A stretch of 64,000 nucleotides of DNA, taken from positions 2,432-66,431 of IMG/VR virus record IMGVR_UViG_3300050016_000168; one strand, written 5' to 3'. This DNA comes from a virus. The notes under the pieces are model-generated. The model saw only the letters and a list, made by a program, of their open reading frames with translations. It was not told where the DNA came from and did not search any database. Positions within the stretch are counted from its first letter, which is position 1. Each line of letters starts with the position of its first letter. Positions 1 to 64,000 of this stretch are shown in pieces. Both the position numbers and the translations under genes were made by a program.

Positions 1-25
1 CCGTGCCGATGCCATCGGCACCGTA

Positions 26-301
26 GTGGCCGAAGTCCCCGCCGCCGAAAAGGGCGCCCACAACGACTTCGAGGACGCTCTGATTTTGGAGTTTGAGGAC
101 GAAACGCGAGCCGTGGGGACTGACGGCGAACTTGTCAAGGGAACTCACACACGGCGTGTCTCCTTCGCGGTCAACCTGTTCTCTGCCGATCCGGCAATGC
201 GTGAGATGGCCGAGCAGATGCAGAGCCACCTTAAGGGCGACGGCAACATTGCCGCTGACCCCACGTACAACGACGGTCCACTGTTTGAGGTGGTGAAGTG
301 A
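26..301 (+). CDS. Hypothetical protein, possibly 5'-truncated by the window edge
   Basis: ORF whose stop overlaps the next start (GTGA); lies in the tail operon. Confidence 0.5.
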   Translation: MAEVPAAEKGAHNDFEDALILEFEDETRAVGTDGELVKGTHTRRVSFAVNLFSADPAMREMAEQMQSHLKGDGNIAADPTYNDGPLFEVVK

Positions 302-852
302 TAGGAGGCCGAGGCCGCTGGGTCACGGTGGGCGGTGTGCGCATCAATCGCGCCAAACTCACCCGTGACCAACGCATTCGCCTCGCGCTTCTACGCATGG
401 TGTTGGCTCCTCTTGCTCTTATGGGGTTTTTTATGACGGGCCAGTTTTCGCGCGTAGGCGGTGGCTTCGCGCTCGACATAGTTACCGGTCGCGCAGCAGG
501 CCCCGGTGCCCGCACCATGTACCTTGCGCTCATCGCCTCGGGCAGCGCCCCGACTGACGCCACGACCAACGCGACGATGGTCGAGATTTCAGAGACAGGG
601 TACGCCCGCCAGGCGATGGCCATGACTGCGCCGACAGCGGCCACACCACCGAGCACGAACAACACGTCGCTCCTGACCTTCGGACCGGTGAGCGGCACCA
701 TGACCACCGTCACCTATGCCGCATTGGTGTCGAGCGCATCAGGCACCACAGGCGACTTCGTTGCCTTCTGGACGCTGACCACAGCGCGCACCCCGGTCTC
801 GGGTGACTCGTTGCAGGCGGCTATCGCCGCATTTTCCCTAACCGACGAGTGA
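298..852 (+). CDS. Minor tail / tail-fibre-associated protein with a 45-aa basic N-terminal extension
   Basis: YLAL...EIS..GYARQ and FWTLTTARTPVSGDSL motifs typical of small phage tail proteins; alternative ATG at 433. Confidence 0.7.
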   Translation: MIGGRGRWVTVGGVRINRAKLTRDQRIRLALLRMVLAPLALMGFFMTGQFSRVGGGFALDIVTGRAAGPGARTMYLALIASGSAPTDATTNATMVEISETGYARQAMAMTAPTAATPPSTNNTSLLTFGPVSGTMTTVTYAALVSSASGTTGDFVAFWTLTTARTPVSGDSLQAAIAAFSLTDE

Positions 853-855
853 TAT

Positions 856-2772
856 GTGGAGTCAAGGCGTAGCGCACTAGCAATCGCCTGGCAGCCCGCG
901 CCAGATGCGTGGGAACCGTCGCCCGAGCCCAATCGTCGTCGGCGTTACACACCACTCTGGACGCCGCGCATCATTCCGGGCTTTCTCAATGCCATCGCGT
1001 TGGTCGGCTCGCGTGGCGCGGCGGTGCAAGCAGCCTCAGGTGTCGCGCTCACCACGTGGGCATATGGCCAGACTCCGACCGCAGGCAACACCCTGGTCGC
1101 TACCGTCACGGTGACAGGCTCGGCGACATTGCCCACCACGCCCAGCGGGTGGAGCATCGGCAAGCAGGTGGCGGGCACCTCCACGTCTGCGACCGTCTAT
1201 TACAAAGTGGCGGCGGGCAGCGACGGGGTGCCCACCATCGCAGCCATCACCTCGGGTCTGATCGCGGGTCAGCTGTCTGAGTATTCAGGCGTCGGGCTGA
1301 TCGACCAATCAGGTTCAGCAACCAGCACGAGCAGCCCTGTCACCGCTACCGCTGGGGGCGCGAACGCCGCCACTGGCGAACTGCTGATCTGTGCAGGTGC
1401 CGACTGTCGATCTACGGCCAGAGCCAGTAACGACACATGGACGAGCAACGACGGGACGGTGACCTTGGCAGGGTCAAACAACGGCACCAGTAGCGTCAAC
1501 CATTACAGCTTCGGGGCCATCGTCGGCACAACAGCAACGACGGCACAGACGTCAGTGATGACGCTCTCGATCACCACCAGCATCACCGGCCTGGCGGTGG
1601 TCAATGTCAGTTTCAAGCTGGGCGCGACCACATGGGCGATCGCGGCTGCGGGTGCAGCGGTTGCAAGTGGAACGGGCGCTCTCATCTCTACCGAAGTCAT
1701 CGCTGGTGCGGGTGGTGCAGTGTCAGGCGGCTCGGGCAGTCTCGGTGTGTTCGATCCCATTGCCGCTGCCGGCGTGGCTGCCTCAAGCGGTGTGGGTGCG
1801 CTCACCAATGCTGATGCCATCTTTGGTGTTGGTGCGGCGACGGCAGGCGGCACGGCCGACATCGAGGAGTTCAATCCCATCGCCGCAACTGGTGCGGCTA
1901 CGTCAACGGGCACAGCTGCGCTCATTGCACTCGATGTCATGGCAGGCACGGGCGCGGCGACAGCTGGAGGTGTTGGCGCACTCATCGCCACCGACATGCT
2001 GGCCGCCACGGGCGCAGCTGTGGCCACCGGCACAGGCGCGCTCAAATCCACGGAGGTGATGGCCGGTACAGGCGCGGCCAGCGCCGCTGGTACTGCTGCA
2101 CTGATCGCCTTGGATGTGATGACGGCTGCGGGGAGCGCAGTGGCCACTGGCAGCGGCGACATCACCATTGCAGGAGTAGGTCCGACCACATGGGCCATCG
2201 CCGCCGCGGGAGCGGCTACAGCAGCGGGCACGGGCGCCATCACCACCAGTCAAGAGCTTGATGCTGCTGGTGGGGCTACAGCGGGTGGCGTGGGGGCTTT
2301 GAAGTCAACTGAGGCACTGGCGGGAACAGGCGCTTCTACAGCCGCAGGTTCGGCTTCTCTTGCCGTCCTGATGATGGTGGCCGGAGCAGCTGCTGCACAG
2401 GCCGGTGGATCAGGGTCGCTGACGTTGATCCTAACCCTCGCTGCCTCAGGTGCAGCGCAAGCCGGAGGTCTCGGAGATCTGCTTCCACCATCGATCGTAA
2501 TTCCCCTATACGTGATCGTCCATGCCTTCTCTCGAGACGGCAAGATCAGTGCGAATGCTCAAGGAGGCGCTTACCACTACGTCATCGGGACATATGGAAG
2601 CTACGCGAACACCACTTATGCCGGCTCCGACTTCGTTGGTGGCTCACAAATAACCGCCGCAGCTGTCGAGACCGCAGCTCAATCTCGAGATGGTAGAGTT
2701 CGAGCAGGTTCACGCGATGGCGTGGCTCCAGCTCAGTCCAGAAGCGGGAAAGTTCCAGCGGGAGTTGATTGA
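856..2772 (+). CDS. Ala/Gly-rich minor tail (fibre) protein with 20-aa repeats
   Basis: Thr/Gly/Ala-rich beta domain followed by about 14 degenerate 20-aa repeats. Confidence 0.75.
   Translation: MESRRSALAIAWQPAPDAWEPSPEPNRRRRYTPLWTPRIIPGFLNAIALVGSRGAAVQAASGVALTTWAYGQTPTAGNTLVATVTVTGSATLPTTPSGWSIGKQVAGTSTSATVYYKVAAGSDGVPTIAAITSGLIAGQLSEYSGVGLIDQSGSATSTSSPVTATAGGANAATGELLICAGADCRSTARASNDTWTSNDGTVTLAGSNNGTSSVNHYSFGAIVGTTATTAQTSVMTLSITTSITGLAVVNVSFKLGATTWAIAAAGAAVASGTGALISTEVIAGAGGAVSGGSGSLGVFDPIAAAGVAASSGVGALTNADAIFGVGAATAGGTADIEEFNPIAATGAATSTGTAALIALDVMAGTGAATAGGVGALIATDMLAATGAAVATGTGALKSTEVMAGTGAASAAGTAALIALDVMTAAGSAVATGSGDITIAGVGPTTWAIAAAGAATAAGTGAITTSQELDAAGGATAGGVGALKSTEALAGTGASTAAGSASLAVLMMVAGAAAAQAGGSGSLTLILTLAASGAAQAGGLGDLLPPSIVIPLYVIVHAFSRDGKISANAQGGAYHYVIGTYGSYANTTYAGSDFVGGSQITAAAVETAAQSRDGRVRAGSRDGVAPAQSRSGKVPAGVD
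1630..2480 (+). repeat. Degenerate 60-bp (20-aa) coding tandem repeat
   Basis: Units such as LIALDVMAGTGAATAGGVGA and LKSTEVMAGTGAASAAGTAA start at 1921, 1981, 2041, 2101. Confidence 0.8.
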
Positions 2773-2775
2773 TAA

Positions 2776-3093
2776 GTGCCGATCTCACCGTGGGTGGTAG
2801 GCCAGACGCATCCGACCTGGCAGATCCCCTGGACCAACGAGAGCGGCCCTGTCGACCTCACCGGCGCCACTGTCACGCTGTGGATCTTCACTCGAGAAGG
2901 AGCCTCGGTTCAGGGCGCCGGCGTCTGCACCGTGATCGGCAACCCGACGCTGGGCATCGTCACCTATGCGCCAGTAGTGGCTGACAGCTCAAAGGCGGGG
3001 AGCTTCTGGGTTGCTCTCAAAGCCGTCTACGGAGACGGCTCTGTGCTCTGGCAGCAGCCGGCAGATTCGTGGACAATTACGACACTGCCATGA
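2776..3093 (+). CDS. BppU N-terminal-like baseplate/tail protein
   Basis: PVDLTGATVTL...GIVTYAP..AD...AG pattern. Confidence 0.65.
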   Translation: MPISPWVVGQTHPTWQIPWTNESGPVDLTGATVTLWIFTREGASVQGAGVCTVIGNPTLGIVTYAPVVADSSKAGSFWVALKAVYGDGSVLWQQPADSWTITTLP

Positions 3094-3488
3094 GCACCTA
3101 TGGAAGCTTCGCTGGCGATGTTTACGCTGGTTCTGTCTACACCGGGCAGATGTTTGCCCTGGCGACCTCCTTTGCCATCCTCAGTGCCCTTTCTGCCCCG
3201 GGGTGGAGCATTGACTCGGTCAGCTACGGGCTGGCTCTGCTGGCTTATCAGTCGGAAGACACCCCAACCGCAGCGCTCTTCGGGTTCTCCGAGGCACCTG
3301 GAGGGGCGCCTTCGCAGTGGCTGGCTGCAACCCTCGGCATTTACGCCGGCCTCCCTAACGTCGCGACGATGAACGTCGGCAACGGTGGAGTGTTCGCTCC
3401 GGCCCGAGGTGACTACTGGTTCTGGGTCTGGTTGAGCGGTGGAGCTATCAATTCTCCGTATCTGGTCGGAAGCTTGGCAGCCAGCTGA
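3090..3488 (+). CDS. Hypothetical tail-region protein
   Basis: ATGA coupling at 3090; stop overlaps next start. Confidence 0.6.
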   Translation: MSTYGSFAGDVYAGSVYTGQMFALATSFAILSALSAPGWSIDSVSYGLALLAYQSEDTPTAALFGFSEAPGGAPSQWLAATLGIYAGLPNVATMNVGNGGVFAPARGDYWFWVWLSGGAINSPYLVGSLAAS

Positions 3489-5842
3489 TGGCACGCCTCA
3501 GGTACAACAACCAGCAGGGGATCCTTGGCGCTCAACTGCTCAGCGGCGGAACGACCATCACCTTTCAGAGTGTCCCAAGCTTCGCCACTCTTGTCGCTCC
3601 CGACTACATCGTGCTGGTCCTGGAGCCGGGAACGCTCAATGAGGAGGTTGTCCATCTCACCGCCTACACTAGCGGGCAACTCACCGGAACCGTAGCCAGA
3701 AGCCAGGAAGGTTCCCCCTCGAGCTTGACTCACGCTTTCTCCACGACTTGGCAGCATGGGCCGACTTCTAGTGACTTCTGGACTCGCAACGTCACCGTTC
3801 AGACCGCTGCCTACACAGCCAAAGATGGCGATGTGGTGCTGGCCAACGCGACCAGCGGCGCGATCGCCCTCACCCTGCCCGCAGTTGCCGCCAATATCCA
3901 AGTCATCGTCAAGAAGACGGACAACTCAGCCAACAAAGTCACGGTATCGCCGCAGTCAGGCACCATCGACGGAGCCGCCACTTTCACCATCTGGGGTCAA
4001 TACCACTCCATCACCTTCGTCTCGGACGGCACCAACTGGTTCGTAACCGAGACGCGGATCATGGACGGCAACGGCAACGTCGCAGCCGGGTCATTTAGTG
4101 CGTCTGTTGGCCCTTATACTCCAGATCCGAACCTCCCCAATGGCGTCGGAACGAGTGCTCTTCTCTATGACAAAGGTGCCCATCACACCGACTGGCGAAC
4201 AGCCTACGGCATCAAGATGGACGGGTTCCCGATTGCGGCCACGATTAACAACGGTTCACCGAACCTCGCGATCGGCTCCCCCTACTTCACCTCAACCGCC
4301 GTTGACGCCGGAAAGCTCGTCAAAATCGTGGGTGCGGGGGTTGCCGCCGCAGACTTCAAGGCTAGGGTACTGACCGTCACCGACAGCACCCACTGCGTGC
4401 TCGATACTAACGCCAGCACTTCTGTGGTCGCTGCCTTCTCCGTCGTGGGGACCGACAACACAACCGCCGTGAATAACGCCCTTCTCGACTACAAGAATTG
4501 GGCCGATTTATTCACTGGCCCCGGTCTCTGCTTGGTCAATGGAACACTAACCCCTACCTTCGATTTCTTTGCTGCTGGCAAGGGATGGCTCGGAAGTGGA
4601 ATAACCCCGGCGCGGATGCGGTCCGCTGGCGATACGGCCAGCGCTGCCTGGAACGGCACGTACATCATGCAATTGGCTGACGCGGTGCCTTTGGTCAAGA
4701 CAAACTCCACGGACACTACGATTCAGCGCTGCCGATTTCCGGTTGGCATTTCTTTCGGCTATTTCACGCCACAAACCAACGCCGCTAGCGTGGGCTGGCT
4801 TTGGAGTGGACTTGCGAACACGTCCTACTTTGGATGGACTTGGGGGCCGGTCACCTTTGATAACTGCTACACCGTAGTAAGTGTCGACCAGGGCCCCGGT
4901 GGGATCAGTGCCTGGAACCAGACCTGTTGGCTAATGGCGGGCGCAACCAAGCACCGGGTTATCGACTTTCTTTCCACCAACGTCATCAACCGCTTCGACT
5001 ATCTGGGCATCTTCAACCAAAGCGGGGCCAATGGCCACGGCGCGGTGATCCCGGACGACGCGGCCATAAACCTAAGCTCAAACGAACTCTTAATCGAGAT
5101 GTTCGACATTGAAGGCTGGTACAACCGGATTCTTGTCGCTAGCGGCACCGGAGCGGTGCATATCAAGACCGCCCACGTCGAGCACCACGTTTGGACGGGC
5201 GCTATTAACTTCGGCAGCGTTTTCGACTTCGCCAACGCGCCTTCAGAGATTGAGGACATCGTCATCTCGGGCAATTGCGATGCTACCTGTACGGGACCGG
5301 TCAACTGCTTCCACTCTCAAGCCGCTGCCCAGGTACTCGTTCGAGGTGTCACCTTCGCCGTGGTGCAGGCCAATGCGGGAGTCTTTTATGTCGCCTATGC
5401 CAGCCTTGGCACCCAGATCACCGTGCAGCAACTCTTCGACATCTTCGCTGGCGGGGCCAATGCCACCATCATCGTGCCCTGGGATGCCCCAGCTCTCAAC
5501 CAGTTTGTCTACAGCCCAGGGCGCGGGGCCAAACAGGCCCCTGCTTTCAACGCTGCCCCGGCCCCCGACCCCACCCAGGGAGAAACCTACGAAATGGCCG
5601 CCCTCACCGGGGCCGTAAATGTGGCCAATCCAATCAACTCGGTGCGCGGCATGAAGCTGCGAATGTACTGGAAACAAGACGGGGCAGGAGGTCATGCGGT
5701 CGCCTACACAGGAGCCAACTGGCGTTCGGTTGGGATCGCCGCCCAGACGACCACGCTCAGCACCTACACCATCGATGAGGCGGAATGCGTCGACGGCACG
5801 ATCTGGCGTGTCGTGCGTCTTGTTACCGGTCAGACCGTCTAA
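3488..5842 (+). CDS. Tail fibre / tailspike receptor-binding protein
   Basis: LTLPA...IVKK.D...TIDG fibre module, GTDNTTAVNNAL beta-helix cap, C-terminal KQDGAGGH module. Confidence 0.75.
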   Translation: MARLRYNNQQGILGAQLLSGGTTITFQSVPSFATLVAPDYIVLVLEPGTLNEEVVHLTAYTSGQLTGTVARSQEGSPSSLTHAFSTTWQHGPTSSDFWTRNVTVQTAAYTAKDGDVVLANATSGAIALTLPAVAANIQVIVKKTDNSANKVTVSPQSGTIDGAATFTIWGQYHSITFVSDGTNWFVTETRIMDGNGNVAAGSFSASVGPYTPDPNLPNGVGTSALLYDKGAHHTDWRTAYGIKMDGFPIAATINNGSPNLAIGSPYFTSTAVDAGKLVKIVGAGVAAADFKARVLTVTDSTHCVLDTNASTSVVAAFSVVGTDNTTAVNNALLDYKNWADLFTGPGLCLVNGTLTPTFDFFAAGKGWLGSGITPARMRSAGDTASAAWNGTYIMQLADAVPLVKTNSTDTTIQRCRFPVGISFGYFTPQTNAASVGWLWSGLANTSYFGWTWGPVTFDNCYTVVSVDQGPGGISAWNQTCWLMAGATKHRVIDFLSTNVINRFDYLGIFNQSGANGHGAVIPDDAAINLSSNELLIEMFDIEGWYNRILVASGTGAVHIKTAHVEHHVWTGAINFGSVFDFANAPSEIEDIVISGNCDATCTGPVNCFHSQAAAQVLVRGVTFAVVQANAGVFYVAYASLGTQITVQQLFDIFAGGANATIIVPWDAPALNQFVYSPGRGAKQAPAFNAAPAPDPTQGETYEMAALTGAVNVANPINSVRGMKLRMYWKQDGAGGHAVAYTGANWRSVGIAAQTTTLSTYTIDEAECVDGTIWRVVRLVTGQTV

Positions 5843-5959
5843 TGAAAACTGCACTCTAATTGACCACATACTGCGACCCGAATTTCACACATAAGCCAAC
5901 TAGCCTCCAGCAACAACCGACGGACAAGTAGACAATTACGGCAATTTCCTAAGGAGGGA

Positions 5960-6832
5960 TTGATGAGCAACGAAGAGAAGACAGACAGGAAGACCCCCGA
6001 CACCGACCTCGAGAAGGCCAAGGCGGCTCAAGCCAAGAAGGAGCAGGCGGCGCTCGAGAAGCTGGAGAACGAGCCCATCCCAGGCAAGCGCTTGGGCCGG
6101 TTGCCGACTCCGCCGGCGATGCTCAAGAAGAACCTTCAGATGGCCCGCTACCTGCCATCAATCCTTCCGGCCGTACCAGCGCTGCCGATCGACGTGACCG
6201 ACGGTGTTCACGACTGGCCTATGTATCTCAACGACCATCTGGGAGACTGCGCCTGCGCGGCTCCTGCGCACATGGAGGAGATCTTCGCGGCCGACACCGG
6301 CGTGATGCGGATCCCGACCGACGCTGACGTCCTGGCGCTCTACGAGCTTCAGGGCTACAACCCCGCCGACCCATCAACCGACCAGGGCTCATCGATGGGG
6401 AACGTGCTGATCGACTGGCGCACCCAGTGGTCGGCCTCCGGCGTCTACGCCTACTGCCAGGTCGACCAGACCAACGAAGACCATCTCAAGCTCGCAATCT
6501 GGCTCTTCCGCGGCCTCTACATCGGCATCGCTCTGCCTCTCACAGCGCAGGGCCAGCAGATCTGGGACGTCGTGCCAGACGTTCCCGGCCGCAACGAGCC
6601 CGGATCGTGGGGCGGCCACGCGGTCAACGTGGTGTCCATCAACTCGGATGAGTCACGCGACGTCATCACCTGGGGCCAGCGCCTCAAGATGACCAAGGCG
6701 TTTTGGGACGTTTATGTTGACGAGGTCTACTGCGTGGTTACGAAAGATCTGCAATCCAGTGCTAAGCTGGCCGCCAATGGGCTGGATGTAGATCAGCTCG
6801 AGGCAGACATGGCGGAAATCGGTAGCGCGTAA
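5960..6832 (+). CDS. Papain/C39-like cysteine peptidase
   Basis: NDHLGDCACAA (Cys), WGGHAV (His), ITWG; SD AAGGAGG upstream. Confidence 0.7.
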   Translation: MMSNEEKTDRKTPDTDLEKAKAAQAKKEQAALEKLENEPIPGKRLGRLPTPPAMLKKNLQMARYLPSILPAVPALPIDVTDGVHDWPMYLNDHLGDCACAAPAHMEEIFAADTGVMRIPTDADVLALYELQGYNPADPSTDQGSSMGNVLIDWRTQWSASGVYAYCQVDQTNEDHLKLAIWLFRGLYIGIALPLTAQGQQIWDVVPDVPGRNEPGSWGGHAVNVVSINSDESRDVITWGQRLKMTKAFWDVYVDEVYCVVTKDLQSSAKLAANGLDVDQLEADMAEIGSA

Positions 6833-6842
6833 AGGAGGACTC

Positions 6843-7286
6843 ATGAAAGTCTCGGATATCAACGGACAGCTCGTCTCGCTGGTGACAGCGGCAATCTCTG
6901 CAGTGGTCGCCTTCCTGACGGCGTTCCACGTCTTGCACCTGACCGCGGCTGAGAGCAATGCTCTCCTGCCCGTGGCCATAGGTGCTATCGGCATCGGCGT
7001 CTATGCCTACGGCCTGATCCACAGCTGGGCGACCGCGAGCTACAGCCAAGCTCAGGTGACCACGCTACTCACCGCTTTCGTTGCCGCCCTCATGGCATTG
7101 GCCTCGGCTTTCGGCCTGTTCAACTTCGATGCTGAGCAGCAAGCGGCAGTGCTCGGAGTCACCGGCGGTATGGCTTTCATCGGTGGCATCCTCTTCAGCT
7201 ATCTCCACGCCGCACACCAAGTGGCCTTGGTCAAACTGCAGATCTCCAAGCAACAGGCATCATTCGCACAACCAAGGAGAGCGTAG
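6843..7286 (+). CDS. Holin-like membrane protein (4 TM, internally duplicated)
   Basis: Four hydrophobic segments; halves share LT/FD-A-E/Q motifs; strong SD. Confidence 0.65.
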   Translation: MKVSDINGQLVSLVTAAISAVVAFLTAFHVLHLTAAESNALLPVAIGAIGIGVYAYGLIHSWATASYSQAQVTTLLTAFVAALMALASAFGLFNFDAEQQAAVLGVTGGMAFIGGILFSYLHAAHQVALVKLQISKQQASFAQPRRA

Positions 7287-7418
7287 ATGGGCTTCTTCGA
7301 GGCCAACGCTGGTGTGTTCTTCGCTGCCGTCCTGATCGTCGGTGCCCTCGGTGGAGCGGTCGGCCGCAAGGTCGAAGCCTGGCTCGAGAGTTGGCGTGAG
7401 AACCGCGTTCGTGGATGA
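7287..7418 (+). CDS. 43-aa single-TM protein (not in ORF track)
   Basis: MGFFEANAGVFFAAVLIVGALGGAVGRKVEAWLESWRENRVRG; SD AAGGAG. Confidence 0.65.
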   Translation: MGFFEANAGVFFAAVLIVGALGGAVGRKVEAWLESWRENRVRG

Positions 7419-7983
7419 AGGCCTTGTAACTGCTCCTGGCGTATATCGCTGGGCGGTCAAGACCGTCAGTGACGACGCAGCCGACGCGTTGAAATCGGCG
7501 GTCCCGACCGATGCCAAGATCGCCGACCTGATCGCCCTTCCCGCGCCCCATGTCACGCTCGGCTTGGCCCGTCAGCCGGGAGCCGAAAGTTCAGTCTTCC
7601 AGCTCACAGCAACACTGGTCGCATTCAAGCCGGAAGCAGACCAGGACTATCACCTTGTCATCCACGACGACGCGGGAAACTCGATGATCGTTGAGATTCC
7701 GGATCCGTCGATCCTGACCCCCTCTTGCCGCTTCGCGGCTGAGATCACCGCCGCGCGCCAAGCTTTTGACTCCCAGTTCGGGCTCCAGATGAAGCAGCTC
7801 CAGGCAGCCATGGCGCTGATGACGGCCCAACCGGGCCAGAAGCCCCCGCCGCTGATGATCACGAACGTGAACGTGCCCGTCCGAGTGATCGGCGTCGGCT
7901 ACTTCGATGAGATCCACGGCCAGACCGGTGTGGCTCCTAATGGCCTCGAGCTGCACCCTATCCTGAGCATCGAGTTTCCCTGA
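7411..7983 (+). CDS. Conserved hypothetical protein, OB-fold-like
   Basis: RWAVKT...DQDYHLVI...IVEIPDP...GVGYFD..HGQTGVAPN.LELHP; GTG start overlapping previous gene. Confidence 0.6.
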   Translation: MDEGLVTAPGVYRWAVKTVSDDAADALKSAVPTDAKIADLIALPAPHVTLGLARQPGAESSVFQLTATLVAFKPEADQDYHLVIHDDAGNSMIVEIPDPSILTPSCRFAAEITAARQAFDSQFGLQMKQLQAAMALMTAQPGQKPPPLMITNVNVPVRVIGVGYFDEIHGQTGVAPNGLELHPILSIEFP

Positions 7984-8025
7984 GGGGAGCAGACCAACGC
8001 CGGTTCGGCGTTCGATTGATGTGTA

Positions 8026-8069
8026 AGGAGCCGCCCTAGATTGACCGTCTGGGGCGGTTCCTACCTTTT
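8026..8069. terminator. Hairpin terminator between convergent late and early operons
   Basis: AGGAGCCGCCCTAGA-7nt-TCTGGGGCGGTTCCT followed by ACCTTTT. Confidence 0.7.
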
Positions 8070-8110
8070 GAGGCCCTACGAGCCTCGCCACGGCGAGCAG
8101 GACTCCTAGC

Positions 8111-8455
8111 TCAAGCTTGGGCTTTTCCTGCCGCAACGCCAGCGGTGGCTCGCAGACGAGGCCTTTTCGCCTCTCTATCAGCTTTCCCGTTGGATGATTG
8201 GGAGCGCTCAAGCAGGACGTCGTCCCACGGACGGCTAAGATCGACCGGCTTGAGGCCGGAAGGCACAGCACCACGGTCCTTGGCTCGGAGCACGGCCAGG
8301 ATCTCCCCGGCCTTGTCCGCCGGCAGGATCCGGTCCCCCTTCTCCCAGTGACTGATCTCGGTCTGGGACTTGCCGATCGCCAGCGCGAGGTCCATCTGAG
8401 TCAGCCCCACCTTCTGGCGGAGGACGGTCAGGGTGAGGATCTGGTGCTTCTCCAT
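8111..8455 (-). CDS. XRE-family helix-turn-helix protein
   Basis: LRQKVGLTQMDLALAIGKSQTEISHWEKG. Confidence 0.9.
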   Translation of the reverse strand: MEKHQILTLTVLRQKVGLTQMDLALAIGKSQTEISHWEKGDRILPADKAGEILAVLRAKDRGAVPSGLKPVDLSRPWDDVLLERSQSSNGKADREAKRPRLRATAGVAAGKAQA

Positions 8456-8652
8456 CAGAAGGTCGCCTGCAGTGGCCGTGCGTCGTCTACGTCGTAGTCG
8501 ACCCTGGCCAGCACGACGCCGTCTGGAGCGGTGTTGAGGGACATCTTGGCGTCATCCGGCACCCCCTGGAGCTTCAGTTCCTCCACGTAGGTGGAGAAGA
8601 CGAGGAAGGTGGCTGGGATGCGGTCAGGGCCGATCGTGACGTGGCGGATCAT
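8455..8652 (-). CDS. Hypothetical protein
   Basis: Translationally coupled on both sides. Confidence 0.6.
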   Translation of the reverse strand: MIRHVTIGPDRIPATFLVFSTYVEELKLQGVPDDAKMSLNTAPDGVVLARVDYDVDDARPLQATF

Positions 8653-8774
8653 TTGCCCTTTCCCTTCCGCCGCTTGGCGTTGCGGCCACCGGAGACACCG
8701 CCCTTCTTCTTGCGCGCAGCAGCGATCTCGTCGGCCCGGTTCACATAGCTGATCGTACCGAGCTTTCCACTCAT
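8649..8774 (-). CDS. 41-aa highly basic peptide (not in ORF track)
   Basis: MSGKLGTISYVNRADEIAAARKKKGGVSGGRNAKRRKGKGK; ATGA overlap; TAATCT 6 nt before ATG (leaderless). Confidence 0.6.
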   Translation of the reverse strand: MSGKLGTISYVNRADEIAAARKKKGGVSGGRNAKRRKGKGK

Positions 8775-8794
8775 GGGTACAGATTACCGCATTT

Positions 8795-9181
8795 TTATTC
8801 GGAGGGCAACTGGTGGGTGATCACTTTCACGGGAATCTCAGCCAGATGAGCCCTTCGAACCATGTCGGCGGTGCCACTGGAGTGCTCGAGGTCGTCATGG
8901 AAAGCAAGCACCAGGTCGATCTCTTCCTCATCCAGCATTTGCTGATTTCTGATCGGCCCCGCAGCAAAGCCGTAGATTTTCCACTTCGCAGGATATGGGT
9001 GAACGATGATGCCAACCTTCACGGCCCACTGCCGGCTCAGCTTATCTGCCCCGTCGGCCTCTCCCTCGACGAGGGTGATCAGCTCACCGTCACGACATGA
9101 TCGTCGAACCTTGTCGATCTCCCGAGCAATCAGCTCACGATCCTTCCAATGGCGATCGCCGCAGCAGAGCAGGATCACCAC
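8795..9181 (-). CDS. SLOG/YspA-like (DUF2493) protein
   Basis: CGDRHW, EGEADGAD, AAGPIRNQQM, GTADMV. Confidence 0.85.
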   Translation of the reverse strand: MVILLCCGDRHWKDRELIAREIDKVRRSCRDGELITLVEGEADGADKLSRQWAVKVGIIVHPYPAKWKIYGFAAGPIRNQQMLDEEEIDLVLAFHDDLEHSSGTADMVRRAHLAEIPVKVITHQLPSE

Positions 9182-9423
9182 CGTCTGCCGATCATGCGCG
9201 GTCTGAAGAAGGCGACTGGACTGTCTGAGTTTTTACATTCTTGGCAATCTGGCTGACGGCAGAGGTGGAAGTCGACACACTCGCAGCCCGGAGCTTCGCA
9301 GACCATGTAGCTTGGATCGATGTCCGGCCGATCACCCTCAGCTCCGTGCTCGAGGAGCGTGTGGCCACAACGGACACACTTAGCGTCGGTGATCGACGAC
9401 AGACCGATCACTATGGGTGCCAT
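9175..9423 (-). CDS. Cys-rich hypothetical protein
   Basis: CVRCGH...C...C.C..F Zn-binding pattern. Confidence 0.55.
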   Translation of the reverse strand: MAPIVIGLSSITDAKCVRCGHTLLEHGAEGDRPDIDPSYMVCEAPGCECVDFHLCRQPDCQECKNSDSPVAFFRPRMIGRRW

Positions 9424-11909
9424 TTTTCAGCTTGCCCCCACTTCTTGCCGATCTCGATCTCAACGTCGAAGGGGACGTCCGTCTTGAGTAGAGTGGAGCT
9501 GGTCATGACCTGGTAGATCTGATGCAGCACCGGCTCGAGGATATCCTCACGGACCTCAAAGTTGATCGAGTCGTGGATTGGAAAGAGAACGTATGCCCCC
9601 TTCGGTAGCTGGTCGTGAAGCTTGACCATAGCGTCTAGGCAGATGTCCGACGCGGTGCCCTGAATAGGAAAGTTCACAGCCTCTCTGCCGACACCGTTGG
9701 CGGTACCAGGTGGGATGAACGGCCAGCGCCGGCGACGTCCGAGCGGGGACTCGATGTACTGCTGCTTGAGAGCCAGTACCTTGGTCGCATCGATCCAGGC
9801 CTTGAGCTTGGGGAACCCGTTGAGGAAGCGGTAGAGAAACAACTCGGCGTCGTCGACCGACCACCACTCGGCGTCTGGATCCTTGTATTCCAGCTCGGCA
9901 CCGGAGACCAGCGACTGTGCGCTGCGGCCATAGATGATGCCGAAGTCGACATGCTTGGCCATCACGCGTTCTGACTTGGTGACCTTGTCAGCTGCTTTCT
10001 TGAAGATCATCGAAGCGACTTCGGTGTGAATGTCGCGGCCGTTGCGGAAAACATCTTTCATGTCTTCGTCGTCGGTGATCACCGCAGCTACACGCAGCTC
10101 CAGCTGGGAGTAGTCAGCGGCCACCCACACGTACCCAGGCGGAACGGTGAAAGCGTTGCGAATCTGAGGTCCCATGAGGAGAGGAATGTTCTGCAGGTTC
10201 GGCGAAGCCGATGAGAGCCTTCCAGTCGACGTACCGAGCAGTCGGAAGTCGGAGCGGATACGCCCGTCCGGCCCGAGCTTCTCGAGGATCCCGTCGATGT
10301 AAGTGGCCAGCACCTTCTTGAGCAGGCGCAGCTCGACGATGTCGGTCAGACCCTGCTTAATTTTCGGGTCAGTGGCTCTCTGCGCCATCCCGAAGAGGAT
10401 GTCCTTGGCGGTGGTGTCGGCCGGCATCTCCATAGCTCGCTTGCCAGAGAGGATGGGTTTGGGCTGCCGCCAGTGCGTATAGATGAGCTTGCTGAGCTGC
10501 GGCTGCGAGTTGGGGTTGAAGTCTTTCATCCCGTGCTCAAGCGCCATCGCTTGCAGCGAGGCATGCTTGGACTCGATGGAGGCCCGCGTGGTGCCGCCCA
10601 GCTCCTCGAGGTATGGTCGATCGATCTTCACCCCGTGCAGCTCAATCTCAGCCAGCGCATAGGTCGCCGGCATGAGCAGGCTGCGAAGCAGTGACTCGAG
10701 CTTGGGTGACTCCTCGGTCATGTCGCAGGCCTGGTCACGTTTCAGCCGTGAGGTGTAGCCGAGGTCTTTGGCCTGATAGGCGTAGAGCGACTGCAGTCGG
10801 ACAGCGCCCCACGATCCAGGGGTGAAGTCGAAGTCGTAGTCCTCAGCGTCGTAGCGGATCCGCGCCTGGGCCTTCAAGCCGTGAGCCTTGTACTTGCCGC
10901 TGATCGGACGCTCGTCAAGCAGGTAGTGCTGGAGCATGCCGTCGATCGCGCGCGGTCGGATGCGCTCGTTGAAGTAGACGTCAAGGAACTGGATGTCGAA
11001 CTTGGCATTCCAGAGCGCGAACTCACCAGCGTAGGTCGTAAGAAATTTCCTCAAGGCAACCTTCATGAGCGGGACTCGGAGCAGGAACGGGTTGATGATC
11101 ACGCCAGCGTCGTCGTTGCCGATGCCGACCGAGATGATGCGGTCGACGATCGGGTCCGGACCAGAGGTCTCGAGGTCGATAGTGAGGTCGGGGAGCTTCT
11201 CGATCGCATTCAGACTGCGGACGGCGATGCCCAACGTGGCCGGAACCACGACGCTCACTGCCATGTCAGGCATCGGCGCTGAGTACTTGAACCACTTCTC
11301 AATGTCGTCGCCGAAGTCGCGGAAGTAATCGCCATCGCGGAGCACGGCGGCCGGGTGGTAGGTGGCGACCGTGTAGACCATGCGGCCACCCCATTCGGTC
11401 CAGACCCCGCGGCCGTGCCAGCGTGTGATCGGCGCTGCTTTGTCGACTCTCAGGACGGCAGTTAAAGCAACGCCGCCGACGGCGAGGATCTTGGTCGGCG
11501 CGACCAGCGCCAACTCCTCTTCCAGCCGTTGGCGGCAGCACTTGATCTGCGCGATCCCCGGCGTCTTGTTGCCTGGCGGATGGCAGAGCACCGCGTTGGT
11601 GTAGTAGACGTCGTCAGGTTCGATGCCTGCGCTGCGGAGGGCTACTCTCAGGAGGCGACCAGCCTGGCCGACGAAGGGCTGCTTGTGTGAGACTTCGGTG
11701 TTGCCTGGCGCCTCACCGACCACGACGTAGCCGTCGCCCGGACCGAAGCCTTGAACGGTCGGGCTCGACTGCAGCGGACACTTCTCACACCTGGTTGGTA
11801 GGAGTGATCTGCTCAGCTTCCAGTGCCTCCATGATGGCCACGGATACGGCAGCGCAGTGAAGCGCCTCCTTAGCTCGAGCCTCCGGTGTGTGACGTTCCG
11901 GGATGTCAT
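9411..11909 (-). CDS. Family A DNA polymerase with N-terminal family-4 uracil-DNA glycosylase domain and 3'-5' exonuclease (start uncertain)
   Basis: UDG GEAPG/YHPAA with Cys ligands; exonuclease DLETSG, NAKFD, YQAKD; TGRLSS, ADYSQLELR, AKHVDFGIIYG, IHDS. Confidence 0.95.
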   Translation of the reverse strand: MTSRNVTHRRLELRRRFTALPYPWPSWRHWKLSRSLLPTRCEKCPLQSSPTVQGFGPGDGYVVVGEAPGNTEVSHKQPFVGQAGRLLRVALRSAGIEPDDVYYTNAVLCHPPGNKTPGIAQIKCCRQRLEEELALVAPTKILAVGGVALTAVLRVDKAAPITRWHGRGVWTEWGGRMVYTVATYHPAAVLRDGDYFRDFGDDIEKWFKYSAPMPDMAVSVVVPATLGIAVRSLNAIEKLPDLTIDLETSGPDPIVDRIISVGIGNDDAGVIINPFLLRVPLMKVALRKFLTTYAGEFALWNAKFDIQFLDVYFNERIRPRAIDGMLQHYLLDERPISGKYKAHGLKAQARIRYDAEDYDFDFTPGSWGAVRLQSLYAYQAKDLGYTSRLKRDQACDMTEESPKLESLLRSLLMPATYALAEIELHGVKIDRPYLEELGGTTRASIESKHASLQAMALEHGMKDFNPNSQPQLSKLIYTHWRQPKPILSGKRAMEMPADTTAKDILFGMAQRATDPKIKQGLTDIVELRLLKKVLATYIDGILEKLGPDGRIRSDFRLLGTSTGRLSSASPNLQNIPLLMGPQIRNAFTVPPGYVWVAADYSQLELRVAAVITDDEDMKDVFRNGRDIHTEVASMIFKKAADKVTKSERVMAKHVDFGIIYGRSAQSLVSGAELEYKDPDAEWWSVDDAELFLYRFLNGFPKLKAWIDATKVLALKQQYIESPLGRRRRWPFIPPGTANGVGREAVNFPIQGTASDICLDAMVKLHDQLPKGAYVLFPIHDSINFEVREDILEPVLHQIYQVMTSSTLLKTDVPFDVEIEIGKKWGQAEKWHP

Positions 11910-12129
11910 CTCTAAGAATGGTCCTGGCCAGCTCGCCGACCTCCTCGACGAGGACGGCGTGATAGACCAGCAGGCGGTACTCGAGCGGCAAGGTCATGTC
12001 CCGCTCCGGAGAGTCGGGATGGATGACCTCTTGCCGCTCACGCTCAGCTGCAATCCTGCCGAACGCTCTATACAACGTCGGTGGAAGGAATCTCTTGCGG
12101 TTTTTCCAGTGGAATGAAGGGAAGTCCAC
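11785..12129 (-). CDS. MazG-like nucleotide pyrophosphohydrolase
   Basis: LVEEVGELA...EALHCAAVSVA. Confidence 0.75.
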   Translation of the reverse strand: MDFPSFHWKNRKRFLPPTLYRAFGRIAAERERQEVIHPDSPERDMTLPLEYRLLVYHAVLVEEVGELARTILRDDIPERHTPEARAKEALHCAAVSVAIMEALEAEQITPTNQV

Positions 12130-12131
12130 GG

Positions 12132-12368
12132 CTAGAGGTCGGGTTCCTTCTTGACTGGCCAGAGGTCCATCGCCTCGGCGATGTTCAGAGCGTTCTCCGC
12201 CATCGCTTCAGGGATGTTCTTCTGAACCGCCCAGAAGCGGACGGTCAATGCGGCGTGGACATCCTGTGCGCGGAGCGTGAAGCAAGGCTCACCGGCGTCT
12301 TCACAGCCCTTGGCGGTCTTCGAGTTGTAGTTCGGGTCGTCGTGTTTCGCGTAAGAAACTGGATCCAT
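12132..12368 (-). CDS. Hypothetical protein
   Basis: SD GGAGG before ATG 12368; EPCFTLRAQD motif. Confidence 0.65.
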   Translation of the reverse strand: MDPVSYAKHDDPNYNSKTAKGCEDAGEPCFTLRAQDVHAALTVRFWAVQKNIPEAMAENALNIAEAMDLWPVKKEPDL

Positions 12369-12451
12369 GTTGTCCTCCGTGAAATAGGGCGGAGCCGCTC
12401 CCACAGGGATACGACCTGCGAGTACGGAGCGGCTCCTATCCCGATCGGGGT

Positions 12452-13015
12452 CTAACGCTTGAACTGACGAGCGGCGGCGGTGGCGGGGAACGGCGAGCGC
12501 TTGACTCCACCGTTCGGAGCTGCCTTTGCAGCAGTTGCTGGCGCGGCCTTGGGCGCTGTTCGGGTCGCCGGTCGGGTCGCAGGTGCGGTGGCTGCTGGCT
12601 GCTCAGCCGGAGCGGCGCCCTCACCGTTGGGCCCCAGGATGGTCGAGATCTTCGACGTCATCCGGTTGTTGTACGGCTCCTGGAAGACCTGAATCACGCA
12701 GGGCAGGCCGATCACCTCCGGGTTGATCAGCTGGCCGGTTGCGTCGTCGATCTCCAGCTCGAACTCCAGCTCGGCGTAGCCGAGGTTGATGAAGGCCTCC
12801 TGCATCTTCCACTTCGCACCCGGCGCGAAGCTGGAGACCATGAACTGATGACGCCCCTCAAGCTCACCCTCAGCGATCACGCAGTCCCAGTTGAGGAACG
12901 CGTGGTCCGCTCCAGGCTTCTGCTTGAGGAGACAGTCGGCGATGACGGCAGGGTAGTCGCCTGCCGGGACGGCACCGCCTTGCTGCACATCGGAAAAGTC
13001 AACTGGTATCTTCAA
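12452..13015 (-). CDS. ssDNA-binding protein (DUF669-like)
   Basis: VDFSDV...VPAGDY OB-fold, Ala/Pro-rich tail, next to Sak4-like ATPase. Confidence 0.75.
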   Translation of the reverse strand: MKIPVDFSDVQQGGAVPAGDYPAVIADCLLKQKPGADHAFLNWDCVIAEGELEGRHQFMVSSFAPGAKWKMQEAFINLGYAELEFELEIDDATGQLINPEVIGLPCVIQVFQEPYNNRMTSKISTILGPNGEGAAPAEQPAATAPATRPATRTAPKAAPATAAKAAPNGGVKRSPFPATAAARQFKR

Positions 13016-13812
13016 CTCGTTTTCCTCCTAGATTTCTTGGTGGATGTAGTTTCGGCTCCAACGGCAACTGGTTCCTTCTCCTGCTCTACCTCCTGTGGCA
13101 TGGCGTACCCGAGAACATCGAGTAACGAGCTGATGCTGGGGTCGTCGATGAGGTCGGGCACCGTGTCCTCGCGGCCCCAACCGGTCCTGATTTTGACACG
13201 AAACTGGCTGAAGTTCTTGAGCAGAAGCGAGCGCACCTCGGTGACCTCTTTTGTCTTCGGGTCGGTGAACTGGGAGGTCGTCAGGTAGCCGCAGAGATCG
13301 AACAGCCCAGGCGCCTCGTCAGCCATCTGTCCGGCCAGCGCCGGCTTCTTCACGTTGCCGACGCGCGCCTCCTTGTCGGTCTTGTCCTGCGCTGTCATGA
13401 AGACGTGGTAGGGAAGATCGCGGAAGAGGCGGATCAGGCGCCGCATCTGGATCGAGGCCTTGCCGTAGTCCTGGATCTGGAGCACGTCGTCACGACCCTG
13501 GCTTTCGTTGATGTCCATCAGGGCGAAGATGTGGGTCTCGGAGAGCGAGTCGAGAAGGATGGTGCGGTAGCCCCCCTCGCCCTGAGCGAGCCCGCTGTAG
13601 ACGTCGTTGAAGTCGTCCCACGTCCGCACCTTGATCATGTCGATGTCGAGTCCGGCCAAGGTCGACTCGCCACCCTCGAAGTCGAGGTAGAGCGCCGGGA
13701 ACGTTCGTTCATCGAGCTGTGCGGTGCCCAGGAAATGCGTCTTCCCGGAGCCGTAGGGCCCGAAGATGAGCGCTTTGAGATAGGGAGACGCGTCAGGCTT
13801 CGTGATATTCAA
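13012..13812 (-). CDS. AAA_24 / Sak4-like recombination ATPase
   Basis: GPYGSGKT, LDFEGG, LLDSLSE, QDYG. Confidence 0.85.
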   Translation of the reverse strand: MNITKPDASPYLKALIFGPYGSGKTHFLGTAQLDERTFPALYLDFEGGESTLAGLDIDMIKVRTWDDFNDVYSGLAQGEGGYRTILLDSLSETHIFALMDINESQGRDDVLQIQDYGKASIQMRRLIRLFRDLPYHVFMTAQDKTDKEARVGNVKKPALAGQMADEAPGLFDLCGYLTTSQFTDPKTKEVTEVRSLLLKNFSQFRVKIRTGWGREDTVPDLIDDPSISSLLDVLGYAMPQEVEQEKEPVAVGAETTSTKKSRRKTS

Positions 13813-13837
13813 TGTGTCCTCCTTGAATGTGGAATAA

Positions 13838-14170
13838 TTATGGCAGATTGGGTGGGGTTTGTGCGGCTTCTTTTACCGCCGCGACAAACTCCGGCCAGCG
13901 GCTGTTGGAGAAGCCGGGGAACGAGGCTCGTTGGTTGACCGCAATCTCGTACGCAGCCTCGATTGGATCCATCTTCGGGTGCTTCTTCCGCCACGCCATT
14001 GCTGCCTCCACTCCGCGTTGGATGTCGGTCATCTGTAGTACCCCGTGCCCCATGAGGGCTGCGCTGGTGCAGGCGACCGGGATGGACGCTCGTTCATCGG
14101 CTTGCGCAAGACGGCGATCACGCACTCGCCTCTCGGCCCTGTGCGATGTGACGCCGGCGACGGGTGCCAC
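13838..14170 (-). CDS. Hypothetical protein (start uncertain)
   Basis: ORF in operon orientation. Confidence 0.5.
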   Translation of the reverse strand: MAPVAGVTSHRAERRVRDRRLAQADERASIPVACTSAALMGHGVLQMTDIQRGVEAAMAWRKKHPKMDPIEAAYEIAVNQRASFPGFSNSRWPEFVAAVKEAAQTPPNLP

Positions 14171-14198
14171 TGCTGGCAGCAGGGATAGAAGACTCCGT

Positions 14199-14402
14199 TC
14201 ATGTTTTATGTTCCTCCTCGAGCTTCTTCAGCGCGTCGAGCCAGATGGAGACAACCGAGACTATGGTCGGTCGCAGCCACTCGATGGTCTGCTCGACGAG
14301 GTCTGAGAACTTCATCAGCAGCTCAACCACGTACTCCATCTCATCCTCGGTCAACTCATCGCCAGCGCGCGCCTTGGCTGCGATCTTCTCGAGCTTGGTC
14401 AT
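14199..14402 (-). CDS. Hypothetical protein
   Basis: ATGA coupling at 14402. Confidence 0.6.
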   Translation of the reverse strand: MTKLEKIAAKARAGDELTEDEMEYVVELLMKFSDLVEQTIEWLRPTIVSVVSIWLDALKKLEEEHKT

Positions 14403-14566
14403 GGCCTGCAGACCTCTCGTTCGATCCTGAGGTAGGGAACGTCGGCCGTCCATCTGCGTCCGCACCCAGTGCATTCCCATAGGTGCAGTCCATTGGCAAC
14501 GATGACTCGTACCCGATGGGTTACAGGATTCTGAGGAACACCATTGAGCCACCAAGAGTACGTCAC
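14399..14566 (-). CDS. 55-aa Zn-ribbon-like protein (not in ORF track)
   Basis: GTGA and ATGA coupling; WECTGCGRRW. Confidence 0.55.
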   Translation of the reverse strand: MTYSWWLNGVPQNPVTHRVRVIVANGLHLWECTGCGRRWTADVPYLRIEREVCRP

Positions 14567-15615
14567 AGCCGCTTCTCCTCAGAGACGGTGAACTGCGCCT
14601 TGATCAGATCTTCATAATCTGAGCCGTCGTTCATGGCTAAACACACCGTTCTGAAGGGGCAGCGGGGACAGCGCATCGGCGACGGATTAGGGTACGCCTT
14701 GCGGGGGTTCTGGGCCACCGCCCGCATGTCCTGGAATGTGTCGTAGAGGTTGGTTTCGTAGGCGCGCATCTGGGCCAGGTTTCGGTGGGTGACTTCGCGC
14801 TTGAAGAACTTCGACCAGCCCTGCTCCCTGAGCATGGAGAGGATCTCGGCGTACTCGGTCTGGTCAGCACCCTTGGCCTTGACCGCTTCCAGCATCAGCT
14901 CGTAGGTGGTGCCCTGGTCCTTGTCCTTGGAGATCGTGCCGTTCTTCAGGATCTTCGGCTCGATGGGGATCCGCTTGATCAAGGTGTCGTAGATCATGCC
15001 CTCGGGCAGGTAGCCGCGAATACGCCAAAACAGGAAGTGATAGCCAGTGGTCTGCTCGTCTAGCTCGAGGCCGCGGCCCTCAGTCCACTGGTGGGTGCTG
15101 TTCTTGTAGTCCTGGATGAACTCGCCGTTCTTTCCCTGTACGACCACCAGCCGGTCCATACGTCCACTCAGTTGGGGCCTCCCCTTGAGCGCTGAGCGTC
15201 CGCTGGCGGTACGGATGGGTACGAAGAGTCGCTCCTCGAGTGAGGTCGTGGTTAGGTTCATGCCCGTTTGGCGGTCGAAGAGCGCGTAGTTGTGGAGCAT
15301 CGCCTTGCCCGTGGTCACCAGCTCCTGGAACTCGGGCTCCATCACCTCCCACATGCCACCGTAGCCTTTCCTAAGGTCGGGGATGGAGGCGTCGGCGGCC
15401 TCGAAGAAGGCGGTGACCGCCTGCTCGACGTCGCCAGTGGCGGCCAGGGTCTGCAGGCCGATGTGCATCTTATCTCCAAACCAGAGGTAGTCCTGCGGAG
15501 CCTTGGGTACCAACCCACGGATCTCAGACAGATACCACGCCCGCCGGCACTCCTTGAACTTCGAGACCTCAGTCACACGTACGACCTCAAGCCTCTTTGG
15601 AATTGTCACGCTCAT
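14563..15615 (-). CDS. PD-(D/E)XK (RecB/Cas4-like) exonuclease
   Basis: FKECRR, SGRMD, QDYKN, Q..GY, C-terminal CPRCPFRTVC. Confidence 0.85.
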   Translation of the reverse strand: MSVTIPKRLEVVRVTEVSKFKECRRAWYLSEIRGLVPKAPQDYLWFGDKMHIGLQTLAATGDVEQAVTAFFEAADASIPDLRKGYGGMWEVMEPEFQELVTTGKAMLHNYALFDRQTGMNLTTTSLEERLFVPIRTASGRSALKGRPQLSGRMDRLVVVQGKNGEFIQDYKNSTHQWTEGRGLELDEQTTGYHFLFWRIRGYLPEGMIYDTLIKRIPIEPKILKNGTISKDKDQGTTYELMLEAVKAKGADQTEYAEILSMLREQGWSKFFKREVTHRNLAQMRAYETNLYDTFQDMRAVAQNPRKAYPNPSPMRCPRCPFRTVCLAMNDGSDYEDLIKAQFTVSEEKRL

Positions 15616-16016
15616 ACGAATGTCCTCCTATTTGGTCGATCAAATTTGTCGATTGCCCAGAGAGCAATACGCCATGCATCTCGCTCGTGCTGAGTCTTCA
15701 AGACGCCGCGCCCGGGCAGCGGGTGCTTCTTGAATCGCTGCTTCCAGTCGGTCGGCCGGATGATCTTGACGCGCTCGGCGTACCAGTTTTGCAGCTGCGA
15801 GACAGCGGCCGAGTACATCTCCTGCTGGAAGGGGTTGTTGGCAATGGCCGGCCGCTCGATGATCACGAGGTCTGGGCTGTAGAGGTCGACCCCCTTGAGC
15901 CCGTCCTCGAGTACGAACGAGCCGTGTGCCCTCAGACCGGGCTCGCCAGTGTCGTTGGACGCGTTGACGTAGACATATCCAGTGGTGTCGCCGAGATCGA
16001 TGGCAAGAATGTTCAT
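15612..16016 (-). CDS. RuvC-like Holliday junction resolvase
   Basis: ILAIDLGDTTG, IIE, HERDAWRIA. Confidence 0.75.
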   Translation of the reverse strand: MNILAIDLGDTTGYVYVNASNDTGEPGLRAHGSFVLEDGLKGVDLYSPDLVIIERPAIANNPFQQEMYSAAVSQLQNWYAERVKIIRPTDWKQRFKKHPLPGRGVLKTQHERDAWRIALWAIDKFDRPNRRTFV

Positions 16017-16564
16017 CCGATACACCCCAGCAGCTTGAAGGGCAGGCCATCCTTGTCCAGATCGAAGGTCTCGGCCGCTGCTTTCTGGACGTCCTCGAGC
16101 ATCTCAATCACCTGCACGATGGGCCCTCGAATCTCCTCAAGGATGGGTGGGATCCGGAAGCCGATGTCGGTCAGTCGAACGTAGCGCAGCGACTCCTGAG
16201 AGATGGCCACGCCAGCGCGGTGACGCACCAACTCATGGGTGAAAACGCGGGAGACGTCCTCGAAGATGAAGGTGTAGTTGGCATGCTCGAGCACCGAACC
16301 GTGCTTGGTCTTGAGGATGTTGAGGAGGTACTCCCCTGAGTCCTCTCGCACCTTGGTGACGTTGGGGTTCAGGCCCACGTCCCAGCTGCGATAGCAGAGG
16401 CGTCCAGCCGCTTCGGACAGAACCTCCCCGTCCCGCAGTGAGGAGGTCTGGTTGATCCTGGACACCCAGGCCTCGCCGCCCACAGAGCGGACGTAGTTCA
16501 TCAGCGCATCGATGTGGATCGCCGGCGAAGCGATCAGATGCACCTTCGGGGTTGTCTCTCGCAT
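16013..16564 (-). pseudogene. thyX: Flavin-dependent thymidylate synthase, C-terminally truncated
   Basis: AGRLCY, HGSVLEH, SRVFTHELVRHR...SQESLRY present; C-terminal ThyX motifs absent. Confidence 0.8.
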
Positions 16565-18267
16565 TACTGTCCTCCTCTAAGATGCCGAAGCATCGCTGCC
16601 AGATCGTCGTTAGAAACCTTGCTTATGCCGACGAACTTTCCGCCCAGGTTGTCCTCGACCAACTGGTCGACGGTGCCAACCGCCTTGATGGTGATCACCA
16701 CCGGACGGTGGTCGAGGCCCATCCGCTTGACCCGTTTCATCGACTGCACGTAGTCGTCAGCGAACCAGGTCTTGTCGTGATAGATGACGGTGCGCGTCAC
16801 CTGTAGGTTGTGGCCCATCTTGCCGACGGGCATGGCCAGGATGAGGATATCGAGCAGGCCAGCCTTGTAGTTCTCGAAGGTCAGTTCGTTGTAGCGATCC
16901 TCCATCTTGCTGGTCGCGCCGTGGATCCACGCGATCTTCAGGCCCGACTTCCACAGCCGGCCGAAGAGCGCCTCGGCACCCGGCAGCCACTGCGTCCAGA
17001 TCAGCGCCGGGAATTCGATGCTGCGGGTCTCAACCATCTCTTCGATGACGTCGGCCTTGATCGACTCGTCAGGGCCCGCGATGTTGATCATGTTGGACGT
17101 GATCTGTTGCAACCGGATCAGCTGCGAGAGCACGATCGGAGCCTTGATCTCCTTGCCTGACTCGAGCGTGGTGATGAAGTCCGCCTCCATCTCGTTGTAG
17201 GCCTTGGCCTGCTTCGGCCGAAGCTCCACCTCGACCAGCTGCGGGATCTCCTCGGGAAGCTGATCGAGCACATCCTTCTGGTTGCGGACGAACATGACGT
17301 CCCGCAGGTCACCAACGATGTCGATGTTCTGACGGGTGCCGGTGACCTTGGTTCCCCAGACGTCCTGCTCCACGTAACAGACTCGGTTGGTGAGCCTCCA
17401 GTAGGAGCTGAAGCCTTTGGGGTCCTGAAGGTGGAGCTGGGCCCAGAGGTCGTCGGCGTACTTGGTGACCGGGTAGCCGGACAGCTCCCACCAGCGCTTC
17501 GCTTTCTTCGGGAAGGACTTGCGCAGCGCGAGCATGCCCTTGAAGCGATGGCTGTCGCGGTTCTTTACCAGCACCGACTCGTCGAGAATGACGAGGTCCC
17601 AGTCGACAGCCAGATAGGCTTCGAGACGAGAACCGTAGCTGATCACCTTCCCCTTCTTGTCGACCTCGACCTTGTCGACTACCGTGTCGTAGTTGGTGAG
17701 GTTCCAGCCGGCGAATGGCACCTGGCCGTGCCGACGCTCGAACCAGACCTCTCCGAAGAACTTCATCGCCTCGTTCTCCCACGACCGCAGCAGGGATTTG
17801 GGAGCCACGATGAGCACCTTCGCGAGTTGTAAGTCGAAGAGCAGACGAGCTGCGGTGAGAGCAACCACTGTCTTTCCAAGTCCAGGAGAAAGAGCTACCA
17901 GCCCAGTCGCTTTGGGGCCATCGACCAGCCAGCCAACAGCTTCCTTCTGGAAGTCATAGAGGGTGGTCTCGAGTACCTCTTTGATGTACGTGTTCCAAAC
18001 GGAAGGCTCCTTGAAACTGGAGTCAAACGTAATGGCATCGTCAGCCGCTTTCGTAACTTGCAGGTCTGGGAACAGCTCGATCGCAGTTAGGGCATAGATG
18101 ATGTAGCCAGGGAGCACGAAGAGCCCGCGCTTCTCGTTCCACGACCCGGCGGCCAGATCCTGAACCGCCTCCCGGTTGTAGCGCACGTTGGAGAGCAGGA
18201 AGTTTTCGCCGTCGTAGTCGAGTTGCTCTTGCGACAGCCGACTCGCGGTGGTGACAACGTAGCTCAC
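16564..18267 (-). CDS. SNF2-family helicase
   Basis: PGLGKT, VILDES, LSGYP, RLQQI, GHNLQ, QSMKRVKRMG. Confidence 0.9.
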   Translation of the reverse strand: MSYVVTTASRLSQEQLDYDGENFLLSNVRYNREAVQDLAAGSWNEKRGLFVLPGYIIYALTAIELFPDLQVTKAADDAITFDSSFKEPSVWNTYIKEVLETTLYDFQKEAVGWLVDGPKATGLVALSPGLGKTVVALTAARLLFDLQLAKVLIVAPKSLLRSWENEAMKFFGEVWFERRHGQVPFAGWNLTNYDTVVDKVEVDKKGKVISYGSRLEAYLAVDWDLVILDESVLVKNRDSHRFKGMLALRKSFPKKAKRWWELSGYPVTKYADDLWAQLHLQDPKGFSSYWRLTNRVCYVEQDVWGTKVTGTRQNIDIVGDLRDVMFVRNQKDVLDQLPEEIPQLVEVELRPKQAKAYNEMEADFITTLESGKEIKAPIVLSQLIRLQQITSNMINIAGPDESIKADVIEEMVETRSIEFPALIWTQWLPGAEALFGRLWKSGLKIAWIHGATSKMEDRYNELTFENYKAGLLDILILAMPVGKMGHNLQVTRTVIYHDKTWFADDYVQSMKRVKRMGLDHRPVVITIKAVGTVDQLVEDNLGGKFVGISKVSNDDLAAMLRHLRGGQ

Positions 18268-18512
18268 AGCGTCCCCGTCGCCTGCAGGTCAGGGTTCTGT
18301 TTGAAGGACCCCGACCGCCATTGCTTGTAGTAGCAGTGATAGCAAAACCCTCGAGCCCAATGCAGCTTGTCTGGATGACAGGTTGCATATCTCACTACCG
18401 TAGACCCGGGGAGCGGCAGGGATGGTGACGGCTCGAGCATTCGACGGAGCGCCATGTCTTTGCTCCGGAAGGGGCTCGAGTCGTCGTGCCACATCGGTCC
18501 AATCCTGTTCAC
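18264..18512 (-). CDS. Hypothetical Zn-binding protein
   Basis: CHPDKLHWARGFCYHCY; GTGA coupling. Confidence 0.55.
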   Translation of the reverse strand: MNRIGPMWHDDSSPFRSKDMALRRMLEPSPSLPLPGSTVVRYATCHPDKLHWARGFCYHCYYKQWRSGSFKQNPDLQATGTL

Positions 18513-18751
18513 GCGGCGGCCACCTTCTTCAATGCCTGGCGGCTTGCCGCCTTGGCTTTGACGCACTTCCGGCAGCGACAGGCGTAGTTCTCATAGCCGT
18601 TGAGGCCGTGCGGGATCTTGGTGGTGCTGGTCTTGAGCTTGCTGCGCAGCTCCCGCATGTACTCGCGGGCGTACTTGCGGCATCTATCGCAGCGGCACTT
18701 CAGGGTGTAATACCTCGTTGACGTTCCGTGCTTTGCGAGACGGCGCTTCAT
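18509..18751 (-). CDS. Small protein with duplicated HG..Y..CRC..C motif
   Basis: HGTSTRYYTLKCRCDRC and HGLNGYENYACRCRKC. Confidence 0.7.
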   Translation of the reverse strand: MKRRLAKHGTSTRYYTLKCRCDRCRKYAREYMRELRSKLKTSTTKIPHGLNGYENYACRCRKCVKAKAASRQALKKVAAA

Positions 18752-18978
18752 GATGCCTCCTTGGTTTTACCGATGAGCAATCCGATGACGTAAAGAACTG
18801 CGAGTATCCCCATTACGACGTATGCGACGACCGCCCAGAAAGTGGGGAAGTAAGCAGCCGGAGCACCGATGACGAAGAGCAAGGCGATGACGCCCAAGCA
18901 TCCACCACAGCCGCCCCAGTTCTCCGTCTTGATGAAGGTCTTCGAGCCGTCCGGGTTGGTGATGGTTGTCGTTTTCAT
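18748..18978 (-). CDS. Small 2-TM membrane protein
   Basis: GGCGGC then two hydrophobic helices. Confidence 0.65.
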   Translation of the reverse strand: MKTTTITNPDGSKTFIKTENWGGCGGCLGVIALLFVIGAPAAYFPTFWAVVAYVVMGILAVLYVIGLLIGKTKEAS

Positions 18979-19154
18979 GAGACGTAGTGCTCTGCTGCTT
19001 GCTCTGGCGTCTCGCCTGGATACAGTTCACGCCAGGCACGGAGTTCGTCAATCAGGGTACGAATCGTGGCAACTAGAGCCAGTGAATCGTTGGAGAGTGG
19101 CTGGATGGCAATGGCTTCATTCAAATCAGCTGCTAGCTGATCGATGTTGAGCAT
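18975..19154 (-). CDS. 59-aa hypothetical protein (not in ORF track)
   Basis: MLNIDQLAADLNEAIA...; TAATG and ATGA coupling fill the gap exactly. Confidence 0.6.
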   Translation of the reverse strand: MLNIDQLAADLNEAIAIQPLSNDSLALVATIRTLIDELRAWRELYPGETPEQAAEHYVS

Positions 19155-20641
19155 TAGTTGTGGATCCAGTTGAGCCCACCGGGTTCGAGCGACAGCTTGG
19201 CGCGAGTCACAGTGACGTAGGCCAGCCGTATTTCTTCAGTGGGAAGCTTGAAGTTGGGATCGTCGGGATCCCGCGCGAAATCATCGGCGACACGTACCGT
19301 CTCCCACTCGCGGCCCTTGGACTTGTGCGCGGTACTCACGATGACGTCAGCCGTTGTCTCTTCGACGAGGCTGTCGACGATGTTGATCACCTTCTCGGCA
19401 CCGTAGGTGTCGATCAGGTTGACGAAGACTCTGAGGTCGGAGCCTGCGCGCTCGTTCTGGACGAACTCCTGGACCTCATGCCAGGTGCGGAAAAGCATCA
19501 GCTCGCGGTGACTGGTCGGCTGGTTGTTTTGCAGCTGCTGAGCAGCTCGCGCCATTGACACCAGCTCCCGTCCGCCTCCGACCATGGCAACCCGTAAATT
19601 GCCAGACTGAGCGAGGATGACCTCGGACAGGGCGCCGGCGTTGGTGCGACAGAGAATGGCTCGTGGAAATGCCAGCTCGTCGACGACGGTCGACGCGACC
19701 TTCGGGTTGCCGGTGATCCTAAACTCTCCCAGCTTGGCCAGCCAGAGGTTCGCCTCATCGGCGATCATCTGACCGAAGCGGAAGGACATGGAGAGTGGGA
19801 GCCGCTTACCTTCGAAGTCATCCATGGCATCGACAGCGCCCCGCCAGGCGTAGATCTGCTGCGCCGGATCGCCGACCAGGATTTTCTGCGCGTTGAGCTG
19901 TTGCTTGATGATGGCGGCGATCACCGGGTTGGCGTCCTGTGCCTCGTCGAGAAGGATGAAGTCGGCCGGAAACTGCACCCCGGAGAGGTGCCACATCTTC
20001 AGGTAGTGGTCGTGCTCGAAGCGCATCCGGCCACCGTCGACCAGGTTGACGTCGTCCCAGATCTTGCGAGCGTAGGGAAGCACCCTCTCGGCCACCGCCT
20101 TGTTCTGCCGACGTGAGAGCTTGGCTTCACGGGGAACATGCTGCTCGGAGATGGTGTAGTCCGCCGAGTAGCAAAAGTCTCTGACAGTGTCGCTGGCGAT
20201 GGTGGCTAGGTGCTTGGGCTCGAGCGAGGCGCGCGTGAACTTCTCACCCTTCTCCTCGTCCTCGTCCAACAGGATGCCGGTCATGCCAAGGATCTCAGCC
20301 ACCCGCCATGACGGGACGCGTGAGTCGGTCAGCCTGGCCTGGTACTTGAAGCCGACGGCGCGGAAGGCCAGCGAGTGAGCGGTCGAGCAGTTCACGTTGG
20401 ACGGGAAGGTGCCCTTGGCATCACCGGCAATGGCCTTGTTGTAGGCGATGTAGTAGCCGCGGCGGGGAGACAGCGCGTGTCCGATCATGCGCTGGGTGCT
20501 GGTCTTACCACTGCCGGCACCGGCGACGACAACCAAGTCCTTACCTGTGCGCGCAGCGCCTATGATGGCAGCCTGCTCATCAGTGGGACGGATGTCTTGA
20601 GGTACAGCGACGGCTTGAAACTTAACTGGGATTTTTGTCAT
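19154..20641 (-). CDS. UvrD/SF1 helicase
   Basis: AGAGSGKT, LLDEAQD, VGDPAQQIY, STAHKSKGREW, YVTVTRA. Confidence 0.92.
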   Translation of the reverse strand: MTKIPVKFQAVAVPQDIRPTDEQAAIIGAARTGKDLVVVAGAGSGKTSTQRMIGHALSPRRGYYIAYNKAIAGDAKGTFPSNVNCSTAHSLAFRAVGFKYQARLTDSRVPSWRVAEILGMTGILLDEDEEKGEKFTRASLEPKHLATIASDTVRDFCYSADYTISEQHVPREAKLSRRQNKAVAERVLPYARKIWDDVNLVDGGRMRFEHDHYLKMWHLSGVQFPADFILLDEAQDANPVIAAIIKQQLNAQKILVGDPAQQIYAWRGAVDAMDDFEGKRLPLSMSFRFGQMIADEANLWLAKLGEFRITGNPKVASTVVDELAFPRAILCRTNAGALSEVILAQSGNLRVAMVGGGRELVSMARAAQQLQNNQPTSHRELMLFRTWHEVQEFVQNERAGSDLRVFVNLIDTYGAEKVINIVDSLVEETTADVIVSTAHKSKGREWETVRVADDFARDPDDPNFKLPTEEIRLAYVTVTRAKLSLEPGGLNWIHN

Positions 20642-20660
20642 TCATGTCCTCCTGGGCATA

Positions 20661-20690
20661 ATAATAACTTCTGGTGTAGTTTGATGTCAA
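20661..20690 (-). promoter_or_regulatory. SigA-type promoter with ACTACACCAG in the spacer
   Basis: TTGACA-18-TATTAT upstream of the helicase SD. Confidence 0.7.
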
Positions 20691-20735
20691 GCCCCAATAT
20701 TTACCTTATACTCGCTCAGCCTTGAGTCGCATGGC

Positions 20736-22571
20736 ATGAGTAGAATCCGGCTCTCCAAAGGGCCGCTCGTCACCTTAGAACAACTCCTTGCGCAACCTGA
20801 CGTCAATCAGGTATCGGAACATGAGTGGTACGTCACCTGCCCATCACACAGCGGTGGCCACGAAGACACCCCGTCACTCCACGTCACCCGACAGCCTGAC
20901 GGCCATCCTGTCTTCCACTGCTTCTCTGGTTGCACTTACGCCCAGATCGTCGAGGCTTTTCAGGGTTTCCAGCCGGTTGAGAAGGCGGTTGCCTCCAACG
21001 GACACAAGAACGGCACCGGCTCCGGCCCGGTGACGGCGACGATCGGGATGACCCCCATCGAATGGCTGGCCTCGTACACCTCCCTGAGCCAGGATTTTCT
21101 GGCTACCCAGTCGATCGACTTCAGCCACCGCGGCAAGATTGGCTTCGTCTTCCCTCACTCGCGAGCGGTGAAGTGGCGTGAGGTGAAGGGCACCGTCAAG
21201 GGGACCTGGGAGGTTCATGAAGACAATCCACCGCCGTTGTGGCCGGAGCTACCCCCCACGCTGCCTGAGGTGATCTTCCTGACCGCCGGAGAGACCGATT
21301 GTCTGTGCTTACGAGCGACCGGCGTCGAGGCCTTCGCCCTGACCAAGGGAGAGATGGGCCTCCCACCGGCGCATCTCTTTAGGGACATGGCAAGGCGTGG
21401 GGCGTTGGAGGTCGTCTATACCGCCGACGTCGACGACACTGGTCACCAGTCAGCTGGTCGGCTCGCTCACCTCGTCGACGAGGCTGGCCTCGAATGCTCA
21501 CTGCTCGACCTGACCGTCCACCTAGACGCTGCGCTGGGCGAGAAGGACGTGCGCGCGTTGACCCGGCGCGTCGGGGTTGCTCGCTTACAGGAGCTGCTCG
21601 AGGAGGAATATCTACGGCCGCCAGAACTGCCGGTCTCGCTGGCCGAGTTCATCTTGACCGCACCGCCGGAGATCCCGTGGGTGATGACACCGCTGGTCGT
21701 GCTCGGTGCCACCACACTTTTCTCGGGTCATGCCAAGAGCGGAAAAACGACCTTCATCATCAAAGTCATGCTCGCCATGCGCGATGGCGGCGACGTGCTG
21801 GGTATGCCGGTGCATCAGAGCCGAGTGCTGGTTTGGACAGAGAACTCGGCCATGGTCTGGCGAGCCAAGGTCCACAACGTGAAGCCTGAGCAGATCGAGC
21901 ACATCTTTCCGATCCCACGCACCGACCCCCGCTTCATCGGCAAGACTTTCGACGAGAACGTGCGCACTGTGTTCGAGATCGCGGCCAAGCTCGAGGCCGG
22001 GGTGATCGTGCTCGACACGCTGACCGGACTGGCCGCTATCGAAGAGGAGAACGAGGCCTCCCAGGTCTCAGCTGCGCTGATCCCCGTGAGCAAGATGGCG
22101 CAGCGCTATGGCATCGCCTGCATCATGGTCCACCACCTCGGCCGCTCCGGCAATGAGCGTGGATCCACCGTCTTCCTCAGTGAGCCCGACATCCTGGTCC
22201 GCCTCGACGGTGAGTACGCGGAGGAACGGACGCTGCGGGTGAAGAACAATATGTTGATCAACCCGCCCGAGGACATCGTCTTCAAAATGGACGAGACGGG
22301 GAGCTACACGGCCGGCGTCGCCGGCGTGTCTGATGACAACGCGCTTGCCATCCTCGACGTGCTGCCGCTGACCCAGAAGGATGCCATCTCGCTGCAGGAC
22401 ATCGCCATCGCCACGCGTCAGCCGTGGGACAAGGCCACACGCGACTCACTGGCTCTGCTGGTTGCGAGCCTGGAGAAGGCGGGGAAGCTCAGGCGCATCT
22501 CTCAGGGAGTTGGTATGGCGGCCCTGCACTACAGAGTGAGCAAGTTCAGTACGAGGTCCCGTCGGAGCTAA
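20736..22571 (+). CDS. Primase-helicase (Zn finger, TOPRIM, AAA_25)
   Basis: CPSH..HED.PSL..FHCFSGC; AGETD, DVDDTG; GHAKSGKT, VLDT, VHH. Confidence 0.85.
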   Translation: MSRIRLSKGPLVTLEQLLAQPDVNQVSEHEWYVTCPSHSGGHEDTPSLHVTRQPDGHPVFHCFSGCTYAQIVEAFQGFQPVEKAVASNGHKNGTGSGPVTATIGMTPIEWLASYTSLSQDFLATQSIDFSHRGKIGFVFPHSRAVKWREVKGTVKGTWEVHEDNPPPLWPELPPTLPEVIFLTAGETDCLCLRATGVEAFALTKGEMGLPPAHLFRDMARRGALEVVYTADVDDTGHQSAGRLAHLVDEAGLECSLLDLTVHLDAALGEKDVRALTRRVGVARLQELLEEEYLRPPELPVSLAEFILTAPPEIPWVMTPLVVLGATTLFSGHAKSGKTTFIIKVMLAMRDGGDVLGMPVHQSRVLVWTENSAMVWRAKVHNVKPEQIEHIFPIPRTDPRFIGKTFDENVRTVFEIAAKLEAGVIVLDTLTGLAAIEEENEASQVSAALIPVSKMAQRYGIACIMVHHLGRSGNERGSTVFLSEPDILVRLDGEYAEERTLRVKNNMLINPPEDIVFKMDETGSYTAGVAGVSDDNALAILDVLPLTQKDAISLQDIAIATRQPWDKATRDSLALLVASLEKAGKLRRISQGVGMAALHYRVSKFSTRSRRS

Positions 22572-22759
22572 GCGAGTTTTCTCCGCGCGACCGCCTGTTC
22601 ATGGGCTTTGCGTCCGGCATTCATCCGCCCCCGCTGCGCTGAGCTGGCGTCGTAGTGAAAGATGTTGGGTGGCTTGCGGCTCTCGTCCCTGACGATGCGG
22701 CTGGCAACGCCGCTGATGGTGGAGTCGTCAGGAGCTTCCCAATGATCTGCCTGCCTCAT
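22568..22759 (-). CDS. Hypothetical protein
   Basis: ATGA coupling to upstream gene. Confidence 0.45.
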   Translation of the reverse strand: MRQADHWEAPDDSTISGVASRIVRDESRKPPNIFHYDASSAQRGRMNAGRKAHEQAVARRKLA

Positions 22760-23166
22760 ACCACGATTCTCACCAACTTCACGATGATGGTGAAGAACCC
22801 GCCGGCGACGGCAAGGCTGAGTCCGGCGGTGAGGAGGACGATGATCCCGACGGCATTGACCGCACCAGCTTGAGGCGGTTGCTCATTTGTCTTCCGCGCT
22901 CTCTGATGTCGTACGCGAGCAGGAGGTCGGCTGTGCTCTGGTCGGGGTTTGGACCGAGCTGGAGTGGAAGGTGTGGGCGGCTTGCTCGCATCCGTCGGAG
23001 CTGGCGCCGCTTGACGTCGCGCTCGAGACTCATCGCGTTCGATCTCCGCCTCCAGCCTGGCGCTGGTCTTGGCGAGGTGTTCCTGACGCATGACCTCGAC
23101 CACAATCTCCTCGAAGTCGTCGTGCGCATGCTTTTGCCCAGGAACCGGGATCGCTGGCCGAGCCAT
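22756..23166 (-). CDS. Hypothetical protein with C-terminal TM
   Basis: Hydrophobic C-terminus. Confidence 0.55.
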   Translation of the reverse strand: MARPAIPVPGQKHAHDDFEEIVVEVMRQEHLAKTSARLEAEIERDESRARRQAAPAPTDASKPPTPSTPARSKPRPEHSRPPARVRHQRARKTNEQPPQAGAVNAVGIIVLLTAGLSLAVAGGFFTIIVKLVRIVV

Positions 23167-23179
23167 CTCGAGACACAGC

Positions 23180-23569
23180 CTACCCGAACGGCCTTCGAGT
23201 GAACGTCACTCGAATGTTGTTGATCGTGCTGTTGCCATAGAACCCGGAAGTCGACACCGTGACATATGTCGGGTCTCGGTAGTACGCTGGCGGAGGTGGA
23301 GGCGGAGCGACCGGCTGCAGCTCGGACTCGTCGATCGCTTTCAGCTTGAGCGCTGCCATCCTGTAGGTCGCCTTTTTGAGCGCCAGACGTCGAACATGTT
23401 CGTTGGCGGGCTTGCCGTCGTTGTCGGTCTCTCGAGCTGCCAACCTCAGCAGCTTGAGAACCTGCAGCGCCTCCTTGGTGGGAAAGGTCCGTGGACATCG
23501 AGTGCAGCGTACGACCTCGCCGCTGGGCGCATTCTCAAGCCTGCCCTCGCAGAGACAGACGATGACCAC
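23180..23569 (-). CDS. Hypothetical protein
   Basis: N-terminal Cys pairs; operon orientation. Confidence 0.5.
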   Translation of the reverse strand: MVIVCLCEGRLENAPSGEVVRCTRCPRTFPTKEALQVLKLLRLAARETDNDGKPANEHVRRLALKKATYRMAALKLKAIDESELQPVAPPPPPPAYYRDPTYVTVSTSGFYGNSTINNIRVTFTRRPFG

Positions 23570-23578
23570 GAGCGAATC

Positions 23579-24793
23579 TTAGTCGGTGATCACCGGTCCG
23601 GTGTTGATGATGCCCAGCACTGAGTGGTGGTGAGGACCCCCTGGAACCGGCTTGAAGTTGCCGAGCGCGGTTAGGATCTCGGCATCGACCTGGTCTTTGG
23701 TCAGGCCGGTAGCCGGCAGCTTAGCCAGCGCCGTAGTGATCGCGCCGGTGACCTGGATCATGGTGACGCCGCTAACGCTCGCCAGCTCAGACTCCTTGGC
23801 GAAGTACAACGTCATACCGGCTGGAAGAGCTGAGAGAGCGGCTCCGATGGGGGCTCCGGCGACTCCGACTGTGTTCAGAAGCGCATCGCTGACCCAGTGG
23901 CCATCGGAGAGCTTCCACCAGACGTAGTCGATACCTGGACCGGCTCCAGCCCCGCGGTCTGTGGATTGGACGCCCGAGTTGGCGAAGAGGAAGCCCGTCA
24001 CCGCAACGGACGCGCCAAGAGCACCGACGCCTAGCGCTGCCGTGCTGGGATCAGAGTAGATCGACCCCGCAGCGAACTGCTTAAGGGTCGCCGTCAACGT
24101 GTGGAACGCGCCTGTGTAGAGCATGTCATCCTCCGTTGGGTGTACAGGACTGGGGGTCCAGAAACTGTCGTCGTAGTTGGTGCTGTCGACGCCGATGCCG
24201 CTGAAGACGTGGGTTCCTTGGAATTGCCAACCACAAGGATGGCCGCCTGCTGGCCGAGCATAGTACGACGGCCATGACGCGCCGGGGTCGCCACCAGGGT
24301 AGGCAGCGAAGACGTAGCAAGAAGCGCTGACGCCGGCGAAGACGGGTTCGTTGCCGTACTGGCCGGAGCCTGAAGCGTTGAGCCAGGGCTGAACCCAGGC
24401 GCTGACCGTCCAGACGCCATTGATCATCTCGAGGACTGGACGGGCCTCTCCGCCGTGGAGCATCTTGCGAGCCATGTAGCGGTTTTGGCTGAAGGGGACG
24501 CGTTTCGTTGGATCCATCTCCAAGCTACGAATACCCGACTCGTCATCGAGGATGATCCGCGGGACGCCCCAGCTGACGGCCTGAGTCTTCATCGCCACCG
24601 GATCTGCCCAACCTGAGCAGTAAGCGGAAGCTTCTAGCCCGCCGGCCATCACGTTATCGAAGTTCTGCTCTGTCCAACCGTTGAGGATCCCCGGGCCAGC
24701 AAAATATCCACTCCACGCTGAGATCCCAGCCGCCTTGGCAACTGCAATCTGGGCTAGGGACGGGGGGTAAGCGCTATCGAGTCCGATCTTCAC
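23579..24793 (-). CDS. Glycoside hydrolase (GH25/DUF1906-like) endolysin candidate with SH3-like domain
   Basis: IGLDSAY, ILDDE, GWQFQG...GVDST; WWKLSDGHWVS. Confidence 0.7.
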   Translation of the reverse strand: MKIGLDSAYPPSLAQIAVAKAAGISAWSGYFAGPGILNGWTEQNFDNVMAGGLEASAYCSGWADPVAMKTQAVSWGVPRIILDDESGIRSLEMDPTKRVPFSQNRYMARKMLHGGEARPVLEMINGVWTVSAWVQPWLNASGSGQYGNEPVFAGVSASCYVFAAYPGGDPGASWPSYYARPAGGHPCGWQFQGTHVFSGIGVDSTNYDDSFWTPSPVHPTEDDMLYTGAFHTLTATLKQFAAGSIYSDPSTAALGVGALGASVAVTGFLFANSGVQSTDRGAGAGPGIDYVWWKLSDGHWVSDALLNTVGVAGAPIGAALSALPAGMTLYFAKESELASVSGVTMIQVTGAITTALAKLPATGLTKDQVDAEILTALGNFKPVPGGPHHHSVLGIINTGPVITD

Positions 24794-24975
24794 GACTTTG
24801 CCTCCTTTTCCTGCTCTTCGATCTCTTCAGCTACTCGCATCAGGGCTTGTCCTGCGTCCTGGATGGCGACCACCGTCTCGGCCATCAGCTCAGCCACGGA
24901 GTTCAGCGCATTCGTGGCCTTCATCAGTCTATTCGCCATTCGGTTCGGACGGGTAAGTTTAATTTTCGGAGCCAT
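24790..24975 (-). CDS. Small coiled-coil protein
   Basis: Coupled to lysin start. Confidence 0.6.
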   Translation of the reverse strand: MAPKIKLTRPNRMANRLMKATNALNSVAELMAETVVAIQDAGQALMRVAEEIEEQEKEAKS

Positions 24976-25235
24976 ATGAAGGCACTACACCTTAACCCGC
25001 CTTATGTGGGATTCCGGCCATCTGGTACTGAGTGAGCGCCCTGGGGTCGTTATCCCAACAGTCGAAGCACCAGCGCCACTGGCGCGAATGTGACGACCCC
25101 GGCAGCGGTGGCGCGTCTACAAGGGCCGCTGTTTGCTGCCGCGTGATCCGTTTGCCACAGTTGTGGCAGGGGGGAATCGGTGGCCCCGGAATACCTGGAA
25201 TTCCCACGTCTAATCCCTCCTGAGCGCACGGAGCG

Positions 25236-25457
25236 TCATGTCGGCGTGGACCTTGCCTCGTCGGCAATCGCTTCAGCCTCACACCACAGGCACTTGCCAC
25301 AGTCCCGATAGACAAACTTGTTGCGGGTGGTTCCCCACACCTTGACGCCCTGGCAACCGGGCCAATCGGGACTGGTCACTAATCCCAAGATCAGGCCAAC
25401 GAGGTGGTCCGTCGTCTCCCATGACGACTCCCTTTTATAACTGCTAAAAGAGTTCAT
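25236..25457 (-). CDS. Hypothetical protein
   Basis: DCGKCLWC; ATGA coupling. Confidence 0.5.
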   Translation of the reverse strand: MNSFSSYKRESSWETTDHLVGLILGLVTSPDWPGCQGVKVWGTTRNKFVYRDCGKCLWCEAEAIADEARSTPT

Positions 25458-25777
25458 TCCGGCCCCTCCAGTAGGTCCAGCGCGGTGAGGGCGTCAAGCA
25501 ATTCCACTTCGCGAGGCTGCATGGGAACGGCAACCGAGTGGAGCATGAAGTAGTTACTGGCCGCCTCTGCGACCGCGACCAATTTGTCGGCGTAGACGTC
25601 GCACCATTCCGCCTGTGGCGTGTAACTTGCGGAGTGGCGCGAGATTTCAAGAGACCCCCTTAGTCGCTGCAGCATATTCATCGCGTTCTCCCTTTGGTGG
25701 TAAGCCCGCCAACCTCCACAGAGGCTGCATTCGGGGTTGTCGCATTGCGCGTTCTCGGGGCCCCGATGTTCTCTCAT
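25454..25777 (-). CDS. Hypothetical protein
   Basis: ATG 25777 after GGAGGG; CDNPECSLC. Confidence 0.5.
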   Translation of the reverse strand: MREHRGPENAQCDNPECSLCGGWRAYHQRENAMNMLQRLRGSLEISRHSASYTPQAEWCDVYADKLVAVAEAASNYFMLHSVAVPMQPREVELLDALTALDLLEGPE

Positions 25778-25802
25778 ATAAAAACCCTCCACTTGCGCCG
25801 AC

Positions 25803-26006
25803 TCACGTGGCTGTCTGCCCCAGCAGGGCCTCAGCGGCCGCCAGAACCTCATCGGGGGCAATGTCGAACCAGTCAGCCGCCGTGCGGCCACCGAACCGAT
25901 CGTGCTTGCTTCGCCACCAAACCTCAGCGCCCTCGGGCAGGTAAACCTCCTCGAGGATCTGGCGCAGCTCGATGGGTATCGGCATCGCAAACTCAAACTC
26001 AGTCAT
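25803..26006 (-). CDS. Xre/MbcA/ParS C-terminal-like small protein
   Basis: Y..EGAEVWW......FGGRT..D pattern. Confidence 0.45.
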   Translation of the reverse strand: MTEFEFAMPIPIELRQILEEVYLPEGAEVWWRSKHDRFGGRTAADWFDIAPDEVLAAAEALLGQTAT

Positions 26007-26023
26007 TACAAACCTCGTTATGC

Positions 26024-26260
26024 TCAGACACGGACAGCGCCTTTGTGCTTGTGTTCGAACGTCTTGTCTGACAGAAACTCAGCGATCTCCCCGAGACAGC
26101 CAGCGTCGTAATAGGTGTTCGTCCCAGCCGAGAACACGTACTTACGCCACTGTGCTCCCCAATGCACCATGCCAATGGCGCTACTCGGCCCGACTACCAG
26201 CCACCGATGGGTCTTTTGACGGGGCTTGTCCGCCTGCTCTACGAACCTTAGGTAGGTCAT
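26024..26260 (-). CDS. Hypothetical protein
   Basis: IGMVHWGAQWRKYVF...CLGEI phage small-protein pattern. Confidence 0.6.
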   Translation of the reverse strand: MTYLRFVEQADKPRQKTHRWLVVGPSSAIGMVHWGAQWRKYVFSAGTNTYYDAGCLGEIAEFLSDKTFEHKHKGAVRV

Positions 26261-26568
26261 GACCAGCGCGCCCGTGAAGGGTCGGTCAGATCAATGACGC
26301 CATAAGCGTGGGCGTCCAGCGGTACCACCTGCCAGTAGATTGCCTCCGTCTTGATAGCGTCCGGCTGCCAGCCCAGAAGCTCACCAACATGCTTTTCACA
26401 GGCATACGTGGTGTCCTTATATGGATCGGGACCGCCAAAGCCGCCACCTGGGCGTTGCGTGTGGATCTCGAATGCTGCACGGTGTGGGCGGGATGCCAGG
26501 GGCTCCCAGCACCCGATTCTGCAACAGTCGATTTGCTTTCGCTCATAAGCGTGGATAGGGTTAGTCAC
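26257..26568 (-). CDS. Hypothetical protein
   Basis: GTG start; stop coupled to next gene. Confidence 0.5.
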   Translation of the reverse strand: MTNPIHAYERKQIDCCRIGCWEPLASRPHRAAFEIHTQRPGGGFGGPDPYKDTTYACEKHVGELLGWQPDAIKTEAIYWQVVPLDAHAYGVIDLTDPSRARWS

Positions 26569-26722
26569 TGGCTCCGATCTCCTCAACCACAACGCCAGTG
26601 CGCGTGACTTCGGCAGCCACCGCGTCTTCCTCGGAACCTCCGCCATCGAGATGCGCGACAAGCTCTTGAAGCAACGTCTCGCTGACGCGCACGACGAGCC
26701 GGAAGTACCTGGAGTCCGTCAT
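26561..26722 (-). CDS. Hypothetical protein
   Basis: ATGA coupling. Confidence 0.45.
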   Translation of the reverse strand: MTDSRYFRLVVRVSETLLQELVAHLDGGGSEEDAVAAEVTRTGVVVEEIGASD

Positions 26723-26901
26723 GAGACGAACCCCCATTCTTTGAACCAGGCGAGATTGACCTGGATTGGAAGGCCCTTCCCGCTGATGTGACGCACCCAC
26801 ACCCACTCGTCAGTGATGGCAACAATCCGACACAGGTAACCATCGCTCTGACGCCATACCTGACCGATTTGCGGGGAGGTAGTACAAGTCTGATTACCCA
26901 T
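26719..26901 (-). CDS. Hypothetical protein
   Basis: PQIGQVWR motif. Confidence 0.5.
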   Translation of the reverse strand: MGNQTCTTSPQIGQVWRQSDGYLCRIVAITDEWVWVRHISGKGLPIQVNLAWFKEWGFVS

Positions 26902-26907
26902 CGGATT

Positions 26908-27132
26908 TCACGCTCTATCCGCAGCCATCTGTTGCGAACGTCGGACCTGATCCGCTTGGTTGCACTGCCAGCAAATATCACTCGCATCTGCACCCCCGCG
27001 ATCCCCAAGGGCGGTGAGTGTCATTCCCTCGAGGTGACCGCAATACCGAACACGCAACGTCCAGCCCGGATGCTGCCGCTCGTACTCATTGACCAGCCCG
27101 TGGACCTGGTCGGTTTCTAGCCTATTCGCCAT
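26908..27132 (-). CDS. Hypothetical protein
   Basis: ORF directly downstream of the recombinase. Confidence 0.5.
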   Translation of the reverse strand: MANRLETDQVHGLVNEYERQHPGWTLRVRYCGHLEGMTLTALGDRGGADASDICWQCNQADQVRRSQQMAADRA

Positions 27133-27143
27133 TGTTGCTAGTC

Positions 27144-28088
27144 CTACCCGGCCTTCAGGAAGCGATCCATCGTCGCTGTGGTTCGAGCGCGCTGACTCTC
27201 GGGTACTTCTGCGTACACGTCGAGGGTCGCTAGGTTCTTGTGCCCGAGGAACTTCGCCACCGCCATCGGGTCCTCACCAGCTGCCAGCATTGCCGTGGCC
27301 GCAGTATGACGGAGTTGATGAGTCGTGAAGCGCTGCACTCCGAGCTTCTTGCACAGTTGAGTCCAGAGATAGCGCACGCCGGCTGGGGAGATCTCTGACG
27401 CGTCCGCTTTACCTGCGCGCTTCACCCACAGAGAAGGACAGTCATCGATCCGCATCGCCAAATAGGCGCGCACCATATTGGCGGCGACATCCGGGCAGAT
27501 CAGTGTCTTGAGCGAGCCGCCCTTCTGGACGACAGTGACACGCTCCCAGCCAATTCGGGGAACCCGCAAAACCTCTGAGACGCGGGCACCGACCCCAATC
27601 GTGTAAAAGAACAGCGCCCGGACCATCATGTAGCGTGGTGTTCCGGTCTTCTCGATGAAGTAGTGGCGGATCCTCAGCATGACGTCGTGTGTCAGTGGCC
27701 GCGGCTGCAGCGGTGCGACCTTGACCTTGGTGAACAGCATCGGCAACTTGGCGTCGCACTTGTCGCGAATCGCCGCCCAGGTAAAGAACATCCGGGCAGC
27801 ACTCGCGCACAAGCCTTGGCTCCGCGGCGACAACGGCCGCTTCTTGAGCGGGCTGATGTTGGTGGCAAGGTGGTCCTGCCATTCCTCGAGCACTTCGCGG
27901 TTGATGCCGACGAAGCCAGCGATGCCGTTGTCGCGCATGTAGCCCCGGAGATGCTTCAAGCCCCAGATGTACGCCTCGACGGTGTTCTCGGACTTCACCT
28001 GTCGGCGCATCTGGGCGATAAAACTGGCCTCTTCCGCTCCAAGTGGACCATCTGGGTCTACCTTCATTCGCAAATTCACAATCGTCAC
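27144..28088 (-). CDS. Tyrosine recombinase (XerC/D-like)
   Basis: GARVSE, QKGG, HQLRH, LGH, DVYA catalytic set. Confidence 0.92.
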   Translation of the reverse strand: MTIVNLRMKVDPDGPLGAEEASFIAQMRRQVKSENTVEAYIWGLKHLRGYMRDNGIAGFVGINREVLEEWQDHLATNISPLKKRPLSPRSQGLCASAARMFFTWAAIRDKCDAKLPMLFTKVKVAPLQPRPLTHDVMLRIRHYFIEKTGTPRYMMVRALFFYTIGVGARVSEVLRVPRIGWERVTVVQKGGSLKTLICPDVAANMVRAYLAMRIDDCPSLWVKRAGKADASEISPAGVRYLWTQLCKKLGVQRFTTHQLRHTAATAMLAAGEDPMAVAKFLGHKNLATLDVYAEVPESQRARTTATMDRFLKAG

Positions 28089-28288
28089 TTCTTACTCCTC
28101 AGTACCAGATTCCAAAAGGGCCACGAAACTCCACCTGGAGGCATCTTCGCGCGTTGCCGCTCGGCTTCTTTGCGATCAACCGGCGTCGCCGCCAATGCGG
28201 CTTGAAAGCGATTCCACGCAACTTCAAGTTGCCCTGACCGCGCAAGCCAGTACTCGATGGCGCGTCGACGGCGGCTGTTAACGCTCAT
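28085..28288 (-). CDS. Small basic protein coupled to the recombinase
   Basis: GTGA overlap with recombinase start. Confidence 0.5.
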   Translation of the reverse strand: MSVNSRRRRAIEYWLARSGQLEVAWNRFQAALAATPVDRKEAERQRAKMPPGGVSWPFWNLVLRSKK

Positions 28289-28370
28289 GAGGAGAACGGG
28301 ACCGCGGGAGCGCGGCGTTCCGCTAACGCCTCTCTCTTGTTACATCGAGGCCCTCGCGGCCCCAGTCTCC

Positions 28371-30314
28371 TCATGACCGTCTGTCCAGGAACAGGATTGT
28401 AGTCGCCTCCAACCCGGTGCCGCGGTTGCCACGGAGGAGGCCCATCGAGCGTAGGACGCTGACGTTGTTGACGAATCCGGAGCTGGTCGGCGACTGCTGG
28501 GAATGCTCAGCCACCTTCTCCCACGGATCGATGACTGGTTCCCCTTTACGCGCCAGGAACCATAGGATCCGGTGCTGCGGTGCTGTGATCTTGCCCTTGA
28601 TCGCCGCTAGCATCTCATCCGTGGTCAATGGGACGTCAGGCGCAACGGCAATGCTGCGGCCGGCATCCGTGAGGGTGAGTCCGCTCCCGCGGTTTCCCTC
28701 GAGGAACCCATTGACACGCAGAACGCTCACGTTGTTGACGAAGCCTGACGACTTCGGCGATTGCTGTGCGAGCATGGCAACCAACGTCCAATGTGAGCCG
28801 CGTTGGCCAATCGATTCCATCCACGCCAGAGCGTCGAGGATCTTCTTCTGTGGCCACTTCAGATCGGGGTGGACGCTGGAGCCTGCCGGCATTTCTCTCA
28901 CACCAGCAGTTCCACGCGTTGACGGCTTGGAGATGGCGACTGTGCGTAGCGCATTTCTAAGCGGAGTAGGCTCTTCAACCCTCTCGTACGGATCTCCTGG
29001 ATGCTTGAGGTCGTAGCCGATCATGGCGGATCCACTTTTCGCTTGCGGCCAAGTGCTGACGGCGCCGTCAGTGCTCAACAGCGTCATCTTCGTAGTTTCA
29101 GGCGCAGTCTCATTGTGTTGGTGTAGGGCCATCCAGTGCGCGCCCATACGCTTGCCACCGTCCGTGAGAAGTGAGATGGCCTGAATGACGAAGTCGGCGT
29201 CGTGCTGGATCTCATTGAGCAGTTCTTCGGAGATCGGCTTGACCTTTTCGGTCTGCTCGACCTTCTCGACCACACGCGCCGGCGACGCTTCGATGGCGGC
29301 GAGATCTCTGGTTAGGACGGTGATTTGCTTCTTGGCTTCAGCCAGCTGCTTGCGCAACTCCTTCGGATCGTCCTGCTTGGCGCGCTGGATGGTATCCGAC
29401 ATCTCGGTGCGCAAGGCTTCGAGGTCGGGTTGAGCCAGCACCTTTGGTTCGGTGCGCTTCTTGCCCAGCCCGGGCGTGGCTGAGGAGTCGAAGGTGGTGC
29501 GGTCGCGGACCTGAATCCGCTCGAACATCTTCATGTCTGGATGGGCAGAGGCGATGAACACCTCGCCCTTGCGGAGTCCGGCGATGACCGGAGCCTCGCT
29601 GCTCGTCTTCGAGCCCATCACAGCATCGACTGCCAGCTTGCCCATGTTGGCCTGCAGCCAGTCGCGGACGCGCTCCTGATCGAGGACGCCTGGAGTGCGG
29701 TGGGCGATCATGACATCCATCAGCTCGGCCACCTCCTTGTTGAAGCCGGCGCCGCGCTGGGTGACAAAGAGGCGGCCGAGCCCGTGCTTGCGGCCAAGCT
29801 TGGCGATGTCTTCAGTGGCCCCCAGGCAGATGGTGTGGTCGGGGCTGATCGGCTTTTGTGGTGCCCAGCGCTGCGCCTCGTCAGCGATCAGCAGCCGCGG
29901 CCGACGGTTCAGCTCGTAGAGCTTCTCGAGGAAGGTGGCGACGAAGCGGATCTGCTTGCCCTTCGAGAGATGCTCGAGGTCGATGATCACCGGCTGCTCG
30001 AGCCTGGCGACCACGGCAGCGATCGTCGCTGGGGCGTTCTCGTCCAGCGGGAGGTCGGCGTGGTCGCCACCGAAGATGATCGCCGGGATTCCTGCCGTCT
30101 TGCCGTCACGGGACGACTTGACGCCCCACCAGTCGCCCTTCGGATCCAATGCCACGAAGGGGATGTGGACGGTACGCCAGGCCTCCTCAGCGATCACCGT
30201 GGCGGTGGTCGTCTTACCCGACTCGGGAGCCCCGTAGATGACCGCGGAGCGGAGCAGGAAGTCGTCTGGCAGCTCGAATCGGCCCTTGGAAGTAAACCCC
30301 AAGTTGAGCCTCAC
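28371..30314 (-). CDS. HerA/DUF87-like ATPase with coiled coil and tandem C-terminal wHTH-like repeats
   Basis: GAPESGKT, LDPKGDW, IADEAQ, GRKHG, TQR; two QQSP.SSGFVNNVSVLR units. Confidence 0.85.
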   Translation of the reverse strand: MRLNLGFTSKGRFELPDDFLLRSAVIYGAPESGKTTTATVIAEEAWRTVHIPFVALDPKGDWWGVKSSRDGKTAGIPAIIFGGDHADLPLDENAPATIAAVVARLEQPVIIDLEHLSKGKQIRFVATFLEKLYELNRRPRLLIADEAQRWAPQKPISPDHTICLGATEDIAKLGRKHGLGRLFVTQRGAGFNKEVAELMDVMIAHRTPGVLDQERVRDWLQANMGKLAVDAVMGSKTSSEAPVIAGLRKGEVFIASAHPDMKMFERIQVRDRTTFDSSATPGLGKKRTEPKVLAQPDLEALRTEMSDTIQRAKQDDPKELRKQLAEAKKQITVLTRDLAAIEASPARVVEKVEQTEKVKPISEELLNEIQHDADFVIQAISLLTDGGKRMGAHWMALHQHNETAPETTKMTLLSTDGAVSTWPQAKSGSAMIGYDLKHPGDPYERVEEPTPLRNALRTVAISKPSTRGTAGVREMPAGSSVHPDLKWPQKKILDALAWMESIGQRGSHWTLVAMLAQQSPKSSGFVNNVSVLRVNGFLEGNRGSGLTLTDAGRSIAVAPDVPLTTDEMLAAIKGKITAPQHRILWFLARKGEPVIDPWEKVAEHSQQSPTSSGFVNNVSVLRSMGLLRGNRGTGLEATTILFLDRRS

Positions 30315-30781
30315 CAGTCGTATCCTCTCGGCTTGAGCACGATCGTAATCGGTTCGCCCTTCACGACCTCTTTGCGGACGTGCATGAGCAAGAGGCCCAA
30401 CCAATTCTCGCCTTCGCCCCGCACGGTGCCCCAGAAGCGATCTCCCCACCAATTGCCCTCCTCCAATACAGCATCACCCGTCACGGCCAACAGGAGGCGG
30501 AGGGCAGGCACGTCGAACTTCTGACGCAACAAGTCAAGCATGACCTCGATTCTCATGCCGTCCCACCCATCGCGCAGCGTGACCTTTCGGCCGCGTCTCT
30601 TCGCCTCACCAGCATCCCGCGCCATGTAGATCCAGGCTCGCTGCGTTGAATCCTCGGTCTTGGCTGCCTGGAAAGCATGTTCGACGGATGGATAACGCTG
30701 TCCATCCAGCTCGACATCTACACGGTAGAAGTTGGAGAGGAACTCGTACTCACCCTTGAAGCTTGAGATTTTCGCGGTCAC
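30311..30781 (-). CDS. NADAR (YbiA-like) protein
   Basis: FLSNFY, SVEHAFQAAK, QKF, EGNWWGDRFWG, GENWLG. Confidence 0.92.
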   Translation of the reverse strand: MTAKISSFKGEYEFLSNFYRVDVELDGQRYPSVEHAFQAAKTEDSTQRAWIYMARDAGEAKRRGRKVTLRDGWDGMRIEVMLDLLRQKFDVPALRLLLAVTGDAVLEEGNWWGDRFWGTVRGEGENWLGLLLMHVRKEVVKGEPITIVLKPRGYDW

Positions 30782-31080
30782 AATGGGACACCTCCATCGG
30801 GCTTCATTGGCAACCCCTGCGCACGTCGTTCTCGTCTCCGCTGCATTACGCCGGCGTGATCTTCACCTGCTGCCTCAGGCACAGCGCCATGAGCCAGCGC
30901 ACGGGTGCGCAGAGCGTCGGTGACGTCGTAATGGTCGCCTTGGAACCAGGAGCGCTTGAGTCCGAGACGAGCAGCGAATTCGTGCAGCTCCTCGTCGGTG
31001 GTAGCGGTGAGGTGTGACCAGCGCCGGGTCAACCGACCTACGGTCGCGAGCATCCGCATGTCGTCTATGAATACGGTCAT
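30778..31080 (-). CDS. DUF4031 protein
   Basis: VFIDD, WSHL, ELHEFAARLGLKRSWFQ..HYDVT. Confidence 0.85.
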   Translation of the reverse strand: MTVFIDDMRMLATVGRLTRRWSHLTATTDEELHEFAARLGLKRSWFQGDHYDVTDALRTRALAHGAVPEAAGEDHAGVMQRRRERRAQGLPMKPDGGVPL

Positions 31081-31298
31081 CGGGGCAGCCTCCCTGCGCG
31101 GTCGAGGGCCATCTTGAACGCCATCACCTCATTGTTTGAGAGGTCATCACGCACACGGCGGATAGCACGATTGAGGAGGTCTGGGTGTGCTGGAGCTGAC
31201 GAGGAGAAATAGATCTCGTCGACCAACTGGTCGGCGTGGACGATCAGGGCGCCCAGCCTGTCGATGGCCGCGTCGGACAGCACGGGGATATCAGCCAT
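31077..31298 (-). CDS. Hypothetical protein
   Basis: Coupled ORF. Confidence 0.55.
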   Translation of the reverse strand: MADIPVLSDAAIDRLGALIVHADQLVDEIYFSSSAPAHPDLLNRAIRRVRDDLSNNEVMAFKMALDRAGRLPR

Positions 31299-31839
31299 CG
31301 GCTACTCCCTGAAGCAGCTTACGGAAGACTTCAGCCTGCAGGGACACCTCCACGTCGGTCGGATCGAATTCGGTATCTGAATCGCCATGGTGGAGGTTGA
31401 CTTGAATGTCGGATCGGTCGTTGTAGCTGCGAGAGTACGCGTGGTCGATCGTCAACTCGGGGGCGACTTCCTTGAGCAGGTCCTTCAGGCTCTGCATGTA
31501 AGCCTCGGCGGCCAGTGAGGCGGCGTGGGTCTCGCCAGCGCGCTCCACCAAGTCGGCCCAGGCGAGTAGGAGCGCCTTGGCATCGACCTCCACGACATGG
31601 CCGATGGGGAGGAGCTGAGGCGGCTCGCTGCTCCAGCGGACATAAAGCTTGTGCTCTTGGAGGAGCTTGACTCGAATCACACCGACATTCAGCTTTTTGG
31701 TCGGCCGGTACTTGTCATAGTGTGGCTCGGCGGGGCCGAGATACTCAACCCGGACGAAGTTCTCGAGTCGTCGGATGTCACCACCGCCAGCGATCTGCCA
31801 GGCGTAGATGGTGCCCTTCTTCAGGTCCGACATCCTCAT
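31291..31839 (-). CDS. Hypothetical protein
   Basis: ATGA coupling at 31839. Confidence 0.6.
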   Translation of the reverse strand: MRMSDLKKGTIYAWQIAGGGDIRRLENFVRVEYLGPAEPHYDKYRPTKKLNVGVIRVKLLQEHKLYVRWSSEPPQLLPIGHVVEVDAKALLLAWADLVERAGETHAASLAAEAYMQSLKDLLKEVAPELTIDHAYSRSYNDRSDIQVNLHHGDSDTEFDPTDVEVSLQAEVFRKLLQGVADG

Positions 31840-32069
31840 CTGGATGCCACCTCCGCACGCTCGCGCGGGCTCCGCAGGAGACGCTTGGCCACTGCCCGCA
31901 TCGCCCAGCAGACCTTGTCGTAGGTGTAGGCCTCGCAGCTGCAGGTGGCGACACCGGAGCTGGAGACGGCGATGTAGTGGCGCCGGCTGGCGCGGGTGTG
32001 ACTGCGCGCGGTGAACAGCCCAGGCGCGATACGACGGGTGTAGGGTCGGATGGATTTCTTCAGGCGCAT
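31836..32069 (-). CDS. SWIM-like zinc finger protein
   Basis: TCSCEAY....VCWA. Confidence 0.6.
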   Translation of the reverse strand: MRLKKSIRPYTRRIAPGLFTARSHTRASRRHYIAVSSSGVATCSCEAYTYDKVCWAMRAVAKRLLRSPRERAEVASR

Positions 32070-32512
32070 GCGAATCTCCCATTAGCAGAACGTAGTTTGC
32101 CAGCGAGGTAGTGTCTTGTGGCATGGCAATGGTGGCACCGAACATCGCACTTCTCGATTTCTCGGAGGAGCGTCTCCCTAGTACGCATGTCCTTGCCGAT
32201 GACGAAGAGCTTTAGTGTTCCTGGCCGGTGATCAAAAGCAAGTCGAGAAGCATCTTCACGGTATCCGCAATCGACACATCCAGAAGCGAGCTTGATCTTG
32301 CGGAGAAACTCCGTCAGCTCAGGCTGGAGAACGCGCCTTCTTCGAGCGTCGGAGAGACGTTTGCAGACACGGCAGTCCCGACTCCCGTCCCTTCGGACGT
32401 AACTGTTGTCGGGTGTATAGGCGTGCCCCTGCGGGCAGTAGGCGCGCGGGGGCCTCGGCCGTTGCAGTCGCGTAAGGCGAGATCGAGATCTCATGGTGTC
32501 CTCCATTTTCAA
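32060..32512 (-). CDS. HNH homing endonuclease
   Basis: YCPQGHAYTPDN..RDCRVC; CVDCG...FDH...KCDVRCHHCH. Confidence 0.85.
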   Translation of the reverse strand: MKMEDTMRSRSRLTRLQRPRPPRAYCPQGHAYTPDNSYVRRDGSRDCRVCKRLSDARRRRVLQPELTEFLRKIKLASGCVDCGYREDASRLAFDHRPGTLKLFVIGKDMRTRETLLREIEKCDVRCHHCHATRHYLAGKLRSANGRFACA

Positions 32513-32845
32513 TCGTGGACGGGGTTTGCTTTGCTGCCGAGTCCGCAGTAGTCCGCGCCTGGCCGTCTCACTAAGCCAAGCCTAGCTTTGCCCTGTCCGC
32601 CACGGAGCTTAGCATAATTATTGTAGTTTGGGGCAGCGGGGATTTTCGAGGTTTCGGCGCCGGTGGAGGACTCTAAAGGAGCAAAGGGCCCTTATCTCCT
32701 TAAGCGAGAGAATAGGCGTATTGTTCCGTTTGGGCGCGGTCGCATGGCTCGTGTCCGTTGGCAAGCAAACTCCCCAGAGCCCGCAAAGCGGGCCGCGTGA
32801 GCGGGGGGCAATGCCCCCTCTTGGGGGCTTGCCACTTGGACAACA

Positions 32846-33343
32846 ATGGGCCTTTTGTGTATGATTCAGAATCAGTCAGAAATCGCTTCAGGAGGACAGC
32901 AGATGATGAGCAGTTTCCCTACCAAGGCCAAAAGAGCCTCAAAAACCGTTGGCTACGCCGTTGCTGATGAGGGCATAATTATTGATCTGATCGGCTGGGG
33001 GCAGGTCTTCTCGACTCGCGGCGGGATCTCCCTGGACAAGGTCTACAAGGGACTGGGGAGGCTTCGAACACAGTCTCAACGCATTCACTATCAACAACTC
33101 AAGGCGACCATGTCAGCGCTGGCTGAGAAGGGAATCCTTGTCCGGGGCGAGCAGAACCGCTGGGCGACCTGGATGCTGGCCGACTGGAAAGCTTGGGCAG
33201 CTGATCTGGACATCAAGTTTGGGATTGTCGGTCGTGACCACATTCCAACTTCTCCGACCCAAGCCGAAGCGGCCGAGCTGCAGGAAATCTACTGGGACGA
33301 GACGTTGGACGGGCCTCGTCCGGATCCCGAAGCTGGAGAATGA
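32846..33343 (+). CDS. Hypothetical protein, possible winged-helix DNA-binding (start uncertain)
   Basis: LAEKGILVR wing-like motif. Confidence 0.5.
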   Translation: MGLLCMIQNQSEIASGGQQMMSSFPTKAKRASKTVGYAVADEGIIIDLIGWGQVFSTRGGISLDKVYKGLGRLRTQSQRIHYQQLKATMSALAEKGILVRGEQNRWATWMLADWKAWAADLDIKFGIVGRDHIPTSPTQAEAAELQEIYWDETLDGPRPDPEAGE

Positions 33344-33762
33344 TGAAGACGAATCGCCGAACCCAAGATGTCGAGCTGGCTATCCCACCCGAAGAGCTGT
33401 GGTGGCTGCGCGGTCTGAACCATCATGCTTATGTTCAATCCAAACACTGGCGGGGACTGCGAGACCACATCCTTTTGGGACGTGGAGAGCGCTGTCAGGT
33501 TTGTGGTTTGGAAGGCTCCGATTACAGATTCGCTGTGCATCACACGACATACGCTCGGGTTGGTGAGGAGCAAGACAGCGACCTGCTTGTCGTCTGCATC
33601 GCTTGCCACAACTTGATCCATTTCCCTGAGAGTCGTGCTGCCAAGCATTGGGTGTCTGTGGTTGCATCTATGAATGGGACTTCATTGATAGAAGTGACCT
33701 GGCTGGCAGCATCGCTGCGGCCACCCGAGGTGGAGAATGATATCGATGATGTCGATGGCTGA
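33340..33762 (+). CDS. HNH endonuclease (packaging-associated type)
   Basis: CQVCG...VHHTTY...DLLVVCIACHNLIH. Confidence 0.85.
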   Translation: MMKTNRRTQDVELAIPPEELWWLRGLNHHAYVQSKHWRGLRDHILLGRGERCQVCGLEGSDYRFAVHHTTYARVGEEQDSDLLVVCIACHNLIHFPESRAAKHWVSVVASMNGTSLIEVTWLAASLRPPEVENDIDDVDG

Positions 33763-33773
33763 GGAGCCCAAGC

Positions 33774-34622
33774 GTGTACGCAGGGGGTAAGAAGCGCGGC
33801 CCGAAGAAGGGGACCAAGATGCCCCAGAGTCACTTTCCCCACCAGGGCGTGGTCGAAGCGATTGCGTTAGGACTGGTCAAGCCGCGGCCGGGGATCTGCG
33901 CTCGCTGCAACCAGCAGCATCTGCTCTGCAGCGGCCACAACCATCCACGGGACGCGGAAGGCAACAATCTGCCGATCGGACCCTGCCGGCGCTGGCCGAT
34001 GCACGGACAATCGGTCTGTTCGACCCACGGCGGCAAGGGACGCAATCGAGTGGTGGCCACCCGACAATGGGAAAAGGAGCGTAAGTTGGCGGGAGAGATG
34101 GAGAAAGCGGAACGCGCGGTGAAGACGCTGGGCTTGCCGATCCTGACCTCGCCCCAGCAGGCGTTGCTGGACGAGATCGCACGCACGGCGGGGCACGTCC
34201 AGTGGCTGGGCAATAGGGTCGGCAACTTGGATCCCGACGAGTCGACCTGGGGGCGCACGTCGGAGGAGCACAAGGAAGGTACCGACGTCGGAATCACCGA
34301 GGCGGGGAGCGCGATCGACATCACGACGACGACCAAGGCGGCACGGCCGGCGGTCTGGATCCAGCTCTATCAGCAGGAGCGCGCGCACCTCGTCCATGTG
34401 GCGAAAGTTGCCATCCAGTGCGGGGTCGCAGAAAGGTCAATCAAGCTGGCTGAAGAGCAGGGGCAGATGATCGCAGCGGTGCTGCGCCAGGTCTTCGAGG
34501 ACCCCGAGCTGGAGCTGACGGAGATTCAGATCGGGGTGGCTCGAATCGTTGCCTCCAAGGCCTTGCGTACGTTGTCGACCAAGCCGTCACTGTCGGTGCT
34601 GAAGTCCATCTCCGATGCGTAA
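33774..34622 (+). CDS. Terminase small subunit candidate
   Basis: PCRRWPMHGQSVCSTHGG motif, helical C-terminus, follows HNH; SD GAGGAG. Confidence 0.6.
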   Translation: MYAGGKKRGPKKGTKMPQSHFPHQGVVEAIALGLVKPRPGICARCNQQHLLCSGHNHPRDAEGNNLPIGPCRRWPMHGQSVCSTHGGKGRNRVVATRQWEKERKLAGEMEKAERAVKTLGLPILTSPQQALLDEIARTAGHVQWLGNRVGNLDPDESTWGRTSEEHKEGTDVGITEAGSAIDITTTTKAARPAVWIQLYQQERAHLVHVAKVAIQCGVAERSIKLAEEQGQMIAAVLRQVFEDPELELTEIQIGVARIVASKALRTLSTKPSLSVLKSISDA

Positions 34623-34711
34623 TCCTGTCCCACCCATCGTGGTCGAGGCGAAGACGGTGAAAGATGCGCGCACTCTCTATCGCCGCTCGAAGAGAGTTGC
34701 GCGCATGGTGC

Positions 34712-34960
34712 TTAAACGGAATCAGTTCCGGATGGTTCGGTTGGGGCGGCGCGCTTAGCGTATTCCGGCTTCGGCCGGCGGCGAGCAGCGTGCCAATGGG
34801 TGGTTCCGTCGGGGTTGGGATGCGGACATTCGTAGACGTTCAGCACTCCCCGCTGGTGGCGGACTGCAAGCTTGGCTGAGCGCTTGGTTGAGTAGCGGCG
34901 CTTGCGCTGACAGTCTTCTATCGGTGAGTTGTGAGTCACGGCGGTGGAGACGGTCATCAC
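34712..34960 (-). CDS. Hypothetical protein
   Basis: KRRY...VYECPH....HWH. Confidence 0.6.
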   Translation of the reverse strand: MMTVSTAVTHNSPIEDCQRKRRYSTKRSAKLAVRHQRGVLNVYECPHPNPDGTTHWHAARRRPKPEYAKRAAPTEPSGTDSV

Positions 34961-35091
34961 TTTTTCTTACCAGTCAGTTTGCGCTTGCGCTCCGCCTCGT
35001 CTTCGCGCTCGAGCTTCTCGCGGCGCTTGCGCAGCATCTCGACATGATGCTTCTGGGCTGGGGTGTAGCCCTTGGTCGGGTCGTTGATCAT
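34957..35091 (-). CDS. 44-aa charged peptide (not in ORF track)
   Basis: MINDPTKGYTPAQKHHVEMLRKRREK...; coupled on both sides. Confidence 0.55.
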   Translation of the reverse strand: MINDPTKGYTPAQKHHVEMLRKRREKLEREDEAERKRKLTGKKK

Positions 35092-35318
35092 CGCTTGACG
35101 CGGCGGAGCTTGATCGCTCCACCAGCCTCGACGGCGACGCCAGATTTGTTGATCAGGGCACGACGGCCGAACGAAAGCAGCAATTGGACCAGGTCGACCT
35201 CGATGGTGACATAGCCATGCTCGGCCGGAAGCTCGGCTGAGAAGCTCTTGGTGGCCGAGTCCCAGTGCTTGGCGGCAGGCAGGGTGACGGGGAAGGGACC
35301 GAACTTTTGAACGTCCAT
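35088..35318 (-). CDS. Hypothetical protein
   Basis: Coupled ORF. Confidence 0.6.
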   Translation of the reverse strand: MDVQKFGPFPVTLPAAKHWDSATKSFSAELPAEHGYVTIEVDLVQLLLSFGRRALINKSGVAVEAGGAIKLRRVKR

Positions 35319-35813
35319 TTAGATCGTCTCCTTGATCCAGTCGAGGTGGTTGGTATCGGCGTTCCAGACACAGGAGACGGGCTCGTCGGAGGATTGCACC
35401 TCCCAGCGGCGCAGACCCATCCAGCGGCTGTAGAGATCGCGCCCGTAGGCCTCAGCCTCGGGCATGGTGGCGACACGTACGGCATTGCTGGCCCCGGGGG
35501 CGCTGTCGAGGTCGTGGGCGTCCCAGCAGACGATCTTGAACGATCCTGGGAGCTTGGTGTTGTGGTTGGAGTTGACGGTTGAGGGATGGGAGAGCGTGTT
35601 CGGATGGGGGCCGTGGCGGGGACAGTCGGGGATCTGGTTGGCGATGCCGGCGACCGAGCGCTCGCGGATGACGTCGCACTCATCGGCGTCGGTGGTGCCG
35701 TAGGGACAGGGGCAGGATGGGCAGTCGGCATCGGGCGCGATCTGATGCCGGCCCTGCATGTGGGCGGTCATCAGGTAGACAGGGTGACGGGTGTAGGGGA
35801 CGGAGGCGCTCAT
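35319..35813 (-). CDS. Hypothetical protein
   Basis: ATG after GGGAG; Cys pairs. Confidence 0.55.
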   Translation of the reverse strand: MSASVPYTRHPVYLMTAHMQGRHQIAPDADCPSCPCPYGTTDADECDVIRERSVAGIANQIPDCPRHGPHPNTLSHPSTVNSNHNTKLPGSFKIVCWDAHDLDSAPGASNAVRVATMPEAEAYGRDLYSRWMGLRRWEVQSSDEPVSCVWNADTNHLDWIKETI

Positions 35814-35900
35814 CTTGCTATCTCCCAGACGAAGTAGGCAACGAAGAGGAGCATCCAGACATCCAGACGACGACGGCACGCTCGGCGATGCGGTCCCAGT

Positions 35901-36083
35901 TCACGACGACCGACCCATGTCGGCAAGCTCCTGCTCGTCAGGACCGCCGGTGCGCTGGTGCTTGGCCCGGATCCGAGCCAGGCGTACGCGCATGGCTTCG
36001 TAGTCGGGTTGGGGTGAGGTGGCGCGCTGGCGGGCGATGACACGCTCGAGGTGGCTAAACATGAATGGGAGATTGAAGCTCAT
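35901..36083 (-). CDS. Hypothetical protein
   Basis: ATGA coupling. Confidence 0.5.
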   Translation of the reverse strand: MSFNLPFMFSHLERVIARQRATSPQPDYEAMRVRLARIRAKHQRTGGPDEQELADMGRSS

Positions 36084-36346
36084 GCGAGCTTCCCCTTAGC
36101 CACGATGAGCCGGGTTCGGATGCTGCCAACGTAGGCGGCAAACATACGCTCAAAATCGGCTTCGACTTCGAGCATGTCGGGTGACTTCGAGCACTCTGGG
36201 TGATGCGCACGGACGAGTTCAGCCAAACCTTTGACTTCAGATTCGGCGGATTCGATCAGCCGTAGGATTGACAGTTCGCCGAGGGTTTTGGGCATGCGGG
36301 TGCGTCCGGTAGTGCCCGGATAGATGCCGGGATTTATGTCGCTCAT
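36080..36346 (-). CDS. Hypothetical protein
   Basis: SD GGAGG before ATG 36346. Confidence 0.6.
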   Translation of the reverse strand: MSDINPGIYPGTTGRTRMPKTLGELSILRLIESAESEVKGLAELVRAHHPECSKSPDMLEVEADFERMFAAYVGSIRTRLIVAKGKLA

Positions 36347-36488
36347 GGGTCGATGTCCTCCAGGTAAACAGGGTTGGACGGGGGGGATGAGGTGACCACA
36401 GACCGCGCTGTCCTGCGTGGGCCCTAGTTCGATTCGGGCTGAATGCCACCAGGTGAGTTCACGGTCTGTGGGGTCGGACGCGGACGGT

Positions 36489-37490
36489 CTAGTTGACTCC
36501 GAGCAGCTGCAAGGCACGGGCGGCGAGTTCGTCGGTGTGGCCGCCGGTGAGAGCTTCCATCCGATTCTCTTCGGCGCTGGCGCTGTCGGTCTTGCGGCGA
36601 GTCTGCAGGTGTGAGGTGTAGAAGGTGATCGCGTTGTAGGCGCCCCAAGCGGTGTCGACCTTGTTGGCCTGCGTCGGGTGGGTCAGGTAGATGGTGTCCA
36701 GGGTGTCGCGGAGCCGAATCGCGCCCGAGACTTTGCGGTCGTGCTCGGGGTCGGTGGAAGCGGGGACGGGGACCAAAGACTCTAGGAACGAGGTCCAGGC
36801 GGAGCGTGACAGGTGAATACCGAGCAGCTGGTTGGCGGCGCTGAGCTTGGCCTCGCGGGCGGTCTGAGCGTTGGCGAGCAAGCGCTGGGCCTCGGCGATC
36901 GAGTCGCGCATGTTGCGGGTGTGCTTGATCCGAAAGATGGATGCAGCGCCCCCGAGCGCGGCGGAGAGCGTGTTCTGGCAGACGACGACGATCTCCACAT
37001 CGGAGGCTTGGAGCGCGAGCGAGCCGTCATGCGAGGTGCTCAAGAGCAGATGGCCCTTGATCTCGTCGCCGTTGGGCATGCTCGCCGAGTCGGGGTGCTC
37101 GAAGCACATGAATGTGCGCGAGCCGGAGCGCAGGCTACCGGCGGTGAGGACTGGGAGTCCCAGCTGGCCAAGCGCGGAGCCGAGCCCGAGGAACGTCTCC
37201 TCGTTGCTGAAGATTTCGTAGTCGGTGCCGACAACTCCCAGCGTGGAGCCATCGCCCGGGCGGTAGACGGCGACTTGGCCAGATTTGATCTGGCGAAAGA
37301 CCTTGCGCTCCTCGTCACGTACGTACATCGGTTGCTTGACGAGTCCCCAGTTGGCCATCCGGGCCTTGTCGAGTGCGGTCTGGATGTCCATCTCGCCCTC
37401 GAATGGCTCGCCGAGTTTGTGCCAGGGCGTGCCCTGTTTGGTCGAGTAGACGAGACGGGCGCCGAGTTCGTCGAATTCGAGTTCGTGCAT
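36489..37490 (-). CDS. DUF932 / TIGR03299 phage-plasmid protein
   Basis: PWHKLG, LGVVG..Y, SHDGS, VVCQNTL, TAWGAYNAIT. Confidence 0.88.
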   Translation of the reverse strand: MHELEFDELGARLVYSTKQGTPWHKLGEPFEGEMDIQTALDKARMANWGLVKQPMYVRDEERKVFRQIKSGQVAVYRPGDGSTLGVVGTDYEIFSNEETFLGLGSALGQLGLPVLTAGSLRSGSRTFMCFEHPDSASMPNGDEIKGHLLLSTSHDGSLALQASDVEIVVVCQNTLSAALGGAASIFRIKHTRNMRDSIAEAQRLLANAQTAREAKLSAANQLLGIHLSRSAWTSFLESLVPVPASTDPEHDRKVSGAIRLRDTLDTIYLTHPTQANKVDTAWGAYNAITFYTSHLQTRRKTDSASAEENRMEALTGGHTDELAARALQLLGVN

Positions 37491-37546
37491 TTTGGGGTTG
37501 TCCTCCAGGTGTCGCGGGATCCGCCGGACCGGGTGCGCGTTAAGCG

Positions 37547-37583
37547 CTAGGTGTAGTGTGCGCTCGGAGCGTGATGTTGTCAA
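37547..37583 (-). promoter_or_regulatory. Promoter with operator-like motif
   Basis: TTGACA-17-CACACT with ACACTACACCTAG over -10/+1. Confidence 0.6.
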
Positions 37584-37680
37584 TAGGCTTTAACCTCCGA
37601 GCATTCGATTGACGGGGTTGGATGCGTTCGCGGGGTCGGTCGACCAGCCGAGCAGGATGGCCCCGGGCGACGGTGAGTGC

Positions 37681-37902
37681 TCATATCGGGGCTCCGAATT
37701 TGAGGTCTGCCTCACGGCGCTCGCGGCAGTCGGCGATGGCTGCCTTCAGGTCGTGCATGCGGATGACGGCGCCTTCCAGGGTCATCACGTGCTCGGCGAG
37801 CTTGCGGCCGGTTTTGTAGCTGTAGATGCTGGCGACCACGGTGGGCTCAGCGTTGGGGTTGCCATCGGGGCGCTTGACGGTGAAAAAGATGCTCGTGCTC
37901 AT
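37681..37902 (-). CDS. Hypothetical protein
   Basis: SD AAGGA before ATG 37902. Confidence 0.55.
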   Translation of the reverse strand: MSTSIFFTVKRPDGNPNAEPTVVASIYSYKTGRKLAEHVMTLEGAVIRMHDLKAAIADCRERREADLKFGAPI

Positions 37903-37922
37903 GGGTACATGGTTCCTTCGCT

Positions 37923-38543
37923 CTAGTGGAGCTTGAATGCGAGTTTGGCCGAGGTCCGCAGGTTGACGTTCCAACACAAACCGCAGTCGGCGCAATTCTT
38001 GCGCTGGCCGGTTTGCTCCGGGCAATGGGCGATGCCGGGGGCATCGGCGAATGTGGGGACGATTTTGGTTACTGGCCAGTCTGACGGGGGCGCCGGCATA
38101 GTTGGGTCGGTCGATGCCCATAGGGTGACGTTGGGAAGCGAGCGCAGGATGTCAAGCGCTGGGAGGATGCTGGCGATTCTCCAGGAGCGCGTATAGCCGT
38201 AGAACGTGAGATCGGGGTGGGTGGCGGCGAGACGGCTCCAGAGTGTTACGTAGCCTGCGCTGACGAAGTCGCCAGAAGTGTGTAGGCGGATGACGGTACC
38301 GGCCGCTAGGACGTCAAGCTCAGCGCTGAGCAAGCGCTCGAGTTTGGCCGGATTCTGGCGCCAAAGTTCTAGGTTGGCCGCGTACTTTCCGGCCACGTTG
38401 GGGAATACGTAGTGACCCTTTTTGGCGTAGCAGACTGCGAAGCAGAATTTGGATTTGCCAGGACATGAGGGTCCAGCTGGGAGATCGAAGTGCCATATGG
38501 TCGGGCCGAGCTTGCGATTGCCGAGCGTTAAGAGTGTGCTCAT
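37923..38543 (-). CDS. GP88-like (radical-SAM-related) protein
   Basis: GNRKLG, SCPG...C...CYA, IRLHTSGDF, YGYTRSW, CADCGLC. Confidence 0.8.
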   Translation of the reverse strand: MSTLLTLGNRKLGPTIWHFDLPAGPSCPGKSKFCFAVCYAKKGHYVFPNVAGKYAANLELWRQNPAKLERLLSAELDVLAAGTVIRLHTSGDFVSAGYVTLWSRLAATHPDLTFYGYTRSWRIASILPALDILRSLPNVTLWASTDPTMPAPPSDWPVTKIVPTFADAPGIAHCPEQTGQRKNCADCGLCWNVNLRTSAKLAFKLH

Positions 38544-38549
38544 GGATGC

Positions 38550-38777
38550 TTAAACCTCCCAAGGGAATTTGATGGCTTGCTGCGCAGACTCGAATCGGTT
38601 GCGCGCGGCCGTGAGCGCTCGCGCAATGTTGACTCGATCGCGGCGCAGAATGTCGCGGTCTACTTCCGGCAGATCGGGCGCGGCCAGGGTGCGGTCGACG
38701 TCGGCGAGGAGCCGATAGAAGTGCTGCATGCGGCCGAGTGCGCGGGCAGACTTTTGGACGTTGCGAATGATGCTCAT
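38550..38777 (-). CDS. Hypothetical protein
   Basis: SD AGGAG. Confidence 0.6.
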   Translation of the reverse strand: MSIIRNVQKSARALGRMQHFYRLLADVDRTLAAPDLPEVDRDILRRDRVNIARALTAARNRFESAQQAIKFPWEV

Positions 38778-38786
38778 GGGATGCTC

Positions 38787-38954
38787 CTATGGCCGGACTG
38801 GCCAGCAGATCGAATGACGGTAAGCGCGCTCACACTGCGCGCAGACCACATACGGCATGTCGTTTAGCCAGAAGCGAACGGTGCGAACGGGGCGCAGGTA
38901 ACCACAGTCCGCGCAGTGGCCAGGATGACGGCGGGCGATTTTGGTTGCGCTCAT
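38787..38954 (-). CDS. Small Zn-finger protein
   Basis: CADCG...CAQC; ATGA coupling. Confidence 0.55.
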   Translation of the reverse strand: MSATKIARRHPGHCADCGYLRPVRTVRFWLNDMPYVVCAQCERAYRHSICWPVRP

Positions 38955-39220
38955 GGCTTGCAGACCGTGCATAGCTGACAGTGGCGATTGGTGGCACCGG
39001 CCGACTGCAGACCGTGCAAACTGGCGTTAGGGTGCCCGCAGTGCTTGCAGCGATCTACGTAGGCATCGATCGCGCGGTACGTGTGGCGGATGTTGAGCAC
39101 ATTGCAAGTTGCCTTGAATGCTCGGCCGTCTTTGTTGTAGCTGCCACGGTCGTGGGGTTGGAGCCCTAAAGCCTGTTCCCTGCGCGCGATGTTTGAAGTT
39201 TGGATGGGCGATCGTGCACG
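38951..39220 (-). CDS. Probable first early gene, start unclear
   Basis: Open frame AFKATCNVLNIRHTYRAID...CKHCGH...CTVCKP whose stop overlaps the next ATG; no canonical start near its 5' end. Confidence 0.4.
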   Translation of the reverse strand, partial: RARSPIQTSNIARREQALGLQPHDRGSYNKDGRAFKATCNVLNIRHTYRAIDAYVDRCKHCGHPNASLHGLQSAGATNRHCQLCTVCKP

Positions 39221-39486
39221 CTAATCGCACTAGCGCTCGTTACTTTTCACTCCCTACTCTGGGGCCCGATCGTACCGGTATCCAATTCTGTGTTTAAGCT
39301 GGGGAGTTTGCTACTGGGGTCTTCAGACTCGCGGAACCTGCTACCGATCTAGTCTCTTTTCATGTAGGGTCTATCCCCGTTTATTGGCTAGCTGCCATCA
39401 GTGGAACCCATTAGAAAGCGCTACCAGATTGGCTCCGATGAGTGGAACCTAACCCGCTCGCTATGAACTTACGATCGACTGTTGCC

Positions 39487-39516
39487 TACACTACACCTAG
39501 GTGTAGTGTATGTCAA
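39487..39516 (-). promoter_or_regulatory. Early leftward promoter overlapped by a perfect 24-bp palindrome
   Basis: TTGACA-17-TAGTGT; TACACTACACCT/AGGTGTAGTGTA at 39487-39510. Confidence 0.8.
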
Positions 39517-39594
39517 TAGCCAAATCAAAGTAGTTGCCAGGCAACCTTTAGTCGCCGGCGGAACCATACCTGGCAGTGAGGACACGAGCGCGCG

Positions 39595-39623
39595 TATCTA
39601 TCACACATTAGGTGTAGTGTCAA
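39595..39623 (-). promoter_or_regulatory. Second leftward promoter with operator motif
   Basis: TTGACA-17-TAGATA; ACTACACCTA abutting -35. Confidence 0.65.
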
Positions 39624-39794
39624 GCTTTATGTGTGTAGGATAGCCAGGCTACATAGAGTAGGTGTCAACCCCTAGTTGACAGGCTACATAGCATGGCCAG
39701 GCTACTAAGCGTAGGTTGGCGAAAAGTTCTCGGACCGATCCTGGGAGGCATGCTTGGTCCTCCACGCTACAAATTCAGAATCTCCAAATCGACC

Positions 39795-39823
39795 TTGACT
39801 CTACACCAGATCTGGACCATAAT
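39795..39823 (+). promoter_or_regulatory. Rightward promoter, leaderless transcript
   Basis: TTGACT-17-CATAAT, CTACACCAG in spacer, GTG 6 nt downstream. Confidence 0.7.
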
Positions 39824-39829
39824 CACTTG

Positions 39830-39955
39830 GTGCTGACGATTCTGGCGGTTTGGCTGCTGTTCGACGTCGCCTTCCTCGCCGGCTGGCTGGTGGGCCACAG
39901 CAAGGGCTGGGCCAAGGGCTACGCTGCCGCGCAGGCGGCCTGGAGACGGCGTTGA
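39830..39955 (+). CDS. 41-aa TM protein
   Basis: Leaderless GTG; hydrophobic N-terminus. Confidence 0.6.
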   Translation: MLTILAVWLLFDVAFLAGWLVGHSKGWAKGYAAAQAAWRRR

Positions 39956-40194
39956 ACCGCTACTTGCGGGACGCGCTGATCCTGGCTCTGATCCCGCTGG
40001 CGGTGATCGCCTTCTCGCTCTTCGAGTGGTGCGGCATTACTTCGGCGCCCTGGCACACAATCTCGTTCTACGCTCAGCAGTACCGCTGGCTGCAGGCGGT
40101 GATCGCCATCCTGCCTGTAGTAGCACTCGTGATCTTCGAGTGGTGGTGGCTGTTCCACCACCTGAACCTGCCCATCCCACGGCTGCCGGGATAG
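39952..40194 (+). CDS. 2-TM membrane protein
   Basis: TTGA coupling; WHTIS motif between helices. Confidence 0.6.
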   Translation: MNRYLRDALILALIPLAVIAFSLFEWCGITSAPWHTISFYAQQYRWLQAVIAILPVVALVIFEWWWLFHHLNLPIPRLPG

Positions 40195-40311
40195 ATGGTC
40201 CCCGCTTGGGCGTTGCTGGTGACGGCAGGAGTTTGCTTTGCGCTCGGAGCGATCTTCACCCTCGTCGTGCTCTGGGTCGTCCAGGGCGGCCTGGCCGGCG
40301 GGTCGGATTGA
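40195..40311 (+). CDS. 38-aa TM peptide (not in ORF track)
   Basis: MVPAWALLVTAGVCFALGAIFTLVVLWVVQGGLAGGSD. Confidence 0.55.
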   Translation: MVPAWALLVTAGVCFALGAIFTLVVLWVVQGGLAGGSD

Positions 40312-40354
40312 ATGGTTATGGACATTGTTCTCGATCCCCGGCTAGCGTCCGGCC

Positions 40355-40444
40355 ATGGAAGATTGCACCTGTATCTGCCACGTCACCGATTCGATCTGCA
40401 CCCGTTGTGCTTGCGAGGACGAAACTGAGGACGAAGAGGTATAG
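40355..40444 (+). CDS. 29-aa Cys-rich acidic peptide (not in ORF track)
   Basis: MEDCTCICHVTDSICTRCACEDETEDEEV; TGGACA-18-TAGCGT then ATG 6 nt later. Confidence 0.5.
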   Translation: MEDCTCICHVTDSICTRCACEDETEDEEV

Positions 40445-40519
40445 GATTCTCTTCGGGTGACCGGCTACCCAGGCCGGTGGATCTGCGATGAAGCGTGAGG
40501 ACCACGCAGAGGAGCACCC

Positions 40520-40888
40520 ATGGGCGTTGAGTTGAGACAGGATGACATTCCGATCGCAATCGCCAGCTGCACCGACAAGCCGATCGTCGAAGCGCGTTTC
40601 CACCTCACCGAAGTGCATTCTTTCCAGGCTTACGGCGACTCCGGGTTCGGTACCGCCAAGAGTGTGATAGTCACCATGACGGCGGCCAAGAGTGGAATCT
40701 TCGGCAAGGCCTCGCCCAACGGCAAGCTGGAGATCCACATCGCCAACCCGGGCGCTTACACGGTCTTCGAGAAAGCTTTCGATGAGGCGGCTCGTCGAGT
40801 CTACGATCCTGACTTCGCGGCGCCCAAGATGGGCTCCAAGCGATTCCGCATCTACATCGTCGAAGACGAGGATCAGGCGCCGGGGTAG
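40520..40888 (+). CDS. Conserved phage hypothetical protein
   Basis: FGKASPNGKLEIHIANP motif; SD GAGGAG. Confidence 0.7.
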   Translation: MGVELRQDDIPIAIASCTDKPIVEARFHLTEVHSFQAYGDSGFGTAKSVIVTMTAAKSGIFGKASPNGKLEIHIANPGAYTVFEKAFDEAARRVYDPDFAAPKMGSKRFRIYIVEDEDQAPG

Positions 40889-40931
40889 ACTCTTGGGGTC
40901 CGGAATTCCACAGCCACCAAGGAGAAAGTTC

Positions 40932-41333
40932 ATGCAGTTTGGCATCAGCATCAACGGCGACTCACCGAAGTCACACAACAAGCTGGAGGCGGCGGTCGAA
41001 GCTTTCCTCGAGGAGCTGAAGGACGTCGAAGGCATAACCGTCAACGTCACCGGCTACACCCACGATCGCACGCAGACCAGGACAATGGGCCGGCTGCCGC
41101 GTGAGGAAGCTCGTGAGGAAGCTGAGGAGAAGGCAGCCGAAGCCAAGCCGAGTCGCGGTAAGGACAAGAAGCCGGCCGCCAACAAGCTCGGTCCGGGCGA
41201 AGAGTGGGACGCCACCGACGCCGCGAGCAAGGAAGCCAAGAAGCGCAAGATCGATATGGCCGAAGTCGAAGGCACCGGTCAGGGTGGAACGGTGACCAAG
41301 ACCGACGTCGAAGAGCACGCCAAAACCGAGTAA
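40932..41333 (+). CDS. Protein with C-terminal E3-binding (PSBD)-like domain
   Basis: ATDAASKEAKKRKIDMAEVEGTGQGGTVTKTDV; SD AAGGAG. Confidence 0.75.
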   Translation: MQFGISINGDSPKSHNKLEAAVEAFLEELKDVEGITVNVTGYTHDRTQTRTMGRLPREEAREEAEEKAAEAKPSRGKDKKPAANKLGPGEEWDATDAASKEAKKRKIDMAEVEGTGQGGTVTKTDVEEHAKTE

Positions 41334-41423
41334 GCTGTTCGTCAGTTCTTGGACCGGCCCGCCGGCACCGAAGCTCCCGAGAGTTCTGCGGCGACAAAGG
41401 AGCAACGAACTGAATCCGCAGAT

Positions 41424-41464
41424 GGGGAGGGCGCCGAGAGCCTCTGGCTCTTAAGCGCTCTCTC
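41424..41464 (+). terminator. Hairpin, probable terminator
   Basis: GGGAGGGCGC-CGAGAGCC-TCT-GGCTCT-TAA-GCGCTCTCTC. Confidence 0.5.
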
Positions 41465-41479
41465 GGCTACTATTTGGCT

Positions 41480-41629
41480 ATGAACCAAATCACATCATTT
41501 GGACTCGGTCGTATCGCTGCTCTCCTCATGCTGGTCGTTCTCTTTCTGGTCCTGATCGGCGTCGTCGCCTTCACCAAGACGATCCTGCTCGTTCTCTTCG
41601 TGCTGATCGCGATCGCCCTCCTGCTCTAG
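41480..41629 (+). CDS. 49-aa 2-TM peptide (not in ORF track)
   Basis: Almost fully hydrophobic; TACTAT 6 nt before ATG. Confidence 0.6.
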   Translation: MNQITSFGLGRIAALLMLVVLFLVLIGVVAFTKTILLVLFVLIAIALLL

Positions 41630-41630
41630 C

Positions 41631-41786
41631 TTGTCGCACAAACGTCGGGACTCCAGTGCTGAGAACCTGGAGTGGATCGCCAAGCGCAACAAGGAGCGTG
41701 AGGAGGCGGCTCGCAAATCGGCCGAACAGCGTCGGGCTCAAAATGTCCCCGGATTTAAGCGGATGACGGTCGAAGACGAGTACTGA
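41631..41786 (+). CDS. 51-aa charged peptide (not in ORF track)
   Basis: TTG 1 nt after previous stop; fills the gap. Confidence 0.45.
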   Translation: MSHKRRDSSAENLEWIAKRNKEREEAARKSAEQRRAQNVPGFKRMTVEDEY

Positions 41787-41804
41787 AACGATAGTATTGG
41801 CGTT

Positions 41805-42293
41805 GTGGGTATCGACCTCACCGGAGCCAACGCCAACGCCGTCTCGCTCGTCCTGGTCGCGCTGATCGTCGGCATCTTCGGATTCGCCGGTCCAATCATC
41901 GTCCAGCGCATCCAGAATTCGCAGCGTCAGAAGGAGCGGCGGGAGGACAAGGCAGACCGGGATGCTGTCGCCCAGCAGGCGCAGGTGGCTGCCGACAAGC
42001 TGGTCACCAGCCAGACCGAAACAGCCGACAAGTTGGTCAAGTCCAACGCCGATGTGGCGGCCAAACTGGTCGAGAATGCTGACGCCACCACACCACTGCT
42101 GCAAGAGATTTCCAAGACCGGGCTGGCCACCCACCAACTGGTCAACAACGACCGCTCGATCGACAAGACCTACATCGCCAAGCTGACTTTGATCATCGCT
42201 CGCCTGCTGCCTGACGACGGGGACGCGCAGGCCGCCGCTCTGGAAGCCGAGAACGACGCTGCCCGCCTGCCCAAGCCGATCGACAAGACGTGA
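41805..42293 (+). CDS. TM plus coiled-coil protein (holin/lysis-accessory-like)
   Basis: N-terminal TM, coiled coil, THQLVN motif. Confidence 0.6.
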   Translation: MGIDLTGANANAVSLVLVALIVGIFGFAGPIIVQRIQNSQRQKERREDKADRDAVAQQAQVAADKLVTSQTETADKLVKSNADVAAKLVENADATTPLLQEISKTGLATHQLVNNDRSIDKTYIAKLTLIIARLLPDDGDAQAAALEAENDAARLPKPIDKT

Positions 42294-42493
42294 CAGTCGT
42301 CGTCCTCAGCTATCCGAATGGGGCCCAAGAAGAGGTTCTGCTGGTGGGGGTCCCACGCGTCGGGGATCACATCCGCCGTCGTCACGCTAACCTCGAATCA
42401 AACGCCCTGGTCGTCGATTCGGTGGTCTGGATAGAGGGCGGCAACGGATCGCCCGAGCCCTCGGTGCTAGTCACCGTCCATACTCACGACTGA
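42290..42493 (+). CDS. Hypothetical protein
   Basis: VPRVGDHI motif; GTGA coupling. Confidence 0.55.
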   Translation: MTVVVLSYPNGAQEEVLLVGVPRVGDHIRRRHANLESNALVVDSVVWIEGGNGSPEPSVLVTVHTHD

Positions 42494-42711
42494 GGATCTT
42501 CTCAGACGCTAGAGCTTGAGTCCAGCTTCAGCCATATTGCCAATCTGGTGGAGGAGGAATTCCGCCGAAGTCTCCTCATGATCGTCGACCAGGGTGATGA
42601 TGTCGGTCAGAGTTTTACGCAGCCGATCACGGTGCGCCAGCAGCATTTCTCGTTCATCTTTCATCGAGCGCATGAGCAGATCGTTTTCCACGCTTAGACT
42701 GTAAAACACCG

Positions 42712-44361
42712 ATGATCGACCTCGCAAACAGCTTCACCCAGCAGCCGGATCCGCTGAGCATCGCGGCCGACATCATGGAGAAGGGTTCGCAGTCCACGGT
42801 CGAGGAGTTCTGCAACGTCGAGCTGCAGGAGGAGCTGTACTCCAAGCAGCGCGAGATCACGTCATCGATTCTGGTCAATCGGCGCACCGCGGTGAAGAGT
42901 TGTCACGCTGCCGGCAAGAGCTACCTCGCCGCGCGCACCGCCGCCTGGTGGATCAAATTTCATCGCCCCGGCGAGGCCTTCGTGGTCTCCACCGCGCCGT
43001 CCAACGACCAGGTCAAGGGTGTTCTCTGGCGAGAGATCAACCGCGTCCACAAGAAGGGACATCTGGCTGGCCGGGTCAACCAGACAGAGTGGTGGATCGA
43101 CGACGAGCTGGTCGCCTTCGGACGCAAGCCGCAGGACCAAGATCCCGGCTCCTTCCAGGGCATCCACGCCCGTTACGTGCTGGTAATAATTGACGAAGCG
43201 TGCTGGGTACCTAAAGATCTCTGGATGGCTGCCGGCTCCTTGGCCGCCAACGAGAACTCACGCATTCTGGCCATCGGCAACCCCGACGACCCAGGCTCTT
43301 ACTTCGCGGAAGTCTGCAAGCCGGGAACCGGCTGGCACGTAATTCGGATCAGCTACCGGGACACACCAAACTTCTCAGACGAACCTGTGGCTCCACTACT
43401 CAAGGAGCTGCTCATCTCCGAGATCTACGTCGATGAGATGCGTCATGAGGTCGGCGAGCAGGGAGCGCCATTCATCTCCAAGTGCGAAGGTGAGTTCCCG
43501 GTCGAGGCCGAAGATGCGGTGGTCTCAGTTTCCAAGCTGATGAGCTGCATGCAGCCCGAGCAGTCGCACACCGCAAAGGAGCTTTCTCCTCACGAGTTGG
43601 GATGGGACGTTGGCGCCGGCGGTGACAAGAGTGTTGTCCGAGAACGTATGGGGATCAAAGTTGGCCGCGTCTGGTATCCCAAAGGTGGCGCCGACACCAT
43701 GCAGCAAGTCGGCAACGTCGTCAACATCATCAATCAGACCAAGGCCACCGCGATTAAGGTGGACACCATCGGCATCGGCCACGGAGCCGCCGACCGGCTC
43801 GATGAACTGCGCCGTGAGGGCAAGCACAACGCCAAGGTGGTGCGCGTCAACGTCTCCGAGAAGTCGACCAAGCCGCTCAAGTACATGCGCCTTCGAGACG
43901 AGATCTGGTGGACGATCGGACATCAGATGATCAACGACGGGGTGCTCGACCTGTACGGCCTGGACGATCCCACAGTGGCGCAACTACTCTCGCCAAAGTA
44001 TCAGCTCGACTCCGGCGGACGGATCAACATCGAGGACAAGAAGGACACCAAGGCTCGGCTGGGCCGCTCCCCCGACGACGCCGACGCGCTGCTGCTCGCC
44101 TTCTACCACGGTTTCGGTCAGGGTCAGGCCTTTCAAGAGGCCTGGCGCAAGCAGACCGCGAAGGCGCTTGGGGCCCACCCCAACCAGACCCCAGCCGCCA
44201 GCGATAATCTATCGATCTCGCACCCGTCTCCCGTCTTCAGCCTCATGAAGAGGCCCCGCCGCGTTCCACAGCAGATCAGCACCAGAACCTCCTGCGAGCA
44301 TCGCTTTCGCGGTCCGGCTGTTGGAGATACGTGCGTTTTCTGCGGTACGGGCAGACAATGA
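42712..44361 (+). CDS. terL: Terminase large subunit
   Basis: KSCHAAGKS, IIDEA, AIGNP, GWDVG..GD, VDTIGIG, SPDDADA. Confidence 0.92.
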   Translation: MIDLANSFTQQPDPLSIAADIMEKGSQSTVEEFCNVELQEELYSKQREITSSILVNRRTAVKSCHAAGKSYLAARTAAWWIKFHRPGEAFVVSTAPSNDQVKGVLWREINRVHKKGHLAGRVNQTEWWIDDELVAFGRKPQDQDPGSFQGIHARYVLVIIDEACWVPKDLWMAAGSLAANENSRILAIGNPDDPGSYFAEVCKPGTGWHVIRISYRDTPNFSDEPVAPLLKELLISEIYVDEMRHEVGEQGAPFISKCEGEFPVEAEDAVVSVSKLMSCMQPEQSHTAKELSPHELGWDVGAGGDKSVVRERMGIKVGRVWYPKGGADTMQQVGNVVNIINQTKATAIKVDTIGIGHGAADRLDELRREGKHNAKVVRVNVSEKSTKPLKYMRLRDEIWWTIGHQMINDGVLDLYGLDDPTVAQLLSPKYQLDSGGRINIEDKKDTKARLGRSPDDADALLLAFYHGFGQGQAFQEAWRKQTAKALGAHPNQTPAASDNLSISHPSPVFSLMKRPRRVPQQISTRTSCEHRFRGPAVGDTCVFCGTGRQ

Positions 44362-44688
44362 GCGTCGTACGTGGGCGCCAAGTGCTTCATGGTCGAGAGG
44401 ATCATGGATTGCTGGTTAGAAGGTGGAGGTCAGCGTGTCGGTGCGATGGTCTGGGCTTGGCATGAGTACGAGGCGTACGACACTCAACACCGGCCGTTTC
44501 CCCACCTCATGGTCATGACTCCAGCAGGTCTTGTCTGTATGGATTGCCCAGAGACGGATCCTCCTCACAGCTATTGGGTGCGGGACGGCGAGCTGCCAAA
44601 TGTGACCGTCTCCCCGTCGCTCAACGTCAACGAAGGTAACCCGGGAGCGTGGCACGGCTGGCTGATTGGGGGAGAATTGACACCGTAG
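44358..44688 (+). CDS. Hypothetical protein (DUF6527-like); start at 44358-44371 uncertain
   Basis: TVSPSLN....WHGWL..GEL. Confidence 0.55.
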
Positions 44689-47600
44689 TGGGCACCACGG
44701 TTAAAGACCTGAAGCGAAAGTCGAAGACGATCAAGTCCACTCCCGTGCTCCGTGCGACCAGAACTCCACTGGCTCTGCGGACACCCGAGCGGCCAATCCC
44801 GGTCTCAATTGTCCGCCAGCCTTACCAGCGCCGGCGCAAGTACAACGCCGAGTACATGGTCAAGGCGGTCAAGGTTGCACTGCGACCTGACGAGCTGATC
44901 CACATACCTCAGAGAGACCGCGAGATGGTCAAGGCGGCAGCTGACAAGATCTCACGCGGAGCTTCAATCGCATCTCTTGGTGGCCGGGGGGGAGGTCCAA
45001 GCGGACGCACACCGGGGCCACCGATGCCGGTCTCGGTGACTCAACTGGCGCAGGAGGCAGCGCGCGCGTTGCGTCCGTCCTCTGGCACCACACCAGCTGA
45101 CATCGAGGTCGCACTCCGTAGACAGGGAATTGACTGGGTTGAGCCATTCGCTCCCGGTCGACCTCTCACGCCCTACTACGGATACAGCCGACGAATGCGG
45201 CAAATGGACTACAAGGTCGGTCGAAACATCACAACCGACACCAGGCCAGATCGTTTGCCATTCTCATTGCTCAAACAGCTCAACGAGGGCTACGACATCG
45301 CGTCGATCTGCATCCGCCACATCATCAGCGACATGCGGGCCATGAAGCTCGGCTTCGGCCCCATGGACGATTACGACGGTGAAGTCTCGAAGGACATCCT
45401 GGAAGCAAAAAAGTTCCTCCGTAAACCTGACGGCAACCGGCCATTCCCGATCTGGCTGGCGCAGTGGATGATGGACATTCTCCGCTATGACGCCGGATGT
45501 CTTTATCGAGAGCGCAATGCCGCCGGCAAGCTGGTCGCCCTCAAGGTCGTCGAAGGCACCATCGTTGCTCCGATCGTCGACTACTACGGTGATCGGCCAA
45601 TCCCACCAGCGCCATTCCTGCAGCAGTTCGTGAATGGCATTCCGTGGGACTGGGCGACCACTGACGACGTCATCTACGAACCGCACTGGCCGCTGCCCGA
45701 GAGTCCATATGGCGTTGCACCGGCGGAGACCATCGTGCTCAATGCCAACACCGACGTCCGCTTGCAGCTCTTCTTCCTCCAATTCTTCACCGCTGGGGTG
45801 GTTCCAGAGATGCTGCTTGAGGCGCCAGCAGAGATGACTGACCCGGACGCGATCTCCGAGCTGCAGGAGGACTGGGACAACTTCTACGAATCCAACCAGA
45901 CCGGACGTCATGGGGCCCACTGGGTGCCTGCGGGGACCAAACCCTGGCCCTACAAACCGACGGTGTTCGATCCCAACTTGTCCAAGTACGTGATGATGCG
46001 GTCGGTTGCCGCCTTCGGTCTCATGCCTCAGGATCTGGGATTCACCGAGTGCTATTCCGAGGATACCGAGTGCTTGACCGCCTCCGGTTGGAGGCAGTAC
46101 CACGAGCTGAGCCGGGATGATCAGATCGCCACCTACAACCCTGAGACCCAACAGATCGAGTACCACTGTCCGATCTCGATCCACATTCATCAGCACAAGG
46201 GTGAGATGGTCCGTTTCAAGAGTCGCAGTGTCGATGTCATGGTTACGCCGCACCACCGGATGTGGGCTTGGAAGCAGACCCAGGACAGGACGCCACAGAA
46301 CCGTCCCTGGGACTTCATCGAAGCTCAGGATTTGGCTTCCGCCTCGAGATTCGGATTCGTCAACATCACCGAAGGACGCGACCATCAGCTCTGCCACGAC
46401 CACGTTTCGCGTGAGACGTATGACGGAGTGGTATGGTGCCTCGAAGTTCCGCATCACCTGTTCGTAACCCGGCGCAATGGAGTAATCGCAGTCCACGGCA
46501 ACACTGTCAACCGCTCGACTGCAGACGCTTTGGCAGATACACAGTTCAGGATTTCCACGCTGCCCAACACCGAGATCTACGAAGCGATCATCAACATGGT
46601 CATTCAGGACGACCTCGGTCTGCCCGTGGAGGTCCATTTCGACACCGGGCGGGAGAAGAAGGATCGACTGATGGAGGCTCAGGCCCACCAGATCTATGTC
46701 GCTATGGGCTCGGAGTCTCCGGACGAGGTGCGGGATGAAATCCTCGGTCTGCCTGTGGACAACGACAACCGGCTCCCCCGCTTCTACGACTCAGACCGAT
46801 TGGGTCCTGTGCCCCTGGCCTGGATCATGGCCGTCTCTGGAACCATCGATCCGAGCACCCTGTCTCCGTTCGGGGTGATCCCGCCATTGCCATTCGTCCC
46901 CATCATCGGCCAGAAGGAGCCATCCGGTCCGGCGGAGCCAGACGGATCTCCGTCCAGCGGAAGCTCTACACCAAAGAAACCAAAGCCGAAAGCGGCAGCA
47001 GCTGCAACCCCCACAGCACCGCTGCCCGTCCTCCCCACCGGTACCAAAATCCCGCCCGAGACGGCGGTCAGTCAGCCTGGCCAACACGCTAAGGATTCGC
47101 ACGAGCAGGTGGGCGACATGCACACCGATCCGGAGGGGCGAATTGATCAAGACGGTCATGCCGATGTGCCGACAGTCAAGCTCCGTGGTGCCGCTGCGCG
47201 CAACGAGTACCGCGTCGACGCCGGCCAATTTAATGCTCCTCCAGCCGGTACGACCGAAGGATCTCGAGGCCCGCGGCTGCCGCAGGGATCATCGGCACCG
47301 AAGCGGACATCTCCTCCACGGCGCTCTGCGAATGGCAACGCTCTGAAGGAAGGCGGAATCACATCTGGGACAGCGCTGGCAGGCATCGATGGCCCAAGCA
47401 CCGATGACGAAGACGATGACGTAATCCTGCTGTCGCAGGAAGCTCGTAAGGAACTGCTCCGCTGGCGTGATGTCGCGCGCAAGAAGGCTAAGGACAAGAA
47501 GAAGCAGCGCTACTTCGAGTCCGGCATTATCCCTCAGGAAGTCTCCACCCGGCTGCACATGGCGTTGGCCCAAGCGCAGAACCGAGAGGATGTGGACAAG

Positions 47601-48119
47601 GTCTTCGAGGCCGCCATGGATCCTCGGCCGACAAACGCCAAGCCGGAGCCACTAGACGTACATAAGATCAACGGTGTGGCCATACGCGCTGGCAATACCG
47701 GCCGCGTCCTCATGCTCCAGCGCGCGATGGTGCAAGGCGATCCCGCAGCTGGCCAGTGGGAGTTCCCCGGTGGACACAAGGGCTACGAAGAGACCGACCA
47801 GGAAGCGGGCTATCGAGAGTGGCAGGAGGAGACCGGCATCTTCTTTCCCAAGAAGGCGCAGCTCTTCTCTAGGTGGGAAAGCTTCAACGGACGCTACATC
47901 GGTTGGGTATACGAAGTGCCGACCGAGGATGATGTTCACATCGACGGTCGTGAGGATGTGAAGAACCCGGACGGCGACACGTTTGAAGCGGTGGCGTGGT
48001 TCGATCCGCGCGACCTCGCCAACCACCCGGGGATCCGTCCTGAGTTGAAAGCGGACATCGCTGCGGTACAGTCAGCATTGACCTGGCCGCGGAAGAAGAA
48101 TGAACTGGGACAGGAGTAA
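44688..48119 (+). CDS. Portal protein with mini-intein and C-terminal Nudix hydrolase domain
   Basis: SPYGVAPAE, GVVPE, AFGLMPQDLGFTE-intein-TVNRS; Nudix box at 47772-47840. Confidence 0.88.
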   Translation: MGTTVKDLKRKSKTIKSTPVLRATRTPLALRTPERPIPVSIVRQPYQRRRKYNAEYMVKAVKVALRPDELIHIPQRDREMVKAAADKISRGASIASLGGRGGGPSGRTPGPPMPVSVTQLAQEAARALRPSSGTTPADIEVALRRQGIDWVEPFAPGRPLTPYYGYSRRMRQMDYKVGRNITTDTRPDRLPFSLLKQLNEGYDIASICIRHIISDMRAMKLGFGPMDDYDGEVSKDILEAKKFLRKPDGNRPFPIWLAQWMMDILRYDAGCLYRERNAAGKLVALKVVEGTIVAPIVDYYGDRPIPPAPFLQQFVNGIPWDWATTDDVIYEPHWPLPESPYGVAPAETIVLNANTDVRLQLFFLQFFTAGVVPEMLLEAPAEMTDPDAISELQEDWDNFYESNQTGRHGAHWVPAGTKPWPYKPTVFDPNLSKYVMMRSVAAFGLMPQDLGFTECYSEDTECLTASGWRQYHELSRDDQIATYNPETQQIEYHCPISIHIHQHKGEMVRFKSRSVDVMVTPHHRMWAWKQTQDRTPQNRPWDFIEAQDLASASRFGFVNITEGRDHQLCHDHVSRETYDGVVWCLEVPHHLFVTRRNGVIAVHGNTVNRSTADALADTQFRISTLPNTEIYEAIINMVIQDDLGLPVEVHFDTGREKKDRLMEAQAHQIYVAMGSESPDEVRDEILGLPVDNDNRLPRFYDSDRLGPVPLAWIMAVSGTIDPSTLSPFGVIPPLPFVPIIGQKEPSGPAEPDGSPSSGSSTPKKPKPKAAAAATPTAPLPVLPTGTKIPPETAVSQPGQHAKDSHEQVGDMHTDPEGRIDQDGHADVPTVKLRGAAARNEYRVDAGQFNAPPAGTTEGSRGPRLPQGSSAPKRTSPPRRSANGNALKEGGITSGTALAGIDGPSTDDEDDDVILLSQEARKELLRWRDVARKKAKDKKKQRYFESGIIPQEVSTRLHMALAQAQNREDVDKVFEAAMDPRPTNAKPEPLDVHKINGVAIRAGNTGRVLMLQRAMVQGDPAAGQWEFPGGHKGYEETDQEAGYREWQEETGIFFPKKAQLFSRWESFNGRYIGWVYEVPTEDDVHIDGREDVKNPDGDTFEAVAWFDPRDLANHPGIRPELKADIAAVQSALTWPRKKNELGQE
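46050..46502 (+). mobile_element. 151-aa mini-intein in the portal
   Basis: CYSEDTECLT..GW, VTPHHRM, YDGVVWCLEVPHHLFVTRRNG...HGN followed by Thr. Confidence 0.92.
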
Positions 48120-48128
48120 GAGGTACTT

Positions 48129-48362
48129 ATGGCAACGAAAGAGGCTATCGACAATCAGTCAGCAAAACAGCGCGCAGCTGACAAGGTAACGACCGGGCAG
48201 ACAGCGTCAGGCCACAATGTGTCGACGGCATTCGACAGCGTCGACAATGCGACCACGGTTGGTGCAGCTGGAGGGGCGTCGGCACTGCCGGCCACTCCGG
48301 TTGGCTACACCATGATCACCATTGGTGGCGTCCTCTTCAAGATGGCGTACTACAACCCCTGA
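48129..48362 (+). CDS. Small virion fibre/decoration-like protein
   Basis: AGGASALPATPVGY..I.I.G..K..YY, a typical fibre C-terminal motif. Confidence 0.6.
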   Translation: MATKEAIDNQSAKQRAADKVTTGQTASGHNVSTAFDSVDNATTVGAAGGASALPATPVGYTMITIGGVLFKMAYYNP

Positions 48363-48868
48363 TTCAGATCTACGTTCCCTGGACGAAGATTGCTCGTGAG
48401 ACGGAAGAAGCTCTTCGCGGAGTAGTCCACACCAGAGTTCCGATGCGGAGTCCAAGCGACTACTCAAGCCTTTTTCGAGCTTTGGTCGATCTTGGTAATG
48501 ACTTTGCAATCATCGAGCACGACATAGCCATCCATCGGGACGTCATGCCGCAGCTCGAAAGCTGTCTAAACCCATGGTGCGTGTTTCCATTTTCGGGCGG
48601 CCACGAACTGTTCTACGAAGGCCTCGGCTGCGCTCGGTTCAGAGTCAAATCGTTGCTCTCGATCATCCCCGACTTCAGTGCCAGGATCGGAGACTGTCGG
48701 TGGAGCGACCTCGATACAAGAGTAGGAACGATCCTCAAGGAGGCAGGTGTTCAATTTCACACCCACTTGCCTCCAGTGCTTCATTTCCATCACTGGGAGG
48801 TGCCATCCGGACATCTGCCGGGATGTAAATGTCCGACCTGTACGTGGGTCAGAGGTGTGCATCCTTAG
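48359..48868 (+). CDS. Glycosyltransferase-like (GT-A) protein, probable CTG start
   Basis: IYVPWT, IIEHD, GLGCARF, HTH..PVLHFH. Confidence 0.5.
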   Translation: MIQIYVPWTKIARETEEALRGVVHTRVPMRSPSDYSSLFRALVDLGNDFAIIEHDIAIHRDVMPQLESCLNPWCVFPFSGGHELFYEGLGCARFRVKSLLSIIPDFSARIGDCRWSDLDTRVGTILKEAGVQFHTHLPPVLHFHHWEVPSGHLPGCKCPTCTWVRGVHP

Positions 48869-48933
48869 TGATCACGTGCTTGAACGAGGGGTAAGATGCT
48901 GATCGTCATCGCAATATCTAGGAGGGAGAATCG

Positions 48934-49290
48934 GTGAACCTCTTCCAGCAAGCGTCAACCGGACTTACTGCCAACGGGTCATCGGCACCGATCAATGTCC
49001 CGGCGTCCATCCGACGTCTCGAGTTCGACCTCAACATCTCGGCTCTGGCCGGCACCTCGCCGACCATCACGATTTTCGTTGAGGGTCTGGACGACGAAGG
49101 TGTTTGGTATTCGCTCTACGCTCCCACCGTGATCAGCACGGTGGTCGACACGCCGCAGAGCATCGGCCCCGGGATGCAGTCCAACACCGTCATCCCCGAT
49201 ACCATTCGGGTGCGCTGGGTGATCGGCGGATCCGCCGGCCAGACGGTCACCTGCACCATGTCTCTGATTGGACAGCCAGAAGGGCAATAG
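48934..49290 (+). CDS. Beta-rich virion/decoration-like protein
   Basis: SD GGAGG; IRVRWVIGG motif. Confidence 0.6.
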   Translation: MNLFQQASTGLTANGSSAPINVPASIRRLEFDLNISALAGTSPTITIFVEGLDDEGVWYSLYAPTVISTVVDTPQSIGPGMQSNTVIPDTIRVRWVIGGSAGQTVTCTMSLIGQPEGQ

Positions 49291-49316
49291 GCGTGTGCTG
49301 GAGTTGCTCATGCGGG

Positions 49317-49814
49317 TCAGAATCTCTTGAGATATCTGAGGGCTGCTTTGAGCAACACAATGGAGTCATGAAGTTGTCCGATTCCTGCGTTGCAATTGGA
49401 ACAAAGCAACCCCCGACGCTTTCCAGTCAAATGATCGTGGTCAACAGCAAGAAGTCTTCCGTTAGGAGGGTTCAAGCAAATCGCACAGACGCCGTCCTGG
49501 CGGTCCAGCATCGCTTCGTATTCTTCGACAGTCATGTCGAATTTCCGTTTCAACTCTCCCTTCCGGAATACGGCCGGACTTCGCTTTCGATAGTCGCGGT
49601 AGTACTGACGGGAGTGTTCAAGCTGCTCCGATGTACGATTTCGTTTGTACTCTCGGTGGCGCGCGTTGTCGCACAAGCGACAGTAAGCTCCGTGTCCCGT
49701 ACCACCACGTTCTGGTTGAGGCTTTCCAAATTCCGACAGTGGCTTCCTCTTGCCGCACCTAGGACAGCGTTTATTTTTTGCTTCCAGGTCGGTGGCCGTA
49801 CGTTGGAAGACCAT
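49317..49814 (-). mobile_element. Free-standing endonuclease VII-family homing endonuclease
   Basis: EEYEAML..QDGVCAIC...LAVDHDH..G..RGLLCSNCN..IG; antisense to the head operon. Confidence 0.9.
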
Positions 49815-49833
49815 ATGAGGATCTTACTATAAA

Positions 49834-50493
49834 TTGTGTTGGACTTGCGGCTGTATGATTCCCTCCGATCCTCATGGTGATCTCAGAAACATCATTACTA
49901 TGCAACTCGATGCGGCGACCAAGACGGATGCCTTCCAGTCGAAGAACCACGACCAGGGAGTGCCGCAGGCAGTAGCCAACATTACCAAGACGCTCTCGCT
50001 TTACCGCGGGCGCTCCGCCGGCGTGTACCCATTCAACGCCATGAAGGAGTTGGGTGCGGAAGTTGCTCTCAAGGCGGTGGCTGAACAGTCGGAGCGGCAG
50101 TACACTCTCGCTCTCGCTTACCCAGCCAATCGAGCCGATCGTTCTGTGGCGGCTGACGGATTCCGCGACTTCGCTCCCGCCGACGTGCTCGAAAATGCGG
50201 CTTGGGGCTATCTCAAGAAGGGGGCGAGAGTTGGTCTTCTCCACCGCAAGGGAACTGAGGGTAGTGGTGTAGTTGTCGAGTCGTACATCTATCGCGGACC
50301 GGACTGGGAAGTTGTAACGCCCAGCGGCGAAAAGACGATGATCAAGTCCGGCGATTGGCTACTCGGTACTATTTGGGACAACCTAGCATGGAGAGCAATC
50401 AAGTCGGGAAAGCTGACAGGAATGTCCCCACAGGCTAAAGTCAGACGTCGTATTCCCAGTGCAGAAGCTCTGGCTGGGTTGAGGAGAGACTGA
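49834..50493 (+). CDS. XkdF-like prohead protease
   Basis: LAYPA, LLH, VVESYIY, GDWLLG, IKSGKLTGMS. Confidence 0.8.
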   Translation: MCWTCGCMIPSDPHGDLRNIITMQLDAATKTDAFQSKNHDQGVPQAVANITKTLSLYRGRSAGVYPFNAMKELGAEVALKAVAEQSERQYTLALAYPANRADRSVAADGFRDFAPADVLENAAWGYLKKGARVGLLHRKGTEGSGVVVESYIYRGPDWEVVTPSGEKTMIKSGDWLLGTIWDNLAWRAIKSGKLTGMSPQAKVRRRIPSAEALAGLRRD

Positions 50494-50494
50494 T

Positions 50495-52087
50495 ATGGCG
50501 GTCGAGATAACAGAATTCGTCGAGATCGATCCAGACAGCGTTCACGCGGTTTACAAGGCCGCCAACGGCACCTCCTTCCTCATGATCAAGCAGGTCGGCG
50601 ATGACGATGCCGACGATAAACCGGAAGAGGACGAGGAGCCGGACGAGACGGGCAAGGCGACCAAGGAGCTGTTGTTCTGTGGCGACCCTGGTTGCGAGGT
50701 CTGTATCGGCCGCGCCGCAAAGGGCAAGCTCAAGATGTCAGAGCGACGGCAAATGCCGAAAGCTGACTTCGCCGTTCCCGACAAGGCTCCCGAGTCGGGG
50801 TCCTATCCAGTCAACGATCGCGCCCACGCGCGCAGCGCCCTCTCTCTCGTCTCCCAGCACGGGACACCTGAGGAGAAGGCGGCTGTCCGCCGCAAGGTGG
50901 CTTCTAAGTACCCCGACATCGGTCAGGGGAAGAAGCAAAAGAAGCAGCTGAGGAAGGCGCTCAAGGAGGTGCCTGCGCAGCAGACGGTCGAGCAGTCCTT
51001 CCACGGCATGGTCCCCGCGACCGATGCTCAGATGGAGCAGACCAAGAAGAACCAGCGTAGCCAGGCGCGTGGTGCTGGCGGCACATCGGACAGGCCGAGT
51101 GGGCAGCCCAAGTTCCCGGATGTAGGCACCATCCCTCAGAAAGACACCGGCTACGGTCGCACTGCCTCGAGCCAGCCGTCCATCACCACTGACACTCAGG
51201 GCGCGGAACGGCAGACCGAGGAAGAGGCACGGCAAAACGCATCCAAAGAGGCTGCGAATCCAGACAGCGGCATGGAGCACGATATGCACACCGGGCTCGG
51301 TGACGCCAATCCCGAAGACGTGCCGCGAGTTGCTGGAACCGCAACTGAGGAGGCGCAGTCACAGACCCGAGCCAACGTGCGTGAGGCGAAGAAGGGGTTC
51401 AAGTTCAAGGTCAAGAAGACCGGAAAGAAGAAGCGGAAGAAAGGCACACCCCACGAAATGAGCGGTGCGCTGAAACAATCGGATACGCAGAGGGTAGTAT
51501 CGTGGCCACACGCCACAAAGGAGCTGGACAACATGAACGGTGCCGAGTTCGCGGAGACCCTGATCGCTACGTTGGACGCCCGCGATGCTCGGAAGGCCGA
51601 GGAGCGGAAGGCCAAGAAGACAGCTCGCAAGGAAAAGGCCAAGAAGGCTGAGAAGAAGGCTCGCAAGGCCGGAGCGACGACCGCGGGGAACGAAGAGGCC
51701 GCTCGATCAGCGGCGAAGTCGATGACCCCCGAGCTGCTCGTCGAAGGTGTTGCGTCCAAGGTTTCGGAGGCGTTCAAGACGGCGCTCAAGCCGCTCGTGG
51801 ACGACATCGAGAACCTGAAGAACCAGCCGGCTCGTCCTCGCCTCGCGGTCAGCAACCTCGCTGGCCAACAGCCGGTCATGCGTGACCAGGCCAAGAAGGG
51901 CGAAAGCCCGATGGACCAACTGGCCCCGCTCGAGGAGATGTTCAAGTCCGAACGGGACCCATACAAGAAAGAAAAGCTCGGCAACGAACTGACCAAGGCG
52001 AGATTGGTGATCCGGGAGCGCATCGCTCACGGGGTGCCCGTCTCAGGAGCGGACGCGGAAGCGCTCGCCGCTGCGGTCGCCCGCTAG
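50495..52087 (+). CDS. Scaffold / capsid maturation protein
   Basis: Charged and low-complexity, between protease and capsid; YPVNDRAHARSAL module. Confidence 0.7.
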   Translation: MAVEITEFVEIDPDSVHAVYKAANGTSFLMIKQVGDDDADDKPEEDEEPDETGKATKELLFCGDPGCEVCIGRAAKGKLKMSERRQMPKADFAVPDKAPESGSYPVNDRAHARSALSLVSQHGTPEEKAAVRRKVASKYPDIGQGKKQKKQLRKALKEVPAQQTVEQSFHGMVPATDAQMEQTKKNQRSQARGAGGTSDRPSGQPKFPDVGTIPQKDTGYGRTASSQPSITTDTQGAERQTEEEARQNASKEAANPDSGMEHDMHTGLGDANPEDVPRVAGTATEEAQSQTRANVREAKKGFKFKVKKTGKKKRKKGTPHEMSGALKQSDTQRVVSWPHATKELDNMNGAEFAETLIATLDARDARKAEERKAKKTARKEKAKKAEKKARKAGATTAGNEEAARSAAKSMTPELLVEGVASKVSEAFKTALKPLVDDIENLKNQPARPRLAVSNLAGQQPVMRDQAKKGESPMDQLAPLEEMFKSERDPYKKEKLGNELTKARLVIRERIAHGVPVSGADAEALAAAVAR

Positions 52088-52114
52088 CCGAACCACCACA
52101 AGGAGAAAATAGAC

Positions 52115-53632
52115 ATGTCTTGGGGAGCCGATACCCTCGGCGTCTCGAACGACACGTTCGAGATGATCAAGGCGGCGACCAGCGGCATCGTGACCGGTAC
52201 CGATCTTGCCGGCATCGATCTTCAGCCGCTCGTTTCGCTTGTCCCGACCGACACTCCGTTCTTCAACTCGACGCCGCGCGTCGGGGCGAAGCAGGGCGCG
52301 CTGTTCGCCTATTGGCAGGCGCTGCTCAACGTCAACAACCAGCAGGTTGACGTCGGCGTTCCGTTCGACCAGGCAGCTGGACTGGTTCAGATCGCGAACC
52401 AGTACATCTTCTCGCCGTTCGTCCCGCTCGGCCTGGGCGGCACCGTCACGCAGGACGCTCTTGCTCAGGCGCAGGGCTACGCCGACGCGCTGGCAGTGGC
52501 CACGCTCGAGACGATCAAGCAGGTGCTGATCGGCCTCGACATCCACCAGATCGGAGCGCAGAGCTTCGCTCTGCCCACCGTCGGGACCATCTCGCTGACC
52601 ACGTCAACGGCAGGGGGCTCGGTCGCCACGGCGACCACCCTGTTCATCAAGTGCGCAGCTCGTTCCAGCGTGAACTACTACCGTGGTGGTTCAAACGTAG
52701 CTTCGGCTGAGGCGAGCCTCGTCGACGGCGCAGGCAGCACCAACTCCTGGACGGCGACCGTTCCAGCTGTCAGGGGAGCTGTCGCCTACGATTGGTACGT
52801 CTCCAGCACGACCGGCACGGAGAAGTACTACACGACCACAACCGTCAACACCGTGGTGATCACCTCGATCCCCGGTTCGACCCAGAACGTTCCCAGCCTC
52901 CCCGGCATCTTCAACGCCGGTCTGGCCGGTCCGGCATCGGTGCCGGTGGCAGACGTGTCCTTCCAGACGTACTGGCAGAACGGTCTGATCGCCTCCATCC
53001 TGGGCGATTTCTCGGCCCAGCCGGACGCGCTCGGCGTCTCCGGTGCGGTGGCCAACCTGGTCACCCCGGGCTCCGGAACCACACAGGGCGCGTACTTCAA
53101 GAGCCTCGACGGAGGCAAGCTCCACGTCGCCGGCGCGGCGCTGCTTGAGCTGGACGCGATGAACCAGGCCATTTACGACACCTACCAGCTGACGGCGACA
53201 CGTTATCTGATGGGTTCGCAGTCGATCAACGATATCGCCAACGCGGTCTTGAACAACCCGCAGGCGGTGACCTGGCTGGTGCCAACGGACTCGGACGGTC
53301 GCGCCCGGGTCGTCGCAGGTGGCGCCGTGGCGCTCTACCTGAACAAGACCGTGAACGGCAAGCCGATCACGATCGAACTGCAGCCGCACTTGGCCCCAGG
53401 GACCATCGTTGCGGTCGTCGACGAGGTGCCATTCCCGGGCGCTAACATCGACCAAGTGTTGTCAGTCGAAACCCAATACGACTTCTGGCGCTTCGACTAC
53501 GGCGCAAACCGTGCTGCGGGTGCCACCGGCGGCCCCCGGTACGACTTCGAGATTCGCTCCAAGCAGGCGTTCCGGAATAAAGCTGCTCCTGTGATGGGGA
53601 TTATCGCGAACATCGCCCCGGGCACCTCGTAG
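52115..53632 (+). CDS. Major capsid protein
   Basis: Position, strong SD, highly biased codons, LVPTDTPFFNSTPR and IELQPHLAPGTI motifs. Confidence 0.85.
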   Translation: MSWGADTLGVSNDTFEMIKAATSGIVTGTDLAGIDLQPLVSLVPTDTPFFNSTPRVGAKQGALFAYWQALLNVNNQQVDVGVPFDQAAGLVQIANQYIFSPFVPLGLGGTVTQDALAQAQGYADALAVATLETIKQVLIGLDIHQIGAQSFALPTVGTISLTTSTAGGSVATATTLFIKCAARSSVNYYRGGSNVASAEASLVDGAGSTNSWTATVPAVRGAVAYDWYVSSTTGTEKYYTTTTVNTVVITSIPGSTQNVPSLPGIFNAGLAGPASVPVADVSFQTYWQNGLIASILGDFSAQPDALGVSGAVANLVTPGSGTTQGAYFKSLDGGKLHVAGAALLELDAMNQAIYDTYQLTATRYLMGSQSINDIANAVLNNPQAVTWLVPTDSDGRARVVAGGAVALYLNKTVNGKPITIELQPHLAPGTIVAVVDEVPFPGANIDQVLSVETQYDFWRFDYGANRAAGATGGPRYDFEIRSKQAFRNKAAPVMGIIANIAPGTS

Positions 53633-53734
53633 GTCCAGGGCACAGGATGAGCCGAAGGGAGAAGATGGGCTGGAGGTTGTCCTCCACCAGCTCGTCTCTC
53701 CCTGAGGCTCCCTGACAAATAAAAGGAGGACGAC

Positions 53735-54076
53735 ATGTTCATCAAGCACTTTCGTGAGGTTACCTACAGGGTTCCGGACCCGATGCGTCCTGGCCACACC
53801 GCGTTCGACCGGCGCATGGATTCGGCGGGAACTCATGCGATATCGCACAACGGCAAGGAGTATCACGCCGATGCCGACGGATGGTTCGATCTACCCCCAG
53901 AGGTGGCCGACCATTTCCTCAAGTTCCCCGGCTGGTGCTCGCCGGAGATGGTCGATGAGGAGATCGTTGCGGGTAGGATTCGGAATGATGCCGAAGAGCT
54001 TCCCAACACCCGCGCCGAGATCAAGAAGACGACCACGAAGAAGCGGAAGGGAGCAAAACTGGCCAAGGACGTCTGA
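53735..54076 (+). CDS. Hypothetical head-region protein
   Basis: Strong SD; basic tail. Confidence 0.65.
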   Translation: MFIKHFREVTYRVPDPMRPGHTAFDRRMDSAGTHAISHNGKEYHADADGWFDLPPEVADHFLKFPGWCSPEMVDEEIVAGRIRNDAEELPNTRAEIKKTTTKKRKGAKLAKDV

Positions 54077-54099
54077 CGTCCGGAGAGTGAGGAGCTAAG

Positions 54100-55101
54100 T
54101 TGTCGGTTCCTTACTCTCCAACTCCGTTCTCGACTCCAGTCCCGGTCAACCCAACCTACGGTGGCGTCCTCGGCGACATCATCCCGTACATCTCGCCGAC
54201 CGCTTACCGGTCGGAGCCGACCTCGATGTCGACCAACGACCTCATTCCGTCCAGCCAGACCACGCAGTCCAATGCAGCTGCCCAGGAGCAGGCGCTCGTC
54301 GACACATTGCGCCGCGCGTCAGAGTGGACTGATCGCATCTGCTTCGGAGCTGTCGCATCCTCCAAGCGCACCGGACTGCGGGCTTCGATCAACGTCGAGG
54401 TCGATGTGGTTCCAGTCATCAACGGGTATCTCAAGCTCTACTGCGATATCAAGCCGATCGCCGAAGTCCGCGGTGTCGACGTCGGCGTCGTCATGGGTTC
54501 GCTGACCAGCATCGGAGCCTCGCTGGCATCGGGAATTCGGATCGGACGGCGCACCATTTACGTTCCCTTCTCCATTCCCTACTTCTCAGCCTCCTTCCGC
54601 AACTACGCCATGGTCGAGCCTCCAGATAAGTTGACCGTAGTTTGGGCGTATGTGGGCGGCTTCCCGCACACCTCTCTGGCCGCCAACATCGTGTCTGGAA
54701 CGAGCAGCGCGACTCTGACTCCAACCGACGGCTCAACCGGCCTGCTCGCTGTCTACCCGGGCACCTCGATGGAGATCGTTGACGGTGTCAACACCGAGTA
54801 CTTCGTGGTCCAATCGTTGAACAACAACGTGGTCATTTCGACTACTCCATTCGTCAACAACCACGCTGTTCCTGCGGGCCCCGACTTCATCGCTGTGACC
54901 TCGGTGCCTCCTGGTGTGCGGCTGGCCACCACCTTCCTGTGTACAGCGCTTCTGAAGACCCGTGGCGACTCAAGCATCGCGCTTGAAGAGATCACTTCGC
55001 CGAAGGTGATCCAGAAGGTCGCCGGCGATGTCTTCGTCGACATCATGATGGCCAAAGACATGCTCAAGCCCTACATGAGCCGTGTCAAGAAACCACGCTG
55101 A
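54100..55101 (+). CDS. Head-tail adaptor/connector
   Basis: LRRASEW.D..C, YVGGF, VPPGVRLA, MLKPY. Confidence 0.7.
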   Translation: MSVPYSPTPFSTPVPVNPTYGGVLGDIIPYISPTAYRSEPTSMSTNDLIPSSQTTQSNAAAQEQALVDTLRRASEWTDRICFGAVASSKRTGLRASINVEVDVVPVINGYLKLYCDIKPIAEVRGVDVGVVMGSLTSIGASLASGIRIGRRTIYVPFSIPYFSASFRNYAMVEPPDKLTVVWAYVGGFPHTSLAANIVSGTSSATLTPTDGSTGLLAVYPGTSMEIVDGVNTEYFVVQSLNNNVVISTTPFVNNHAVPAGPDFIAVTSVPPGVRLATTFLCTALLKTRGDSSIALEEITSPKVIQKVAGDVFVDIMMAKDMLKPYMSRVKKPR

Positions 55102-55607
55102 TGAGCCGCACTGCGGTTCGAGGTGCAATCCAGCAGTATCTGTCGTCCTCGAACGTCGAGTACGTCGGAACCGTATTCTCGCATCCTCCGAAGTGGACCA
55201 ACGAGACCGACTTCGTCGCCAACGGCTACCCTGGGCAAGGCTCGGGGGTCGTTATCTACATCCATCTTCGTCATCAGTCGGAGTTCCGCTTTGCTCTCGG
55301 CGGAGCGACCAGCGGTATGAAGATGCGAATGTACAAATGCACCTTGATCTGCCTGCTCAACTCCAAGAAGACGAACGCCGAGGATTGCGATGCCGACAAC
55401 GACACCTTCATCGACTCGCTGACAGCCGCCATTCAAGCCAACCGCAACGCCGGCAACCCCGCAGCGATCTTTCAGTGGGGGGAGGGGGATACTCTCTACG
55501 GTGTGGACGTCGTGGTCGATACGACATTTCCCCGTCCGATCAGGCAGCAGACTATGCGCCAGAGAAGCCTGGTCGAAGTTGCAGTTCTCGAGCAGATGAA
55601 CACTTAG
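55101..55607 (+). CDS. Head-tail / tail terminator-like protein
   Basis: Position and size. Confidence 0.6.
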   Translation: MSRTAVRGAIQQYLSSSNVEYVGTVFSHPPKWTNETDFVANGYPGQGSGVVIYIHLRHQSEFRFALGGATSGMKMRMYKCTLICLLNSKKTNAEDCDADNDTFIDSLTAAIQANRNAGNPAAIFQWGEGDTLYGVDVVVDTTFPRPIRQQTMRQRSLVEVAVLEQMNT

Positions 55608-55617
55608 GAGTAACGAG

Positions 55618-56049
55618 ATGAACGATAAGCTGCCCGACGAGACGAAGGCTGACCCGACGAAGCTCGGTCCAGGCGAATCCTGGGACGCTACCGCGGGAGC
55701 CACCAAAGAAGCGGAGAAGCAGGGGATCGACATGGCCCAGGTCCAGGGCTCAGGAGCAGGTGGCACTGTGACCAAAGACGATGTGACGGCTCACAAGGCC
55801 GCGGCAGCGAAGATGGTCAAGAAGACGATGATCAACACCGGCTTCCACACTCGGAGGTGGGATGCCATCCAACGCTTTGAAGACAGAATTGGCGAGGACG
55901 ACCAGACGATTCAGTTGGCCGGAACAACGCTCGAGCTGGAACCTGGAGAATCAGCGTTGGTCTCCGTTTCAGCGGATTTTGAAGATCCTTGGCTGAAAGA
56001 GGCTAAAGTGGTGGCGTCCAAGAAGGACGGCTCGAAGAAAGAGGTCTGA
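55618..56049 (+). CDS. Protein with N-terminal E3-binding (PSBD)-like domain
   Basis: ATAGATKEAEKQGIDMAQVQGSGAGGTVTKDDV. Confidence 0.75.
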   Translation: MNDKLPDETKADPTKLGPGESWDATAGATKEAEKQGIDMAQVQGSGAGGTVTKDDVTAHKAAAAKMVKKTMINTGFHTRRWDAIQRFEDRIGEDDQTIQLAGTTLELEPGESALVSVSADFEDPWLKEAKVVASKKDGSKKEV

Positions 56050-56051
56050 AC

Positions 56052-57317
56052 GTGATGAATCGATCAGTTGCTCCGCTCCACGGCTGGGACTCTCGGTTCC
56101 ATCTTGCCGTCATCGATGGCGAAGTCCGTCGAGTCCCCCGCATCGGCGGCGGCGTCAACACTGCTTACGCTACGCCTCAAACCACCATCGGTCTCATACC
56201 GGAGGTGACCCGCGGTGTGCCGCTCGCTCCCTCCTACTGGTTCAAGGTCAAGGCTCCGAAGTACAAGCCTGACCTGACCATGATCGAAGACGACACGCTG
56301 CAGGGCTCGATGGTCAAGGTTTACGAGACCATCCCCGGCCTTCGCTACGACTCTCACAGCTGGGACTCCTTCCTCTACATGGACGTGATGCCTCTGCTCG
56401 CCAAGTTCGAGTTGGGCTCCACCGACACGGTGACCACAGCCACCGCCTCAACCACCATGGGTGCTGTTGCCGCCGGCGTCACCGCAGTCACCTTTGCTAT
56501 CTCGATCGCAACCGGCGCCTTCATCGTCATCGATACCGGCGGGCTCCTCGAGGCGAACTACGTCAAGACCGGTGGCACCTCCGCCACGCTTCAGTTCCCG
56601 CTCAACTACGCTCACGGGGCTCTCACGGCCGTCACAGTGCTGACTGGGCACTCCTTCTCGCTGCTCAACAACGCCGGAACAGTCGGCAACCAGCCGCCTT
56701 CTGCCACCATCACCGACTTCGACGGTGAGGAATGGCGTCAGCTGGCGGCAGCTCAGCTCGACAAGCTGACCATCAAAGGCAATGCGACCGGATTGGCCGA
56801 CTACAGCAGCACCTGGTTTGCCAACCCATCAATTACACCCACGCCTCCAACAGCGGCGTTTACAGTGCTCGATGCAGCTCCCGGCTGGACGGCGATGGTT
56901 CAGATCGGCGGCGTCTCCAAGAACTATGTCATGGATTGGGAGGTTGATCTGTCGCGCAGCGTGAAGCCGATCCCGGCCTTGACTGGGACGCAGGAGTACT
57001 TCATGTACTTCGCCGACGCCATCACCTGCCCGGGCAAGCTCACCGTGATCGAGCAGTCCGGCGCACCGGAGTTGACTCAGTACCAGAGCGGAGCCGCATT
57101 TACGCTCGACATCTTCGTCTACGATCGGCTCTCGGGCGATGCCATGTACATCCATTCCAGCAAGTGCCGATTCAAGACAGGCGAAATCGACCGCTCGAAG
57201 ACGTGGGTCGAAGCGCCGCTCACTATGGATTTGCTGCCGACCTCAACCGACGCTGGAGCTGGTGGCGTATCTCCGCTCAAGATGATGTTCGGAAACACAC
57301 AGGTTACGGCATACTAG
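56052..57317 (+). CDS. Major tail tube protein
   Basis: GLIPEVTRG N-terminal motif, HSFSLLN...QPPS.T..D; precedes chaperones. Confidence 0.8.
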   Translation: MMNRSVAPLHGWDSRFHLAVIDGEVRRVPRIGGGVNTAYATPQTTIGLIPEVTRGVPLAPSYWFKVKAPKYKPDLTMIEDDTLQGSMVKVYETIPGLRYDSHSWDSFLYMDVMPLLAKFELGSTDTVTTATASTTMGAVAAGVTAVTFAISIATGAFIVIDTGGLLEANYVKTGGTSATLQFPLNYAHGALTAVTVLTGHSFSLLNNAGTVGNQPPSATITDFDGEEWRQLAAAQLDKLTIKGNATGLADYSSTWFANPSITPTPPTAAFTVLDAAPGWTAMVQIGGVSKNYVMDWEVDLSRSVKPIPALTGTQEYFMYFADAITCPGKLTVIEQSGAPELTQYQSGAAFTLDIFVYDRLSGDAMYIHSSKCRFKTGEIDRSKTWVEAPLTMDLLPTSTDAGAGGVSPLKMMFGNTQVTAY

Positions 57318-57349
57318 GCCATTCGCCGACAACCAAATAGGAGGACAAC

Positions 57350-57934
57350 ATGCGTTTGATTGAAGTTCCGGGCGGGCTCGCAAAGATCAAGGAGCAGAAG
57401 GATCTGCGAGGGCGCGACACTAAGCTGATCAAGGCCTATGCCCTAGCGGCCCAGAGCGTTCTGCTCAAGATTCCCGAGGAGGCGAGGCCGAAACCGGGAG
57501 AGTCGAAAGAGGATGCTGGGAAGCGGATGCAGGAGCATCTGGAGACGCACCCAGTTCAGATGTCCGGTGATGAAGGAATGCGGATGCTTGACATGAAGGA
57601 GGCGATCATGGTCGCCTACCTTGCCTCTTGGACACTCGAGATCCCGCTGCCGACGATGGAAACGATCGGAGATCTCCCTGACGAGATCTACCAGGCCCTC
57701 GATGATGCCGTCGGCGGCGATGCGATCAAGGTGGCGGTAGCCAGCGTCGACTTCGACGTCAACCCTGACCAAAGTTCCCCTACTGGGCCCTCGAAATCCT
57801 CAGACTCCACATCGAGGGCAGAGGTCTTCCAGGATCAGGAGTCGATCTCGCAATCGGAGAACGGTACAGGTCATTCAGCTGGAGAAAAATCTTTGGACTC
57901 CGTGAGGCTGACTACGACGACACCCACAGTCTGA
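57350..57934 (+). CDS. Tail assembly chaperone
   Basis: Position; SWTL motif; low-complexity tail after SPT. Confidence 0.75.
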   Translation: MRLIEVPGGLAKIKEQKDLRGRDTKLIKAYALAAQSVLLKIPEEARPKPGESKEDAGKRMQEHLETHPVQMSGDEGMRMLDMKEAIMVAYLASWTLEIPLPTMETIGDLPDEIYQALDDAVGGDAIKVAVASVDFDVNPDQSSPTGPSKSSDSTSRAEVFQDQESISQSENGTGHSAGEKSLDSVRLTTTTPTV

Positions 57935-58017
57935 CCGTCGATTGGGATCTCGGCTTCGCCAACATGGAAGCCAAGATCCAGAAAGAGGCGATCGAAAAGG
58001 GCCAGAATAGGTCCTGA
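57769..58017 (+). CDS. Tail assembly chaperone -1 frameshift extension
   Basis: -1 frame open from 57769 to TGA 58015-58017 (YWALEILRLHIEG...); candidate slip TTCCCCTAC 57775-57783. Confidence 0.7.
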   Translation, partial: PKFPYWALEILRLHIEGRGLPGSGVDLAIGERYRSFSWRKIFGLREADYDDTHSLTVDWDLGFANMEAKIQKEAIEKGQNRS

Positions 58018-58018
58018 T

Positions 58019-58492
58019 ATGCCGATCGACGTTAGAGCCGCCCAGGACGCTCTTGACCGCCTGATTGCGGCTCTTCCGGCGTCAGCGGCTCACGTCTCGA
58101 GCGAGATGGCGTCGGAGGGCCAACGGGCGGCTCGCGCCAACCTGAAGGATCCAGTCGGTCCTCTGGCCGAGTCGATTCTGATGGAAGGGCCAGATCACGT
58201 CGGGACATTCGCTTATCGCACCAGGCTGGGACCGACGCTCGATTACGGCCGTCAGCGAGAGCTTGGCGGCCCGATCGATCCCGTGAACGAATCGATCCTC
58301 ACGGCTTCACGCCGCGCGCCCGGATACTGGATGTGGGACTACATGGACGGCCGCGGTGAGCGTGAAGTCTTCGCCGGCCATGTCGACCAGCTCGGTCAGC
58401 ACTATCTGAAGCGTGGAGTAGAAGACTCGATCCCCGCATTCATGCGCATTGCCCGTAAGGTCTGGGGCGACCTGATGAGGATCGCTGAGTAA
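58019..58492 (+). CDS. HK97 gp10-like tail completion protein
   Basis: LAESI...GPTLDYGRQRELGG...YLKRG. Confidence 0.65.
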   Translation: MPIDVRAAQDALDRLIAALPASAAHVSSEMASEGQRAARANLKDPVGPLAESILMEGPDHVGTFAYRTRLGPTLDYGRQRELGGPIDPVNESILTASRRAPGYWMWDYMDGRGEREVFAGHVDQLGQHYLKRGVEDSIPAFMRIARKVWGDLMRIAE

Positions 58493-61209
58493 TGGCTGAG
58501 GCCGGCGGGACATACCTCCCACCAGTTATTGCATCTCTGGTCGGAGAGGTCGGCGACCTTGCCAAGACGTTGGTCGAGGGCAAGGCCATGCTGGACGAAT
58601 TCTCGAAGACGCCGGCCACAGTCAACATCAAGGCCGAGCTGACATCGCTGGCAATTCTCCAGGCGGATCTGTTCAAGGACATCGGTGGAGTTCAAGCGCT
58701 GGCCGAGTCACATCCGATCGACATTCCGATGCAGCTCGATATGTTCACTCTTCTCAGCGACATGTCAGCCTTCCGCCTCTTCGCCGATCAGCCGATAAAG
58801 GTACCCATCGTTCCTGACGTAGATATGGCTGCACTGGCCACTGACCGAGCGGTGATCGGAACCGCCATCGGAAGTGCAATTGCTCCCAGCATCTGGAAAT
58901 CAATCCTGGCCGGACTCGCCGCAAGTGCGGCTGCTGGAGGCGGTGGAGGACTCGCGAATGCGCTCGGGTTCGGTACCGCCGGGTTCGGTGCAGGAGCTTT
59001 CGGACTGGCTGGATTCGGAACGATTGCCTCTCTGGCCGGGTTCGGTCTCGAGCGCGTCCTCACGCTCGCAATCGGCTTGATTGGATCTCTCGCCCAGGCC
59101 TTCATGGGTTTGGGCGTGATCGCTGCAGGCACTTTTGCCACCATGGCAGTCGGCATGGGCTCAGACATGCTGGTGATGTCATCGACCATCGCCGATACAC
59201 GGACGCTCTCCGGGCTGTGGACGACCCTACAGAATGACGTCCTGCTTTATGGAGCAAACAGCACTCAGGCACAATCCGCCACCGCGGCGCTCAACAATGA
59301 ACTGCTGATCCTTGGCAATACTGCGGGCGTCAAAGCCGAGCTGGGACTTGCCAAGCTCGCCTACACCATCAACCAGCAATGGGATAAAGCGACCTCGAAC
59401 GCTCGCGTCCAGGCGGTTGGACTGCTGACCTCGATTCTGCTTCTCGGTGAGAAGTACATCCCGCTGGTGGCGGCAGCTGCAGAGCGCAACCTCTCCATCA
59501 TCAACAAAGGCCTGGTACCTCTGTTCCAGTGGCTCGGAGGCCCGCAGGGGATAGGAATCTTCAAAGACCTCGAAAACAAGTTCGCCAGGGATCTCCCAAC
59601 GGCGGTACACGCCTTCGTCGGAGCGATCGAATTCTTACTCCGCTTTCTCGATCTCGCCTCCAACTACACAGGCGGCCTTGTTCGATGGCTGGACAAGCTC
59701 TTTATCTACCTCAATTCGCCGTCAGGCTGGGCCCGGGTCGCAAGTGACGTCGGAAAGGTCGTCGCGGTCTTCCAAGTGTGGAAGGACTTCATCATCATCC
59801 TGCTCAAGGACATCGCGCTCATCTTCGGCCAGGCGGTGGGAGTCGGTACGACCATGATTAGCATGCTGACGGGGATCCTGAATCGGCTTCATACCTATCT
59901 CTCATCTACGTCTGGGAAGAATGCTCTCAACAACCTCTTCACGGTTCACAAGAACGAGATTATCGCCCTCCTCAACCTGCTGCCTCAGCTCGCACCGGCG
60001 TTTTCGGTCTACTTGGCGTTGGCAGTTCCACTGACCACAATCGCTACCGACGTGATCAAGCTGCTCAACTTCATGCTCAGCATCCCAGTGGTCGGGCCGG
60101 CGATAGCGTGGGGTCTCGCTCTCATCATCATCGTGAACCAGATGAGGTTGATGGCAATCTATGGCGCGCTGGCTGGAATGATCAGAGCCATTGGAGGTGC
60201 AATCGCTTTTGCCGGCGCTGCGGCAGAAACCTATGCGGTTGCCGGATTTGGGGCTCTAGCAAAATCCATGTTTGGAGTCGACGCTGCCATGCTGGCGGGG
60301 ATGCTTCCGTTCTTGGCGATCGGCGCTTTGATCATTGCGACTGGCATCCTCATCTACCTGCTGATCAGCCACTGGAAGCAGCTCAGCAGCACGGTAGGCG
60401 GAATCTTCAGTCTGCTCGGAACCATGTTCCACAACGCTGTCGGCCAGTGGGGAGGAGCTTTCAGCGAACTGGGAATGGTCGTCCAAGCGATCGGCCACAA
60501 GTTCACTACAGCTTTTACCACTTGGGGACAAGTCTTCTCCCTGCTGGGCACAACTATCAGGTTGATCCTTGGAAAAATTTCGAGTGATTTCACGACCGCC
60601 TTCAAACAGTGGGGTGCCGCCTTCAACATGATCGGCACAGCCGTTCACCTTTTAGGCGTAAAGGTTTCGACCGAACTCAGTACCATGCTCACTTCGGCCA
60701 AAACTACGTTGGGGCAGTGGTATTCGATTGGCTCGAGCATCGTGACTGGAATCATCAACGGATTCGTCAGCAAGGAGCAGTGGGCAATAAATGCAATCAC
60801 CAACTTCTTCGCAGGCCTCCTCGCTGCCGCCGAAAAAGCCCTTCACGCGTCGAAGTCTTCGAGAGTTTATTCCGAGCTTGCAGCCTCCATTCCGCAGGGT
60901 GTTGCGGACGGCATCACCAAGAACACCGCGACGACTCTGATGGCACTCTCCTCGATGTTCAACCAGATGCAGAATCACAGCCGCATGCTGGCTGGGGGCG
61001 CCTATGGGTCGTCATCGCTCGCTTTCGCTGGCGCTGGTGGCGGCAGAGGACCGTTGAGCATCAACATGCCGATCACCGTCCAGGTCTCAGGGACCTCAGC
61101 CGCCACCGCACAGGGCATCGGCAATGCCGTACAGCAGGGGGTTCGAAAAGAGTTGGACGTTCTCGTCCAGGCGCTGCAGGGCGGCATCTACTCCAACCCA
61201 GGCTCATGA
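58492..61209 (+). CDS. Tape measure protein
   Basis: 905 aa helical and hydrophobic, periodic W/F repeats, SKSSRVY motif. Confidence 0.88.
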   Translation: MAEAGGTYLPPVIASLVGEVGDLAKTLVEGKAMLDEFSKTPATVNIKAELTSLAILQADLFKDIGGVQALAESHPIDIPMQLDMFTLLSDMSAFRLFADQPIKVPIVPDVDMAALATDRAVIGTAIGSAIAPSIWKSILAGLAASAAAGGGGGLANALGFGTAGFGAGAFGLAGFGTIASLAGFGLERVLTLAIGLIGSLAQAFMGLGVIAAGTFATMAVGMGSDMLVMSSTIADTRTLSGLWTTLQNDVLLYGANSTQAQSATAALNNELLILGNTAGVKAELGLAKLAYTINQQWDKATSNARVQAVGLLTSILLLGEKYIPLVAAAAERNLSIINKGLVPLFQWLGGPQGIGIFKDLENKFARDLPTAVHAFVGAIEFLLRFLDLASNYTGGLVRWLDKLFIYLNSPSGWARVASDVGKVVAVFQVWKDFIIILLKDIALIFGQAVGVGTTMISMLTGILNRLHTYLSSTSGKNALNNLFTVHKNEIIALLNLLPQLAPAFSVYLALAVPLTTIATDVIKLLNFMLSIPVVGPAIAWGLALIIIVNQMRLMAIYGALAGMIRAIGGAIAFAGAAAETYAVAGFGALAKSMFGVDAAMLAGMLPFLAIGALIIATGILIYLLISHWKQLSSTVGGIFSLLGTMFHNAVGQWGGAFSELGMVVQAIGHKFTTAFTTWGQVFSLLGTTIRLILGKISSDFTTAFKQWGAAFNMIGTAVHLLGVKVSTELSTMLTSAKTTLGQWYSIGSSIVTGIINGFVSKEQWAINAITNFFAGLLAAAEKALHASKSSRVYSELAASIPQGVADGITKNTATTLMALSSMFNQMQNHSRMLAGGAYGSSSLAFAGAGGGRGPLSINMPITVQVSGTSAATAQGIGNAVQQGVRKELDVLVQALQGGIYSNPGS

Positions 61210-61583
61210 GCGAGAAAGTAAGCCACACCCCGACCTATCGGCTGACATGCCCGTACTGCAATGGCGCTCTTTATCCGAACGCCTTCACGCCAGAGTCAGC
61301 TCCCTGGTTGTGCTCGATCTGCAAACACTCCTGGTGGGCGGCTGAGCTGTCGGAGAAGGCACGGAAGCAGTTCCGTCCCAATCTCTGTGACTTCGGCTAT
61401 GGCCAGCTGCTCGAAGACCTGCAGAACGAGGTGCTGGCGGAAAGAGACGAGGCTCGAATCCGAGGTACATCGGTGAGATTGGATCAGCTGCAACTGCTGC
61501 CTGCGATTGGTTTGAAGCAGCTGCCCCAGGTCGGGAAATTTGGAGACTATGTAAAGCTAGAGATCAAGCGCAAGGGCGTCTGA
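61206..61583 (+). CDS. Zn-ribbon hypothetical protein
   Basis: ATGA coupling; CPYC...WLCSIC. Confidence 0.65.
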   Translation: MSEKVSHTPTYRLTCPYCNGALYPNAFTPESAPWLCSICKHSWWAAELSEKARKQFRPNLCDFGYGQLLEDLQNEVLAERDEARIRGTSVRLDQLQLLPAIGLKQLPQVGKFGDYVKLEIKRKGV

Positions 61584-61584
61584 C

Positions 61585-64000
61585 GTGGCCACCCTTGGCT
61601 CTTCGCCGAGCTTTAACAGTTGGTACTTCGCGGACTCCGGGACAAACTGCGCGACTGCACCTAACCAGGTCTACACCAACAACTACACGATGCCCAAAGC
61701 AGGATGGGTTACCGCTGTCGTCATCTACGTTGACGGAGACCTGGCCGGGGCCACTCTTCATGCCTGTGTTTGGAATTCCGGTGGCACGCTTCTTCAGTCA
61801 GCGTCAGTCACGGTTCCACGAGGATCCAGATCGAGTAGTGGTCAGTCCTGGCACACAGTTCCGTTGGCCGGTCTGTACCTCGCCTCTGGTGCTGTTATCA
61901 AAATCGGATGGACCAAGCCGACCGGATCGAGCATGGTCTGGGCGGTCAACGGGAGCAGCGGCGGTAACTGGGGGTATGGCTCCGACCCAGGCAGCCTAGC
62001 CAGTTGTGGCGCCATTGGTGCTCCTGGCGCGTACATCGTCTACACGGCGATCACTGCCTCCTCAGCCACAAGCCTGGCCGCCAGCAGCGTCGGATCGACT
62101 GTCGCCACTCTCAATGGGACTGTCGGCGACGGCGGCCAAGGAGCAGCCGGCGGAGGCAACTCGTCTTACTACTTCCAGTACGGAACCAGCTCGACTTTGA
62201 TTGGGGCTGCCAGTACTTCGTCGACGGCATTCAGCGGTACCGGTCAAGCAGCCTCAACAGCCGTCACCGGACTGGTTGTCAACACCACCTACTACTTTCG
62301 CGTCGTATCGGTCAACCGAGTCGGCACCACCTACGGCAGCATCCTCTCCTTCTCGACCCTTGGGCTGCCCAATCCTCCGACCCTCAATACTCCAACCAAC
62401 GGAACGGCTCAGAATGCCCAGACCAGCGGGGTGGCATTCGCTTGGACCTACAACACCGGTGGAGCTGGCGGAGGTGAGACTGCTTACGCGCTCAAGCTGA
62501 CCACCGGCGGTGTCGATTACTGGTGGAACGGGACGGCGCTGCAGCTGACTGAGATCTATATCACGACGGCTGCTACCAGCGTGACCGTACCGGCTGCGAT
62601 TTTGGCTCCCAATGTGACTTATCTTTGGACGGTGTCGAGTCAAGACGCTAACGGAAAGGGAGCCTATGCCGCCGCATTGACCCTGATCTCAGAGGGTCCG
62701 CCAGCGTCACCCACCCTGGCTTCTCCGACCAGCGGCATCTACATGGATATGGCTGGGGCCACACCGACCTTTGTCTGGGTTTACAACCCCGGCAATGCGG
62801 TCGGTGGCCAGAGCAACTTCGCTATCCGACGCAAGATCTCGGGAGCCGGTTCTTACTCCTACTTCAACGTCGGCACAAATTCATGGCAAGGTACCATCGT
62901 TTGGAACTCTGGATCAGCCGTGAGCTACACCTTCAGCGCAGGGCTTTGGATTGATGGCAATACCTACAACTGGTCGGTGGCGACTCAGGATGCTGGTGGC
63001 CAAGGGTCGTTTGCGTCCGACTTCACTGTTACCGCACAGGCCGTTCCGGTGGTAACCGTCTCCGCTCCTTCGGGGACAGTAACCCAAACATTTCCGGCCG
63101 TTGTTTGGTCGACTTCATTCCCAAGCGGAGCTGGTGAGACCGCCTATCAGGTAAGAACCTTCTCAGCCGCTCAGTACGGAGCTGGAGTATTCAATCCTGC
63201 CACGTCGGCTGCTACCGACGACTCTGGCATCGTCTCGAGTGGCGGAGCGACCAGTTATCAGGTTGCAACATCGCTGCCGCCCGGATCCAGTTACCGCTCC
63301 TATGTACAGCTCACGGAGACCGGCAGCGAGCCTTCCGGATTTCTCGCCTTCGCATCTTATACCGTTACTCTGGATCTCCCACCAACACCATCGCTAACTG
63401 CTGTGGCAACCACGGATCCGGTGACTGGCTGCCCAATGATCCAGCTCACTGCGCAATCTCTGATCAACCTACTCACTGCCGTCGATGCCAGTTTCGAGTC
63501 AGGCATCGGTACTTGGATCAACGGGGGCAACTGCACCGTCGCCCAGTCGGCAGCACAGGCATTGGACGGATCATTCTCGTTGTCGATGACGTCAATTGCA
63601 TCTGGAAATGTGCTAGCAAATTCCGGGTACTACGCCGTTCTACCATCAACACAATATTCAGCCGTCGCCTTCTTCAGATCAGCTGTAAGTGCCCGAACTT
63701 GCTCCATTGGCATCTATTGGTACGACTCCACTCATACCCTGATATCAGGCGGAGCTGGAACAGGTGTTGCCGATACAACGTCCAGCTGGACGCAAGTGTC
63801 GCAGACTTTGACTTCACCATCGAATGCAGCTTACGCATTGCTCCAGAGCGTGGTTACTGCCGCTGGCGGCGCGAGTGAAGTCCATTACACGGACGAGGTT
63901 GGACTCTTCCCTGGATCCGGGACGATCTGGTCCGCTGGCGGCTTCTCAGCCTCCGCAGGTATCGTCATTCTTCGCTCCGACGGGGTCTATGTCAGAGGAG
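61585..64000 (+). CDS. Large minor tail protein with Fn3/Ig-like and CBM-like domains (runs off window; not in ORF track)
   Basis: GTG 61585; YFQYG...TTYYFRVVS, PNPPTL, YSWTV, NLLTAVDASFESG; no stop seen where read. Confidence 0.8.
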   Translation, partial: MATLGSSPSFNSWYFADSGTNCATAPNQVYTNNYTMPKAGWVTAVVIYVDGDLAGATLHACVWNSGGTLLQSASVTVPRGSRSSSGQSWHTVPLAGLYLASGAVIKIGWTKPTGSSMVWAVNGSSGGNWGYGSDPGSLASCGAIGAPGAYIVYTAITASSATSLAASSVGSTVATLNGTVGDGGQGAAGGGNSSYYFQYGTSSTLIGAASTSSTAFSGTGQAASTAVTGLVVNTTYYFRVVSVNRVGTTYGSILSFSTLGLPNPPTLNTPTNGTAQNAQTSGVAFAWTYNTGGAGGGETAYALKLTTGGVDYWWNGTALQLTEIYITTAATSVTVPAAILAPNVTYLWTVSSQDANGKGAYAAALTLISEGPPASPTLASPTSGIYMDMAGATPTFVWVYNPGNAVGGQSNFAIRRKISGAGSYSYFNVGTNSWQGTIVWNSGSAVSYTFSAGLWIDGNTYNWSVATQDAGGQGSFASDFTVTAQAVPVVTVSAPSGTVTQTFPAVVWSTSFPSGAGETAYQVRTFSAAQYGAGVFNPATSAATDDSGIVSSGGATSYQVATSLPPGSSYRSYVQLTETGSEPSGFLAFASYTVTLDLPPTPSLTAVATTDPVTGCPMIQLTAQSLINLLTAVDASFESGIGTWINGGNCTVAQSAAQALDGSFSLSMTSIASGNVLANSGYYAVLPSTQYSAVAFFRSAVSARTCSIGIYWYDSTHTLISGGAGTGVADTTSSWTQVSQTLTSPSNAAYALLQSVVTAAGGASEVHYTDEVGLFPGSGTIWSAGGFSASAGIVILRSDGVYVRG

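Follow-up and report, generated by a model that had tools for sequence, protein, structure and literature searches.

Described leaders and tail proteins

In staphylococcal phage 80alpha, Prp cuts N-terminal peptides off the capsid and scaffold proteins (PMC5744158), a genuine precedent that an earlier sequence-only reading of the phage considered here had cited. The peptides removed are 13-14 aa long, and their motif, MLxx(D/N)LQ(F/L)F'A with cleavage before A-(S/H)-K-K (PMC9405229), is shared with ribosomal protein L27. A Prp motif was noted by the authors on the major tail protein of phi13 as well (PMC5744158). A second point of comparison is provided by the chain-like fibres that GP4 and A1002 possess and by the baseplate arm segments of phi812 and A511; with both Gp80-like dimers and the phi812 arm segments, linear stretches of a partner protein are bound by beta-sheet augmentation (PMC13730344; PMC13433997). 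A1002 gp41, the Gp80-like Fibre II protein of a Pseudomonas podophage, possesses an N-terminus about 30 residues longer than those of its relatives. No density for this additional stretch was seen in the virion map, which speaks against a retained arm, and the authors of this 2026 paper suggested, rather than measured, its cleavage (PMC13730344). A third group comprises the double-domain tube proteins, such as T5 pb6 and the tubes of P74-26 and SH-Ab15497.

The peat phage and its three leaders

The window, by which we mean the whole 64,000-nucleotide stretch that was analysed, is nearly all of the 66.4-kb genome (60% G+C) of an uncultured siphophage from peat metagenomes, the host of which is probably an actinobacterium. 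GP4, A1002, phi812 and A511 are podophages or myophages, whereas the peat phage, which has a tape measure and a double-domain tube, belongs to the siphophages. Three of its tail proteins begin with Arg-rich N-terminal extensions, here called leaders, at positions 298-432, 856-987 and 56052/56055-56153, all on the plus strand, as the sequence-only reading had recognized. As with the Prp-processed 80alpha leaders, a single phage bears short N-terminal pieces on virion proteins that are not homologous to one another, but those of the peat phage are 33-45 aa long, are mutually unrelated, and lack the motif. The account that we favour, at about an even chance, is that the three leaders are genuine and translated, that they were added separately, in particular lineages, to tail proteins of three known kinds, and that most likely they are retained as assembly or docking arms.

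Independently assembled peat and permafrost contigs from four runs have 0 differences from the window at the leader junctions, and the leaders are therefore not assembly errors. All of these contigs are identical to the window; they support the sequence and say nothing about codon-position bias. The phage occurs in samples from 15 runs belonging to 12 studies. The leaders contain 15-18% Arg, compared with 2-4% in their bodies and 4.6% in seven large structural ORFs. Their GC3 is 0.60-0.64 against 0.75-0.78 for the bodies, their GC1 is high, and they have evolved faster than the bodies. The three leaders were chosen post hoc out of about 80 genes; they nevertheless exceed what chance open frames would give, because each is conserved in homologues. 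Alignment of homologues shows the leaders to be kept in close relatives and absent in P0012, P0152, P0159 and all distant homologues; P-x4-G, which had been read as a motif common to their ends, is only partly kept. The absence of leaders from relatives means that the arms are dispensable, which would fit a removable pro-piece too.

Searches of cultured phages by megablast and tblastn found neither a close relative nor a Gp80-like match, the only matches being tube proteins of Arthrobacter and Thermoanaerobacterium phages at 25-31% identity. A sequence search of solved structures returned no significant match, and the best ESM Atlas scores with the leaders alone as queries were 0.85-0.88, below the acceptance bar of 0.9.

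The major tail tube protein

The tube protein consists of a leader of 33 aa (56055..56153) and a double-domain body (56154..57317). Foldseek matches the body to the SH-Ab15497 major tail protein (8xan_A, E 2e-12, TMt 0.80), the P74-26 tube and T5 pb6, with E values spanning 2e-12 to 1e-6. The Pfam Phage_tube_2 model scores 23.1 bits, below the cut-off of 27, and an Arthrobacter phage "major tail protein" is about 31% identical. The gene (56055-57317) is followed by genes at 57350 and 58019 and then by the tape measure gene (58492-61209); fold and placement between the head-tail genes and the chaperone/tape measure genes agree in assigning a double-domain siphophage tube.

The leader had previously been taken to be 34 aa long, beginning at position 56052. 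The leader itself stands, but its start has to be moved: the GTG at 56052 is GCG in L006, a 91% identical relative, and the true start is therefore ATG 56055. The observation that there is no start codon at the junction of leader and body is borne out, as in-frame ATG, GTG and TTG codons are absent between 56055 and 56205. The leader differs from that of L006 by 11 synonymous and two non-synonymous codons, which, together with the conservation of all three leaders in homologues, supports the earlier view that they are translated. It is common to 11 homologues at 68-91% identity and is present in 12 of the 54 tube-family sequences with N-termini read. It carries the motif H-G-W-D-S-R-F and is predicted by AlphaFold2 to form a beta-hairpin at aa 15-28 (nt 56097-56138; pLDDT 71-76), followed by a Gly-rich linker (pLDDT 57). 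The linker varies in length and sequence among tube relatives, as would be expected of a tether rather than of a protease site. A double-glycine leader of the bacteriocin type was considered for the G-G of the tube and set aside.

The Gp80-like bead protein

The product of gene 298 is a Gp80-like fibre bead. Its body (433..852) matches Pfam PF23140 over aa 59-181 (E 6.7e-13; 49.5 bits against a cut-off of 27), and its fold is that of the GP4/A1002 chain-like fibres and phi812/A511 arm segments (8jou_a, Z 11.4; 6hhk_B, Z 7.5; 9fko_A, Z 7.3). The VIA-align match to GP4 fibre I (8jou_a) comprises 109 aligned residues in the range 49-182, at an rmsd of 2.7. Structural matches are confined to model residues 47/49-184; none of the solved Gp80-like relatives aligns with residues 1-46, and the leader has no solved counterpart. 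An apparent Foldseek correspondence (about 190 columns) between the leader helix and that of the A511 gp105/phi812 arm segments was rejected, as the VIA-align matches all begin at 47-49. The longer N-terminus of A1002 gp41 is likened to the gene 298 leader by description, not by sequence, and phage type and host are different.

The 45-aa leader (298..432) is predicted by AlphaFold2 to form a basic beta-hairpin at aa 8-17 (nt 319-348) and then a hydrophobic helix at aa 23-45 (nt 364-432), with a pLDDT of 85-92 over both. It is common to 25 of the 120 best homologues and is alignable down to 49% body identity. On the tree, four changes are enough to explain the long fibre forms, and a single short form falls within a group of 17 long forms. 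The GTG start at 298 is preceded by the Shine-Dalgarno sequence GAGGTGG and overlaps, in the four nucleotides GTGA, the stop of a small tail-cassette gene from the ORF list (26..301, plus strand), whose homologues immediately precede Gp80-like genes in L016 and L017. The coupling of gene 298 to the upstream gene was noted earlier, and the same 4-nt overlap is kept in L017, a 55% identical relative.

If the leaders of genes 298 and 856 were annotation artefacts, translation would begin at ATG 433 and TTG 1000 and the sequence upstream would be open spacer. Such an explanation draws on the short forms, which begin exactly at the junction, on the presence of ATG 433, on the low leader GC3 and on a terminator-like hairpin under the 856 leader. 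We consider it very unlikely in view of the conservation of the leaders as protein in many homologues and the GTGA overlap kept in L017. A good Shine-Dalgarno sequence precedes GTG 298, whereas ATG 433 and TTG 1000 lack one, a start at TTG 1000 would drop four residues conserved family-wide at the N-terminus, and for the tube the explanation is impossible.

The gene 298 leader has a basic n-region and a hydrophobic span, as a signal peptide or anchor would, judged by hydropathy. Its Kyte-Doolittle 19-residue mean is 1.9 with a low hydrophobic moment, most long forms having means of about 1.4-2.2 and likewise low moments, and its eight Arg and one Lys lie mostly before the hydrophobic stretch. 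In a soluble arm one would not expect a helix with the hydrophobicity of a membrane span. The leader might then be a membrane anchor with its basic end inside, perhaps with two products: a long form starting at GTG 298 that stays tethered, and a bead for the virion starting at ATG 433, the junction Met in the window. We give this little credence, for Met occupies the short-form start position in only two of the 23 listed long forms, the helix is missing from P0016 and P0017 although their leader hairpin is kept, no signal-peptidase-like site (A-x-A-like, with small residues at -3 and -1) was seen by eye in the window, and gene 298 belongs to a tail cassette.

The repeat protein and its leader

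Gene 856 encodes a Pro/Arg-rich leader of 44 aa (856..987), ending L-W-T-P-R-I-I-P-G, and a body (988..2772) with an N-terminal domain conserved in homologues, followed by some 13-14 copies of a 20-aa repeat between roughly aa 270 and 540 (nt 1663-2475), with an autocorrelation of 0.37-0.40 at lags 20 and 40. The L-W-T-P...P-G motif recurs in five distant homologues (P0272, P0284, P0144, P0334 and P0310), and the BLASTP alignment to P0144 extends into the leader. Three of the 95 library matches align from within the leader. Apparent leader matches with query residues from 4-41 were rejected as joined low-complexity pieces in other frames or stop-bounded stretches. The junction codon is AAT, a position at which 20 of 24 homologues have Met, and there is no in-frame ATG, GTG or TTG between 856 and TTG 1000. 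Among IMG/VR loci of the family, the leader is found in none of the 21 that have a junction ATG or GTG.

Within the leader lies an imperfect RNA/DNA hairpin followed by TTTCTC (925..986, plus strand), with an MFE of -21.3 kcal/mol and a z of -2.18; five of 200 shuffles fold equally well. Strong terminator-like hairpins (z -2.8 to -4.5) occupy the matching place in the intergenic spacer of relatives L037, L049 and L051, and L040 has one at the corresponding spot, judged by eye. The hairpin, its UUUCUC and the hairpins of these relatives would suit a leader region that is mainly RNA, acting as a leaky terminator or attenuator between genes 298 and 856 and translated as a by-product of a lost start codon. 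The chance of this is very slim. L-W-T-P lies 5' of the 3' arm of the hairpin and is conserved as amino acids despite bodies that are 28-45% identical, four of the six leader-bearing proteins of the family have no Met at the junction, and a terminator scan found none at the position of the gene 856 leader. Under the account of retained arms, translation from GTG 856 would read through what in relatives is a terminator-bearing intergenic spacer and would yield a Pro/Arg-rich arm with the conserved L-W-T-P...P-G motif. The remnant of a hairpin and T-run that the 856 leader contains at the site of its relatives' terminators is evidence of such an origin, and the best explanation of the Arg-richness of the leaders is an origin in GC-rich non-coding DNA rather than a common signal.

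One leader system or three additions

The sequence-only reading had proposed a single leader-dependent maturation or assembly system for the tail proteins, and this part of it is not supported. Comparison of leader profiles by hhalign gave a probability of 0.1%, i.e., no similarity, and leader HMMs searched against the six-frame genome each match only their own gene. P-x4-G is present, as had been observed, in nine of 12 tube, six of 23 fibre and four of six gene-856 leaders. Its weight is small, since 6.1% of shuffled leader triples have some gapped residue pair in common within the last 10 residues, and as a shared motif it is marginal. Another candidate for a shared cleavage motif, [VTIL]-P-[RK]-[IV], was rejected because it is also found in the capsid and scaffold proteins; its 12 occurrences in six-frame ORFs of at least 80 codons are about the compositional expectation by a rough estimate. 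Inheritance is separate as well. G001, the closest phage, carries the tube leader and lacks homologues of genes 298 and 856, its collinearity stopping just short of the gene 298/856 cassette. Because the three leaders are mutually unrelated and inherited separately, they look like independent add-ons, as judged from sequence comparison, and not like one shared cleavage system. The tube leader does weakly resemble the leaders of P0016 and P0017, which have the hairpin without the helix (E 0.005 and 0.044 in a set of 265 sequences).

Removal or retention

Tube proteins must avoid premature polymerization, and removal of the leaders by proteolysis is possible. The extensions would then be pro-pieces cut off by a host or phage protease during tail maturation, serving as latches against premature joining of subunits. 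In keeping with this, relatives can do without the leaders although these are translated, each leader is connected to its body through a flexible or Gly-rich segment, the N-terminus of A1002 gp41 is suspected of being cleaved (PMC13730344), and the phi13 major tail protein carries a Prp motif (PMC5744158). We nonetheless think it unlikely. There is no common motif at the junctions, which are G-F-F/M-T-G (298), G-F-L/N-A-I (856) and G-G-G/V-N-T (tube), and none of them fits the Prp motif. The F-F of gene 298 is the sole resemblance to it. Prp (PF04327) was found in none of four records, namely that of the phage and those of three Actinomycetota MAGs of no stated completeness, which carry related tube genes and stand for candidate host lineages; the same search of 14 known genomes, run as a control, gave matches in three. 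The only protease recognized in the phage is a prohead serine protease (49834..50493, plus strand; Pfam Peptidase_S78_2, E 4.4e-11; PHROG head maturation protease), for which no link to the tail leaders was found. A prohead protease is normally active inside the procapsid. The variable length and sequence of the tube linker and the lack of co-inheritance of the leaders also argue against pro-pieces. Among the papers that a literature search on tail-tube pro-peptides listed, none dealt with N-terminal processing of tube proteins. If any of the arms is cleaved, it would be among very few cases of a tail-protein pro-peptide.

In a narrower version, the hairpin arms of the tube and the Gp80-like bead would be modular latches, displaceable or removable, in actinobacterial siphophages of this group. 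Each arm would cap its own subunit until incorporation into the tail and would then be shed or tucked away. We regard this as decidedly unlikely; if it were true, the likeness of the tube leader to those of P0016 and P0017 would be real kinship, and the latches would be a tail-side counterpart of capsid pro-peptides.

For retained arms, the scheme that we favour is the following. Gene 298 would be translated from GTG 298, coupled to its upstream gene, with a hairpin and a hydrophobic helix placed ahead of the bead domain; the tube would be translated from ATG 56055, with a small beta-hairpin on a flexible Gly-rich linker; and these arms, with that of gene 856, would be retained as accessory assembly or docking contacts. 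We infer that the arms persist in the virion and provide additional contacts there. What can be said of the biology of the three extensions is modest, derived as it is from sequence and predicted structure. Predicted start sites in GC-rich phage genomes often meet with doubt, and here three long tail-protein extensions are genuine coding sequence. The annotation likely to be correct therefore has the tube starting at ATG 56055 and the fibre genes at GTG 298 and GTG 856. The extensions would represent new protein segments that arose in the spacer between genes, in one case over a former terminator, and were subsequently retained.

A bead beside a candidate rope

In solved phages the beads of this family bind their partners by adding a beta-strand, dimers being threaded along a protein that serves as rope or scaffold, and the neighbouring repeat protein of gene 856 could act likewise. 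It is a candidate rope for the gene 298 beads on the adjacency of a 20-aa-repeat protein. A Gp80-like bead beside a rope candidate would extend to a siphophage an arrangement for which structures have so far come only from podophages and from myophage baseplates. A complex prediction with two gene-298 copies and the gene-856 leader (aa 1-46) scored 0.00 against a mark of 0.32, a result that speaks neither for nor against binding. A scan of 15 metagenome loci found a gene-856 homologue in none. Homologues of gene 856 adjoin Gp80-like genes in L050 and L017 too.

Results and discussion

The sequence-only reading had described Arg-rich N-terminal extensions, here called leaders, on three tail proteins, and all are present in the sequence: on the Gp80-like fibre protein of gene 298 (leader at 298-432), on the repeat-bearing fibre protein of gene 856 (856-987) and on the tube, or major tail, protein (56055-56153). 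Only the tube start required correction; it is best placed at ATG 56055 because GTG 56052 reads GCG in the closest relative, L006. The leaders are 15-18% Arg; the figure is 2-4% for the bodies that follow them and 4.6% for seven large structural ORFs. Gene 298 is coupled to its upstream gene as proposed, GTG 298 overlapping the upstream stop codon as GTGA. This GTG is preceded by GAGGTGG; no ribosome-binding site of that kind was found before ATG 433 or TTG 1000. Gene 856 has no in-frame ATG, GTG or TTG between 856 and 1000, and the tube gene, said to have no start codon at its leader/body junction, indeed has none in frame between 56055 and 56205.

By hand count, the 33 codons of the tube leader differ from those of L006 (an IMG/VR locus, 91% protein identity) by 11 synonymous and 2 non-synonymous changes, leaving 31/33 residues identical. 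The H-G-W-D-S-R-F and P-R-I-x-G-G pieces occur in 12/54 tube-family N-termini, the window's own included in both counts and two longer matches (P0213 and P0223) left out. The 11 leader-bearing homologues share 68-91% overall identity with the window's protein; P0152 (~81%), P0159 (~68%) and all 40 proteins at ≤60% begin at the body. Six distant tube loci are genuinely short, since a stop lies 1-15 codons 5' of their start.

For gene 298, 25 long and 95 short forms were found among the best 120 of 197 homologues (E ≤0.001). The long forms can be aligned through the leader down to ~49% body identity, with 8-34 of 45 leader residues identical, and Met stands at the short-form start position in only two of the 23 listed. 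In the L017 locus (~55% identical) the upstream gene is the same too, and its end overlaps the long form's GTG by the same 4 nt. On the bead-domain tree the long forms require four changes, and the clade of the window's protein, with 17 long forms, has one short form nested inside it.

For gene 856, 20 of 24 homologues begin M-A-x-A-L-V-G exactly at the window's N-A-I-A-L-V-G, and one, P0144, has the leader, into which its BLASTP alignment with the window's protein extends. Residues 1-110 matched 95 proteins in a whole-library search; in 78 of these the match begins at residue 2-8 of the protein found, and three (P0272, P0284 and P0144) align from within the leader. P0334 and P0310 have extensions with the leader's [LI]-W-[TR]-P…[IV]-[ILV]-P-[GD] motif. 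Met is absent at the junction in 4/6 leader-bearing proteins, the window's own counted. The AAT at the window's junction is not an assembly slip, as contigs from two other studies show zero differences there. Of 21 gene 856-family IMG/VR loci with a start codon at the junction, a few of them near-duplicates of one another, none has the leader, and in each an in-frame stop lies 0-24 codons 5' of that start.

The leaders are thus conserved in related proteins of all three genes, and the claim that they are translated stands. From the sequence evidence, synthesis of the leader is certain for the tube, strongly supported for gene 298 and well supported for gene 856; translation of the two fibre genes from downstream starts is a weaker explanation. 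The leaders as described are real, and that they are coding is now well founded.

GC3 is 0.60-0.64 in the leaders versus 0.75-0.78 in the bodies, and leader GC1 is high, which is the base composition of GC-rich spacer DNA under translation. Several IMG/VR phages have strong hairpins of terminator type, with T-runs, in the spacer directly 5' of their gene 856 homologue (L037 2985-3045, L049 2930-2990 and L051 2975-3040, z -2.8 to -4.5; by eye also L040 ~2940-2990), and these may punctuate transcription immediately before the fibre gene. At the corresponding position the window's leader retains a hairpin that is weaker (z -2.18) and precedes TTTCTC. This suggests that loss of the old start shifted initiation upstream and so created the arm, whose amino acid motif was then retained. 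A role of this leader as RNA, to which the hairpin might point, is a weaker alternative to the protein arm.

The leaders had been proposed to form one common processing system, by analogy with Prp, the host Cys protease that removes N-terminal peptides in staphylococcal phage. This proposal is not supported. Profile-profile comparison found no similarity between the tube and gene 298 leaders (probability 0.1%), and each leader HMM matched only its own gene in a six-frame search of this genome and of related phage G001. The sole cross-match was weak, from the tube-leader HMM to hairpin-only leaders of gene 298 homologues (P0017, E 0.005; P0016, E 0.044; 265 proteins). The P-x4-G ending is present in the window but is not conserved throughout the leader families: by alignment count it occurs in 9/12 tube, 6/23 gene 298 and 4/6 gene 856 leaders. 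It is also marginal against chance, falling in the last ten residues in 1.6-4.6% of shuffles of each leader; some gapped residue pair is common to 6.1% of shuffled leader triples, and both P-x4-G and the junctions were chosen post hoc. From the portal to just ahead of the distal tail cassette, this genome and G001 are collinear; the cassette, a swapped host-range module, here contains genes 298 and 856 and lies directly past the wrap-around. G001 keeps the tube leader and lacks homologues of both fibre genes. This, the 21 gene 856-family loci and the bead-domain tree show that the leaders are inherited apart from one another. The Prp motif is absent from all leaders, and no member of the Prp family turned up in the phage or in three Actinomycetota MAGs, with positive controls in Bacillus, Thermotoga and Lactococcus.

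AlphaFold2 models built with family alignments place the bead and tube bodies among known kinds. In the gene 298 model a beta-hairpin (aa 8-17) precedes a 23-residue helix (aa 23-45), both at pLDDT 85-92, and the bead domain comes next. Its structural matches (GP4 fibre I, the neck proteins of Bas63 and Sf14, A511 gp105 and the phi812 arm segment) begin without exception at residue 47-49. The helix has membrane-span-level hydrophobicity and is not amphipathic; a membrane-anchored form of the protein is a weaker reading than a fibre arm. In the tube model, a hairpin at aa 15-28 (pLDDT 71-76) is joined to the body by a Gly-rich linker that is poorly defined (pLDDT 57); the body matches the double-domain tubes of SH-Ab15497, P74-26 and T5.

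Bead-family dimers are described as threaded on a rope or scaffold protein through added beta-strands in GP4 and A1002 (PMC13730344) and likewise in phi812 (PMC13433997). Here the bead gene (298-852) adjoins a protein with ~13-14 diverged, Ala/Gly/Thr-rich 20-aa repeats (856-2772), and the pairing recurs, side by side or close by, in L017 (2013-2558 with 3583-5427) and L050 (92-520 with 534 onward), which makes a chain-like bead-on-rope fibre plausible by analogy. The assemblies solved so far are from podophages GP4 and A1002 and from myophage baseplate arms; this one would belong to a siphophage. The most likely reading, at about even odds, is that the arms are retained on the proteins and provide extra contacts in assemblies of this kind. 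Cleavage, the main rival to retained arms, is rather unlikely, although the longer bead protein of A1002 has ~30 extra N-terminal residues without density that its authors suggest are cut off (PMC13730344), and the 80alpha authors record a Prp motif on a phi13 tail protein (PMC5744158).

The record is a single 66,431-bp contig of 60% G+C, of which the window covers bases 2432-66431. The genome is circularly permuted or terminally redundant, since both contig ends carry the same minor tail gene piece. That gene spans the ends (window 61585-64000, then genome 1-732), the end repeat being ~130 bp with at least one mismatch; naive joining of the ends creates a false stop in it. The phage is a siphophage with recognised genes for terminase, XkdF-type prohead protease, scaffold-like protein, capsid, the 420-aa tube, two small proteins in the chaperone position, a 905-aa tape measure and minor tail proteins, and with replication genes and an integrase on the opposite strand. 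Two fusions are unusual: a 1156-aa portal with a C-terminal NUDIX domain (44649-48119) and a family A DNA polymerase with an N-terminal uracil-DNA-glycosylase-superfamily domain (9411-11909, minus strand).

A DNA-level search found no cultured phage close to this genome, and the only cultured protein-level matches were Arthrobacter and Thermoanaerobacterium phage tube proteins (25-31% identity). Related tube genes are present in three Actinomycetota MAGs (Acidimicrobiales, Ferrimicrobium and Mycobacteriales), and the first 1.4 kb was found in 15 peat or permafrost metagenome runs from 12 studies; the host is likely a peat actinobacterium. Contigs of four such runs, from different studies, are letter-for-letter identical to window 1-1400 over the parts covered, which suggests a widespread and almost clonal phage population.

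Window 1-6000 compared with L006 and G001 (L032) shows collinearity from the portal to genome nt 2295 and a different distal tail cassette beyond; similarity resumes at the homologue of window 2776-3093. Directly 5' of the tube gene, 55618-56049 encodes a 143-aa protein with an E3-binding (peripheral subunit-binding) domain (Pfam E 1.4e-07). A near-identical N-terminal segment is fused in G001 (L032 6134-7297) to the homologue of window 5960-6832, a 290-aa protein 3' of the tail genes, assigned to PHROG 19005 (unknown function) and without a Pfam match. The latter contains a G-D-C-A-C-A-A stretch, a candidate cysteine-peptidase site, and is possibly a lysin.
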